This document shows, one piece after another, positions 1-64,000 of a stretch of DNA of 64,000 bases. The position numbers were made by a program, and so were the translations under genes. Below the pieces are notes generated by a model. That model was not told the origin of the DNA. It made no database searches and saw nothing but the letters and a program-made list of their open reading frames with translations. The stretch covers positions 19,985 through 83,984 of the forward strand of contig JAHDEI010000001.1 of assembly GCA_020628915.1 (NCBI GenBank), in the 5' to 3' direction. This DNA comes from Minisyncoccota bacterium (lineage in GTDB: Bacteria > Patescibacteriota > Minisyncoccia > Phycocordibacterales > GCA-2747955). Positions within the stretch are counted from its first letter, which is position 1. Every line of letters starts with the position of its first letter.

Positions 1-7364: not shown

Positions 7365-10300
7365 TTGAAAATGTCGTTTACGCATTTACACGTACACTCC
7401 CACTATTCCCTTCTCAACGCGCTGCCAAAAATCCCAGATCTTGTTAAGCGTGCAAAAAAACACAAAATGAGCGCTCTTGCGCTCACTGATGATTCAAACC
7501 TGTATGGTGCAGTTGAGTTTTATAAAACGTGTCAAAAAGAAGGAATCAAACCAATCATCGGAGTTGATTTTTATGTGGCAACCAGAACCCGGCATGACAA
7601 AGTTTCAGGAATCGACAATCGTCGATATAGATTGGTACTACTTGCCAAGAACACAAACGGATACCAAAACCTCATGAGGTTAGTTTCCAAAGCATACACC
7701 GAAGGATTTTATTACAAGGCTCGAATTGATCGAGAACTACTCGAAGAGTACAAAGATGACCTTGTCTGCATCATTCCCCAGTTTTCTGGTGAAACGTCTG
7801 CTCATCTCAAGCTCAATAACAAGGAGCGGTCAGAGGAAGCACTGGCGTTTTACCAAAAGCTATTTGGTGATGATCTCTATCTTGAGGTGTTGCACCAGCC
7901 AGGCATCGAGGGACAAACCGAGCTGCGTGAAAAAATAATTAACTTTGCAGCAGAACATAACGCAAAACTTGTCGCAACTGGTGATACATATTATTTAGAT
8001 CCCGAAGACAAAGCTGCTCGAGACATCCTGGTTGATGTAGGAAATATCAAGATGGGAGGCGGCTTGCATAACGAACATGAAGATTTTTCTTTCAAAAAAC
8101 CATCAGAGCTCAAAAAATTATTTGCTGATGCGCCAAACGCAATCAAACATACCCAGGAAATTGCTGAGAAATGTGACGTAGAAATCACTCTTGGTATTTG
8201 GACCTTCCCCAACTTTACTCTTAATAAAGGAGAAACTGCTGAAACACAATTGAGAAAAATGGCAGAGGCAGGTTTCGCTACGCGAAACCTGCAGCAAACA
8301 GATGAATACATGAAACGCCTCAATTACGAATTAGAGGTCATTGAAAACAAGGGTTATTCAACATACTTCCTGGTGGTTGCCGACCTATTCCGTGCTGCCA
8401 AAGAAATGGACATCGAATCAAATACGAGGGGTTCTGCCGCGGGATGTCTGACCTCATATCTTATTGGAATCACCAACATTGACCCGATTCAATACAAGCT
8501 CCCTTTTGAACGTTTTTTGAACCCGGAGCGTCCATCTCCTCCTGATGTTGATATGGACATCGCTGATGACAAACGAGATGAACTCATCGAATACACGAGG
8601 CAAAAATACGGTGCTGATAAAGTTGCTCAAATTGGTACCTTCGGTACGATGGCTGCACGTGGTTCTGTGCGTGATGCTGCTCGTGCTATGGGTCACCCGT
8701 ACCAGATGGGTGATAAAATCTCAAAATTGATCCCCCTTGGAAAACAAGGTTTTCCTATGACAATCAAGCGTGCTCTTAAAGAAAACTCTGAACTAAAAGA
8801 TTTGTATAACACCGACAAAGACGTCAAAGAAATTGTTGACATGGCACAAAACATTGAAGGCTGTGCTCGGCACATTTCTGTTCATGCTGCAGGTGTGGTA
8901 ATCGCTCCGGATGAAATTACTAAATACACAGCAGTACAATTGGATCCGAAAGGAGGTAAATTGATTACTCAATTTGACATGCATGCCGTTGAAGATGCAG
9001 GCCTCTTGAAATATGATTTTCTTGGTCTCAAAAACCTAACGATCATTCACGAGACAATGCGTCGTCTTAAAAAAACGCGCAACATTGAGTTTGATTTGCA
9101 AACTATCGCTCTTGATGACCAAAAAGCATTCAACATGTTGGCCGAGGGAAATACCTACGGAGTCTTCCAAATGGCATCAGACGGAATGACCAGATGGCTC
9201 AAAGAACTAAAACCGACAACCATCCATGATATTAACGCGATGGTTGCGTTATATAGACCCGGTCCGATGGACTTCATCCCGGATTATATCGAGCGAAAAT
9301 ACAACCCATCCAAAGTTGTATTCCCTGATCCTCGTATGGAGCCTTTTTTGGCTGACTCACTCGGGCTGATGATCTACCAAGAAGACGTGATGCTTATTGC
9401 TGTGGAGATTGCAGGTTATTCATGGCTCGAAGCGGACAAATTCCGAAAAGCGATGGGTAAAAAAATTCCAGAAGTGATGGCCGAGCAAGAAGAAAAATTC
9501 ACCAAAGGATGTATTGCAAACGGGATGAATGAAAAAGTGGTGACAAAACTATGGGAAGATATCACAAAATTTGCCGCCTACGGTTTCAACAAATCTCACG
9601 CTGCCTCATACGGCCGTGTTGCATATCAAACAGCATATTTGAAAGCAAACTACCCTTCTGAATACATGGCAGCTCTATTATCTGCTGACTCTGGTGACAA
9701 CGAACGTATTGCAAAAGCAGTGGATGAATGTAAAAAAATGGGTATTCCTGTCCTCCCTCCTGACGTCAATGAATCGTTTGAGGAATTTGGTGTAACTGCA
9801 GGAAGCGACCGCAAGGATGACACTATTCGTTTCGGACTCTCAACTATCAAGAACTTTGGAGAAAACCTCTCACACACCATCGTTGAAGAACGAAAAGCAA
9901 ACGGAAAATATAAATCTCTTGAAGATTTCCTGACGCGCGTGAATGGTCGTGATTTAAATAAAAAATCTCTTGAGGCCTTAACCCTTGCTGGTGGTTTAGA
10001 CTCTCTTGCTGATCGATCTTTAATTATTGGAAATCTTGATGATCTTCTTTCTTTTGCAAAATCAAAGCGTGAACAAAACGCGGCCCAAGATAGCCTCTTT
10101 TCAATGATGGGTGAATCTGCAGTCGCTGACTTGAACCTCCCTCCTGTTGATGGAAAAACCATTCGAGTAAAAACCACAGGAATGGAGCACGAGGTGATCA
10201 ACTCTCTTCCCCTTTCAAAAAAAGATCAGTTGTATTGGGAAAAACAACTGTTGGGTCTGTATATTTCTGGGCATCCACTCGAAAAATATAAAAAAGTTTT

Positions 10301-10589
10301 AACTGAAGGTGGTAAAGACATTCGATCTGCAAAAAATGCTGCAATTGGAAACAGGACAGTTGCTGGTGTTATTGACGAAATCAAAGAAATACAAACAAAA
10401 AAAGGAGACACCATGGCATTCGTTCGCCTTTCAGATTTCTCAGACTCAATGGAACTAGTGGTGTTTCCTGAAGCGTACAAAAACAATCGAGAATTATTGA
10501 AGGAGGATACTATTATTGCAGCCGCAGGAAAACTAAATAGGCGTGACGACGAAGTCTCTCTTCTGCTCGACAAAGTGAAAAAGCTCTAA
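7365..10589 (+). CDS. dnaE: DNA polymerase III alpha subunit
   Basis: PHP domain (HLHVHSHYSLL), a polymerase core, and an OB fold near the C-terminus. At 1074 aa it is compact. Confidence 0.95.
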   Translation: MKMSFTHLHVHSHYSLLNALPKIPDLVKRAKKHKMSALALTDDSNLYGAVEFYKTCQKEGIKPIIGVDFYVATRTRHDKVSGIDNRRYRLVLLAKNTNGYQNLMRLVSKAYTEGFYYKARIDRELLEEYKDDLVCIIPQFSGETSAHLKLNNKERSEEALAFYQKLFGDDLYLEVLHQPGIEGQTELREKIINFAAEHNAKLVATGDTYYLDPEDKAARDILVDVGNIKMGGGLHNEHEDFSFKKPSELKKLFADAPNAIKHTQEIAEKCDVEITLGIWTFPNFTLNKGETAETQLRKMAEAGFATRNLQQTDEYMKRLNYELEVIENKGYSTYFLVVADLFRAAKEMDIESNTRGSAAGCLTSYLIGITNIDPIQYKLPFERFLNPERPSPPDVDMDIADDKRDELIEYTRQKYGADKVAQIGTFGTMAARGSVRDAARAMGHPYQMGDKISKLIPLGKQGFPMTIKRALKENSELKDLYNTDKDVKEIVDMAQNIEGCARHISVHAAGVVIAPDEITKYTAVQLDPKGGKLITQFDMHAVEDAGLLKYDFLGLKNLTIIHETMRRLKKTRNIEFDLQTIALDDQKAFNMLAEGNTYGVFQMASDGMTRWLKELKPTTIHDINAMVALYRPGPMDFIPDYIERKYNPSKVVFPDPRMEPFLADSLGLMIYQEDVMLIAVEIAGYSWLEADKFRKAMGKKIPEVMAEQEEKFTKGCIANGMNEKVVTKLWEDITKFAAYGFNKSHAASYGRVAYQTAYLKANYPSEYMAALLSADSGDNERIAKAVDECKKMGIPVLPPDVNESFEEFGVTAGSDRKDDTIRFGLSTIKNFGENLSHTIVEERKANGKYKSLEDFLTRVNGRDLNKKSLEALTLAGGLDSLADRSLIIGNLDDLLSFAKSKREQNAAQDSLFSMMGESAVADLNLPPVDGKTIRVKTTGMEHEVINSLPLSKKDQLYWEKQLLGLYISGHPLEKYKKVLTEGGKDIRSAKNAAIGNRTVAGVIDEIKEIQTKKGDTMAFVRLSDFSDSMELVVFPEAYKNNRELLKEDTIIAAAGKLNRRDDEVSLLLDKVKKL

Positions 10590-10648
10590 TTTATTTGACA
10601 AATTTAATTTAGTCTGTATAGTAAATTACAGATCGAGAGGAGGTTTCT

Positions 10649-10867
10649 GTGGAACGCGATATCATTAAAATAAAGCAGGCACCCGATGCTGAAAATATCG
10701 ATAACTTTTGGGATGGACTGATGTTTGGCGGTTTGTTCCCTCTGTGGCTAATGCTTTTAGCTATTACAGAGTCAAATGAGATGAACATGAAAGTAACATC
10801 CACCGGTGCAAAATTTGGGCTCGTCATTGCAGCCATGTTATGGCTGAGTCAATGTGGTCAAGGATAG
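10649..10867 (+). CDS. Hypothetical small protein (GTG start)
   Basis: AGGAGG RBS. An upstream TTGACA-16-TATAGT promoter at 10596-10623 and a downstream terminator at 10870-10893. Confidence 0.45.
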   Translation: MERDIIKIKQAPDAENIDNFWDGLMFGGLFPLWLMLLAITESNEMNMKVTSTGAKFGLVIAAMLWLSQCGQG

Positions 10868-10946
10868 AACCCGCCGCTCAGGCGGGTTTTTTAATTGACA
10901 GAGTACACGTATCGATGTAACCTAAATACTAGAAAAGGAGAAAAAG

Positions 10947-11198
10947 ATGAAACTTAATGTAATTAAAAAGTCTCTCGACAGAACAATAAATAGCGGCAAC
11001 TGGAAAAAAGCAGAAGAACTCATTGGAAAATTCTGTGAAATTTCGACTGCTGGAGCCAAAGCTTGGCTTAATGAGAAAACAACTGAACGGTTCAAAAAAC
11101 AAGATTCTAGGGCCGTTTTGCAGATCAATCTATTCCAATGCCGAATTGACCTTGCTGAAGCAGAAAAAATGCTTGCAGTAAACACAAGCCCTGCTTAG
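10947..11198 (+). CDS. Hypothetical small protein
   Basis: AAAGGAGAAAAAG RBS and its own terminator (agccctgcttagcggggtttt) downstream. Confidence 0.5.
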   Translation: MKLNVIKKSLDRTINSGNWKKAEELIGKFCEISTAGAKAWLNEKTTERFKKQDSRAVLQINLFQCRIDLAEAEKMLAVNTSPA

Positions 11199-11273
11199 CG
11201 GGGTTTTCTTTTTATTTGACTTACTATTCCCTATCGTTTATAAACAAATCAGAAGAAACAAAGGAGAGTGCAC

Positions 11274-11549
11274 ATGAGCACAAAAACGCTCACAAAACCA
11301 CCAGAAAATACGCATCTGATTTGCAGAAAAGTAGGTAGACGATTTGTCTTTACTTGCCCTCGAGTTGCAGGTTTACACTATGCAGTTGATGAGCTAAAAC
11401 AAGAAAATTTTGATTTAGTACTGCGGGCTTTCTCGGCACATGCTTCGGCAGTATATAACCAAACACTGACATACAAACCGAAAACACTCAATAACCAGCA
11501 TCTGAATGCAACTAGTGGCTTTATGCTCGCTGTGGTGTTAGAAAAATAA
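11274..11549 (+). CDS. Hypothetical small protein
   Basis: TTGACT-17-TATAAA promoter upstream, AAAGGAGAG RBS, and a terminator (cgcctcagggcgagttt) downstream. Confidence 0.5.
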   Translation: MSTKTLTKPPENTHLICRKVGRRFVFTCPRVAGLHYAVDELKQENFDLVLRAFSAHASAVYNQTLTYKPKTLNNQHLNATSGFMLAVVLEK

Positions 11550-11582
11550 TCCAAAACTCGCCTCAGGGCGAGTTTATTTGTT

Positions 11583-11605
11583 TGACATTTTGTTTCAAAA
11601 TGTCA
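11583..11605 (+). promoter_or_regulatory. Palindromic operator-like site overlapping a TTGACA -35 element
   Basis: tgacattttg-ttt-caaaatgtca, perfect 10-bp arms, roughly 30 nt upstream of the ATG at 11636. Confidence 0.45.
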
Positions 11606-11635
11606 TTATATCGATTGGATGAAAGGAGAATATCC

Positions 11636-12088
11636 ATGAAAAAGCTCGAAAAAATTCGACAGGCCTATACAGTAGGCGCGGCAATCACAACGATCCCACT
11701 CAACAACATCATCGCAGAAAACCTAAAGGCTGAATCGCCCGACAATGTGGTTTTGCGCATGTTGTGTGCTGATGCATGTGTCTCAGGACATGCTACCCTA
11801 TATGACAAAATCATTAGCAAAGTGCCTTATGAAAAGCTCTACGCTGATACCTCGGTCGTCATAGATGATGATGTGATTACGCAGTTGCGTGATAATGACG
11901 AGGTCTTACTAGCAGATTACTTTGCCCATGATCACCGTTGGGAATCGGTTGAGCCGAGACTGCGGAATATGTCACCCGATTGCCAAAGACATTGGCTTGA
12001 TCAAAAGATTAATGAATTTGAATCTGACAACATTCCCGGAGATCTTCAATTTTTAAAAGACACGTATGCCCCTGACTACCTTGCGTAG
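11636..12088 (+). CDS. Hypothetical protein
   Basis: GAAAGGAGAAT RBS and a downstream terminator (aaagcgaccgaatctggtcgcttttt). Confidence 0.5.
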   Translation: MKKLEKIRQAYTVGAAITTIPLNNIIAENLKAESPDNVVLRMLCADACVSGHATLYDKIISKVPYEKLYADTSVVIDDDVITQLRDNDEVLLADYFAHDHRWESVEPRLRNMSPDCQRHWLDQKINEFESDNIPGDLQFLKDTYAPDYLA

Positions 12089-12160
12089 TTAATACAAAGC
12101 GACCGAATCTGGTCGCTTTTTCTTTTATAAAAACTCTTCCCCTGCTACAATACAACAATC

Positions 12161-13900
12161 ATGGAAAAACACGACTCACTATATAAGATCAGACATTCAT
12201 TCGCTCACGTCCTAGCGATGGCCGTTTTAGACACTTATCCTGATGCAAAGATCGCTATTGGCCCAGCTATCGACACCGGATTCTACTACGACATTGATTT
12301 TGGTGAGGAAAAAATCTCAGACGAACACCTCAAAGATTTACAAAAAAAGATGAAAAAAATTGCTGGTCGCGGACTCGAATTTTCAGGCACACCAGTAACC
12401 GCAGAGGAAGCACTCGCGCACTACAAAAACAATCCATACAAAACTGAGCTTATCCAAGAGTTCGCCGCAGAGAACAAAGAGCTCACATTTTACAAAACAG
12501 GAGATGACTTCATTGACTTGTGTGCAGGTGGACATGTTGAGAATACCAAAGAGCTCCCTCTTGATGCATTCCGACTTGATAAAGTTGCCGGGGCTTATTG
12601 GCGAGGTGACGAGAAAAACAAAATGCTCACCCGAATCTATGGTCTCGCATTTGAAACCAAAGAGGAATTAGACACTCACCTAAAAATGATTGAAGAGGCA
12701 AAGAAACGTGACCACCGCAAACTCGGTAAGGAACTTGGCCTATTTACATTTTCAGAGCTAGTTGGCCCAGGATTGCCGCTCTGGACTCCAAAAGGAACTC
12801 TCTTGCGAAAAGCAATCGATGACTTTGTATGGGAACTGCGTGCAGAGAAAGGTTATAAACAAGTAACTATTCCTCACATCACAAAAGAAGATTTATATAA
12901 AACATCCGGACACTATGACAAGTTTGCTGACGAGTTATTTAAAGTTGGATCACGTGAAGGGAAAAATTATTTCCTCAAGCCAATGAACTGTCCTCACCAC
13001 ACACAAATTTTTGATGCTGAGCCACGTTCATACAAAGACATGCCTCAGCGGTATGCTGAAACCACGATGGTGTATCGAGACGAACAGTCTGGAGAGCTCG
13101 GAGGGCTGACTCGTGTACTTTCAATTACACAAGATGACGCTCATGTATTCTGCCGGGAAATTCAAATCAAAGAAGAAATGAATGCAATTTGGGATATTGT
13201 TGAAAAATTCTATGGAGCATTTAATTTCACACTCGGTGTTCACCTTTCATTCCATGACCCTGAAGAAATGGATAAGTATCTAGGAACACCAGAGGTATGG
13301 GCTAGCTCAGAAGGACTCATCGAAGAGATCGCTAAAGAACGAGGTGTAGACTATGTAGTAGACCTTGGCGAAGCTGCACTGTATGGACCAAAGCTAGACT
13401 TTAGAGCAACTGATTCTCTTGGGCGAACACACCAGGTAGCAACTATCCAGCTAGATCGAAACCTCCCAGAGCGATTTGATCTGACATGTATTAATGAAAA
13501 CGGTGAAAAAGAGCGGATTGTGATGATCCATGCTGCAATTGCTGGGTCACTCGAGCGATTCTCTGGTGTGATGATTGAGCACACAGCCGGTAACTTCCCT
13601 CTTCGATTCTCACCAACACAAGTAGCGGTGATTCCTATTGCAGAACCACACAATGAATATGCCCAAGGCGTAAACGATGCATTAGTTGCAGCTGGGTATA
13701 GAACTACCATGAATACATCTAAAGATGGATTTGGTAAAAAGGTGCGAGCAGCTAAAAAGGAAAAGCTCCCCTACTTTATTGTGATTGGAGACCAAGATAT
13801 CGAAGCGAACAAAGTCACACTTGAGTCTCGTGATACTGGCGAATCAGAACAGCTCTCAATCGAAGAAGTTCTCACTAGATTTAATGAAGAAGTACAATAA
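12161..13900 (+). CDS. thrS: Threonyl-tRNA synthetase, lacking the N-terminal TGS domain
   Basis: Begins in the second additional domain (HSFAHVLAMAV), then the class II core motifs and an anticodon-binding domain. Total length 579 aa. Confidence 0.9.
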   Translation: MEKHDSLYKIRHSFAHVLAMAVLDTYPDAKIAIGPAIDTGFYYDIDFGEEKISDEHLKDLQKKMKKIAGRGLEFSGTPVTAEEALAHYKNNPYKTELIQEFAAENKELTFYKTGDDFIDLCAGGHVENTKELPLDAFRLDKVAGAYWRGDEKNKMLTRIYGLAFETKEELDTHLKMIEEAKKRDHRKLGKELGLFTFSELVGPGLPLWTPKGTLLRKAIDDFVWELRAEKGYKQVTIPHITKEDLYKTSGHYDKFADELFKVGSREGKNYFLKPMNCPHHTQIFDAEPRSYKDMPQRYAETTMVYRDEQSGELGGLTRVLSITQDDAHVFCREIQIKEEMNAIWDIVEKFYGAFNFTLGVHLSFHDPEEMDKYLGTPEVWASSEGLIEEIAKERGVDYVVDLGEAALYGPKLDFRATDSLGRTHQVATIQLDRNLPERFDLTCINENGEKERIVMIHAAIAGSLERFSGVMIEHTAGNFPLRFSPTQVAVIPIAEPHNEYAQGVNDALVAAGYRTTMNTSKDGFGKKVRAAKKEKLPYFIVIGDQDIEANKVTLESRDTGESEQLSIEEVLTRFNEEVQ

Positions 13901-13924
13901 AAAAGAGCGGCGTGCCGCTCTTTT

Positions 13925-14650
13925 TTATTTCTGTAGATATGCAATCCAGAATACCCTTTTGTATGACCGATCATTCATTTTTGTGTAGTGAAACTCTTTT
14001 TCTAATTTTAAAATAGTGAATTGATTGTATGTTTTGCGAAAATCAGATTCAGTGAATACACGCTCGACTAATCCTACACCAGGCATGACGTACGTATCAG
14101 GCTCTGGGCCTGGATATTTTTTAATCAATTCTTTTGCATTGTCATCTCCGTCTTTGCAGAGCGCTCGCACAAAAAAGTATCCTCTAGTTTTTAATACACG
14201 TCCGACCTCATCTAAATAATTCTTGCGCTGTTCTGTGCTAAGTGCGTTTGAGCTAGTCACATCAAACACAACATCTACAGATTCGGTACTAACGTCCAAT
14301 TTCTTGCCGATTGAGCCCCATCTATATTCAACAGATCCACCTGCCACACGTAGTTCTCGGTCTTTCCGTTTAGCGCTCTCTTGCGCGTTTTTAATGGCAT
14401 TTTTTGCTATTTCGACTCCTACCACCTCAGCACCTCTTTCTGCGATAAATAAGGCATTTTTGCCCTCTCCAGAGCCTAAATCAAGCACAGACATAGCCTG
14501 AAATGGAAACCCTGGATTTTCGATACGCCCAGCTTTTTTTCTCTCCTTCTTTAGCCATTTGCAAAAAGCACGAAAAGAAGCAGCAGGCTTGTCCCCTCCG
14601 ACGAGTTTCTTATCTTTGTATTCCCTCTCCCAAATCTCTTGTTGGCTCAT
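13925..14650 (-). CDS. Class I SAM-dependent methyltransferase
   Basis: SAM-binding motif I VLDLGSGEGKNALFIAERGAEVVGVEI. Confidence 0.7.
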   Translation of the reverse strand: MSQQEIWEREYKDKKLVGGDKPAASFRAFCKWLKKERKKAGRIENPGFPFQAMSVLDLGSGEGKNALFIAERGAEVVGVEIAKNAIKNAQESAKRKDRELRVAGGSVEYRWGSIGKKLDVSTESVDVVFDVTSSNALSTEQRKNYLDEVGRVLKTRGYFFVRALCKDGDDNAKELIKKYPGPEPDTYVMPGVGLVERVFTESDFRKTYNQFTILKLEKEFHYTKMNDRSYKRVFWIAYLQK

Positions 14651-14651
14651 A

Positions 14652-15323
14652 TTATTCGCCTCCGAAGTATCCAGTGAGATTAAGAAGTGACTGGAACATC
14701 ACCAATAGATTTACATACATATGTAGCGCGCCCAATGTTGATGCCTTTGATTTTTCTTCTTCAGTCTGTAATTTTGGAAACAGATTTTTGTAGTATTGCG
14801 AGTCGTATACAGTCAAAGCGGAAAATACAATCATCGCCACTGACGAAACGATAATATCTAGTGGCCCACTCTTAAACACAAATCCGTTCAGAAGTGAAAC
14901 GATCAAGATCCCCCACACTGCAGAAAACAAGAATGTTCCCCACCCTGACATGTTGTATTTCATCCGATAACCGATAATTGCTAGAGTGATAAATAGAATT
15001 ACTGCTGCTGCAAAAATTACCACAACAGTCATTGGCTTAGTTGATAGAAAATGTACCAATAACCCGGAAATTGTAATTCCCGTAAGTGCTGCGTATACAA
15101 AGTACAATACAAATGAAACCTTATACGAAAGCTTGTTTATCATGAACTGAATAAAAAACAAAAGGGCTAGCTCGATACCTGCCAGTGCATAAAATACACC
15201 CGGATTTTGCAAAACGACTGATAATTGTGTATTCATGGTCAGCCATGAAAAGAGAGCTGAAACTAATACTCCAGCTGCCATCCATTTGTAAATGGATCCA
15301 AAAAATTGATTAACTGTATTCAT
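14652..15323 (-). CDS. Bax inhibitor-1/YccA family membrane protein
   Basis: Seven predicted TM helices and a C-terminal ...ALHMYVNLLVMFQSLLNL... signature typical of BI-1/YccA. Confidence 0.7.
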   Translation of the reverse strand: MNTVNQFFGSIYKWMAAGVLVSALFSWLTMNTQLSVVLQNPGVFYALAGIELALLFFIQFMINKLSYKVSFVLYFVYAALTGITISGLLVHFLSTKPMTVVVIFAAAVILFITLAIIGYRMKYNMSGWGTFLFSAVWGILIVSLLNGFVFKSGPLDIIVSSVAMIVFSALTVYDSQYYKNLFPKLQTEEEKSKASTLGALHMYVNLLVMFQSLLNLTGYFGGE

Positions 15324-15331
15324 GCGAGATA

Positions 15332-16486
15332 TTATACTATGATTCCTCCCCCAATACATTGATTGTCCTTATATAAAACTAGTGATTGCCCTTTTGCCAC
15401 AGCATTATGTGGAGTATCAAATGTAGCAATGTACTTTCTTTGACCACAGGACCTGCCGACGTGTGAAAATCTGATCATGCATGGTATCAGATTTCCTCGA
15501 TAACGTACTCGACCCTCATATTTCAGTTCCTCTTTGGGCTCATCACTAATCCAATTAGTTTCTGTAATTTTAATTTCGTGCGAGTGCTTCTTGTTTGACT
15601 CTTCGAGTAACTCTTTTGGACCAACTGTGATTGTATTATTGTCTTGGTCGCGGTCTATTACATACAAACGTGGTGTATCGGGCGTCTTTGCCTCAGGAAA
15701 AATTTCAAATCCATGTCTTTCCCCTTTGGTATAAAAAATTGCACCATCATGTGATCCAATAATATCACCGTCTTCATTCAACACATCTCCTGGGTTTTCA
15801 TCAATAAACTCTTGTAAAAAATCTTTCATTTTTACTTTCCCTACAAAACAAAGTCCTTGCGAGTCTTTCTTCTCTGCCGTGAAAAGATCGTATTTTTCTG
15901 CCAGCTTGCGAACCTTGTCTTTAGGATATGCACCGATCGGGAACAATACCTTTGCAAGTTTCTCTTGCGGCATAGTATAGAGAAAATATGTTTGATCCTT
16001 GTTTGCATCATTTCCTTTATGCATTTCAAAAAGGCCGTTGCTTTTATTAAAAATATTTTGTGCATAGTGACCAGAAGCAACAAAATCGGCACCATTCTTG
16101 ATAGCAAAATCAAGAAAACCACCAAATTTTACATACTTGTTACAAAACACATCTGGGTTTGGCGTCTCTCCTTTTTTGTATGTATTAATCATGTAATCAA
16201 ATACATCCTGCTTGTATTCTTTTTCTAAATCAAGATCTAAAAAAGGCACATCGAGTTTCTGACATACCGCCAACGCATCAAGTCGTTCATCGCGCCAATC
16301 ACAACCAAGGAAATCAGGGTGGTAGACCTTTATAAACACTCCCGTAACATCAAATCCTGCATCTCTGAGCAACGCCAATGATACCGAGCTGTCGACTCCG
16401 CCTGAGACCCCCACGAAAACTCTTTTTCTCGTTCCGTCTTTGTTTTTTGGGTTTGGGATATAGTTTTTTGGTTTGCTCCAAAACAT
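15332..16486 (-). CDS. mnmA: tRNA-specific 2-thiouridylase MnmA
   Basis: PP-loop VGVSGGVDSSV, plus the catalytic Cys and C-terminal domains. Confidence 0.9.
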   Translation of the reverse strand: MFWSKPKNYIPNPKNKDGTRKRVFVGVSGGVDSSVSLALLRDAGFDVTGVFIKVYHPDFLGCDWRDERLDALAVCQKLDVPFLDLDLEKEYKQDVFDYMINTYKKGETPNPDVFCNKYVKFGGFLDFAIKNGADFVASGHYAQNIFNKSNGLFEMHKGNDANKDQTYFLYTMPQEKLAKVLFPIGAYPKDKVRKLAEKYDLFTAEKKDSQGLCFVGKVKMKDFLQEFIDENPGDVLNEDGDIIGSHDGAIFYTKGERHGFEIFPEAKTPDTPRLYVIDRDQDNNTITVGPKELLEESNKKHSHEIKITETNWISDEPKEELKYEGRVRYRGNLIPCMIRFSHVGRSCGQRKYIATFDTPHNAVAKGQSLVLYKDNQCIGGGIIV

Positions 16487-16514
16487 GTGTCGCGATTATA
16501 ACAAAAAAGGTCCG

Positions 16515-17603
16515 CTACGGTGCGTAGCGAACCTCGTCATTTGACTGTTTCTCAATTGCAGAGAATGACAGGATAAATCCTGTGTGATCCGAGAAGGATT
16601 CTTTCATTCCCTTAGGGAATGGAACCCAAGCGTGCTCCGGAACCAATCGTTGGTCTGGAGTGTTGCGCAACAAGAGTACGTCAACGTGATAGTCTAAGAT
16701 ACCAGCAAAATGTTTCGCTGATGATTCCTCTACTACACCTAATCGCTCTGCATCACGTAATGCATTCTCATAATAATCACCCATCACTTCTCGTAATGTG
16801 GCTAAACGCTGAGGTGCATGCCCCATGTTTAGATCGCCAGCCATTACAATGAGTGTGTCTTCATCAATCTCAGTTTCAATTGTGTGCTGAAGCATTTTAA
16901 TCTGATGATGATATGCTTCATCCGCGCGCTCTCCAGAAACACCGGTAGGTTCTCTAGAATTCATGTGGATTGCAACAAATGCAACCGGTTTATCAAATTC
17001 TGGGATTTTAATCCAGGCTATCAATACCCCTTTTGAGGCGAGACAGTCGTACCCAGCACACATTCCCGAAGGAAAACCAACGGTTTTGGTCCGAAGAATC
17101 GGGTAATCCGAAAGAATTGCAAGACCACTATTAAGAATGGTTCCGCTTTTTTCACCCTTACGGAAAGACCTCTTGTTATGGAACTCCTCAGAAATCGGGT
17201 AGATATCAGTCTTTGGTGCCTTATCAGGACCATATACCAGATATGGATACTTCCCATATCGGTTGAGGTTTTCCGCTCCTTTACGGAAGGCTTCCTGAAG
17301 GATGATAATCTTTGGTTGATTACATCTCTCCCGCATCTCTGCGATTCGATGTCCGATATCAATGGCAACTTTGCTCCGACCCTTGTCAATTCCTCCCCTA
17401 CCTCTTTCTTTATCCACCACTTTTGGAAGATCTCGAATATTGTAGGTCAGAACGGTAAAGCCAGGACAATCTGTCGGCCACACTTTGGTTTCTGTTTCTG
17501 AGATGGACGCTGGTTTGTAACTCATGAGTGAAGACCCATGCACACAGCCTACAAGGGAGAACCCCAGTAGACAAATGACTAAAATTTTCAGTAGTTTGAA
17601 CAC
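16515..17603 (-). CDS. Endonuclease/exonuclease/phosphatase (EEP) family lipoprotein
   Basis: Lipobox LVGC after a signal peptide. EEP motifs (...IIILQEA..., ...AGDLNMGH..., ...SDHTG...). Confidence 0.7.
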   Translation of the reverse strand: MFKLLKILVICLLGFSLVGCVHGSSLMSYKPASISETETKVWPTDCPGFTVLTYNIRDLPKVVDKERGRGGIDKGRSKVAIDIGHRIAEMRERCNQPKIIILQEAFRKGAENLNRYGKYPYLVYGPDKAPKTDIYPISEEFHNKRSFRKGEKSGTILNSGLAILSDYPILRTKTVGFPSGMCAGYDCLASKGVLIAWIKIPEFDKPVAFVAIHMNSREPTGVSGERADEAYHHQIKMLQHTIETEIDEDTLIVMAGDLNMGHAPQRLATLREVMGDYYENALRDAERLGVVEESSAKHFAGILDYHVDVLLLRNTPDQRLVPEHAWVPFPKGMKESFSDHTGFILSFSAIEKQSNDEVRYAP

Positions 17604-17693
17604 TTTTTTCTCCTTTGCTTTAAAAGAATTCTACTTTAATTTTATAACTAATATAAAATAAGTCAAGTCTCTAAAAACAAAACTGTGGATTTA

Positions 17694-18104
17694 TTAAAAC
17701 AAGATTTTAGCGAGAGTGAATGCACAGATCCATGATCCTGTTGATATTGCTCCACTGAGAAATAACTTAATCTTTTCTTTCTTTGAAAGTTCCGAAAAAG
17801 AGTTCTCGAAAGCAAGAGACATGTGCTTTCCAATTAAAAACGCGTTGATCAAGAGGATGAGCACAAAAAACATCTTGCCTTGGAATAATGTCTGCATTGC
17901 AAGTGGCTTTAAATACGGCAGAGCCATATATACGCCAGTAACAATCATTCCAAGTAACCCCATCCAAACAAGTCTGTGTAGCCATGTAAATAGATTTCGG
18001 GGCAGCCTCTCTTTCTTTCCTAAGACCCACAAAAGACCGTTAATGTCGGTGAAAATAATGACGAGTACTGTTAATGATAAGATTGTGAGATGTACTGTTA
18101 ACAT
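17694..18104 (-). CDS. Hypothetical membrane protein
   Basis: Four predicted TM helices. No family recognised. Confidence 0.5.
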   Translation of the reverse strand: MLTVHLTILSLTVLVIIFTDINGLLWVLGKKERLPRNLFTWLHRLVWMGLLGMIVTGVYMALPYLKPLAMQTLFQGKMFFVLILLINAFLIGKHMSLAFENSFSELSKKEKIKLFLSGAISTGSWICAFTLAKILF

Positions 18105-18151
18105 GATTTTATTGTAACAAAAGAGCGACGGCGTAGCCGTCGCTCTTTTGC

Positions 18152-19303
18152 TTAGTTCACAAATTGAATGTAGTCGTCATAACCACGCTCCTCCATCTCT
18201 TCTAAAGGAATGAAGGTCAGTGCCGCCCCGTTCATACACCACCGTTGTCCGGTAGATGGCGTACCGTCCTCATTAAATTGAGGTCCGTCATTAAAGACAT
18301 GCCCAATATGATTGTCACCATATTTTGACCGAACTTCAGTTCGCGGAATAATCAACTTTCGATCAGTTTTGGTCACGATATTATCCATTGAGATGGGTTT
18401 AGTAAATGATGGCCACCCAGTTCCTGAATCAAATTTATCTTTAGATGAATAGAGTGGTTCTCCCGACAAAATATCTACATAGATACCTGGATCATAATTT
18501 TTATCAAGGTTCCCCGGTGTCCTTGGTGCTTCAGTCCCCTCTTTTTGGGTTACTTTATACTCCAATGGTGTCAAAGTCTTTTTTAATTCTTCGTCTGATG
18601 GCTTGAGATAGCCAACCCACGGATTGTTTTCGATTCCGTCTGGAATGACCTCAAAATCATCTCGGTCTCCCCACACAGAATCGATGTATTTGTCTCGCCC
18701 TGAACCAAATCGATACCCTTTGTACCGAACTGGATTTTTTTTATAGTAATCTTGGTGATATTCTTCTGCTGGCCAAAATACTGCCCCCCGCTCTACAGCG
18801 GTTACAATTTCTTTGTCACCATATACGTTATCGTCCGTTAATTGTTTGATAACACGCCAGGCAGTTTGTTCTTCTTGATCATTTGATGGATAGATCGCTG
18901 AGGTGTATGAATGTCCTCTATCAAAGAATGAACCACCTGCATCCGTAGGATCATGGTGCCGGAAGAAGTACTCTACTAAGTCTTGGTATGAGATAACTGA
19001 AGCATCATATTGAACCTCAACTGCCTCACGGTGGTCTGCATGATTTTGATAACTTGGATTATCTGTATCTCCTCCCATGTAACCAGAAGTTACTGCTTTG
19101 ATACCTGCAAACTTTTCAAAATCTGCCTCAACACACCAGAAACACCCTCCCGCAAAGTACGCTGTCTGAAGTCCTGCCCCTATAGTTCTCTCAACTGCTT
19201 TTGAAGTTGCTCTCATATACGTGTTATATAACACCCACGCAACAAATAATCCGATGATTACAAGTAGTATGAGAATTGGTTTATTTGTCAGTAGATTTTT
19301 CAT
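18152..19303 (-). CDS. msrAB: Fused peptide methionine sulfoxide reductase MsrA/MsrB with an N-terminal membrane anchor
   Basis: MsrA active site GCFWC and MsrB HIGHVF plus Zn-binding Cys. Confidence 0.9.
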
Positions 19304-19312
19304 AGAATATTT

Positions 19313-19753
19313 TTACTCTTCTAGTAATACCTTCACCACCTCATCTATTTCCTGATACTTTCCTTCTCCAAAGTGTGTGAACCTCACATCACCTTGTTTA
19401 TCAATAATGTAGACAGCTGGCCAGTAGCGATTTTTATAGTTGTACCAAGTTTCAAATTCATTATCTTGTACAACTGGATAGGTTAATCCGTACGACGCTA
19501 CTTCACGTTTTACATTCTCTAGATGGTGTTCAAATGAAAACTCTGGGGCGTGAATCCCTATGAGAACAAAATCGTCATCTTGGTACTTTTCCCATAGCGA
19601 CTGATTATGCCCTAGTGTACGAATACAGTTAATGCATGAATAGGTCCAGAAATCGATCAGGACGACCTTGCCTTTCAAGTCTTCGATTGACTCAATTGGA
19701 TCTGAATTGATCCAATTTTTAAGTCCTTTGAACTCTGGTGCTTTCTTTTTCAT
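19313..19753 (-). CDS. TlpA/ResA-like thiol-disulfide oxidoreductase
   Basis: Thioredoxin fold with WTYSCINC (CxxC). Confidence 0.8.
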   Translation of the reverse strand: MKKKAPEFKGLKNWINSDPIESIEDLKGKVVLIDFWTYSCINCIRTLGHNQSLWEKYQDDDFVLIGIHAPEFSFEHHLENVKREVASYGLTYPVVQDNEFETWYNYKNRYWPAVYIIDKQGDVRFTHFGEGKYQEIDEVVKVLLEE

Positions 19754-19828
19754 AGTAAGTAGCGGATGTTCAATGAATCTTGTTGCTGGTTCGGGTTCTG
19801 GATCTTCCGGAAGCGTTAGCTCTTCCCT

Positions 19829-20581
19829 TCACAGAGATGACTCTTCAATCTTTTCGTCTAAGAGGCGTTGTTCAAAATTTGAGATATTAAAGTTACTGTC
19901 CAATATTTTCGCTTCAATCTTTTTATCAAGACCAGTCAAGATCGCAATAGCTACAAGCAAAAACAGGACACCTAAACCTTTTTTGAATTTACCTTGTGGA
20001 TCTGACGCAATATTGAGTTTCCCAAGCAATTTTTGCCCAGCAAACGCTACGACAAACATAACAAGCGCCAAGCCAACTGCATACGTAATGAGGTTAAGTA
20101 GTCCCACAAAGAAACTTTGCGGCAATACTGTTCCGAGGATCAGGAAGTACGTTGGCGAGCATGATGCGAATACTGGACCGAGGGCTGCCCCCATTAATAT
20201 CATTGGTAAGTATCCATCTTTTTTACTTTGGTTGAATAAAGCTTTTTCGCTAGCATGTTTAAGGGAAAACTTCTTGGGTGTAATCTTTTGCATCATTTTT
20301 GCCCACGTTACAGGGAACAATAATGAGATTGCAAAGAGCAAAATAATCCCACCGGAGAAGTATGTCCAGAACGCCTGCGGAATATCAATCAGTAATGTTG
20401 ATGCTTTTAGTAAAAGCGTAAACAATACTATTGATACAGCAAGCGACAGGGTGATAACAACAGGTCTCATGACGCGATTATCTGCCACCGACCCTCCAAT
20501 AATGACAGGGAGGAGCGGCAAGATACACGGCGCCAAAACTGTCAGAACACCTGCGATAAATGATAATAAGAGAAATTCCAT
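19829..20581 (-). CDS. ccdA: Cytochrome c-type biogenesis protein CcdA (DsbD transmembrane domain)
   Basis: LAPCILPLLP and a second conserved Cys (ASCSPT), each in a TM helix. Confidence 0.85.
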   Translation of the reverse strand: MEFLLLSFIAGVLTVLAPCILPLLPVIIGGSVADNRVMRPVVITLSLAVSIVLFTLLLKASTLLIDIPQAFWTYFSGGIILLFAISLLFPVTWAKMMQKITPKKFSLKHASEKALFNQSKKDGYLPMILMGAALGPVFASCSPTYFLILGTVLPQSFFVGLLNLITYAVGLALVMFVVAFAGQKLLGKLNIASDPQGKFKKGLGVLFLLVAIAILTGLDKKIEAKILDSNFNISNFEQRLLDEKIEESSL

Positions 20582-20589
20582 ACTATCTT

Positions 20590-21252
20590 TTAGTTAACTC
20601 GAGAAACAACTGATTCAAGAGTATTTCCCCCTCCCCATTTTTGAACAAGGTTCCCATTGTTGTCTACCTGCACAAATGTGTGCTGATATGTTACTCCATA
20701 TTTCTTTTTTAGATCAGATTCCGTATCGTAATTTGCTTTTAGAATCGTTAAGTCAGATGGGATGTCTCCCAGCGAAGCTTCGATGTCTCGTTCCAATACT
20801 CGACATGTCGGACACCAGTCCGCCAAGAATGCTACAACCACATCACCGTCAGCTGATGCTACCTTTCCTGCTGAATATGAAGAAAACGTTCCTGGCGCTT
20901 GAGAAACTGGTGCTGGTGCTGGCTCTTCTTTCTTTTCCATTACTGTTTCTTCTTTTACCATAACCTCTTCTTCCTTCTTCATCATCACGTCTTCCTCTTT
21001 TTTCATCATTGCTGCCTCTTCTTCTTTTGACATCAGTAACTCATCTTGTGAATGTTTTTCCATTTTCGCATCCTCATCTTTTTTCATCATCACGTCCTCC
21101 TCTACTCGATCAGCCGCATCTTTTACCATGACCTCTGCTGTGTTTTGCGCACTTAATTGGTCACTCTGGTTTGAATTGTAATACCAGTAACCTCCACCGA
21201 TCACCAGTAGTGCAATAATTAGTCCTATAATGTTATTCATATTATTTTGCAT
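20590..21252 (-). CDS. Membrane-anchored thioredoxin-like protein with a repetitive KEE/MMKK linker
   Basis: N-terminal TM helix, low-complexity (MMKKEEDV)n repeats, and a C-terminal WCPTC thioredoxin domain. Confidence 0.75.
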   Translation of the reverse strand: MQNNMNNIIGLIIALLVIGGGYWYYNSNQSDQLSAQNTAEVMVKDAADRVEEDVMMKKDEDAKMEKHSQDELLMSKEEEAAMMKKEEDVMMKKEEEVMVKEETVMEKKEEPAPAPVSQAPGTFSSYSAGKVASADGDVVVAFLADWCPTCRVLERDIEASLGDIPSDLTILKANYDTESDLKKKYGVTYQHTFVQVDNNGNLVQKWGGGNTLESVVSRVN

Positions 21253-21314
21253 TAACTAAAAATACCTCCTGATCTTAGCAGGGGGTATTTAGAATGTCAA
21301 GTATCCTTTACATT

Positions 21315-21914
21315 TTAAATTTGTGTTTTTTGTGCGGTTACGTATAGCCACTTGTGTGCTTTCTCGAAAAAGCCACTTTCAAGCACCTTAAAACCTGATC
21401 TCTTAACAATATCATTCATTTCATTCTCGGACCAATAATTAAAATAACGAGGCGCATTCATTTTATGTGTAGAAACCTCTTCCCCCTCTCCCGATTTAAA
21501 CGTGAAAATAAATACTCCATCTTTCATCAAGGTCTCTCTAACGCCCGAGAGTGCTTGTAAAAAATTATCATCAGTAAGGTGTAAAACTACTGCTTCGGCG
21601 ATCACTAGATCGTACTGCTTTTCCACTTGTATATCTAATATATCGACAAGCTGTGCGTCCTTTCCTAAGGACTTTTGATAATCAACAAATGCATGTGCCG
21701 CGTCGCTGCGATCTACACTGTAGCCCAACGATTCAATATAGTCTGCGGTGCGACCCGTTGCGGTTCCAATTTCTAATATGTTTGAATCAGAGTCGAACCT
21801 TTTTAGCTGATTCTCCCAAAACAATCCAAACTCGTTCCCCATTTCTGACGGAGTTAATTCTACATATGCATCCAATCCATTTTCATACGTTTGGAGTGTT
21901 TCCTTATTGTTCAT
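21315..21914 (-). CDS. SAM-dependent methyltransferase
   Basis: ILEIGTATGRTADYIESLGYSVDRSD motif I. The start is set at MNNKETL. Confidence 0.65.
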   Translation of the reverse strand: MNNKETLQTYENGLDAYVELTPSEMGNEFGLFWENQLKRFDSDSNILEIGTATGRTADYIESLGYSVDRSDAAHAFVDYQKSLGKDAQLVDILDIQVEKQYDLVIAEAVVLHLTDDNFLQALSGVRETLMKDGVFIFTFKSGEGEEVSTHKMNAPRYFNYWSENEMNDIVKRSGFKVLESGFFEKAHKWLYVTAQKTQI

Positions 21915-22270
21915 TAGTTTTTCTTGTCTAAGTAGATTCGAACTACCAGTCTCGCCACCAGCATCCCCACTAGTGCAGCAAACAACCATGGATCAACGTC
22001 GTGCATAACAAATGTTTGTTTTGCAATTGCAACTAAAAGCAATACTCCGCCAACAACAAAACCTGATTCGGCTGCAACCATGCGGTGTTTTTCTTCGCGT
22101 TCGTCTCTGTCTGTACTCTTCAGTAGTGACCCAACAAAAACAGCAAACATGGCCACCACAGCCAAATACCCAATAGCGTACGCCATAGGCGGCATCGAGA
22201 CATAAAATAGTCCGATGAAAATCAAGAGGAGCAGTAACGCTATAAGTTCTTTGATGATTGTAGGATGCAT
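21914..22270 (-). CDS. DUF2975-like membrane protein, partner of the upstream HTH
   Basis: Four TM helices, immediately downstream of the small XRE HTH gene. This is a common pairing. Confidence 0.55.
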   Translation of the reverse strand: MHPTIIKELIALLLLLIFIGLFYVSMPPMAYAIGYLAVVAMFAVFVGSLLKSTDRDEREEKHRMVAAESGFVVGGVLLLVAIAKQTFVMHDVDPWLFAALVGMLVARLVVRIYLDKKN

Positions 22271-22292
22271 GTTATTTCTTATTATTTTTCAA

Positions 22293-22523
22293 TTATTTTT
22301 TGATGCCAAAAATATCTTCAACTGGCTGTCCCATATACTTTGCCAATTTCAGTGCCAAAAGAACAGATGGTGTGTAATTTCCTCCTTCAATTGCAATGAT
22401 TGTTTGCCTCGTTACCCCGACTGCCTCAGCCAAATCTTGTTGGGTAATTCCTTTGTCTTTTCGCACTGCCCGTACGCAACTCACTATCTCTTCTTTTTTC
22501 ATGTAAAGTCTAGTATACAACAA
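22293..22523 (-). CDS. XRE-family HTH transcriptional regulator
   Basis: A 76-aa protein with the Cro/C1 HTH ...QQDLAEAVGVTRQTIIAIEGGNYTPSVLLALKLAKYMGQPVEDIF. Confidence 0.85.
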   Translation of the reverse strand: MLYTRLYMKKEEIVSCVRAVRKDKGITQQDLAEAVGVTRQTIIAIEGGNYTPSVLLALKLAKYMGQPVEDIFGIKK

Positions 22524-22557
22524 AGAACTCTTTCGGTAAATAAAAAGCCTGATCAGG

Positions 22558-23106
22558 TCAGGCTTTCGATAATTTCTTCATTAAGGAATTGAGGGCTCTG
22601 GTTCTATGTGAATTCTCAGACTTTTTCTCAAGACCCATCTCTGAATATGTCAGATCAGACCATTCAGGAATAAACGTGTGATCAAAGCCGAAACCTTCTC
22701 CTTCTCGGACTTCCCATGTTAGATTCCCTTTGGTCTCAGATTCCGCAGTAATAAATTCTGATCCATCGTAGTAAACCACAACAACCTTAATATGTGCCAA
22801 TCTGTTGCTGCGTCCGCCAAGTAATTCAATAGTTCCCGCCTCACCCATTGTTTGCTCAACAAACTTGATAAAGGGGCCCGGGAAACCGCCAATGGCATCG
22901 ATATAGAACCCCACATCTTCGACAATGACCGGCTTGCCCACTTGGCAATAGGCAGATTGTGCTTTTTTCCGAGCAATCTCATAGATATCAAAAGACTGAA
23001 TCTCATCAATATCCAGGTCAACCTGTACTAAATCATACTCTGCGAGTATATATTGTACTTCCCTGAATTTATCTCTATTCCCTGTTACATAATGTACTGT
23101 TTTCAT
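22558..23106 (-). CDS. rdgB: Non-canonical purine NTP pyrophosphatase (RdgB/Ham1)
   Basis: N-terminal VTGNRDKFREV and the overall Ham1 pattern. Confidence 0.8.
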   Translation of the reverse strand: MKTVHYVTGNRDKFREVQYILAEYDLVQVDLDIDEIQSFDIYEIARKKAQSAYCQVGKPVIVEDVGFYIDAIGGFPGPFIKFVEQTMGEAGTIELLGGRSNRLAHIKVVVVYYDGSEFITAESETKGNLTWEVREGEGFGFDHTFIPEWSDLTYSEMGLEKKSENSHRTRALNSLMKKLSKA

Positions 23107-23143
23107 AACCTCTCCATTATTTCTACTGCAACTATACCACAGC

Positions 23144-23500
23144 CTATTTTTTCTTTGATTGTTTGGATATATTCCAGGCCTGGTACACCCACCCTGTTAT
23201 CTTTTCTCTATCTTCTAAGATCTCATCTGGCACGTGATAATACGGCATTGCTGTTGGCCCTCTTGTTTTATGTCCAATGTATACGAATTGTTTGCCGCCC
23301 TCTGCGATGATTTCTTGACCAAACTTCTCATCACCTTTCAAGAAAAATCCTGCCGTTCCTTGATCATCATCCATGTATGCACCAAAAATAATTTCATCTA
23401 GATAGAAACCATAACCTCCAAATAATCCTTTGTGGCTTACTCCTTCAATACCTGCCAAAACGTCTCCGATAATATAGTCTCTGAATTCTTGTTTCTCCAT
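23144..23500 (-). CDS. TfoX N-terminal domain protein
   Basis: HKGLFGGYGFYLDEIIFGAY matches the TfoX_N signature. Confidence 0.6.
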   Translation of the reverse strand: MEKQEFRDYIIGDVLAGIEGVSHKGLFGGYGFYLDEIIFGAYMDDDQGTAGFFLKGDEKFGQEIIAEGGKQFVYIGHKTRGPTAMPYYHVPDEILEDREKITGWVYQAWNISKQSKKK

Positions 23501-23502
23501 AT

Positions 23503-24837
23503 TTAAATGAGTGATGGTGGATTCTCCAGACACTGTGTGAGCTCATCCGTTAGTGTCCACCCACACTCACCAGTCGACTGCGGCTCGCAACTTGCGGTTG
23601 CGTAACACGCATATGAATCACGAAATTCACAGGTACTGATCCCCCCACCCGCGTCAGCTTCTTCTTTTGAGATACACAGTTGTGAGCTACACCCAGCAAC
23701 CACACATGTATTCTCAACTGCTTGGCTCTTTGATAGTACCTCTACTAATTCGTACGAATAGAGACTGGCATCAGCTGGAATTTCATTTGGGTCATCTGTT
23801 CCAAATGCTAATGTTCGCTTGATTTTTAATCTGTATGTAAAACCTTCTTCGTGAGTAAACCCATTAATTCCATCATAAAATAACTGTCCATCAACCATCA
23901 GACATGCTTGAGGACCAACACCTTCACAAGGGACTTCCTCTGGGCCCACGTTTACGGTCAGCTCTATTCCATCTCCAGGGATTGGATTTTCATCTATCTC
24001 CTCAACAAACGTTTGCCCTTCATAAAAACACTGGCGCGGATATGACTCAGCAATCAAGCCCGTCTCTGCAACACATTCATCAAAATTATTTACCTTTGAC
24101 TGCGCTGGTATTGGTTCAGGAGTTGGAAGAGCAGGAGTCGTTGATGTTGATTGCAGAATTGATTCAGATAAAAAATCAAATGGAATTTCAATATCAACTG
24201 CACCCTCTACTCCGGGAGCTACTGCATATTCTGGAAAAGCAAACCCGATTGCATTATTTGTGACATATACATTTTCCAAATTTCCACTCTCTGGTGTAAT
24301 CCCCTCTTTAAACCAAGACTCCCCATACTTTTCTCCCAAAAGCCTCGATAGTTCTGTGGTCAAAACATCCACGCGCTCTTCGTCATTAAAAAAGTCAACA
24401 AAGTTCACTTCTGTGTTTGTGAGTTTGTCAAAGACAAATGTCTTGCGTAATTCATTGCCGTTAACACCTCCTGTAAAAGAATACTGACCTAAAACGTAAC
24501 TTTCGTATTCTGGGTTATCAAATTTTTTATAGTCAATTCGTAGAACATATGGTTCACCATCTGTTTCGAGATGTTCGAGTTTCGCAAATGTGTCTATCTC
24601 GTCTTGAATGTAATCAACCACGACTGATGGGGCTCCCGCAGGAAAAACCACAGAAATATCATGTGTCGGAGTTACACTTTCGTAAATGACGTCTTTGGAT
24701 TGAGGGCTGTTATCGATAATGGTTGGGGATCGGTCGCTGTCATTGAAAGGATTTTTCTGATTACTCTTTTGCAAGAGAAAACCAGCAACCAATAAAACAA
24801 GAAATAGTGCCAATAAAACGAGATAGATCTTTTTCAT
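23503..24837 (-). CDS. Secreted DUF3298/DUF4163-type protein with a Cys-rich C-terminal domain
   Basis: N-terminal TM/signal segment, RsiV-like middle region, and a C-terminal module with about 12 Cys. Confidence 0.5.
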   Translation of the reverse strand: MKKIYLVLLALFLVLLVAGFLLQKSNQKNPFNDSDRSPTIIDNSPQSKDVIYESVTPTHDISVVFPAGAPSVVVDYIQDEIDTFAKLEHLETDGEPYVLRIDYKKFDNPEYESYVLGQYSFTGGVNGNELRKTFVFDKLTNTEVNFVDFFNDEERVDVLTTELSRLLGEKYGESWFKEGITPESGNLENVYVTNNAIGFAFPEYAVAPGVEGAVDIEIPFDFLSESILQSTSTTPALPTPEPIPAQSKVNNFDECVAETGLIAESYPRQCFYEGQTFVEEIDENPIPGDGIELTVNVGPEEVPCEGVGPQACLMVDGQLFYDGINGFTHEEGFTYRLKIKRTLAFGTDDPNEIPADASLYSYELVEVLSKSQAVENTCVVAGCSSQLCISKEEADAGGGISTCEFRDSYACYATASCEPQSTGECGWTLTDELTQCLENPPSLI

Positions 24838-24862
24838 AATAACCTTATGGTATCATACCTCC

Positions 24863-25771
24863 ATGATTAAGATTTCTGGACTCAATAAGACGTACGACAA
24901 TGGCTTTGAGGCACTAAAAAATGTCGACCTCGAAATTAAAGAAGGAGAAATTTTTGCCTTACTTGGGCCAAATGGAGCTGGAAAAACTACCCTTATTAGT
25001 ACTATTTGTGGTCTCGTTGAGCCAACAAGTGGAACAATAACTATTGGCGGCTACGACCACAAGAGAGACTACCGAAAGGCACGAGAGTTAATTGGTCTTG
25101 TTCCCCAGGAAATTATGCTTGATATTTTTGAAACAGTCTGGAGCACCATGCAATATGCACGAGGTTTTTTCGGGAAAAAAGACGACCCAGCATTATACGA
25201 ACAAATTCTTAAGGATCTTTCTTTGTGGGATAAAAAGGACAACAAAATTCAAGCATTGTCAGGTGGGATGAAAAGGCGTGTTCTAATTGCCCGAGCCCTC
25301 ACGAACGAGCCAAAAGTTCTATTTCTTGATGAACCAACGGCCGGTGTAGATGTTGAATTGCGCAGGGGTATGCTCGAGGTTGTGAAAAAACTAAAAGAGC
25401 GTGGAACGACTATTATTCTCACTACACACTATATCGAAGAAGCTGAGGAATTAGCAGATCGTGTTGGAATTATCTCTGAGGGAGAAATCAAACTGGTGGA
25501 AGAAAAAGAATCTTTAATGAAACGTATGGGTAGCAAGACATTAAAAATTAATCTTGCAGAAAAAATTGATTCTCTTCCAAGTCAAATTGAACGAGAAGGC
25601 CTCAGCTTATCTGATGACAGAAATAGTCTCGAATATTCATACAAAATTGGTGCAAACTCGGGCATCACCTCCCTACTATCTGACCTCAAATCGGCCAATA
25701 TCTCTTTTGAAGATTTAGATACCGAGCAATCAAGTCTTGAAGAAATTTTTGTAAATCTAGTAAATGAATAA
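24863..25771 (+). CDS. ABC transporter ATP-binding protein
   Basis: Walker A LLGPNGAGKTT, signature LSGGMKRR, and Walker B ILFLDEPT. Confidence 0.9.
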   Translation: MIKISGLNKTYDNGFEALKNVDLEIKEGEIFALLGPNGAGKTTLISTICGLVEPTSGTITIGGYDHKRDYRKARELIGLVPQEIMLDIFETVWSTMQYARGFFGKKDDPALYEQILKDLSLWDKKDNKIQALSGGMKRRVLIARALTNEPKVLFLDEPTAGVDVELRRGMLEVVKKLKERGTTIILTTHYIEEAEELADRVGIISEGEIKLVEEKESLMKRMGSKTLKINLAEKIDSLPSQIEREGLSLSDDRNSLEYSYKIGANSGITSLLSDLKSANISFEDLDTEQSSLEEIFVNLVNE

Positions 25772-26534
25772 TATGAATTGGATTGGATTATGGACTGTGT
25801 ACAAAAAAGAAATGCAGCGCACCAAGCGTGTGCTCTTTCAGTCGATTGTTTCTCCTGTTATTACTACAGCCCTTTACTTTATTGTCTTTGGGTCAGCAAT
25901 TGGGTCAGCAATTGCAGTGATTGATGGTGTGAGCTACGCACAATTTATTGTGCCGGGACTTATCATGATGGCACTACTCCAAAACAGTTTTTCTGCGGCA
26001 TCTTCAGGAATTTATTTTCCAAAATGGATTGGAAGTATTTACGAGATGCTGTCAGCACCCCTTTCATACATAGAAATTACCGCAGGATATGTATTGGCTG
26101 CAACTACACGTGCCCTTCTGATCGGAATCATTATATATCTTGTGGCTCTTTTCTTTACCCCCCTTCCTGTTCTCCATCCATTTTGGGCACTTGGTTTTTC
26201 AATCTTAGTTTCGTTTGTCTTTGCCATGTTTGGTTTTGTGGTGGGGCTGTGGGCAAACTCATTCGAACAATTCAACATCATTCCAACCTTTGTTATCGCT
26301 CCGCTTGCGTTCCTGGGGGGAGTATTTTACTCAATCTCAATGCTGCCTCCGTTTTGGCAGACTGTGACGCTATTCAACCCACTGGTGTACATGATTAACG
26401 GATTGCGATGGGCATTCTTTGGAATAACTGACGTGCATCCTCTCTGGTCTGCAATAGTGATTCTTATTTTCATGACAATCCTCATCGGAATTATTGCCTG
26501 GATATTTAAAACCGGATATAAATTACGAAAATAA
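25764..26534 (+). CDS. ABC-2 family transporter permease
   Basis: Six TM helices, translationally coupled to the ATPase. Confidence 0.8.
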   Translation: MNNMNWIGLWTVYKKEMQRTKRVLFQSIVSPVITTALYFIVFGSAIGSAIAVIDGVSYAQFIVPGLIMMALLQNSFSAASSGIYFPKWIGSIYEMLSAPLSYIEITAGYVLAATTRALLIGIIIYLVALFFTPLPVLHPFWALGFSILVSFVFAMFGFVVGLWANSFEQFNIIPTFVIAPLAFLGGVFYSISMLPPFWQTVTLFNPLVYMINGLRWAFFGITDVHPLWSAIVILIFMTILIGIIAWIFKTGYKLRK

Positions 26535-26556
26535 AAAAGCGACCTAATCGGTCGCT

Positions 26557-26973
26557 TTATCTTTTCTCGTTCTTTTTTTTGTAAGCGTGCGCAAACAAAA
26601 ACATAAATAAGGCATACAGACTACCTGAACAAATAAATATTCCATATATCCAGTATGGACTTTTATATATTGCAGCAATGCATACTGCGCTACATGTGAT
26701 CCATAAAGTAGTAAAGAAAAAAGATTTGATCAGAGTCAGGTGCATCCACGCTCGTCGATCAGCATCGAGCAAGGCACGTTCGGACCTACTATCCCTCAGG
26801 AGACAATATGATAAATAAATCGAGACCGAATACGCAAGTATCATCGCTCCTACAAATGAAGCAACCGTGAACATTACAGGCTGGGCAAATGCCGCTACTG
26901 CAATGCAGATGCTCCCCATTACACCGATCATATTTAGTGTTGCGAGAAATTTCTCAAAAGAAGTCATTTCCAT
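26557..26973 (-). CDS. Hypothetical membrane protein
   Basis: Four TM helices. Confidence 0.45.
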   Translation of the reverse strand: MEMTSFEKFLATLNMIGVMGSICIAVAAFAQPVMFTVASFVGAMILAYSVSIYLSYCLLRDSRSERALLDADRRAWMHLTLIKSFFFTTLWITCSAVCIAAIYKSPYWIYGIFICSGSLYALFMFLFAHAYKKKNEKR

Positions 26974-27022
26974 TACTGACCCTCCCTTTCTGTGCACAGT
27001 CTACCATACTCCAAGGAACGCA

Positions 27023-27814
27023 TTAACAGAAATAGTCTTCTAAAACGTCTTTCCATATACCCAAAGCAAGATCTTTTTTATTAAATTTTTCGTAAACCAC
27101 TTTCAAAAAAGGATTATGATTCAACTCAACCGCCTGAATTTCAGAAAAATCGTTTGCAACAAACACATCCGCTCCAATAATTGGTGCGTTTACGTACTGG
27201 TAAAGTCTTTTTGCCCACGTCTTTAGTTCTTCTGGAAAATCTGAGTCCATAAAATGATCAATTGTATCGGCCTTCATGTTGAGTCCTGTTTGATACTTGT
27301 ACGCAAAACGAATTTCCCCTTGGTAAATAAAAAGCCTGTACTCGTCCTTTTGTATGTACTCTTGAACCAAAATATTCGGATAAAGACTGGTGTTTCGATG
27401 CAAGTAATCTACTACTTCTCTTTTACCTGAAATCAACTCCACTCCCTTACTAAGAGATTTGTCATTGGGTTTAATGATGCAGGGGTAGCCAAAGTTTTCC
27501 TGGACGTAACTGTCGATCTCGCTTGGATCAATTGGTTTTTCTTCTGCTGAAAAGAATTTTCCTGAAATTGTTGTAAAGCCTCCTTTGTCTAAATAGTGCT
27601 TGGTCATATCTTTGTATTTCATGATTGCAATGTGCCATGCTGACTGCGTTGGATACTGCTGCCACACTGATGCTACAAAAGACTTTTTTGAATGAGGCTT
27701 GCTCACAACAAAAGCGTCAAAGTATTCATTCACTCCTTTAGAGATTTGTTTGCATGTGTACCCGAACTGTTCACATGCATCTTTTAAAATAGTTATGTTG
27801 ATATGCTCTTTCAT
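27023..27814 (-). CDS. ATP-grasp domain protein
   Basis: ...FGYPCIIKPNDKSLSKGV..., ...ILVQEYI..., ...IGADVFV.... These resemble RimK/ligase-type ATP-grasp motifs. Confidence 0.6.
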   Translation of the reverse strand: MKEHINITILKDACEQFGYTCKQISKGVNEYFDAFVVSKPHSKKSFVASVWQQYPTQSAWHIAIMKYKDMTKHYLDKGGFTTISGKFFSAEEKPIDPSEIDSYVQENFGYPCIIKPNDKSLSKGVELISGKREVVDYLHRNTSLYPNILVQEYIQKDEYRLFIYQGEIRFAYKYQTGLNMKADTIDHFMDSDFPEELKTWAKRLYQYVNAPIIGADVFVANDFSEIQAVELNHNPFLKVVYEKFNKKDLALGIWKDVLEDYFC

Positions 27815-27858
27815 TGCGTTTTATTATAGTCTACCAGATATGCTATTCTACCCGATAC

Positions 27859-27945
27859 GGAGAAGTGGCTGAGTGGTTGAAGGCGCTACGTTGGAAACGT
27901 AGTGTGCGTTTACGCGCACCGCAGGTTCGAATCCTGTCTTCTCCG
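27859..27945 (+). tRNA. tRNA-Ser (anticodon GGA)
   Basis: Cloverleaf with acceptor ggagaag/cttctcc, anticodon arm ctacg-ttGGAaa-cgtag, a long variable arm, and T-loop ttcgaat. CCA is not encoded. Confidence 0.85.
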
Positions 27946-28024
27946 CCCTAATGCAAAATAGTTCCTAATTTGACTTTATTTTCTTTTATTTTATTATTCA
28001 AAAAGAATTACTGAGGAGAGTCCT

Positions 28025-28384
28025 ATGGACAAACTGTTAGCGGGTTTTATTACAGTGTTTGTATGCGCAATGATCTTTATCGCTATTGATTCATTCGGCA
28101 TCAGCCAAACTGAGCGTATATCAACTATTGTCGAGAAAAAAGTATACGAACCGCCATATACAACCACCTCTACAACCAAAATAGGTGACATCGACGTGCC
28201 GGTCACGACACATCATCCGGAGACCCACAATCTTCAATTTCGAATAGACAAGAAGAAACACTCTTTAGTTGTATCTTCTTCATTGTACTACCGCGTCGAG
28301 GTGGGTGATCAAATTAGAGTAACCTACACTATAGGGCGTATCACCAAGAAAGCCTATCCGAAAAGTGCATCTATTGCGGAATAA
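28025..28384 (+). CDS. Hypothetical membrane-anchored protein
   Basis: GAGGAGAG RBS and an N-terminal TM helix. Confidence 0.5.
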   Translation: MDKLLAGFITVFVCAMIFIAIDSFGISQTERISTIVEKKVYEPPYTTTSTTKIGDIDVPVTTHHPETHNLQFRIDKKKHSLVVSSSLYYRVEVGDQIRVTYTIGRITKKAYPKSASIAE

Positions 28385-28431
28385 AAAAATATTCTTTATT
28401 ATCTCTCTTATATACTAAGAGAGATATTTTT

Positions 28432-28860
28432 ATGTCTGAATTAAAAACAAAAAAGAATAATGTGTCAGTTCCTGCTTTTCTTAAAACAATTGAAGACGAA
28501 CAAAAACGCAAAGACGCCAAAGAGTTGGTTAAGATTTTTAAATCTGCAACAGATATGAAGCCTAAAATGTGGGGTTCATCTATCATTGGTTTTGGGTCAT
28601 ACCATTACAAATCGAATCGATCTTCTCAAGAAGGTGACTGGCCGCTAACCGCTTTCTCGCCACGAAAGGCTAACATTTCTATCTACCTCATGCCTGGCGT
28701 ATCCAAATACAGTAAAGACCTGGAAAAGCTTAGTAAACACAAAGTGAGCAAGGGATCGTGTTTGTATATAAAAAGATTAGAAGACGTTAACCTCAAGGTT
28801 CTCGAGAGAATTGTGAAAAAATCTACCAAAGACATGCAAAAGATGTATCCTGATAATTGA
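28432..28860 (+). CDS. DUF1801 (YdhG/YjdC-like) domain protein
   Basis: Pattern ...VSVPAFLKTIEDEQKRKDAKELVKIF.... A terminator follows at 28868-28890. Confidence 0.55.
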   Translation: MSELKTKKNNVSVPAFLKTIEDEQKRKDAKELVKIFKSATDMKPKMWGSSIIGFGSYHYKSNRSSQEGDWPLTAFSPRKANISIYLMPGVSKYSKDLEKLSKHKVSKGSCLYIKRLEDVNLKVLERIVKKSTKDMQKMYPDN

Positions 28861-28892
28861 AAATAAAAAGCCGCCAATATGGCGGCTTTTGT

Positions 28893-29405
28893 CTATCCGC
28901 GAGCCTGTCTCCATAGATGCCATGCAACCATACGAGATTTATCGCCGAAGAGATGTTTGAGTTGGTGGTACCACCGAACTGACTGCCTCTCAGCATACCC
29001 GTGATCACGAAACCATTTGTCTGTACCCGCAGTGCAATTCCCTGCCGCAACAGCATCGAGGCGTGTAGCGTCGGGACGCTCTGAGACCAGAAACCATATG
29101 ATTGCTGGCAGTTGTTTAATACGATAATCCTGTTTGTAAGCACGCTGTTTTTTAAGCGCAGCAATAGCTGTTCTGAATACGTCCCCACAATCTTCATCAT
29201 AGCGAGCATGGTATGACCAACCATCCCCACTCATTAAGAGCAGGATTTTTTCTCTGGTGGCTGGTAGATATGCATTATAGATCTTAAATGGTCCTTTTGT
29301 AGCCACTGGCTCTGTGGCATGGTATGACGTGATATCGTTTACTTCATCGTGGTGTTCTTCCGGATATAGAAATAACCTATCTAGATTACCAAAACTTAAC
29401 CCCAT
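28893..29405 (-). CDS. Hypothetical protein (locally GC-richer)
   Basis: The start is set at MGLSFGNL, which has a GGAGAAAAAAG RBS. No family recognised. Confidence 0.5.
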   Translation of the reverse strand: MGLSFGNLDRLFLYPEEHHDEVNDITSYHATEPVATKGPFKIYNAYLPATREKILLLMSGDGWSYHARYDEDCGDVFRTAIAALKKQRAYKQDYRIKQLPAIIWFLVSERPDATRLDAVAAGNCTAGTDKWFRDHGYAERQSVRWYHQLKHLFGDKSRMVAWHLWRQARG

Positions 29406-29469
29406 CTTTTTTCTCCTTAAAGCTCTAACTGCACCGATTATACAAAAAATGGCACCAAGTGCCATTTTT

Positions 29470-30378
29470 CTATTTATTCATTCCTTTAAGGTTTGCAACT
29501 CTTTGCTGTATTGGAGGGTGTGTCGAGAAAATTCTTTCAAGGAAATCTACTGACGTCTTATCTCGATCCAAAAACGGTGACGAGATGTAGAGGTGTGCAG
29601 TTGCTGTCCCTGCTCGTTTCACTGGTTTATTTTGGCCACCAATTTTTTCGAGAGCTGAGGCAAGTCCGTCAGGATATCGAGTCATCTCTACCCCACTAGC
29701 ATCTGCTAAATACTCTCTCTTTCGTGAAATAGCAAGCTGGATGAGTTTAGCAATGATTGGAGACAAAATAGCAAATGCTGCTCCGATAATGAGGATCACT
29801 AAGCGTGCCCGATCGTCTCCGCCAGACGCCCTCCCAGACTTGAACGCGCCGCGCATAAACAGATCAGCCATGATCGAAATAAATCCTATCAATGTTACAA
29901 CAATGGTCATTACTAGGATGTCTCTGTTTTTGATATGTGCCAGCTCGTGTGCTGCGACTCCTTCTAATTCTTTTTTCTCAAGACCATCAATGATCCCTGT
30001 TGTGAAGGCCATTGCAGCGTTTTTAGGGTTCCGTCCGGTTGCGAATGCATTCATTGCGGTGTCATCAATGATGTAGACTCGTGGCGTTGGCATTCCTTGT
30101 GAAATAGCAAGGTTTTCCACGATTCGTAATGCCACTTTATGTTTTGGATTTTTTGGATCCATTGGTTTTGCTCCTGACGCGGCAAGTGCTGCCTTATCAG
30201 AAAAAAAGTAAGACATAAAGTTTCCAAACATAGAAAAACCTACTGCTGCATAGAGAATAGAAGGATCATTGTAGGTAAACGAAAGTGCCCACCCTATTCC
30301 AATAATAAATACAAAGAAACCTCCCATGAGCATCCATGTTTTTCTGATGTTTGATCGTGCTTGCAGATGTGGAGTCAT
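29470..30378 (-). CDS. htpX: Zinc metalloprotease HtpX (M48)
   Basis: HELAHIKNRD zincin motif and four TM helices. Confidence 0.9.
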   Translation of the reverse strand: MTPHLQARSNIRKTWMLMGGFFVFIIGIGWALSFTYNDPSILYAAVGFSMFGNFMSYFFSDKAALAASGAKPMDPKNPKHKVALRIVENLAISQGMPTPRVYIIDDTAMNAFATGRNPKNAAMAFTTGIIDGLEKKELEGVAAHELAHIKNRDILVMTIVVTLIGFISIMADLFMRGAFKSGRASGGDDRARLVILIIGAAFAILSPIIAKLIQLAISRKREYLADASGVEMTRYPDGLASALEKIGGQNKPVKRAGTATAHLYISSPFLDRDKTSVDFLERIFSTHPPIQQRVANLKGMNK

Positions 30379-30379
30379 A

Positions 30380-30964
30380 TTAGAATTCTACTTTAACGTT
30401 TTCGCGTGCTGGAGAATCTTTCGCAATTTCAAAGAATTCTCTCATACTAAATCCAAAGACATTTGCGATGATATTAGAAGGAACTGACTCAACTTTTGTA
30501 TTGAAGTCTCGGACCGTACCGTTGTAAAATCGTCTCGATGCTTGGATTTTGTCTTCTGTGTCTGTTAATTCTCGCTGAAGCTCAAGGAAATTTTCATTTG
30601 CCTTTAGCTCTGGGTACCGCTCTGCAACTGCCATCAGTTTTGAGAGTGCACCTCCAAGTCCCGCTTGTGCTCCTTGAAACATTTTCATTGTTTCTGCGGT
30701 TACATTTCCTGCATCAATATTAATTGCTGTTGCTGCAGATCGTGCTTTGATTACTGCCTCGAGTGTTTCTTTCTCGTGTGCTGCGTATCCCTTAACCGTT
30801 TCAACAAGGTTTGGGATCAGATCGTATCGACGCTTTAGTTGCACGTCAATGTCAGCCCATGCTTCTTCAACACGGTTTTTGCCTGAAATAAATCCATTGT
30901 AGGTAAGGAATACCCATCCCAGAAGCACTGCTAACGCAATACCGAGTGTACTTAATACTTCCAT
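30380..30964 (-). CDS. lemA: LemA family protein
   Basis: N-terminal TM helix and the LemA fold. The lemA-htpX pairing is conserved. Confidence 0.85.
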   Translation of the reverse strand: MEVLSTLGIALAVLLGWVFLTYNGFISGKNRVEEAWADIDVQLKRRYDLIPNLVETVKGYAAHEKETLEAVIKARSAATAINIDAGNVTAETMKMFQGAQAGLGGALSKLMAVAERYPELKANENFLELQRELTDTEDKIQASRRFYNGTVRDFNTKVESVPSNIIANVFGFSMREFFEIAKDSPARENVKVEF

Positions 30965-31040
30965 AAATATTTGCTATTTTGTAATAAATAAATTTTAACA
31001 CAAAAACAGCAAGTGATTTTACTTGCTGTTTTTGTATTTG

Positions 31041-31122
31041 TACCTAGGAGAGGGGTCGAACCTCCACGCCCGAAGGCACTAGCTCCTAAGGCTAGCGTGT
31101 CTACCAATTCCACCACCTAGGC
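31041..31122 (-). tRNA. tRNA-Leu (anticodon TAG)
   Basis: The minus-strand sequence gcctaggtggtggaattggtagacacgctagcctTAGgagctag... has a long variable arm and T-loop ggttcgacc. Confidence 0.8.
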
Positions 31123-31166
31123 AAATGATTGAAGAATCTTAACAAAAAAATACAAAAAGGCAAAGA

Positions 31167-31652
31167 TTATTTTCTGATCTTGAGACACCAAGCATCAAAG
31201 CCATTAATTGAACATCCTTGATCTTGAGGAATTTGGTCTGGGTCATCAAAGACTGTCGCGATAACTGCTGCTCCACCTCCATCAATATACAAATAAGGGT
31301 GATCATCAGGTGAAACCGGCAATGCTCCCATAAAACCATCTCGAGTTAATTCATATAAACATACCCTATCTCCGTATCTCACGCCGATTTCACACCAGTC
31401 TGGATTGTTCCTGTTAACTGGGTATTCTCCATATAAAAGTTCTGACAAAATAATTGCCTGCTCTATTTGTCTCATCTCAAGTTTCTTGGATGCATCTCTA
31501 CCGTCTTGCGCAGCTTTTGCAAATTGACCCGACAAAAACCATACAAAAAAGACAACGGTACAGAAACCCAGGACAAGCTGGCTTATCTTTCGAACATTTT
31601 GTTGATTTTTTTCAAACATGAAATTATCTAAACCATTTTTTGTGAAGAGCAT
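31167..31652 (-). CDS. Type IV pilin-like/pseudopilin-like protein
   Basis: N-terminal TM helix followed by ...DASKKLEMRQIEQAIILSELLYGEYP..., the pilin alpha-helix signature. Two Cys pairs sit near the C-terminus. Confidence 0.55.
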   Translation of the reverse strand: MLFTKNGLDNFMFEKNQQNVRKISQLVLGFCTVVFFVWFLSGQFAKAAQDGRDASKKLEMRQIEQAIILSELLYGEYPVNRNNPDWCEIGVRYGDRVCLYELTRDGFMGALPVSPDDHPYLYIDGGGAAVIATVFDDPDQIPQDQGCSINGFDAWCLKIRK

Positions 31653-32655
31653 CGTACTCACCGTTCTCTCGGACTCGGAGAAGAGCTTGATTAATGTCTT
31701 CAAGTAGTAGACTGCCACTCGGCAAAGCCACTCCGTAATTCTCTGGATTGAAGAGTTCGCCCATTACCTGAACTTTTCCTGCTCCCTTATTACTAGCGTA
31801 AAATTTAATGATAGGAGCATCATGCACAACAGCATCTAACTGACCGTTGGCAACTCCATCAAATAAGTTATCAATACTTGAATACGTAATTGTTGCAAGA
31901 TTTTGTTTGCGCAAGAATGCCTCGGATGTTGACCCTCCGATGACACCAACTTTTTTACCACGCAAGTCCTCAACTGTACTAATTTTTGCTTTTTGTTCAA
32001 GAATTACTAGCGACGATGTTAACTCAGCCGTTGCGGCAATGAACCCAAAGAATAATACCGCGATCCACAAAAGGAAGATGACTCGACCTGCTGGCTTGAT
32101 TGGCAGCTCTTCGCCAAATGAACCAAGAGTTGCGAGTTTCCAATAAATGGAAAATAGTTTCTTATTCTGTAATTGGCCTTTGTACACAAATGCATAAAGT
32201 AATCCTCCTAGAACCACAAACAACAAAAGAATCCACAACATAATCCACCAAAATTCGGCATTCGAAATCGCCTTGAACAAATTCTTTGCTTGGGATTGTG
32301 TTGAGCTCATAATAAGCATCCCGCCATTGTAGATTGGTGATGAAAAGTCCATCACCTCTTCCCGATCAGCAGTAATAGAAATATTTGCAATCGCGGCATC
32401 CGCTTCACCAATTCGAGGCGCCGCAAGGAGATTAACGAATTTTTCTTTAACAATGAATTCGTATTGCCAGTCATTATACTGAGCAATTTTTTCCCATAGC
32501 TCAATACTGAATCCATCTAATCCCTGCTCTGTTTGGATAACAAAAGGGTGCCTTTCAATTGTTGCGACCTTTAAAACTTGATCACCTTCAGCTTGTGCCG
32601 AAACCCCCGGCACAAAAATGAAGAAGCACGACAGAGCAAAAACTATTTTTTTCAT
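31624..32655 (-). CDS. GluR0-like ligand-gated ion channel (SBP_bac_3 domain split by a pore module)
   Basis: Signal peptide, then periplasmic binding lobe 1, a TM helix, a pore loop TLGSFGE (K-channel-filter-like), another TM helix, and binding lobe 2. Confidence 0.65.
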   Translation of the reverse strand: MKKIVFALSCFFIFVPGVSAQAEGDQVLKVATIERHPFVIQTEQGLDGFSIELWEKIAQYNDWQYEFIVKEKFVNLLAAPRIGEADAAIANISITADREEVMDFSSPIYNGGMLIMSSTQSQAKNLFKAISNAEFWWIMLWILLLFVVLGGLLYAFVYKGQLQNKKLFSIYWKLATLGSFGEELPIKPAGRVIFLLWIAVLFFGFIAATAELTSSLVILEQKAKISTVEDLRGKKVGVIGGSTSEAFLRKQNLATITYSSIDNLFDGVANGQLDAVVHDAPIIKFYASNKGAGKVQVMGELFNPENYGVALPSGSLLLEDINQALLRVRENGEYDALHKKWFR

Positions 32656-32702
32656 AAAATAATTATATCAATAAAAAAATGCCTCCGGCACTTTTTTGTT
32701 GA

Positions 32703-33731
32703 TTACGATGAAATAGTCATTCGCTTTTTTTTATAATGAGTTAAATTCTTTTTGTAATCGTTTCTTGTTGTCCATTTTTTAAATTTAGCAGGCAATTTAT
32801 CAAAGCCCTTACATTTGTAGCTACAATACCCACCTTTTTGTTCAATACACTCTTCACAACCAATAAAGAGAATGTGGCAAGCCTGGTTTTTACAATGGTA
32901 GTGTGTGTCTGCTTTGTGTTTTGTACAAACATGACATGTTGCAATAATTTCATCAGAGATTCGCTCTCCCATTCGTTCATCAAAAACAAAATTCTTACCT
33001 TTGAACTTATTTTCAAGCTTTTGCTCTTTTACCTGATGCGCATAATCAATGATTCCTCCCTTGAGATGTTTCACATTTTCAAAACCATTATGCTTCATCC
33101 AGGCTGAAGCTTTTTCACATCGAATCCCGCCAGTACAATATAATGCAATCGGTGCGTCCTTTTTATCAGAAAGCTCGTCTGTAATAACAGCAAGCTCTTC
33201 CCTAAACGTATCGACGTTTGGTGTAACAGCACCTTCAAAATGTCCAACTTCCGATTCATATGCATTTCTCATATCAACCACTATCGCTTCTGGATTAGTT
33301 ACATAGTCATTTATTTCTGCTGCTGTTAGGTATTCGCCAGTATTTGACGGGTCAAAAGAAGAATCATTAAGTCCGTCTGCAACAATCTTATCTTTGACGC
33401 GCACTATCAATTTAATGAATGATTTAGAATCTTCTTCTACAGCAATCTTATATGGAATATCGTTAAACTCTGGTATTGATTTAATGAACTGATCAAAAGC
33501 TTCCCAATTATGTTCTGGCACATTCATCTGAGCATTAATCCCCTCTTGCGCAATATAAATACGACCCTTACACCCAAGAGCAAAAAACTTTTCATGTAAT
33601 TTCTCTCTCATTTTCTGTGGGTTAGAAATCGCCACATATTTATAAAATGAAAGCGTAATACGAGAAAAATCTTCCGCTTCGAGCTCTGCAAGTAGCTGCT
33701 CTTTTGATTTAAGTCTGTCCTCTTTTTTCAT
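32703..33731 (-). CDS. trhO: tRNA uridine(34) hydroxylase TrhO (rhodanese-like, YceA family)
   Basis: Rhodanese active-site loop YCTGGIRCE and a C-terminal Cys-rich tail. Confidence 0.8.
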   Translation of the reverse strand: MKKEDRLKSKEQLLAELEAEDFSRITLSFYKYVAISNPQKMREKLHEKFFALGCKGRIYIAQEGINAQMNVPEHNWEAFDQFIKSIPEFNDIPYKIAVEEDSKSFIKLIVRVKDKIVADGLNDSSFDPSNTGEYLTAAEINDYVTNPEAIVVDMRNAYESEVGHFEGAVTPNVDTFREELAVITDELSDKKDAPIALYCTGGIRCEKASAWMKHNGFENVKHLKGGIIDYAHQVKEQKLENKFKGKNFVFDERMGERISDEIIATCHVCTKHKADTHYHCKNQACHILFIGCEECIEQKGGYCSYKCKGFDKLPAKFKKWTTRNDYKKNLTHYKKKRMTISS

Positions 33732-33752
33732 GCTGATTATTGTACTGATTTC

Positions 33753-34520
33753 CTATTTTTTTACAAAAACAAAATGATCTTTTTTAGAACGAAGCTTGGA
33801 ATACACGTAGCCATCTCTGTCATACTTTTTAATACCCTTTGGTTCAACAATCATGTTTTCACACATCCACCCTGCGAGAGACCCGCGCTGCTGTTTCGTA
33901 TAGACGGTCGCTTGAGTGAGCTTTCTTCCCTTCTTTTGATAAAAAGAGACATTTATCCAACGGCCCTTCCAGGCAGAAGTATTAATTACTTTTGTATATT
34001 CTTCTGAGGCAAGATTGATAATTACTTTTGATTCCTTTTTGCCTAATAATTCTTTTGATATCCGAGGACCCCAGTATTCGTAGAGGTTTTTATATGTGAC
34101 ACCCTTTAATGTAAAGCCAAATTTGGTTCCCATCTCTAGTCGATAAGGCTGCATTAAGTCCAGAGGACGAAGTATTCCATACAAGCCAGACAGTACCCGC
34201 AGATGCTGCTGCATATAAACGTATTGTTTACGGGCAAATGTTGTATCGAAGGTTTTATAAACAGCTCCTGTAAATGTATGGATGGCTTGTTTTGCATTTT
34301 TTTGAGTATGCCTTTTTTTCCATGTGTCTATTCGGGCGATATTTACTGCCGTTATAGAATCATTTGTTTTAAGAAGTTTTTGTAATTCGTCCCCTGTCAG
34401 CTCGCGGAGTTTCCTGATGAGATGCCACCGCTCGTCTTCAAATAATGGCTCTGTGAAGAGTTCTGTTGGAGCTAAGGACTCGACATCTTGAGTCTTTGAT
34501 GGAGACAGTAGTATCAACAT
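33753..34520 (-). CDS. yaaA: Peroxide stress protein YaaA (UPF0246)
   Basis: N-terminus MLILLSPSKTQ and an overall DUF328 pattern. Confidence 0.8.
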   Translation of the reverse strand: MLILLSPSKTQDVESLAPTELFTEPLFEDERWHLIRKLRELTGDELQKLLKTNDSITAVNIARIDTWKKRHTQKNAKQAIHTFTGAVYKTFDTTFARKQYVYMQQHLRVLSGLYGILRPLDLMQPYRLEMGTKFGFTLKGVTYKNLYEYWGPRISKELLGKKESKVIINLASEEYTKVINTSAWKGRWINVSFYQKKGRKLTQATVYTKQQRGSLAGWMCENMIVEPKGIKKYDRDGYVYSKLRSKKDHFVFVKK

Positions 34521-34615
34521 AAAAATATTCTACACAAGTCAAATAAAAACACCACTTGTGGCTGATACAATGATATGGTAACTCCGGTTATATATTATTT
34601 ACTAATTACTCTTTT

Positions 34616-35104
34616 ATGGGACTATTTTCATTTATTAAAGACGCTGGTTCTAACCTATTCGGAAACGATGCAGAAGCAGCAGAAGATCGAGCGGGAATGA
34701 TTCGAGGCAAACTAGCTGAATTTGGAATTGACGGTGTATCAGTTGCTGTTGATGACGCAGCAGTAACACTTGCTGGTGAAGTTGAGAACAAGATTGTTAA
34801 ACGAAAAGCAATCATTATTGCTGGAAACGTGAGTGGAGTTGCGTCAGTTGACGACCAAATGACATACGCAATGGCAGAGATGAATGAAGGAGAAACGTCT
34901 GAAGCTCCAACAGCTACCGAAGAAGACTTATCACAAGAATTTTATACTGTTCAGTCCGGAGACTCTCTTTCTGGCATCGCAAAAGAAGTATATGGAGATG
35001 CTATGAAGTACCCTGTTATTTTTGAAGCAAACAAACCTATGCTTTCTGACCCAGATAAAATTTATCCAGGCCAAATGCTTATTATTCCTTCACTAGAAGA
35101 ATAA
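34616..35104 (+). CDS. kbp: BON + LysM domain protein (Kbp/YgaU-like)
   Basis: MGLFSFIKDAGSNLFG... BON domain followed by a C-terminal LysM (YTVQSGDSLSGIAKEVYGD...IYPGQML). Confidence 0.8.
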   Translation: MGLFSFIKDAGSNLFGNDAEAAEDRAGMIRGKLAEFGIDGVSVAVDDAAVTLAGEVENKIVKRKAIIIAGNVSGVASVDDQMTYAMAEMNEGETSEAPTATEEDLSQEFYTVQSGDSLSGIAKEVYGDAMKYPVIFEANKPMLSDPDKIYPGQMLIIPSLEE

Positions 35105-35107
35105 ATT

Positions 35108-35135
35108 AAAAAACACCGCCCTGCGGTGTTTTTTA
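35108..35135. terminator. Bidirectional terminator hairpin; copy 1 of an identical 28-nt repeat
   Basis: aaaaaa-caccgc-cct-gcggtg-tttttt. The identical 28-mer recurs at 42365-42392. Confidence 0.75.
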
Positions 35136-35149
35136 ATTTTTGATATTTA

Positions 35150-38100
35150 TTAATATGACACTGATACTCCGTTTTCCAGGAGAATCTCTCCAATTGGACA
35201 CCCAACCATTTCATTCATAAATTTATTGGTTGTTTTATATTTATATCCAGTTCCTTTCGTCAATCCCCACGGTTTAAGCATGGTTGCCGAAAATGTTTCT
35301 TGGAAATCAATCATTGATCGATAAATTTCATCGTCCCAGATAGTATTAATTGGGCCGTTATAGAATCCTAATTCCGTCATGAATACTTTTGTTCTCTGGA
35401 CCTCTACTGAATTAGTATTCTGAGTTCTACCATTGAACTCTCTAAAGACCGGACATTCTAGAGACTTATTACAGTTAAACGAATTAATTTTCATTCGTGT
35501 TGTCAGGTACACATACCCAGTTGGCTGAGTTAGTCCCCACACCTCTAGTACTGAGCTCGAGTATTTTGACTGGAACCGTTTTACGGCTTCGAAGTCATCT
35601 TGATCATAGGTCCCATCAAGTGCTAAGGCTTCTCCTTCGTGGTTGTTTAAGAACGTAATTAACTTATTAACCTCCACCGGGTTATTGGAACGACCGAGAG
35701 CAATTGTTTCTGTTAAGTATGGCTCACAAACAGAAAGAGTTGATTGTGTTAGTGTGGGAATAATTGTTTCTGTATTCTCTACCGACTCGAGACTAGAATC
35801 TTCCGGATACTCACACCGACTTTGCTTGTGTCGTCCATAAGTTTTGTAATTAATCGCAGCTGGGTCTTTACAGACAAATCTCACAGAAGAACCTCCTCCT
35901 GACGAGATACGAGGAGAAACCACAACGTCATGAGATGTTGCAGGAGAACTATTCCCTGCCTCATCGGTTTGAATCACTGATACGGTTGTTGTCCCAACAT
36001 CAGTAAATTGTACATATGCAGCAAACGTACTTGAAGCAGTACAGGATTCTGTCTTTGGATCTGGAATAATTCCTGGTCCGTATATGGTTACAAGGCTGCC
36101 TGGCTCACATACACCTGTTATTGGTAGTGATGTATTATTTGTTGCTGTAGATGGAGAAATTCCCGTAGGTGCGGCAGGCCCAGTTAAGTCAACAAATACA
36201 TCAACTGAAGTGGTCCCCGAGGTATTCCCCGCCTCATCTGTTACAGAAACATCTAGCGTGGAAGTTGCACCATCCGCCGCAGCGTCCCACAAAACATCTG
36301 TGGTGTATGTTCCGCTCGCGGTACAAGCTACTTCAGTAGGGTCAGGAATAATATTTGGGTTTGAAATAGTCACCGTCCCATTCGATTCACATGTTCCACT
36401 TACCGTAGTTGGGTTGCTCACATTTGTTGATCCGTCTGGGTCTGAGATTGTTGGGTCTGATGGTGATGTCACGTCCCCCGTTGCAAATACCGTGTCAGGT
36501 CCAGACATATTCCCTGCATTATCCGTGGCTGTTGCAGTTATAAATAGTGGTCCTTCATCGCCTGGAGAAACCAAAGGAGGTGCTACGTCACAGCTCCATG
36601 TTCCGTCTGGCTGCACGGTTGTCTGGCACACTTGTCCCCCTGGTGAAATAAGAACGTCGATAGTATCACCTGGTGTTCCGACTCCCTCTACGGTTCCATC
36701 AGTTGTTCCTCCATTTGACGGGAATGTAATAGTTGGCGTGGTTGGTGGATCTAAGTCAACAGTTACCGGAACAGAAATAGTAGATGATTGATTCCCTGCT
36801 GCGTCTTCTTCATACACATCAATAGTGGTAGATCCAGATGTCCCCGACTCCCATAAAATATCTACTGAATACATTCCTGAGGCATCACAAACGACCTCAA
36901 TAGGGCTACCTTGAATATCTGAGTTTGCAATGACTACTGTTGATCCTGGTTCACATGCGCCAAAAACCTCCGTTGGATTTCCGATAGCTGAACCAGTTGT
37001 TGGAGAATCCACAGTGATTGCAGATGGTGCAGTGCCGTCATATGAAATCTGATTGTCTGTTGAAACAGAGGTTGTATTGAGATTTCCGGAAAGATCCTCG
37101 ACGACCCCGACAGGGATAGATAGAGTGACAGCATCTCCATCTGTAACCCCTGTCACTTCTACTTCATATGTTGTGTCATCATTTGGAGCAACTTCGGTTG
37201 GCCCGTTAACAGTAAGACCTGCTATTGATCCCGAAGGGAACGCTGACAAGACAAGGTCAGAGACATCAAATGTTGTTTCATTAATTGGTTCTGAGAATGT
37301 GATGGTCCATGTAAGAGAATTCACATTTGTGGGGTCAGTCTGGTCGACTTTTTGTTCAACTGCAACTCCCGGATCATCGAGATCAACACTAACTGCCACA
37401 TCAGTCATCGGAGAAACATTTCCTGCAGGATCCGTTAAAGTAACAGAAAGGGTTGTTGATCCACTCGTTCCGTCAGCCCAATCAACTGAGACATCTTGTG
37501 GTCCTGCGGCAGTACACGTATATGTTGTTGGATTAGGGATGATATTTGAATTTGAAATGGTAATGATTTCATCAGGTTCATTACAAACAATTTCAACGTT
37601 TGTTGGACTATTAACTGTTGCCCCTGATACCGGTTCGTTTACTGTTGGGGCAGCAGGCGGATTTGTATCTACAGTTACCACATTATCAATTGATAGAGAC
37701 CCAGCATTAAGGTTACCAGCTAGATCTTGTACTGTGCCAGCAGGCAATGATACCTGAATGTCTCCATCTCCTGTGCTTGTAATTGTTAGCTTGTATGTTG
37801 TTCCATCAAATGGAGAGATTTCTGATACAGACGAAACTGCAACTCCAGCAGCAGTTGACGCAGATAGATCAAAGTCTGTTACTTCGACAGTTGATCCATC
37901 AACTTCTTCTGAAAAAGTTACGATGAATTGCGCTGCTTGTAAATACGTAGGGTCAGATTGAACTCCTGATTGCTCTAGTTGCACTTGTGGTGCAACCAGA
38001 TCTGGGGAAATGCCAGATACTGTTGTCGTAACAGATGTATTCCCTGCCGCATCAATACAGGTAACTAGAAGATCATACGTGTTTCCATTTGCAACACCTG

Positions 38101-41100
38101 ACCAGAATACGTCTACCGCAAAATTTCCAGACGCATCAATTGAACTAATGGTTGGGTCAGGAATGATTCCTCCCCCTGGTGCAGTTGTAACTGAAACCGT
38201 TCCATTTTCTGCTCCGCTACATACCCCTGTTACTTCGGTTGGACTGTTCACTGAGTCACCAGCACTTGGAGTAATTACTGTAGGCCCGGATGGTGCTGTT
38301 GTGTCAACCTCATACTCTTCATCAGCGCCAGACGGAAGATTTGAATCAAGTAATAAACCAAAATTATCGTTGATATCATGTCCTGGATCTATAGCGATCC
38401 CCAAGAATCCATTTCCTGTTACATTATTTACAGTCACCAAATATGTTTGCGCATCTACTTCTGTAATACTCTGAACTGTACCAGTAACACTTCCAGTCAA
38501 GTCAACTACAAAATCATCAGTTGTTACGTCGCTTACATCTTCGTTGAATGTAACTTCAAAGCTAACCAATGTGTCACTTGTGGTTGCGGTTGTTGGATTT
38601 GATCTTGTGATGTCAACTACTTCTGGCTTTTGCTCAACAGCAAAAGTTACGTATGAATCATCAGCAATGTCAAGTGCAGCACTAAAGAATGATCCATCAT
38701 CAACCAACTGCGCTCCTGTGTCTGCTCCGTCAAATGTTGTATCAGTACTTTGAACAACCACGGGAATTCCTGCTGGAAAAATAATAGTGCTCGGGACAGC
38801 AAGATGTACCGTTCCGGCATCTAGTGTTTCGCTAAACTGCCAAGTTCTTGCTAGTGCATCCCCTGAAACACCATTGTATGTTCCAGTAAATGTTGTCGCA
38901 GCCCCATCATGTCCTGCCACCAAGTATGTTCCATTTGGTAATACCGTTCTTAGTGGATCATTATTTGCAGATGTAAAATCACTGTCGGTTGAGAGGTACA
39001 AAACCGAATCCGTTTCTTGTGAGTGCGCCACATTCTGCCTAAGCGCTGTAGCATCATCTCGTGCCAACCCAACAATTCCTTGATTGTACGCACTTGTTGA
39101 GGCTGCATATACTGTCGTTGATCCTGTTGAATCAAGATAGTCGTTTGGTAGAGTCAGACCATATTTAATACCGAGATAAGATTCAATACGCTGTAGATTA
39201 ATATCTGCGACCTCAGCGTCATAAACAATTGACTCTGGGATAAACCCGTTAAAGCTATTTGTGCCATCTTGTGCTCCCACGGCAAGTGTTGCGCCATCAA
39301 CATACGAATGAATCGTGTTATCTACTACACCAACGCCATCTACTCTAATAACATTATCTGGTGTTGTGGTTCCGTTTCTTATTACGACCAGAGCAGTCTC
39401 ACCTGCAGTCACTGATCCTCCGGTAATAGTATTTCCGTCATGATCTAGAGTTAGAGCAGCAGCGCCAGATGTAAGGTACATCCCATGCGTTGCTCCCGAC
39501 CCACCACCAATAATTGTCTGTTGGCCAGCATTTGAGTTTTGCTTTACAACCGCAACTTTTGTATATGGATTACTGTCTCCAAGCAAATCTGCTGTGAGTG
39601 TCTCCATGCCTGCAAAAGTAAAATCTGCGCTTGGTTGGAAGTTATTATCTTTTGAATATTCAACATATGTAGGCTGGGCCCCGGTGTTTCCAAATCCATC
39701 ATTGCCTCCTGCGCCGGTATCTACCCATCTACTAATTGCTCCACCATTTGTGACTGTATTTGGTCCATCATCTGCTTTATACCAGACTAACAAGCTCGCC
39801 TCTGTTGCTCCTGGAGCGCTTAGAGTCATAATGGTTGCAGTATCAGAAGTCAAACCAAAGAGAGTAAAATCATCAGCTGGTCCAACTGTTGGGTTCTGAA
39901 AGTCTCCAGCAGAATAATTTGACATATCCCAGGAAACAAAATCAACTTCTCCAGTCATATTTTCCCCAGCTGGGAGTACACGTAGCATATCTGTTGGACC
40001 AAGTAGTAGTGCATTAAACGGCGAAACTCCTCCTAGGTTGTTCCACGTTCCTCCTCCATCTAATGAGTACTGCCAGGTACCAACTCCAGTATCAACCGAG
40101 AAACCAGTAACTGCAATACCGCTATCATTGGCTGTGGGACTTGTGTTAGATGTACCAAGGATCTCTGCAACTGTGTTCCCAGCTGGATTCATATCATTTG
40201 GATCGACGTCGTCAAGTTCCATGATGTCAGTTACCGGGTTCACTACCACATTAATAGTAGCTGTATTGGTAGGGTCTGTAGCTCGTGCAACCCCAAGACC
40301 GTATGATGCTGACCCATCGTTGTTATATCCCGCCGGTGGATCAATCTCAATAGTATTATTAATAATTGCATTTGCTCCCAACTGCCATTCTCCTCCTCCA
40401 AGATTTAGTGCTGGTGGAGTAAAGCCAAATTCATCTGGTACATTAGAGAAAATAATTGGCTCAGGTCCAAACCACTGAATTGACGCTATAAACAAGTTTG
40501 CTCCGTATGAGTTTGCTCCGCTGACATTTTTTTGCTCAAGATCAATTCGTAAAGTATCTTGCCCATCAACATTAATTCGAGTCAGATTCGTAGAGCCTGG
40601 GAAACCATCAGTGAGTGCATTAAAGTCGGCTTTATTACTCACCACTCCTGACTCTGGAAGATCCGTATCTTCATTAAACAGCCTGGTACCCAAATCAAGA
40701 TCAGACCAAGAAACAGTATCTGGTGTTGACGCACGAGTGTTTACCCAGTTACCGCTTGATTTGTCTTCATATACTCCAGGAGAGACTTCTTTATCAATCT
40801 CGACAATAGCACTCATGGTTCCCCAGTTTTCATTATCTGCACTCCCTCCTGTGCGGTTAAATGCAACAATATTGATGAGACCAAGTGAGGCCCCTGATGG
40901 AATGTCCAAATCAAGACAATTTTCGGGTGCAGCTACTGGGTCACAAGTGTCACGCGAGTCCTCTGGACTATTTAAATCAATAGTATCAATACTTGACCCC
41001 AAGAACATGGCTGCTGAAGCCTGTTCTGCCCGTTCATAAAACTCAACTGCGTACTGAGAGATAAAGTTTGATCCTGCTGAGTCTGCAACATCAAATGTTC

Positions 41101-42211
41101 TTTCGATAAATAATTTACCTCCAGACACATAAACGTCAGGAGAATGCGATACATTTGCGTTTGCCACAATGTCTCCAGTTGTTGTAGCCTCTGATCCGAC
41201 AGCAAGCACACCTCCGGTAGTTGGTCCAAACACATCAAGGTCTTCAAATCCGTACGTTACGGTTTGAGCTGGCCCACGTCCTCGCAGGTTTGCAACAAGC
41301 CCAGTTACCTTACTGTAATCATCCCGTGATGGCTGGAACTCCATAATCATTCGAGACAAAATTTTTGACTCAACCCGGAAAGAACCTGATGGGCGCCCTC
41401 CAGATTCAGTGATAACAATATAGTCAGTTCCATCAGGAATATCTACAGAGTCAATAGTTACTCCTGTTCCTGATGCAGCTCCCCCATCAAGCACAATAGA
41501 CTCAATTCCTCGCAACAGTGTTGAGTTGTCAACGCTTGAGAGGTACTCAACTAAGTACGCTGTGTTAACTAGTGTCTGAGTTTGAGTAATAGAGAGCGTT
41601 GAGCCTGAGACATCTACTGTTAATGAGTCTCCTGCTGTATTTGCACCAACCGGTGAGTCCGAGTTTGAAGCTGCACCCAATGCAACTCCTGCCCATGCAT
41701 ACGCTCGATGCGAAGTAGTAAAGAATGGGAATGATAATGATCCACTGTATGTTTCATACGTGGTAGATTTTGGATCAAGGTCAACGGTAGTGTTGATTAA
41801 GATAAAGTCATCGTCATCGTCATCATTTGTTGCGTCAGAATTCGTACCGTAAGCTGTAATACGAATTGCTGTGGTATCTGCAGGAATAGTAAAAGTCTCT
41901 GCAACAGTACACTCGTTTTCAGCGGTGTTGTCTGTGGCTTCACAATAACCAATGTCTGAAGACAGATAATCCGGCAACAAACCTCCGTCAGTGTAGGCCG
42001 CGCCCAACAGATCTTTAAGGTCAAATGACGCACCATTGTCTTCGTTCATCTCAATATCAAAAGGGACGATATAATCTGTACTTGGGGCTGCGTGCGCATA
42101 TGACGGCAGTAGGTCAGCTAATCCATAAAATCCATATGGAAAAAGTGCAAATAGTAAAATAAATAAGGAAATTACCACTTGTCTTAATAAAGGTATTCTA
42201 AAAGCGCTCAT
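35150..42211 (-). CDS. Giant secreted surface protein (2353 aa) with Ig-like repeats, a LamG-like domain and two C-terminal PG_binding_1 domains
   Basis: Signal peptide, then about 8 repeats of the D-x-T-x-P-x-x-P-T-[IV]...C...C Ig-like unit and a LamG/ConA-like block (LLVWYKADDG...GGNDG...). The C-terminus carries two peptidoglycan-binding repeats (...LALDGTYDQDDFEAVKRFQ..., ...GPINTIWDDEIYRSMIDFQ...). Confidence 0.85.
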   Translation of the reverse strand: MSAFRIPLLRQVVISLFILLFALFPYGFYGLADLLPSYAHAAPSTDYIVPFDIEMNEDNGASFDLKDLLGAAYTDGGLLPDYLSSDIGYCEATDNTAENECTVAETFTIPADTTAIRITAYGTNSDATNDDDDDDFILINTTVDLDPKSTTYETYSGSLSFPFFTTSHRAYAWAGVALGAASNSDSPVGANTAGDSLTVDVSGSTLSITQTQTLVNTAYLVEYLSSVDNSTLLRGIESIVLDGGAASGTGVTIDSVDIPDGTDYIVITESGGRPSGSFRVESKILSRMIMEFQPSRDDYSKVTGLVANLRGRGPAQTVTYGFEDLDVFGPTTGGVLAVGSEATTTGDIVANANVSHSPDVYVSGGKLFIERTFDVADSAGSNFISQYAVEFYERAEQASAAMFLGSSIDTIDLNSPEDSRDTCDPVAAPENCLDLDIPSGASLGLINIVAFNRTGGSADNENWGTMSAIVEIDKEVSPGVYEDKSSGNWVNTRASTPDTVSWSDLDLGTRLFNEDTDLPESGVVSNKADFNALTDGFPGSTNLTRINVDGQDTLRIDLEQKNVSGANSYGANLFIASIQWFGPEPIIFSNVPDEFGFTPPALNLGGGEWQLGANAIINNTIEIDPPAGYNNDGSASYGLGVARATDPTNTATINVVVNPVTDIMELDDVDPNDMNPAGNTVAEILGTSNTSPTANDSGIAVTGFSVDTGVGTWQYSLDGGGTWNNLGGVSPFNALLLGPTDMLRVLPAGENMTGEVDFVSWDMSNYSAGDFQNPTVGPADDFTLFGLTSDTATIMTLSAPGATEASLLVWYKADDGPNTVTNGGAISRWVDTGAGGNDGFGNTGAQPTYVEYSKDNNFQPSADFTFAGMETLTADLLGDSNPYTKVAVVKQNSNAGQQTIIGGGSGATHGMYLTSGAAALTLDHDGNTITGGSVTAGETALVVIRNGTTTPDNVIRVDGVGVVDNTIHSYVDGATLAVGAQDGTNSFNGFIPESIVYDAEVADINLQRIESYLGIKYGLTLPNDYLDSTGSTTVYAASTSAYNQGIVGLARDDATALRQNVAHSQETDSVLYLSTDSDFTSANNDPLRTVLPNGTYLVAGHDGAATTFTGTYNGVSGDALARTWQFSETLDAGTVHLAVPSTIIFPAGIPVVVQSTDTTFDGADTGAQLVDDGSFFSAALDIADDSYVTFAVEQKPEVVDITRSNPTTATTSDTLVSFEVTFNEDVSDVTTDDFVVDLTGSVTGTVQSITEVDAQTYLVTVNNVTGNGFLGIAIDPGHDINDNFGLLLDSNLPSGADEEYEVDTTAPSGPTVITPSAGDSVNSPTEVTGVCSGAENGTVSVTTAPGGGIIPDPTISSIDASGNFAVDVFWSGVANGNTYDLLVTCIDAAGNTSVTTTVSGISPDLVAPQVQLEQSGVQSDPTYLQAAQFIVTFSEEVDGSTVEVTDFDLSASTAAGVAVSSVSEISPFDGTTYKLTITSTGDGDIQVSLPAGTVQDLAGNLNAGSLSIDNVVTVDTNPPAAPTVNEPVSGATVNSPTNVEIVCNEPDEIITISNSNIIPNPTTYTCTAAGPQDVSVDWADGTSGSTTLSVTLTDPAGNVSPMTDVAVSVDLDDPGVAVEQKVDQTDPTNVNSLTWTITFSEPINETTFDVSDLVLSAFPSGSIAGLTVNGPTEVAPNDDTTYEVEVTGVTDGDAVTLSIPVGVVEDLSGNLNTTSVSTDNQISYDGTAPSAITVDSPTTGSAIGNPTEVFGACEPGSTVVIANSDIQGSPIEVVCDASGMYSVDILWESGTSGSTTIDVYEEDAAGNQSSTISVPVTVDLDPPTTPTITFPSNGGTTDGTVEGVGTPGDTIDVLISPGGQVCQTTVQPDGTWSCDVAPPLVSPGDEGPLFITATATDNAGNMSGPDTVFATGDVTSPSDPTISDPDGSTNVSNPTTVSGTCESNGTVTISNPNIIPDPTEVACTASGTYTTDVLWDAAADGATSTLDVSVTDEAGNTSGTTSVDVFVDLTGPAAPTGISPSTATNNTSLPITGVCEPGSLVTIYGPGIIPDPKTESCTASSTFAAYVQFTDVGTTTVSVIQTDEAGNSSPATSHDVVVSPRISSGGGSSVRFVCKDPAAINYKTYGRHKQSRCEYPEDSSLESVENTETIIPTLTQSTLSVCEPYLTETIALGRSNNPVEVNKLITFLNNHEGEALALDGTYDQDDFEAVKRFQSKYSSSVLEVWGLTQPTGYVYLTTRMKINSFNCNKSLECPVFREFNGRTQNTNSVEVQRTKVFMTELGFYNGPINTIWDDEIYRSMIDFQETFSATMLKPWGLTKGTGYKYKTTNKFMNEMVGCPIGEILLENGVSVSY

Positions 42212-42364
42212 AAATAAAACTACAATGATTTAATAAAACCTGCAGAGTTCCTCAAACCACAAAGAACGTGCATACTACAAGATATAATTATTATGGAATG
42301 TTTATTTAAAATTTTCCAGCAAGTTATCCATAGATAGACAAAAAATAATAAATGTTAATTTAAT

Positions 42365-42392
42365 AAAAAACACCGCCCTGCGGTGTTTTTTA
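42365..42392. terminator. Terminator hairpin; copy 2 of the identical 28-nt repeat
   Basis: Identical to 35108-35135. It lies just past the stop of the small gene at 42390-42590 and upstream of the giant gene's promoter region. Confidence 0.7.
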
Positions 42393-42590
42393 TTGCCCAA
42401 ACTCTGCCTCCAGTCGCTTGTCGGTCGCTGAGCCGTATAAATCAGTCACCTCTCTTGCTGTCTCTATTTGTTGAACCGCATCTGTATTTACATACGAATC
42501 AACAGGGTCTTCTCCTGCCATGTAATACCAGGCGCCATACAAAACGCCAATCACTATTAATGATGCAATAATTGCCTTCATATATATCAT
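42390..42590 (-). CDS. Hypothetical small membrane-anchored protein
   Basis: A 66-aa protein with an N-terminal TM helix. Confidence 0.4.
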   Translation of the reverse strand: MIYMKAIIASLIVIGVLYGAWYYMAGEDPVDSYVNTDAVQQIETAREVTDLYGSATDKRLEAEFGQ

Positions 42591-42594
42591 CCTA

Positions 42595-42867
42595 TCACAC
42601 CCCGCGCTTTATTAGATTTAGTTTTGCCCGCCTGCCAAGTTTCTTTATTTTTCGCTCCCTTCTGTGTGCATCTCCATAACTATCATACTCTTCTGAGTAA
42701 ACCAAAGTCACTGGCCTCCTGCTTTCGGTATATTTAGCACCCTTGTTTGGCCCCAACCCGTTATGTTCCCCTATTCTGCGGGGGATATCTTTTGTCAACC
42801 CTGTATACAGTGTCTTATCAGCGCATCGCGCGATATATACGTATGTGACTTCTTCTGGTGTGCTCAC
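42595..42867 (-). CDS. GIY-YIG nuclease family protein (UPF0213-like)
   Basis: VTYVYIARCADKTLYTGLTKDIPRRIGEHN matches the GIY-YIG motif. Confidence 0.75.
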   Translation of the reverse strand: MSTPEEVTYVYIARCADKTLYTGLTKDIPRRIGEHNGLGPNKGAKYTESRRPVTLVYSEEYDSYGDAHRRERKIKKLGRRAKLNLIKRGV

Positions 42868-42871
42868 AAAC

Positions 42872-44152
42872 TTATCTATTTATAAATTTTCTCGTCGAAG
42901 GACCAAAGTACCCTGTCCCACTAGACAATCCAACAGGCACAAGGATATCTGATCGATAAAAATTCTGTAAACGTACTAAAGCTTGTTTTGTCCGTGTTCC
43001 AAAATATGTAGTCTCATTCCCGACAGAGCCTGCCCCCTCTTCTGAAACAGTGAATCCATATGCATTAAGAAGTTTTTGTAGCTCTCGTACATCTTCACCT
43101 CTTGATCCAATAGTCAGGCTGCGAGTAAAATTAAATTTTGGCCCAGTTGTATCAAGTATTCCTCTCACTCCAGGTAAGATTCCGGTCGTTGGATCCAGGT
43201 CTACCAAATCGAATATTTTTCGAGAATTTGGCCTTACCAGTTTGAACGAATCTCTACTCGTTAGATACACATCGTTGTCACTATTCTTTGGTTCAAAAAT
43301 TACCTCTTGTCGGACAATCCATTTCCCTGCTGCATCATATGATACAAGAGAAGGTGTTTGTTTTAAGAAGTCTTGATCAACGATGTCTGCGTATATTGTG
43401 TCCACCCCGGGGATATACCAAGCCCTGTCTCCCAACATATACAAATCAAACGTCATGGTAGGCATTGCACTCTTGAGAGTCCTCATGGGTAATTGTGGTT
43501 TGTCTGTCGCAAAAGAGATCTCAATTGGTGAGAGTTCGCCAAAGAAAATCGGTGGAGCGATCCGGAGATCAACATTCTCTTCTGCTGCTTTTAGAAAGAT
43601 AGGAATTTGTGACATATCTACCTTGAGTGCAATAAAGTGGAACCCAGGCTTTGAAACATAATATTCCATTTTTTCTTCATCAGCGTCTCCGAATGCAAAA
43701 TCATTCTCTTCAAGCCAGTCAATCAAGTCTCCGGAATCAGTTGCTGTCAAAACAGTAACATCAAAATCCCCCACTTGTTTTTCTTCAACCACCGTTACTG
43801 ACTGATTTTTTGTTGTGGCAACAAATGCATCTGCACTTTCAGCTGCTAATGGCACAGGCTGCCAAGGGTTTGTTGCATTATTGAGCTCTTCGAAAATTCT
43901 TTCTGGCGCTTGGTTAATTTCTGGCTTTGATGGAGTTGGAAAAACAATTGCAAACTCTTTGGCGTCTCCACGAAATTCAGGTCGCAAGATATTAGTTTGG
44001 ATTCCATCATTATATGTAACCAAAATTTCCGTTGCATTTAATGGTTCAAATAACCTCTCTTGCGGAACGATTCCCCACGTGCAAAACCCATATGCAACAG
44101 AAAACGATCCAAAATATATTAGTACTCCCAAAAGTCCTACTTTTTTAAACAT
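42872..44152 (-). CDS. DUF2330-type secreted protein with a C-terminal PG_binding_1 domain
   Basis: Signal/TM segment, then a large extracytoplasmic domain. The C-terminal ...GEDVRELQKLLNAYGF...TKQALVRLQNFY... is a peptidoglycan-binding repeat. Confidence 0.55.
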   Translation of the reverse strand: MFKKVGLLGVLIYFGSFSVAYGFCTWGIVPQERLFEPLNATEILVTYNDGIQTNILRPEFRGDAKEFAIVFPTPSKPEINQAPERIFEELNNATNPWQPVPLAAESADAFVATTKNQSVTVVEEKQVGDFDVTVLTATDSGDLIDWLEENDFAFGDADEEKMEYYVSKPGFHFIALKVDMSQIPIFLKAAEENVDLRIAPPIFFGELSPIEISFATDKPQLPMRTLKSAMPTMTFDLYMLGDRAWYIPGVDTIYADIVDQDFLKQTPSLVSYDAAGKWIVRQEVIFEPKNSDNDVYLTSRDSFKLVRPNSRKIFDLVDLDPTTGILPGVRGILDTTGPKFNFTRSLTIGSRGEDVRELQKLLNAYGFTVSEEGAGSVGNETTYFGTRTKQALVRLQNFYRSDILVPVGLSSGTGYFGPSTRKFINR

Positions 44153-44223
44153 AAGCCAAGAATTAATGATTAATGTTTTAATTATACACATAAAAAAGCG
44201 ACGGCATTCCGTCGCTTAGATGG

Positions 44224-44751
44224 CTAGAGCAAACCACACTCCTTAGCTGTATCAACAAAAAAATGTCGTTGAATAATTGCATCATCAAGAGCATGGTGTG
44301 GTAACACGTATATCAGAGGATTCATTTTCCCAAATCTGGACCAAGAACAAAACCCCTTATGACCAAACGGTAAACGCACGCCATACTTTGAAGCACACAG
44401 TTGGATAAACATCCAATCAAACCCCACGTTATACGCCACAAACAGCGGATCGTATTGAGAATCAATTACTTCCCTGCTCCATTCAGCAAACATGGTTATC
44501 GCCTGCTTTGGATCAACGCCCTCATCTTTGAGGCGTTCGAAGCCAAGCTTATTAACGCTCATTGCGTTTGGGCAATAATGATCTATATCAGGCTTAAGCT
44601 CGACATAAAATTTCTCTTGTACGTCTGAAATAAGACATGCTCCGATAGACAGCAAAGAGTACGTTAATATTTCAGGTCCGGCCATTTCACCATCGGTAGA
44701 AATGCCGCGTTCAAAAATATTCTGAGGTAGTGGTTTTTGTTTTGTGGTCAC
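44224..44751 (-). CDS. DEDDh-type 3'-5' exonuclease domain protein
   Basis: ...ISTDGEMAGP... (Exo I-like) and ...LPHHALDDAII... (Exo III with His). Confidence 0.6.
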   Translation of the reverse strand: MTTKQKPLPQNIFERGISTDGEMAGPEILTYSLLSIGACLISDVQEKFYVELKPDIDHYCPNAMSVNKLGFERLKDEGVDPKQAITMFAEWSREVIDSQYDPLFVAYNVGFDWMFIQLCASKYGVRLPFGHKGFCSWSRFGKMNPLIYVLPHHALDDAIIQRHFFVDTAKECGLL

Positions 44752-44893
44752 GTGACCCTCCTTTCAAAGAACAACAAATTAAAGTAGTTTCTTTAAGACA
44801 AACTTAAAGTGATTACTCCAATATACAATGAATTCCTGTTTCTTGCAATATACTGTATACTTGCAACTAGTTGAAATTTAAAAGGAGTCATCG

Positions 44894-45730
44894 ATGACTA
44901 AAATTAATCTTGGTGATAAGTTCTACTCAGTTGACGACAAAGGCTTGGTCACCGTCGGCATGGTTGGAGAAATATCATTAAAGCGTAATGTGAGCAAAAC
45001 TTCGCTTTTATTTTCAAATCCATACGAAACCGACCACGATATTACCTACAAAATATATGGCAAGCATGGACCCAATCACTTTACCGAACCAACGGAGGCA
45101 ATTGCCGAGGCGACCAAGATATTAAGAAAAATCTTACAAAGAGGTCTGGACTCAAAAAAATTAGAAGAAGATCTTCGGTTGCGCCTTGAGCGCTATGAGA
45201 ATTCTCAGGGCGCTGTTGTTTCTGAACTGCTGGAGGTAAAAACGGTTATTAAAAAAAGTATTCCCTTGGTTGTCTCAAGAAATAATATTACTCGCTATGA
45301 TATGTCTACTGTTCCGACAGAATATTTCTATCCTGGGACTCGCGTTTGGGGAATTGTAACTCCTCGTACACATTTCATGACAACGCCAAGAATTTTCCCT
45401 GATACCTTGTATTTTATATTAGATACAGTAATCGAGAGTGCTTCACTAACACAACAAGGCACAAAAGTATCATACCGGACCTTCGGTAGCCGAAGCGTCA
45501 AGCCACGTGATAATCTACTTTGTTTGGACTTAGAAACTGCGCAGAAAAGGATGCAAGAAATTTTCCGTGAACAAACTCCCGGAGAAATTCGAGATGTTTC
45601 TAAAATCCCGATTCTCACAAAGGAGGACGTGGCTGAAGCTGAACGAAAACGCACGGATGCCATCATAAAAAGTAGTACTGCGCTACTTGAAAAAGAGCGC
45701 AGGCTCGGACTCGAGCCTGATCACTCTTAA
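44894..45730 (+). CDS. Hypothetical protein
   Basis: AAAAGGAG RBS and a downstream terminator (aaacccagcatctcgctgggtttt). Confidence 0.5.
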   Translation: MTKINLGDKFYSVDDKGLVTVGMVGEISLKRNVSKTSLLFSNPYETDHDITYKIYGKHGPNHFTEPTEAIAEATKILRKILQRGLDSKKLEEDLRLRLERYENSQGAVVSELLEVKTVIKKSIPLVVSRNNITRYDMSTVPTEYFYPGTRVWGIVTPRTHFMTTPRIFPDTLYFILDTVIESASLTQQGTKVSYRTFGSRSVKPRDNLLCLDLETAQKRMQEIFREQTPGEIRDVSKIPILTKEDVAEAERKRTDAIIKSSTALLEKERRLGLEPDHS

Positions 45731-45762
45731 AAATAAACCCAGCATCTCGCTGGGTTTTATCT

Positions 45763-46596
45763 TTATTCAAAATCTTCTTTTGTTTTTGTGAGCGGTTTGT
45801 GCTCTCCAAAGAGTTCAGCCAAGTTCCCTCCCGCTTCCTCCAAATCAAATTGATCTTCGGTCACTTTGCTATCAAGTTTTTCAAAAATACCTGCCGCAAG
45901 TAACCCTGTTGGAACCGAATATTCAAACGACTCATCAAATGGAATTTCTGGAATATAACGATTGAAGTCGAACAAATTTTGCCAAATGTTTGTCTTTTTT
46001 AAATCAAAGCCTAACTCGGTGAGCTCGAGCAATGCTGCTTCTGAATCATAGACACCTGCGATGAGCACTTGTTTGTTTTCTAATTGTGCAAGGTACGTAC
46101 GTAGTTGTTCCTGACCAGAAAGAGAAAATAGGTCGAGCTCTGACATAGTTTGCAAGAACTGTGTCTCCTGCCCAGTAACGTAAAATAAATAGGAAGTGTC
46201 GCCGTTTGCAAAAATACACAAACGCCTGGTGTTTATATCAAACGGTACAAAAATGTACCTAAAAAGGTCATGAGTTGGTTTGAATACAACATCAGTAAAA
46301 CCTACTACAGAAAGAGTTTCTTGTTTTCGTTGTTCCGCGGCACGAATAACAACGCGGGCTTTTGGATGAACAAATCTTCGTAGCTCTTTCAGTACGGCGA
46401 TGAACTCAACTCTTTTTTTGATTTCTCCGTTCTTTACCACATCAAACGGGATGGTGATGTGCCCAAAAGCAGAGAGACTGAGAACACCCTTCTTATTTTC
46501 TACCTCAACGTACCGAATAGTTCTATCTGAAAAAGATATACCAGCCGTATACCGAGGCGAGCTTTGTATTTTTTCTTGTATATGTGGCAATAACAT
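45763..46596 (-). CDS. PilM-like actin-fold protein (short)
   Basis: An N-terminal ...AGISFSDRTIRYVEVENKKGVLSLSAFGHITIPFDVVKNGEI... pattern that resembles type IV pilus PilM. Confidence 0.45.
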   Translation of the reverse strand: MLLPHIQEKIQSSPRYTAGISFSDRTIRYVEVENKKGVLSLSAFGHITIPFDVVKNGEIKKRVEFIAVLKELRRFVHPKARVVIRAAEQRKQETLSVVGFTDVVFKPTHDLFRYIFVPFDINTRRLCIFANGDTSYLFYVTGQETQFLQTMSELDLFSLSGQEQLRTYLAQLENKQVLIAGVYDSEAALLELTELGFDLKKTNIWQNLFDFNRYIPEIPFDESFEYSVPTGLLAAGIFEKLDSKVTEDQFDLEEAGGNLAELFGEHKPLTKTKEDFE

Positions 46597-46628
46597 AACG
46601 CGTTCGTTTCCTAATGGTACACGAAATT

Positions 46629-47258
46629 TTAGAAAAGTTTAATGGCAATAACAACAAGAGCCAAAAGTAGAACTCCTGAAAAAAGCATGACGTTTTTTAA
46701 AACTGCTTCAAGCGCAGCAACACCAAATTTCCTCCCTACCCACAAAGAAACACCGTACCTGATAATGCGACCAAAGAAAGCGCCAAGCAAGTACATCACA
46801 ATGGATGCTCCGAAGACTCCAAGTCCAATCGAGAGTGGCGTCAAAGGCATTGGTAGCGAACCAGCTGCTGAGGTAAAAGCAAGGACAAATGCCCCCCTGC
46901 TGAGCAACCCTTCAACAGACGCAATTGTGTCTGCTCCAAATACATTCCCGATAATTCCCAATGTCCCACCACTGATTGCAACACCAATACCAAACGTAAT
47001 CGCGTATCCAAGCAAACTAACGGTTGTAATTAGCAGCGTCAAAAGCCAAAGTGGCAATTTTCTGTTTTTTGCCGCATAAGCAGCCAAAAAGATTTCCATC
47101 GGAATAAAAAGCAAGAAAGCATCAAGAATCACAAACAAACAAAGTGCGTATAATGCGTACTGTGAATCAATCGCTCGTTCAAAAAAACGATACATCCTTG
47201 TCTCTTTTAATTCATCAAATGATTCTTCGAGAATTGTTTTCTTTACAATTTCGGTCAT
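46629..47258 (-). CDS. DedA/YqaA family membrane protein
   Basis: ...LDAFLLFIPMEIFL... and multiple TM helices. Confidence 0.6.
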   Translation of the reverse strand: MTEIVKKTILEESFDELKETRMYRFFERAIDSQYALYALCLFVILDAFLLFIPMEIFLAAYAAKNRKLPLWLLTLLITTVSLLGYAITFGIGVAISGGTLGIIGNVFGADTIASVEGLLSRGAFVLAFTSAAGSLPMPLTPLSIGLGVFGASIVMYLLGAFFGRIIRYGVSLWVGRKFGVAALEAVLKNVMLFSGVLLLALVVIAIKLF

Positions 47259-47800
47259 TACGATGCTTTAGTGCCTGGAACAATGGCCATATCAGGTTCC
47301 AGAATTGAAAAATTATCATCATCATTTACAGCAAATATCATCCCATTTGATTCGTGACCAAAAATGGTTCTTGGTTCAAGGTTGGTAACAAACATTGCTT
47401 GTCTGTCTACGAGAGACTGTACATCATCAAAGTATGTAGCAATTCCTGAGACAATTTGTCTTGATTCTGACTCTCCCACGTCTACTTTCAGTAGTAATAG
47501 TTTGTCTGACTTTTCGATCTTTTCTGCTGATAGAATCGTTCCAACACGCACTTCTACATTCTGGAATTGATCGTATGTGATCATCCCGTCTTTTTTTGTT
47601 GGCTCTTTTGCTGCCTTCACTACTGCGTCTGTTCTTTGTTTTACAGCTGATGCTGCTTCTTTTGTTTTTTCGGCTCCCTCCTTAACTAAATCAGATGCTT
47701 CATTTTTTAGATTTTCGGCTGTCTCTTTTACTTCTTGTGCAAATTCAACTGCTTCTTCTGAAGTTAAGATTTTTTTAAATTTATTGATGATGTTTTTCAT
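47258..47800 (-). CDS. tRNA-binding domain protein (CsaA/Trbp111-like) with an N-terminal coiled-coil extension
   Basis: ...ITYDQFQNVEVRVGTILSAEKIEKSDKLLLLKVDVGESESRQIVSGI... is a myf/EMAP-like OB fold. Confidence 0.7.
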   Translation of the reverse strand: MKNIINKFKKILTSEEAVEFAQEVKETAENLKNEASDLVKEGAEKTKEAASAVKQRTDAVVKAAKEPTKKDGMITYDQFQNVEVRVGTILSAEKIEKSDKLLLLKVDVGESESRQIVSGIATYFDDVQSLVDRQAMFVTNLEPRTIFGHESNGMIFAVNDDDNFSILEPDMAIVPGTKAS

Positions 47801-47834
47801 AGTGAACTTATTATATCGTAAAGAAAAAAACAGC

Positions 47835-48269
47835 CTAGCTGTTTTGTCTGTCTAAAAAAGATTGTAGGATGATGGCTGCTGCCCCATGATCAATCGGATC
47901 ATTCATGTTAACTTTGTTTGACGTACGATCTGATTTTCTGCTGCGCCTGACTGGCTTTGTTGTCCCCCACTTTGCCTGCATTGATGAAAACACTTCTGTG
48001 CAAAAAAATACCTGCAATCCCCATTCCAGCTTAATAAGTTCAGCGAACTTGTTAATATGTTCTTGAATAGTATTATCTTGACCATCCAAATTAACCGAAT
48101 GTCCCAAGACAACTGCCTGTACCCCCTCTTTTTTACATATATCACCAATAGAATTAAATGCCCCAGCAATGTTGTCTACAATTCCGTAAGCAGCAGCAAA
48201 CTGCCCTCCTGAATCTGAAATTGCCAGCCCTATTCTCTTTTTACCGTAGTCGACTCCGAGATATTTCAT
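47835..48269 (-). CDS. ruvX: Holliday junction resolvase-like protein RuvX/YqgF
   Basis: MKYLGVDYGKKRIGLAISD N-terminal motif. Confidence 0.85.
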   Translation of the reverse strand: MKYLGVDYGKKRIGLAISDSGGQFAAAYGIVDNIAGAFNSIGDICKKEGVQAVVLGHSVNLDGQDNTIQEHINKFAELIKLEWGLQVFFCTEVFSSMQAKWGTTKPVRRSRKSDRTSNKVNMNDPIDHGAAAIILQSFLDRQNS

Positions 48270-48433
48270 TATTGTTTTAATTTAAAGTCTCCCATTTCAT
48301 GGACAATTTCAAGTAGCTCTTCGTGCACTTCAGCACTTCTCTTTTCTATGTACCAGTATGCCGTAAGAATCACTACACACGTAACTACCAAAAAAAACCA
48401 CATAGGCACCTTCTGTAAAAAGAATGTTTTCAT
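48269..48433 (-). CDS. Hypothetical small membrane protein
   Basis: MKTFFLQKVPMWFFLVVTCVVILTAYWY forms a single TM helix. Confidence 0.35.
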   Translation of the reverse strand: MKTFFLQKVPMWFFLVVTCVVILTAYWYIEKRSAEVHEELLEIVHEMGDFKLKQ

Positions 48434-48480
48434 ATAAATATTGTAACAAAAACAGCGCACCTACGCGCACTGTTTTTTTG

Positions 48481-48567
48481 CGGAAGTGGAGGGATTCGAA
48501 CCCCCGGTGCCATTTCTGACACTCCGGTTTTCAAGACCGGTGCATTCAACCGCTCTGCCACACTTCC
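48481..48567 (-). tRNA. tRNA-Ser (anticodon TGA)
   Basis: Minus strand ggaagtgtggcagagcggttgaatgcaccggtctTGAaaaccgg... with a long variable arm and T-loop ggttcgaatcc. Confidence 0.85.
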
Positions 48568-48626
48568 ATGTAGGCCACATTATAAATAAATTATTTCTTT
48601 TTTCAATGTTTTGTTAAAATGAGATT

Positions 48627-49109
48627 ATGAAAAAAGAAGAAAAGCCAGTGCTCCCAGAAGTCTCTTGGATTGCTCCTGAATTTCGATACGTTGAAAAAAC
48701 CAAAGATTGGTACTGGGTTCTCTGGATTGTATGTCTTGCCATTGCAGCAGCGTCATTCATGCTGGGCAACTACACATTTGCTGTCTTAATTGGGCTTTCG
48801 GCATTCGTCTTCTCCCTACTCGCATCAAAACGTCCACAAGAACTAACAATGACTCTGGATGACACCCATGTCGTTATCCAAGAAAAAAAATACAGGGTTG
48901 ATTCATTTGAGGCCTACAATTTTTTAGTAGAAGATGAACGTCTGTTACTCAAAAGTAAAAAACAATTTGTACCACTTGTCTCGGTCCCCCTTGGCGATAG
49001 ACCGCCCGAAGGAAAATTAAGAACGTATCTTGAAATGGTTGAGTGGCAAGAAGACGATGAACTATCTGAACCTTTCATTGAGCTATTCATGGAACGCCTT
49101 GGTTTTTAA
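48627..49109 (+). CDS. Hypothetical membrane protein
   Basis: Two TM helices near the N-terminus. Confidence 0.5.
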   Translation: MKKEEKPVLPEVSWIAPEFRYVEKTKDWYWVLWIVCLAIAAASFMLGNYTFAVLIGLSAFVFSLLASKRPQELTMTLDDTHVVIQEKKYRVDSFEAYNFLVEDERLLLKSKKQFVPLVSVPLGDRPPEGKLRTYLEMVEWQEDDELSEPFIELFMERLGF

Positions 49110-49124
49110 TGTTTCAAACAAAAG

Positions 49125-49715
49125 ATGAAACTTGACCTCCCCCAGCTCTCTAAGATTGCAACCCTCTTCTTTGGCTTGATGGTCGTTCTTTTTTTTGATG
49201 AAGTTCTGATTCTAACTGAAAGCCCCATCTCATTGCTTTTGTCTTTGTTTACAGAAAGCTTTGTTGTCTCTAGTGCGCTCTCTCCCTTTGGGGCATTCTC
49301 TGTTCTCTCAGCGCAATACATACTGAGCCAAGGATTGTATGCCTATATTTTTATAGGTTTCCTTATTTCAATATCTGCTCATTTTCTCTCATTCTGGATT
49401 GGAAAAAAAGCAACAAAGAAAGAACTTAACAAGCACTACCCTTCTCTTCTTACGTTGGTACTAACATTTTCAAGCCCACAATTTGCTGCATTAACTGCAT
49501 TCGAAAGCGGGATAGAAAATTATTCATGGAAGAGGTACATGCAAATGGCCATTCCTATTTACGCAATTTGGTTTGCTGCGGCGTGTTTTATTATTTTGTA
49601 CGCTCCAATTGACTTGCGGGATCAAAAAGTTGCCTATTTTGGTTTCGTGTTTCTTGTTGGATGGATTCTCCTTCCCTACGTAAAAGATTTCTTCCAGAAA
49701 AAGCAAAACCTGTGA
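49125..49715 (+). CDS. Hypothetical polytopic membrane protein
   Basis: Five to six TM helices. Confidence 0.5.
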   Translation: MKLDLPQLSKIATLFFGLMVVLFFDEVLILTESPISLLLSLFTESFVVSSALSPFGAFSVLSAQYILSQGLYAYIFIGFLISISAHFLSFWIGKKATKKELNKHYPSLLTLVLTFSSPQFAALTAFESGIENYSWKRYMQMAIPIYAIWFAAACFIILYAPIDLRDQKVAYFGFVFLVGWILLPYVKDFFQKKQNL

Positions 49716-49740
49716 TAAAATCGTTCGCACTAGGCGAACT

Positions 49741-49770
49741 GCTCCCGTAGTTTAATGGATAAACATGCGG
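49741..49770 (+). other. tRNA 5'-fragment-like element (a partial duplicate of the downstream tRNA)
   Basis: gctcccgtagtttaatggataaa...catg matches the acceptor and D-arm of the tRNA at 49850 over about 27 nt, then diverges. It is followed by the perfect hairpin gcggaagc-a-gcttccgc. Confidence 0.4.
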
Positions 49771-49849
49771 GTTCGGTAACTATTTGGGCGGAAGCAGCTT
49801 CCGCAAATAAATATGCGCTGGTAAAAATTTAAATGAAAATATTATACTC

Positions 49850-49921
49850 GCTCCCGTAGTTTAATGGATAAAACATGGCTTTGCGGAAGCTAAACTGCAG
49901 GTTCGATTCCTGCCGGGAGCA
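49850..49921 (+). tRNA. tRNA with anticodon GCG as parsed (Arg)
   Basis: A 72-nt cloverleaf. Acceptor gctcccg/cgggagc, D-arm gttt-aatggata-aaac, anticodon arm tggct-ttGCGga-agcta (one G-U pair), T-arm gcagg-ttcgatt-cctgc. Confidence 0.7.
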
Positions 49922-50046
49922 CTAATGAAACAACTACCCCTTATGGGTATTTTGTTTTGTGAGTATTTGGATGGAATTGAAGTTTACACACAAAAAGAAC
50001 ATCTAGATGGATCATACCGAGAGCACGAATCTGATAAGATGAAGTC

Positions 50047-50559
50047 ATGTTACTTTCTACCCCACCATTTGATCCGAATTTTACAGCACGAAGCTTTTCT
50101 CTCGTTGACGTTGTCTCGGGAGAAAAATTGGATTTTGATCCAGCAAAAAGCAACGAACCATTTGTGATTGCATTTATCTGCAATCATTGTCCATATGTTA
50201 TTGCCCTCATTGATAAATTTGTAAAAATAGCGGACTCCCTCAAGGAGCATGGTATTGAAACGTATGCTGTTATGTCTAATAACTATGCTCTCTATTCTGC
50301 TGACAATCCAGAAAATATGAAGGTTTTTGCTGAGAAATACAAATTCGGATTCCCCTACCTTATTGATGAAGACCAGTTAGAAGCACGCTACTACGGTGCT
50401 GTTTGTACGCCTGATTTTTTTAGTTTCGGTGCGGACGGAAAAATGCAATATCGAGGATCTATTGATGGACTAGAAAATACCATGCTAGAGCTCAAAGAGC
50501 ACGGACAGACCTCTGCTGTACAAGTACCTAGTCAGGGATGCTCTATTAAGTGGAAATAA
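50047..50559 (+). CDS. Thioredoxin-fold protein (CxxC)
   Basis: FVIAFICNHCPYV is a thioredoxin/peroxiredoxin-like motif. Confidence 0.6.
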   Translation: MLLSTPPFDPNFTARSFSLVDVVSGEKLDFDPAKSNEPFVIAFICNHCPYVIALIDKFVKIADSLKEHGIETYAVMSNNYALYSADNPENMKVFAEKYKFGFPYLIDEDQLEARYYGAVCTPDFFSFGADGKMQYRGSIDGLENTMLELKEHGQTSAVQVPSQGCSIKWK

Positions 50560-51214
50560 TTACGCGGGCTTTATTGGTAAATAACGCTTAAAGCTTCCCT
50601 GCCTGTAGAGATCCTCAAGGTACTCTTTCTGTTCCGAACTGATGCTTGCTACCTCGTCATTTATTCCAATTTTTTCCATTAAAAAACGATCAACTTCCAA
50701 AAAAGGAATTTGTGCTAACTCTTCTGGTCGCCCACAACGTGGGTCAGCCTGTGAACTGGATTCTATTACTTCAGGTGCAACGCCAATATGCTGGCACAAT
50801 TCTAAAATTTCATACTTCCAAAGGTCCATCAATGGCAAAAAACTTGATACACGACTAGCTAGACTAAAAGATCCCATAATGTGCTCTGTCTTGTTTCTGT
50901 TCCCAATTAAAATTCTATTTTCTAATAACCCAATTTCAATACACTTCGCCCAACGAAAAAGTTCCATGTCTTCAAACACGTCTTCGGAAAGCTTCATTAT
51001 TCTTACCTTTCCCTGTGAAGCAAACCAATCATGACACCGTAAAGACTCGCCAAAATACACTCCTAATGTTCTATCTGGATATACCTGGTTATATAACCAA
51101 AAACAAAGAGCACTATCTGTCCCTCCGCTAATCGGAATCAGAATATCTGCGTTCTCCGGCGTAGTCTTTTTGATCCAATCTAATAATAGATTAATTTTCT
51201 TGTCATGATCTGTC
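50560..51214 (-). CDS. nadE: NAD+ synthetase-like PP-loop ATPase
   Basis: ILIPISGGTDSAL PP-loop. The start is set at MTDHDKKI. Confidence 0.65.
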
Positions 51215-51235
51215 ATATAATGTATATTATACACT

Positions 51236-51763
51236 ATGTATGAAGAAGTGCTACATTTTTGGTTCGATGAACTAGAGCCAACTGACTGGTTTGCAAAGGA
51301 CGACAATCTCGATGCCACGATAGTCGAGAGATTTTCTGGTTTACACAAGGCTCTTGCTACCAAACAAAAAGTGCCTTCTCTTCCCAGCGACTATCTGGCT
51401 GCCAGCATCGTTCTTGATCAATTTTCTAGAAACATGTTCCGAGGAACGGATGAGGCCTTTTTATATGACAAACTAGCACGCACACTGGCTCGAGATGTTC
51501 TCGATAAAAAAATCGACGAACAATTCGACGATCTAAAGAAACAATTTTTTTACATGCCATTTATGCATTCAGAAAATATTACAGATCACATATTCATTCT
51601 GCCTTATTTCGAATCACTCTCTCTTCCTCAGCCACTTAAATATGAGTTACTTCATAAAGAAATCATAGAAAATTTTGGTAGGTACCCCCACAGAAACGCG
51701 GTCTTAGGTCGCACCTCTACTCCTGAAGAAATCTCGTGGCTTGAGTCAAATGCTGGTTTTTAA
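51236..51763 (+). CDS. DUF924 family protein
   Basis: N-terminal ...VLHFWFDELEPTDWF... is typical of DUF924. Confidence 0.6.
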   Translation: MYEEVLHFWFDELEPTDWFAKDDNLDATIVERFSGLHKALATKQKVPSLPSDYLAASIVLDQFSRNMFRGTDEAFLYDKLARTLARDVLDKKIDEQFDDLKKQFFYMPFMHSENITDHIFILPYFESLSLPQPLKYELLHKEIIENFGRYPHRNAVLGRTSTPEEISWLESNAGF

Positions 51764-53310
51764 AAAGTAAGAAGATCTATAATCACCTCTCGATCAGATG
51801 CCCACAAGAAAGTACCCAAGCGTGGACCGCGGTCTTTGCTGATTAGCATATTGTAAATATCTTTAAAGAAGGTTCTTTGCTCCGTTTTTAGCTGCTTTTC
51901 ATCGTACTCTTCCCTCTTGGCTACTTTGTATGAGAGTGTTTCAAGATCTGTAATCGTAGGATTATCCATTGATTCAAATTCTGATCGGAATGCAGCCAAT
52001 TGATCTTTTCTGTACTCTGGCAATTCCGAAAGGTACTCAGTATTAACTGATTGATTAAAAGAGATCATCTCTTCTGCATTATATTTTTCAAGCCAGTTTC
52101 GCGCGAGAGGTAAGCGTCTTTCCACAACAGCTTTGTCGTATGGTAATTCTGACTGATCTAGAATCTCCGTAAATTTATCCGCATCCCAACCAACAATTTG
52201 CCCGAATCCAACGCATTGCCTAAATGATGGCCCTATCATGTCATGCTCTCGATCAAATTCGTCGTATTGTCTATAGATTTCACTATTAAAAGCTAGCTCA
52301 AACTGCTGGTTTGGCGCTTTTCGTTCGTACAGCCACTTAAGAAGTTCGGGTTCATAAATAGACAACAGTTGCAGTGGTGAAACCGCATTCCCTTTTGATC
52401 CAGACATCTTTGCTCCCAAGCCTTGGATTCCAACAAAACTGTACGCGACAAACACTGGCGGTGTATAATCAAAAACCTCCCGAGCCATAACAGAACCAGC
52501 GTCGTAACTGCCGCCTGTTGAGGCGTGGTCTGGTCCACCTGGCTCAAAAACTACCCCCTCATGCTTCCATCTCATTGCCCAATCTGGCTTCCAATTAAGC
52601 TTCACTCGACGGTCCTCTCGGATATTAATTGTATCTTCCTGTTTTGTGATTTTACACAGATACGTGATTGTTGAGTCTCCATCGTATGACAGAATCTTTG
52701 TTGCATCTTTATCTGTAAATTTTGAATACACAGAAATTGGGTAATATTCTTCTTTATATTGTTCTACATCAATACCTTTTGCTGCGATCGCCTTGTCCGT
52801 CATAAAAGAAACTACGATTTCAGCGATCTTGTCTCTGTGTTGTAGTGCATGCACAATTGCCTCATCGTAGACTCCGCTCCGATACATCTCGGTTTGATCA
52901 CGATATTCAATATGAATCCCAAGTTTTTCCATTGCTTCAACGAATTCTGACTGATAACGTGCGGCATATGAATCAAACTCCCCTTGTGGATCAGGCACGG
53001 CCGAAAGTGGCTTACCGATATGCTCTTCGAAAGATTCTGGCACTCCTACCGGCACTTTTCTAAATCGATCAAAGTTATCCCACGAGAAAACAAGTCGCGC
53101 TTCCCTCCCTCTCGAAATCAGCTCGTTGCGAATCATGTGTGCGGTCATCACATCCCTAAAATTTCCAAAATGAACTGTTCCTGACGGGCTAATCCCGGCA
53201 GCAGTAGTTACCACACCCTCTGGTGCATCTTTTAAAATAATATCTACCGCATCTTTGGCCCATTCTCTATTAATATGGCCCGCAATATTGAATCTACGTG
53301 ACTGTGACAT
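51760..53310 (-). CDS. lysK: Lysyl-tRNA synthetase, class I
   Basis: HIGH-like ...SPSGTVHFGNFRDV... and KMSKS-like KMSGSKGN. The architecture is that of class I LysRS. Confidence 0.85.
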   Translation of the reverse strand: MSQSRRFNIAGHINREWAKDAVDIILKDAPEGVVTTAAGISPSGTVHFGNFRDVMTAHMIRNELISRGREARLVFSWDNFDRFRKVPVGVPESFEEHIGKPLSAVPDPQGEFDSYAARYQSEFVEAMEKLGIHIEYRDQTEMYRSGVYDEAIVHALQHRDKIAEIVVSFMTDKAIAAKGIDVEQYKEEYYPISVYSKFTDKDATKILSYDGDSTITYLCKITKQEDTINIREDRRVKLNWKPDWAMRWKHEGVVFEPGGPDHASTGGSYDAGSVMAREVFDYTPPVFVAYSFVGIQGLGAKMSGSKGNAVSPLQLLSIYEPELLKWLYERKAPNQQFELAFNSEIYRQYDEFDREHDMIGPSFRQCVGFGQIVGWDADKFTEILDQSELPYDKAVVERRLPLARNWLEKYNAEEMISFNQSVNTEYLSELPEYRKDQLAAFRSEFESMDNPTITDLETLSYKVAKREEYDEKQLKTEQRTFFKDIYNMLISKDRGPRLGTFLWASDREVIIDLLTF

Positions 53311-53335
53311 TGAGACAATTTTATCACAGCATCTC

Positions 53336-53683
53336 CTAATCCCGACACTTTCCGCGAACCACTAGTTCAACCGAATTAATATCAAAGTCCTTGATGTCTA
53401 ATTTTTTTAGGATCTCCTTGTCTGAAACCGAAAAATGGATTACTTTTTCACAGCTAGAGCAGACTGCGTGGTGATGGTCAGCCATTGCGTATTCGTACAT
53501 TGATTCTGCTCCCTCAAAGACAAACTTTTTAACCAGCCCTTCTTTTACAAAAAGATCTAAATTCCTATACACCGTTGCTTGGTCAATATTTTTCAGTTGA
53601 GAAGAAAGATCACGTGCAGAAATCACACCGTGATGTTTTTTTAGTTTGTCCAAAATAGTCTGTCGTTTTACTGTTAATTTCAT
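53336..53683 (-). CDS. zur: Fur-family metalloregulator (probably Zur)
   Basis: Winged-helix N-terminus, HHH...CxxC metal sites, divergent from znuA. Confidence 0.8.
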   Translation of the reverse strand: MKLTVKRQTILDKLKKHHGVISARDLSSQLKNIDQATVYRNLDLFVKEGLVKKFVFEGAESMYEYAMADHHHAVCSSCEKVIHFSVSDKEILKKLDIKDFDINSVELVVRGKCRD

Positions 53684-53687
53684 ACCT

Positions 53688-53744
53688 GCGAATTATTTGC
53701 ATTATATATTCCCTGTGATATTATCACAAATGCAAATTATTCGC
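53688..53744. promoter_or_regulatory. Zur/Fur-box-like operator palindromes in the zur-znuA intergenic region
   Basis: Outer 15-bp inverted repeat gcgaattatttgcat...atgcaaattattcgc with one mismatch. Inner perfect palindrome tgtgata-t-tatcaca at 53714-53728. Confidence 0.65.
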
Positions 53745-53757
53745 ATAAATACTATAT

Positions 53758-54843
53758 ATGAAATACGCAATCGGAGTACTTGCTGCCCTACTAGTTTTGG
53801 CTGGAGGGTGGTACCTATTTACCAATAATCAAAGCGCTGGGAACTATTCACAATCTGCAGTGTCAACGGGAACACTAGAAGAAAAAATTGTAATCACAAC
53901 ATCGTTTTACCCCCTAGAATTCATCTCGCGAGAAATTGTAGGAGATTTGGCAACAGTTAATAATATTGGAAAAGGTCAAGATCCTCACGATTTTAGACCT
54001 GATGCAAACGATATCAAAACAATGCTTGGTTCTGATCTTGTTGTTCTACAGGGCTCAGACTTTGAACCGTGGGCTAGCGGAATCCCACAACAACTACATA
54101 GCGTAAACATTCCTTTGTTTATAGCAACAAACAACCTTGAGCTTTTAGAGTTCGAGGATGACCATAATGACCATGGAGACGAACATGATGAGGATGTACA
54201 TGACGATCGTGACAGCCATCACGATGAACACAAAGACGGGCACGGACATGATGATCATGACAGCCACAAGGAAGAAAACCCTAACAAGCACGATGAACAC
54301 GGTGACAAACACCATCATGACCATGGAGAGTTTGATCCTCACGTATGGCATGATCTTGTTCTCTTTGGGGGTGTTGTAGAAAAACTTGCTGAACAAATCT
54401 CGGCGATTGATCCAGAAAACGCTAATCAATACCAAGCAAATGCAGATAATCTACGTAGCCGAATGGACAATCTGCACAAAGATTACACCCAGAGGCTCTC
54501 AAAGTGTCAGCTGGATCAGGTAATCACATCACACGATGCGTTCCAATACGTAGCAAATCGTTATGGTTTTGAAATTCACTCAATTGGTGGGCTCTCTACA
54601 CAAGACACACCATCTGCAACAGTACTCGCTGAACTCAAAAAAGAAGCAGAAGTTGGGATCTCAGCGATTTTACTTGAAAAAAATAGTATCTCAGCCTATG
54701 GAGAGACACTTGCGCGAGAAACTGGGCTTGATACGCTTAATGTACACCCGATTGCGTTTGTAGAAGGATCATCAGAAGACTACTTTACCCTTATGAGATC
54801 TAACCTTGATACATTTGCAACTGCTTTACAATGCAATGAATAA
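53758..54843 (+). CDS. znuA: Zinc ABC transporter substrate-binding protein ZnuA with a His/Asp/Glu-rich loop
   Basis: Lipoprotein/TM N-terminus, TroA-like fold, and a long HDxH-rich insert (...HNDHGDEHDEDVHDDRDSHHDEHKDGHGHDDHDSH...). Confidence 0.85.
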   Translation: MKYAIGVLAALLVLAGGWYLFTNNQSAGNYSQSAVSTGTLEEKIVITTSFYPLEFISREIVGDLATVNNIGKGQDPHDFRPDANDIKTMLGSDLVVLQGSDFEPWASGIPQQLHSVNIPLFIATNNLELLEFEDDHNDHGDEHDEDVHDDRDSHHDEHKDGHGHDDHDSHKEENPNKHDEHGDKHHHDHGEFDPHVWHDLVLFGGVVEKLAEQISAIDPENANQYQANADNLRSRMDNLHKDYTQRLSKCQLDQVITSHDAFQYVANRYGFEIHSIGGLSTQDTPSATVLAELKKEAEVGISAILLEKNSISAYGETLARETGLDTLNVHPIAFVEGSSEDYFTLMRSNLDTFATALQCNE

Positions 54844-55534
54844 AAAAGCTATCACAGCACAAAATATTTCAAAGAAACTCGGAGACAGATTCATTCTCTC
54901 CGAGGTTTCTTTCTCTATAAAAAAGGGTTCTCTGGTTGCGCTGATTGGGCCAAATGGGGCGGGAAAATCAACGCTCGTTAAGATACTACTTGGATTAGAC
55001 AAAAAATACGAAGGTAGTTTTTCCATAGACCAAAATGAAACCATTGCATACATATCCCAACAAGAATCACATGATCGATTTGCATTGCCTATTTCTGTTG
55101 AAGAATATTTACAAGTGGGTGTAGCAACACAACTGCGAAAAAGAAAAATTAAAAAGGAGGACATGATCGCATCACTGAAGCACGTTGAACTTCCCTCAAA
55201 AATTCTTTCCCAGTCTTTTGGGACCTTGTCCGGAGGAGAACGCCAGCGTGTTGCTATTGCAAGAGCTCTTATGATTGAGCCTACGATTCTCGTCTTGGAC
55301 GAACCTCTTGCTGCAGTTGACTTTGGCGCGCGTGACGGGCTTTACAAACTAATTCGACATCTGCAACAAGACCATTCAATCACTACTCTATTGATTTCTC
55401 ATGATGTACAAAGCATCATCCCAATCAGTGATGAGATACTGTGCCTCAACCAAACTATCCACGGAGGATGTCACCCACTGGCGTTTATTGCTGGGAAATA
55501 CGAATCACACCAAGGCGTTCACCACCACTGCTAA
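54836..55534 (+). CDS. znuC: Zinc ABC transporter ATP-binding protein ZnuC
   Basis: Walker A LIGPNGAGKST and signature LSGGERQRV. It overlaps the znuA stop by 8 nt. Confidence 0.85.
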   Translation: MNKKAITAQNISKKLGDRFILSEVSFSIKKGSLVALIGPNGAGKSTLVKILLGLDKKYEGSFSIDQNETIAYISQQESHDRFALPISVEEYLQVGVATQLRKRKIKKEDMIASLKHVELPSKILSQSFGTLSGGERQRVAIARALMIEPTILVLDEPLAAVDFGARDGLYKLIRHLQQDHSITTLLISHDVQSIIPISDEILCLNQTIHGGCHPLAFIAGKYESHQGVHHHC

Positions 55535-55537
55535 TTT

Positions 55538-56344
55538 ATGGAATTATTTACTTACACATTTGTCCAATATGCATTCTTTGGTGGCACAGCCATGGCAATC
55601 TTGGCTGGCGTGCTTGGTCCTTTTGTTGTGCAAAGCAAACAATCGGTAGCATCTGACATGTTTGCACACGTTGCCCTAGCGGGAATTGGAGGTGCTTTGG
55701 TCCTTGGATTCGCTCCTTGGTGGGGCGCACTCCCCGCTCTACTGATCGTCAGTTCGCTGATGTGGTGGCTACAAGATTCACATTCATATAGCCCTGATTC
55801 GCTTGCCATGTTCTTTCTGAGTGGAGGTCTGGCACTAGCCTTAGCATTTGTGCACGTCGCTAAAAACACCACGTTTTCTTTTGAAAATTACCTCTTTGGG
55901 AGCATTCTGACGCTCACCAAGACTGATATTGTTGCTATTTATATCTCTGCAGTCATCGTTATCGCGCTTGTTTGGTACTTTTGGTACCAATTGATTGGTG
56001 CAACAAGAGAACCAATTCACATTACACCCCATAACAATACTTCAAAAATAGTCTTACTTGTTTACTTTTGGGTTTTGGCCCTTGTTGTGTGGATCGGAAT
56101 CAAAACGATTGGAGGTTTACTGATTGGCGCCCTCTTGGTGATACCTGTTCTAACTGTTTGCAACTGGACCTCCTCATTTAAAACACTTGTTTTTGGATCA
56201 GTGATTGTTTCATTATTGTCCATGATTCTTGGACTGCTCGTGGCTCTCTTTATAGACATCCCTCCAAGCAGCCTTATTGTTGGTATGGCAATTCTACTTT
56301 TCATTTTCCAAACACTTGTAAAGAAATTTGTATTCACGTCCTAG
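55538..56344 (+). CDS. znuB: Zinc ABC transporter permease ZnuB
   Basis: An ABC-3 family permease with eight TM helices. Confidence 0.8.
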   Translation: MELFTYTFVQYAFFGGTAMAILAGVLGPFVVQSKQSVASDMFAHVALAGIGGALVLGFAPWWGALPALLIVSSLMWWLQDSHSYSPDSLAMFFLSGGLALALAFVHVAKNTTFSFENYLFGSILTLTKTDIVAIYISAVIVIALVWYFWYQLIGATREPIHITPHNNTSKIVLLVYFWVLALVVWIGIKTIGGLLIGALLVIPVLTVCNWTSSFKTLVFGSVIVSLLSMILGLLVALFIDIPPSSLIVGMAILLFIFQTLVKKFVFTS

Positions 56345-56382
56345 CTCCTTACGGTTTATTTTGAATCATTTATAATAGAGAT

Positions 56383-64000: not shown

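What the first reader, a model, noticed from the sequence alone, without database searches (positions are those of the whole stretch)
35108..42392. A 7.1 kb single-gene surface-protein locus bracketed by two identical 28-nt terminator hairpins
The exact 28-mer aaaaaacaccgccctgcggtgtttttta occurs at 35108-35135 and at 42365-42392. The 2353-aa protein gene lies between them, with Ig-like repeats, a LamG-like domain and two PG-binding domains. Identical flanking repeats can mark a recombination or integration module, or could drive excision or duplication of the cassette. They may also simply be a reused terminator. The protein is a candidate adhesin of the kind episymbiotic bacteria use for host attachment.
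Basis: seen in the sequence. Interest (0 to 1): 0.5.

Follow-up and report, generated by a model that had tools for sequence, protein, structure and literature searches.

The report
Twin terminators flanking giant surface-protein gene
Two identical copies of an ordinary transcription-stop hairpin sit on either side of one very large cell-surface protein gene in an ultra-small (Patescibacteria) bacterium; they most likely just wall off that gene's transcription, and nothing found here shows the gene to be a mobile cassette.

Summary
The exact 28-mer (29 nt with one more shared base) occurs only at 35108-35135 and 42365-42392, in direct orientation. It brackets a single 2353-aa ORF, which lies on the minus strand (35150-42211). 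Each copy is a perfect A-run/GC-stem/T-run hairpin (about -20 kcal/mol on either strand), the same design as about 20 other gene-end hairpins in the window. Copy 1 lies between the convergent giant gene and a BON-LysM gene. Copy 2 ends the upstream DUF2330/GIY-YIG/66-aa operon, ahead of the giant gene's promoter region. Independent origin is very unlikely, so one hairpin is a copy of the other. Similarity stops at the hairpin. No recombinase or transposase lies within about 10 kb. The gene's codon usage is native. The closest available relative (DUF2330 protein 66% identical) also has a large PG-anchored surface-protein gene plus a similar hairpin directly upstream of yaaA. Best reading: two functional bidirectional intrinsic terminators insulating a monocistronic adhesin-like gene, with the upstream copy created at a lineage-specific rearrangement junction. 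The cassette/integration reading is not supported but not excluded, because the rest of the genome and strain variants could not be reached. The protein description largely holds. Low novelty.

The parts
35108..35135 (.). Hairpin copy 1 (T1). The full self-complementary stem runs 35103-35139 (17 bp, loop CCT). It is a bidirectional intrinsic terminator between the stop of the BON-LysM gene (+, 3 nt upstream) and the stop of the giant gene (-, 14 nt upstream).
   Evidence: (-19.8 and -20.3 kcal/mol on the two strands, z about -7).
42365..42392 (.). Hairpin copy 2 (T2). The full stem runs 42362-42394 (15 bp, loop CCT). It terminates the minus-strand DUF2330/GIY-YIG/66-aa operon. Its last 3 nt are the TAA stop of the 66-aa ORF. 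It lies 153 nt upstream of the giant gene's ATG.
   Evidence: (-19.3 and -19.6 kcal/mol).
35150..42211 (-). Giant ORF of 2353 aa. It is Thr/Ser/Gly/Val/Asp-rich, has a hydrophobic N-terminal signal-like segment, and is a singleton at 90% identity among 5.8 billion protein clusters.
40226..42073 (-). N-terminal region (aa 47-662) with no Pfam family. It is 30% identical over 627 aa to an internal region of a 2218-aa cadherin/Big_9-repeat protein (P0007) encoded next to type I secretion-like genes in another phylum.
38612..39814 (-). aa ~800-1200: a concanavalin/LamG-like beta-sandwich plus a following module (PF26628 in precomputed annotation). The pair recurs as repeats in unrelated giant proteins P0002-P0004 and P0015.
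   Evidence: Laminin_G_3 in 4 of 13 homologous modules; none in the window's own copy.
35882..38629 (-). aa ~1195-2110: array of Ig-like domains (Pfam Big_6 and Big_13), several with a conserved Cys pair.
35153..35722 (-). aa ~2164-2353: C-terminal double PG_binding_1-like module, the presumed non-covalent cell-wall anchor.
   Evidence: 22.0 bits against a cutoff of 23; pLDDT >90; best matches are PG-binding domains of CtpB, SleB, SleC and a phage endolysin.
42212..42364 (-). AT-rich 153-nt promoter/leader region of the giant gene, with one weak sigma-70-like match (TGGAAA-17-CATAAT).
   Evidence: No Rfam family reaches threshold. Promoter function is inferred, not shown.
34616..35104 (+). BON + LysM protein (162 aa, Kbp/YgaU-like), convergent with the giant gene and sharing T1. 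It is absent at this position in the nearest relative, L109.
42390..44191 (-). Upstream co-oriented operon ended by T2: DUF2330+PG_binding_1 (42872-44191), a 90-aa stand-alone GIY-YIG protein (42595-42867), and a 66-aa ORF with a hydrophobic N-terminus (42390-42590).

Best explanation
T1 and T2 are two working copies of one bidirectional intrinsic (rho-independent) terminator. They make the giant surface-protein gene its own transcription unit. T2 stops read-through from the co-oriented DUF2330/GIY-YIG/66-aa operon before the giant gene's promoter. T1 stops both the 7-kb giant transcript and the convergent BON-LysM transcript. The identity of the two copies comes from a short copy event. T1 is probably the ancestral 3' terminator of the giant gene. 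T2 is probably a copy laid down at a lineage-specific rearrangement junction, where the RuvX-to-DUF2330 block came to lie upstream of the giant gene. The gene is a resident chromosomal gene, not a recently acquired cassette. It encodes a secreted protein anchored to peptidoglycan by its C-terminus, with an Ig-like stalk and lectin-like/unknown distal domains, i.e. an adhesin-type architecture. What is shown: the sequence identity, the hairpin energetics, the placement at gene ends, the native codon usage, the synteny and the domain homologies. What is inferred: terminator activity, the direction of copying, the link to the rearrangement, and adhesin function.
For: Hairpin design and position: 15-17 bp perfect stems flanked by A6 and T6 runs, about -20 kcal/mol on both strands, picked up by the terminator scan. 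T1 lies 3 nt and 14 nt after two convergent stop codons; T2 overlaps a stop codon. About 20 other gene-end hairpins in the window have the same A-run/GC-stem/T-run design with different stems (D2, 31, 62), and the relatives L109 and L111 use the same design. Copy rather than convergence: see the chance estimate. The repeat is confined to the hairpin. Resident gene: GC3 is 0.296 against a window mean of 0.358 +/- 0.041, in the same direction as the best-adapted genes. Synonymous-codon log-likelihood is +0.04 against -0.002 +/- 0.043, uniform along the gene. The higher total GC comes from second codon positions, i.e. amino-acid composition. Synteny: in L109 (DUF2330 protein 66% identical) a large protein with a homologous C-terminal anchor (E 4e-17) is followed by a hairpin and then yaaA-rhodanese-SBP, as in the window. 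The RuvX-to-DUF2330 block lies on the other side there, so the junction at T2 is lineage-specific. Of the 21 window hairpins, T2 and T1 are the best matches to that L109 hairpin (scores 16 and 14 against 11 or less). No mobility genes were found in the ORFs scanned between 24.8 and 51.4 kb. No Rfam family fits. Protein architecture.
Against: No transcript data exist, so termination is inferred from sequence alone. A mechanism that copies only about 29 nt with no flank is not identified. Perfect identity over 29 nt implies a recent copy or ongoing homogenisation, while the rearrangement cannot be dated. The L109 giant-like gene is cut by the contig end and matches only in its C-terminal ~200 aa, a module that also occurs in many small Paceibacteria proteins. 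Orthology of the two giant genes is therefore only positional. The hairpin similarity is modest. Only 64 kb of the genome was readable, so other copies may exist.
Confidence: 0.62

Rival explanations
1. Dispersed terminator-like repeat family. The hairpin is a small copy-and-paste element, analogous to pneumococcal SPRITE or to REP elements, that has landed at several gene ends and been co-opted as a terminator. The two copies around the giant gene are then just two members that happen to be neighbours.
For: The copied unit is only the hairpin, with no flanks, as expected for a tiny element. A second near-identical hairpin pair exists in unrelated contexts 14.4 kb apart: 12096 and 26536 share the 9-nt stem AAAGCGACC and have similar loops. 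SPRITE is a precedent for terminator-like interspersed repeats enriched at 3' ends and between convergent genes (PMC3049150).
Against: There are only 2 copies in 64 kb even with 3 mismatches allowed. No RAYT/IS200-type or other transposase gene was found in the scanned part of the window. No target-site duplication or terminal motif is visible beyond the A/T runs. The 25-nt core has zero hits in JGI metagenome contigs and in IMG/VR.
Confidence: 0.17
2. Recombination cassette. The direct repeats are crossover sites that let the 7.26-kb adhesin unit be excised, lost, amplified or exchanged. The sites would be either 29-bp substrates for homologous recombination or core sites (11-7-11) for a tyrosine recombinase encoded elsewhere. 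This resembles a dif module or an oversized integron cassette.
For: The repeats are exact, direct and bracket exactly one transcription unit. The T2 side is a lineage-specific junction. The giant protein has no close relative anywhere, as expected for fast-turnover surface genes. 29 bp is near the minimum length for RecA-dependent exchange (general knowledge, not tested here).
Against: No recombinase lies nearby. Codon usage is fully native. A giant-like gene plus hairpin upstream of yaaA is conserved in L109. By inspection the hairpin lacks the defining features of attC or dif sites (see membership test). The same hairpin design with other stems ends about 20 ordinary genes.
Confidence: 0.1
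3. Assembly artefact or chance convergence. Either the MAG contig was mis-joined at a short repeat, or the two terminators reached the same sequence independently.
For: The source is an NCBI contig of 116 kb, and its relatives in the collections are MAGs. The same 10-nt arm recurs independently in 108 unrelated genomes.
Against: A 29-nt repeat is shorter than the final k-mers of the usual metagenome assemblers (general knowledge). The T1-side junction is corroborated by synteny with L109. Codon usage is homogeneous across both junctions. Only 1 of the 108 independent occurrences shares the loop, which makes convergence on stem, loop and run lengths within 64 kb negligible.
Confidence: 0.04

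Closest known systems
Bidirectional intrinsic (rho-independent) terminators
   Same: A GC-rich perfect stem with a short loop, an A-run on one side and a T-run on the other, so that either strand's transcript ends in a hairpin plus U-tract. They sit immediately after stop codons, including between convergent genes.
   Different: Two neighbouring terminators are identical to the base over 29 nt, which ordinary independent terminators are not. Activity is untested in this organism.
[quoted passage not shown]
   Same: A terminator-shaped repeat copied without flanking sequence, found close to 3' ends of genes and between convergent genes.
   Different: SPRITE has about 30 copies per genome, an 18-bp duplex and a longer T-rich tract. 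Here only 2 copies are seen in 64 kb, the unit is about 29-37 nt, and no family can be demonstrated.
Integron gene cassettes (attC) and Acinetobacter dif modules (pdif sites)
   Same: Short, partly palindromic sites bracket discrete gene units. The dif site is also 28 bp long.
   Different: There is no integron integrase or Xer gene nearby and no attC core sites or extrahelical bases. There is no resemblance to dif consensus arms. The sites here are direct, perfect palindromes with a 3-nt centre. The unit is a 7-kb native chromosomal gene.
Giant repeat-rich bacterial adhesins (Bap/LapA/SiiE-type Ig-repeat proteins) and PG_binding_1-anchored wall proteins of monoderm bacteria
   Same: A signal sequence, a long Ig-like stalk (Big_6/Big_13), lectin-like distal modules and a wall-binding anchor. 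The N-terminal region is homologous to part of a type I secretion-linked giant adhesin-like protein.
   Different: The domain combination is unique, with no full-length homologue (best hit 34% identity over 8% of the length). The anchor is a double PG_binding_1-like module at the C-terminus, not LPXTG or a type I secretion signal. Binding partner and expression are unknown.

Membership tests
Intrinsic (rho-independent) terminator | Stable GC-containing hairpin immediately followed by a U/T-tract on the transcribed strand | tested here: met
   -19.3 to -20.3 kcal/mol, z -5.9 to -7.7, on all four strand/copy combinations. A T6 run follows the stem on either strand.
Intrinsic (rho-independent) terminator | Located just downstream of a stop codon, at the end of a transcription unit | tested here: met
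   T1 lies 3 nt after the BON-LysM stop and 14 nt after the giant gene's stop. T2 overlaps the stop of the 66-aa ORF.
Intrinsic (rho-independent) terminator | Transcripts actually end there | not testable with these tools
   No transcriptome is available for this uncultured organism.
Dispersed small palindromic repeat family (SPRITE / REP-like) | Many copies spread over the genome | tested here: inconclusive
   Two copies in 64 kb with up to 3 mismatches allowed. The rest of the genome is unreachable. A second hairpin pair (12096/26536) hints at the habit.
Dispersed small palindromic repeat family (SPRITE / REP-like) | Cognate mobilising enzyme (e.g. a RAYT for REP) or target-site duplications | tested here: not met
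   No transposase-like Pfam hit in the scanned ORFs. No repeat beyond the hairpin.
Integron gene cassette (attC) | attC site of at least ~55 nt with R''/L''-L'/R' core sites (GTTRRRY) and extrahelical bases, plus an intI integrase and attI | tested here: not met
   The hairpin is 29-37 nt and perfectly paired, with no GTTRRRY core (read from the sequence). No integrase lies within 24.8-51.4 kb.
dif module / Xer-dependent element | 28-bp site with distinct XerC and XerD arms around a 6-bp spacer, matching the dif consensus; modules flanked by inversely oriented sites | tested here: not met
   By inspection the arms are a perfect palindrome around a 3-nt centre and show no similarity to dif arms recalled from memory (E. 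coli GGTGCGCATAA-TGTATA-TTATGTTAAAT). The two copies are in direct orientation. Xer binding itself is not testable here.
Prophage / integrative island with att repeats | Integrase gene, foreign composition, insertion absent from relatives | tested here: not met
   No integrase. Native codon usage. A positional counterpart is present in L109. The 25-nt core is absent from IMG/VR.
PG_binding_1 wall-anchored surface protein | PG_binding_1 three-helix domain(s) | tested here: met
   The Pfam hit is just below cutoff (22.0 against 23 bits). The AF2 model of the double module has pLDDT >90, and the best Foldseek hits are the PG-binding domains of CtpB, SleB (TM 0.80 on the target), SleC and the AP3 endolysin. 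Homologues carry precomputed PF01471.
LamG / concanavalin A-like lectin domain | Match to Laminin_G-type profiles or the jelly-roll fold | tested here: inconclusive
   The window's own segment has no Pfam hit. Four of 13 homologous modules hit Laminin_G_3, best E 8.5e-7. The AF2 model is all-beta with mean pLDDT 68, and the fold hits are weak (PilC lectin module, trans-sialidase lectin domain).
Ig-like repeat adhesin (Big_6/Big_13) | Multiple bacterial Ig-like domains above the Pfam gathering score | tested here: met
   Big_6 at 66.6 bits (4 stretches) and Big_13 at 50.7 bits in the full protein. The values are 87.8 and 66.7 bits in the segment aa 1700-2100.

The most novel reading that the evidence does not exclude
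In this reduced Patescibacteria genome, terminator hairpins may behave as tiny copy-and-paste or recombination-prone units. The identical direct pair would then make the single giant adhesin gene a deletable, amplifiable or exchangeable unit: a minimal recombinase-free 'cassette' that allows rapid turnover of the host-attachment protein. The second same-stem hairpin pair in the window (12096/26536) would be another trace of the same process.
Probability: 0.1. Interest if true: 0.5.

Novelty: new member of a known kind. Interest (0 to 1): 0.2.

Why it matters
Taken at face value this is routine gene-end punctuation around a lineage-specific giant surface protein. It adds one more uncharacterised, PG-anchored, Ig-repeat adhesin candidate to the Patescibacteria catalogue, where attachment factors other than type IV pili are poorly known (PMC12206443, PMC10633639). 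The identical terminator pair would matter only if population data showed that the unit is gained, lost or swapped at these hairpins. That would give a very simple mechanism for surface-protein turnover in organisms that carry few mobile elements.

Tried and rejected
1. Genome-wide count of the 28-mer. The source genome is not among the GTDB species representatives. A scan with the relaxed core gave 108 loci in unrelated genomes, and none shares any other sequence with the 35-42 kb region. The 25-nt core has 0 hits in JGI metagenome contigs and in IMG/VR.

2. Fetching the source contig. Exact-protein look-ups failed for the giant protein, BON-LysM, DUF2330 and P0001, although P0001 is recorded on a 116,122-bp NCBI contig.

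3. Strains lacking the locus. No protein above 34% identity to the giant exists in the 5.8-billion-cluster collection. The nearest genome reachable through a neighbour gene is only 66% identical at protein level, so empty-site or filled-site comparison is impossible. A more distant relative (L111, 52%) has no shared synteny.

4. Orthologues through the C-terminal anchor. This search found only small double-PG-binding proteins and M23 peptidases. The best (72% identity) is a 203-aa protein next to an IS30-like gene, not a giant gene.

5. Flank homology beyond the hairpin: none.

6. Tandem DNA repeats inside the gene that could drive slippage: none.

7. Known RNA families at the hairpins or in the leader: only subthreshold hits to terminator-bearing sRNA models.

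8. PDB sequence search of three protein segments: nothing informative.

9. Compositional evidence for foreign origin: rejected.

10. The stand-alone 90-aa GIY-YIG protein next to T2 was considered as a possible homing nuclease. It is a bare catalytic domain with no DNA-binding extension, and no link to the repeat is evident. This was not pursued.
Full report
OBSERVATION. The exact 28-mer AAAAAACACCGCCCTGCGGTGTTTTTTA occurs at 35108-35135 and 42365-42392 on the + strand. With up to three mismatches allowed it occurs nowhere else in the 64 kb, and shuffles give none. The shared stretch is 29 nt, because one more T is shared on the 5' side. After that the flanks differ, although each copy continues its own self-complementary A/T extension: 35103-35139 forms 17 bp and 42362-42394 forms 15 bp. 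The 3-nt loop (CCT) is the only asymmetric part and has the same orientation in both copies, so they are direct repeats 7257 bp apart. Local alignment of 400 nt on each side, in both relative orientations, scores no better than shuffled sequence. A single long ORF lies between the copies, 35150-42211, 2353 aa, on the minus strand.

NOT CHANCE. A relaxed palindromic core with a free loop (AAAAACACCGCNNNGCGGTGTTTTT) occurs 108 times among one genome each of 185,579 species. It nearly always occurs once per genome, in phyla from Proteobacteria to Firmicutes. None of these loci shares anything else with the 35-42 kb region. The stem is therefore a sequence that terminators reach independently. Only one of the 108 (a Hydrogenophaga) has the same loop. 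A second independent origin of identical stem, loop and run lengths within 64 kb is negligible (my estimate <1e-4). One hairpin is a copy of the other.

WHAT THE HAIRPINS ARE. Both copies fold as perfect hairpins of -19.3 to -20.3 kcal/mol on either strand (z -5.9 to -7.7). Each has an A6 run before the stem and a T6 run after it, so each strand's transcript ends in a stem plus U-tract. The consensus scan calls T1 a terminator on both strands. T1 lies 3 nt after the stop of a convergent BON-LysM gene (34616-35104, +) and 14 nt after the stop of the giant gene. T2 overlaps the TAA of a 66-aa ORF. That ORF ends a co-oriented operon of DUF2330+PG_binding_1 (42872-44191), a 90-aa GIY-YIG protein (42595-42867) and the 66-aa ORF itself (42390-42590). 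T2 sits 153 nt upstream of the giant gene's ATG. My own scan finds 31 perfect hairpins in the window. About 20 of them have this A-run/GC-stem/T-run design at gene ends, all with different stems (also D2). Relatives' loci use the same design. No Rfam family reaches threshold at either copy or in the leader.

ORGANISM AND CONTEXT. The window is ordinary chromosome: DnaE, ThrRS, RNase Y, class I LysRS, MreB, MnmA and four tRNAs. Homologues of the DUF2330 protein that carry source names come from Patescibacteria/Parcubacteria MAGs. Pfam scans of the ORFs between 24.8 and 51.4 kb show housekeeping or unknown proteins and no integrase, transposase or recombinase.

IS THE GIANT GENE A FOREIGN CASSETTE? 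Its total GC (0.438) is slightly above that of its neighbours. The excess lies in second codon positions (0.484), i.e. in its Thr/Ser/Gly/Ala/Pro-rich composition. GC3 (0.296) is below the window mean (0.358 +/- 0.041), as in the best-adapted genes. Its synonymous-codon log-likelihood under the window's usage is above average (+0.04 against -0.002 +/- 0.043), evenly along its length. That is the signature of a resident, possibly well-expressed gene.

The only reasonably close relative reachable is contig L109, whose DUF2330 protein is 66% identical. It has two collinear blocks. Block A is yaaA, rhodanese, SBP and a 151-aa protein. Block B is RuvX, tRNA_bind, two unknown proteins and DUF2330. 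Identities to the window range from 40 to 73%. In L109 the order is [large protein, cut by the contig end] - hairpin - A - B. In the window, read on the minus strand, the order is B - GIY-YIG - 66 aa - T2 - giant - T1 - (BON-LysM) - A. The L109 large protein ends with a region homologous to the giant's C-terminus (29% identity over 203 aa, E 4e-17). Its terminator (TAAAAACCACCCGGAAGGGTGGTTTTT) is matched best, among the 21 window hairpins compared, by T2 and T1.

A large wall-anchored protein gene plus this kind of hairpin directly upstream of yaaA therefore looks ancestral. The junction that carries T2 is lineage-specific. This favours T1 as the original and T2 as a copy made when block B came to lie upstream. 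The direction and mechanism of copying are inference.

WHAT COULD NOT BE DONE. The source contig (116,122 bp, NCBI) is known only through its proteins. Exact look-ups failed. The core is absent from JGI metagenome contigs and IMG/VR. The giant protein has no relative above 34% identity over 8% of its length.

A HINT OF A WIDER HABIT. A second pair of hairpins shares an identical 9-nt stem and similar loops: 12096-12119 AAAGCGACC[GAATCT]GGTCGCTTT and 26536-26558 AAAGCGACC[TAATC]GGTCGCTTT. Their gene contexts are unrelated and they lie 14.4 kb apart. This weakly suggests that terminator hairpins are occasionally copied in this genome. It argues for 'reused terminator' rather than for something specific to the giant gene. 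The nearest described analogue is the pneumococcal SPRITE element, a terminator-like interspersed repeat enriched at 3' ends and between convergent genes (PMC3049150).

THE PROTEIN. The N-terminus (MSAFRIPLLRQVVISLFILLFALFPYGFYGL...AHA/AP) reads as a signal or anchor segment (by eye). aa 47-662 has no Pfam family. It is 30% identical over 627 aa to an internal part of a 2218-aa cadherin/Big_9-repeat protein that is encoded next to OEP/HlyD-like type I secretion genes in another phylum. aa ~800-1200 is a two-part module repeated in giant proteins of Bacteroidota and others. Four of 13 such modules hit Laminin_G_3, but the window's own copy does not. Its AF2 model is all-beta with moderate confidence and only weak lectin-domain fold hits. 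'LamG-like' is therefore plausible but not proven.

aa ~1195-2110 is an array of Big_6/Big_13 Ig-like domains with paired cysteines. aa ~2164-2353 is a double three-helix module conserved in many small Paceibacteria proteins and M23 peptidases. It is modelled at pLDDT >90, and its best fold matches are the PG-binding domains of CtpB, SleB, SleC and a phage endolysin. The Pfam PG_binding_1 score is 22.0 against a cutoff of 23. There are no tandem DNA repeats in the gene. The architecture (secreted, wall-anchored at the C-terminus, Ig stalk, lectin-like and unknown distal domains) is that of an adhesin. Function and target are untested.

VERDICT. The simplest reading that fits everything is a duplicated bidirectional intrinsic terminator insulating a monocistronic, resident giant surface-protein gene (confidence about 0.6). 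The rivals are a dispersed terminator-like repeat family (about 0.17), a recombination cassette (about 0.1), and artefact or convergence (about 0.04). The defining features of integron attC sites, dif modules and prophage att sites were checked and not met. Novelty is low: a new member of known kinds. Interest is 0.2. It would rise to about 0.5 only if population data showed gain, loss or exchange of the unit at the hairpins.

Noticed in passing
window 12096-12119 and 26536-26558: A second pair of near-identical terminator-like hairpins: same 9-nt stem AAAGCGACC/GGTCGCTTT, loops GAATCT and TAATC. They lie in unrelated gene contexts, after a 168-aa ORF ahead of thrS and between an ABC-2 permease gene and a convergent ORF. 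Terminator hairpins may be copied now and then in this genome.
   Followed up: partly
window 49741-49770 and 49850-49922: A truncated copy of the 5' part of tRNA-Arg(GCG) lies 109 nt upstream of the intact tRNA-Arg gene. 23 nt are identical, and the copy is not called by ARAGORN or Rfam. It may be a relic of a duplication or of an old integration at the tRNA. No integrase is nearby.
   Followed up: partly
window 42595-42867 (-): A stand-alone 90-aa GIY-YIG domain protein lies between the DUF2330-PG_binding gene and the 66-aa ORF, right next to hairpin T2. It is absent at this position in the nearest relative, L109. It has no DNA-binding extension, and its role is unknown.
   Followed up: no
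L109 1-12264 versus window 31167-48269: The same two gene blocks (yaaA-rhodanese-SBP-151aa and RuvX-tRNA_bind-...-DUF2330) occur in a different relative order in the closest available relative. In the window they are bounded by tRNA-Leu (31040-31122) and tRNA-Ser (48480-48567). L109 has YjdM and LtrA genes that the window lacks.
   Followed up: partly
L113 63-1715: An IS30-like transposase gene (HTH_38 + rve) lies directly upstream of a 203-aa double PG-binding protein that is 72% identical to the giant protein's C-terminal anchor. The anchor module therefore also exists as a small stand-alone protein next to a mobile element.
   Followed up: no
L114 4364-5724: A bAvd plus reverse-transcriptase (RVT_1) gene pair, typical of diversity-generating retroelements, lies a few kb from another small double PG-binding protein in a related metagenomic contig.
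   Followed up: no
window 35150-42211 (-): The giant gene's synonymous codon usage fits the window's preferred codons better than the average gene does, and its GC3 is low, like that of the BON-LysM and tRNA_bind genes. This hints at high expression, as expected for a major surface or S-layer-like component.
   Followed up: partly
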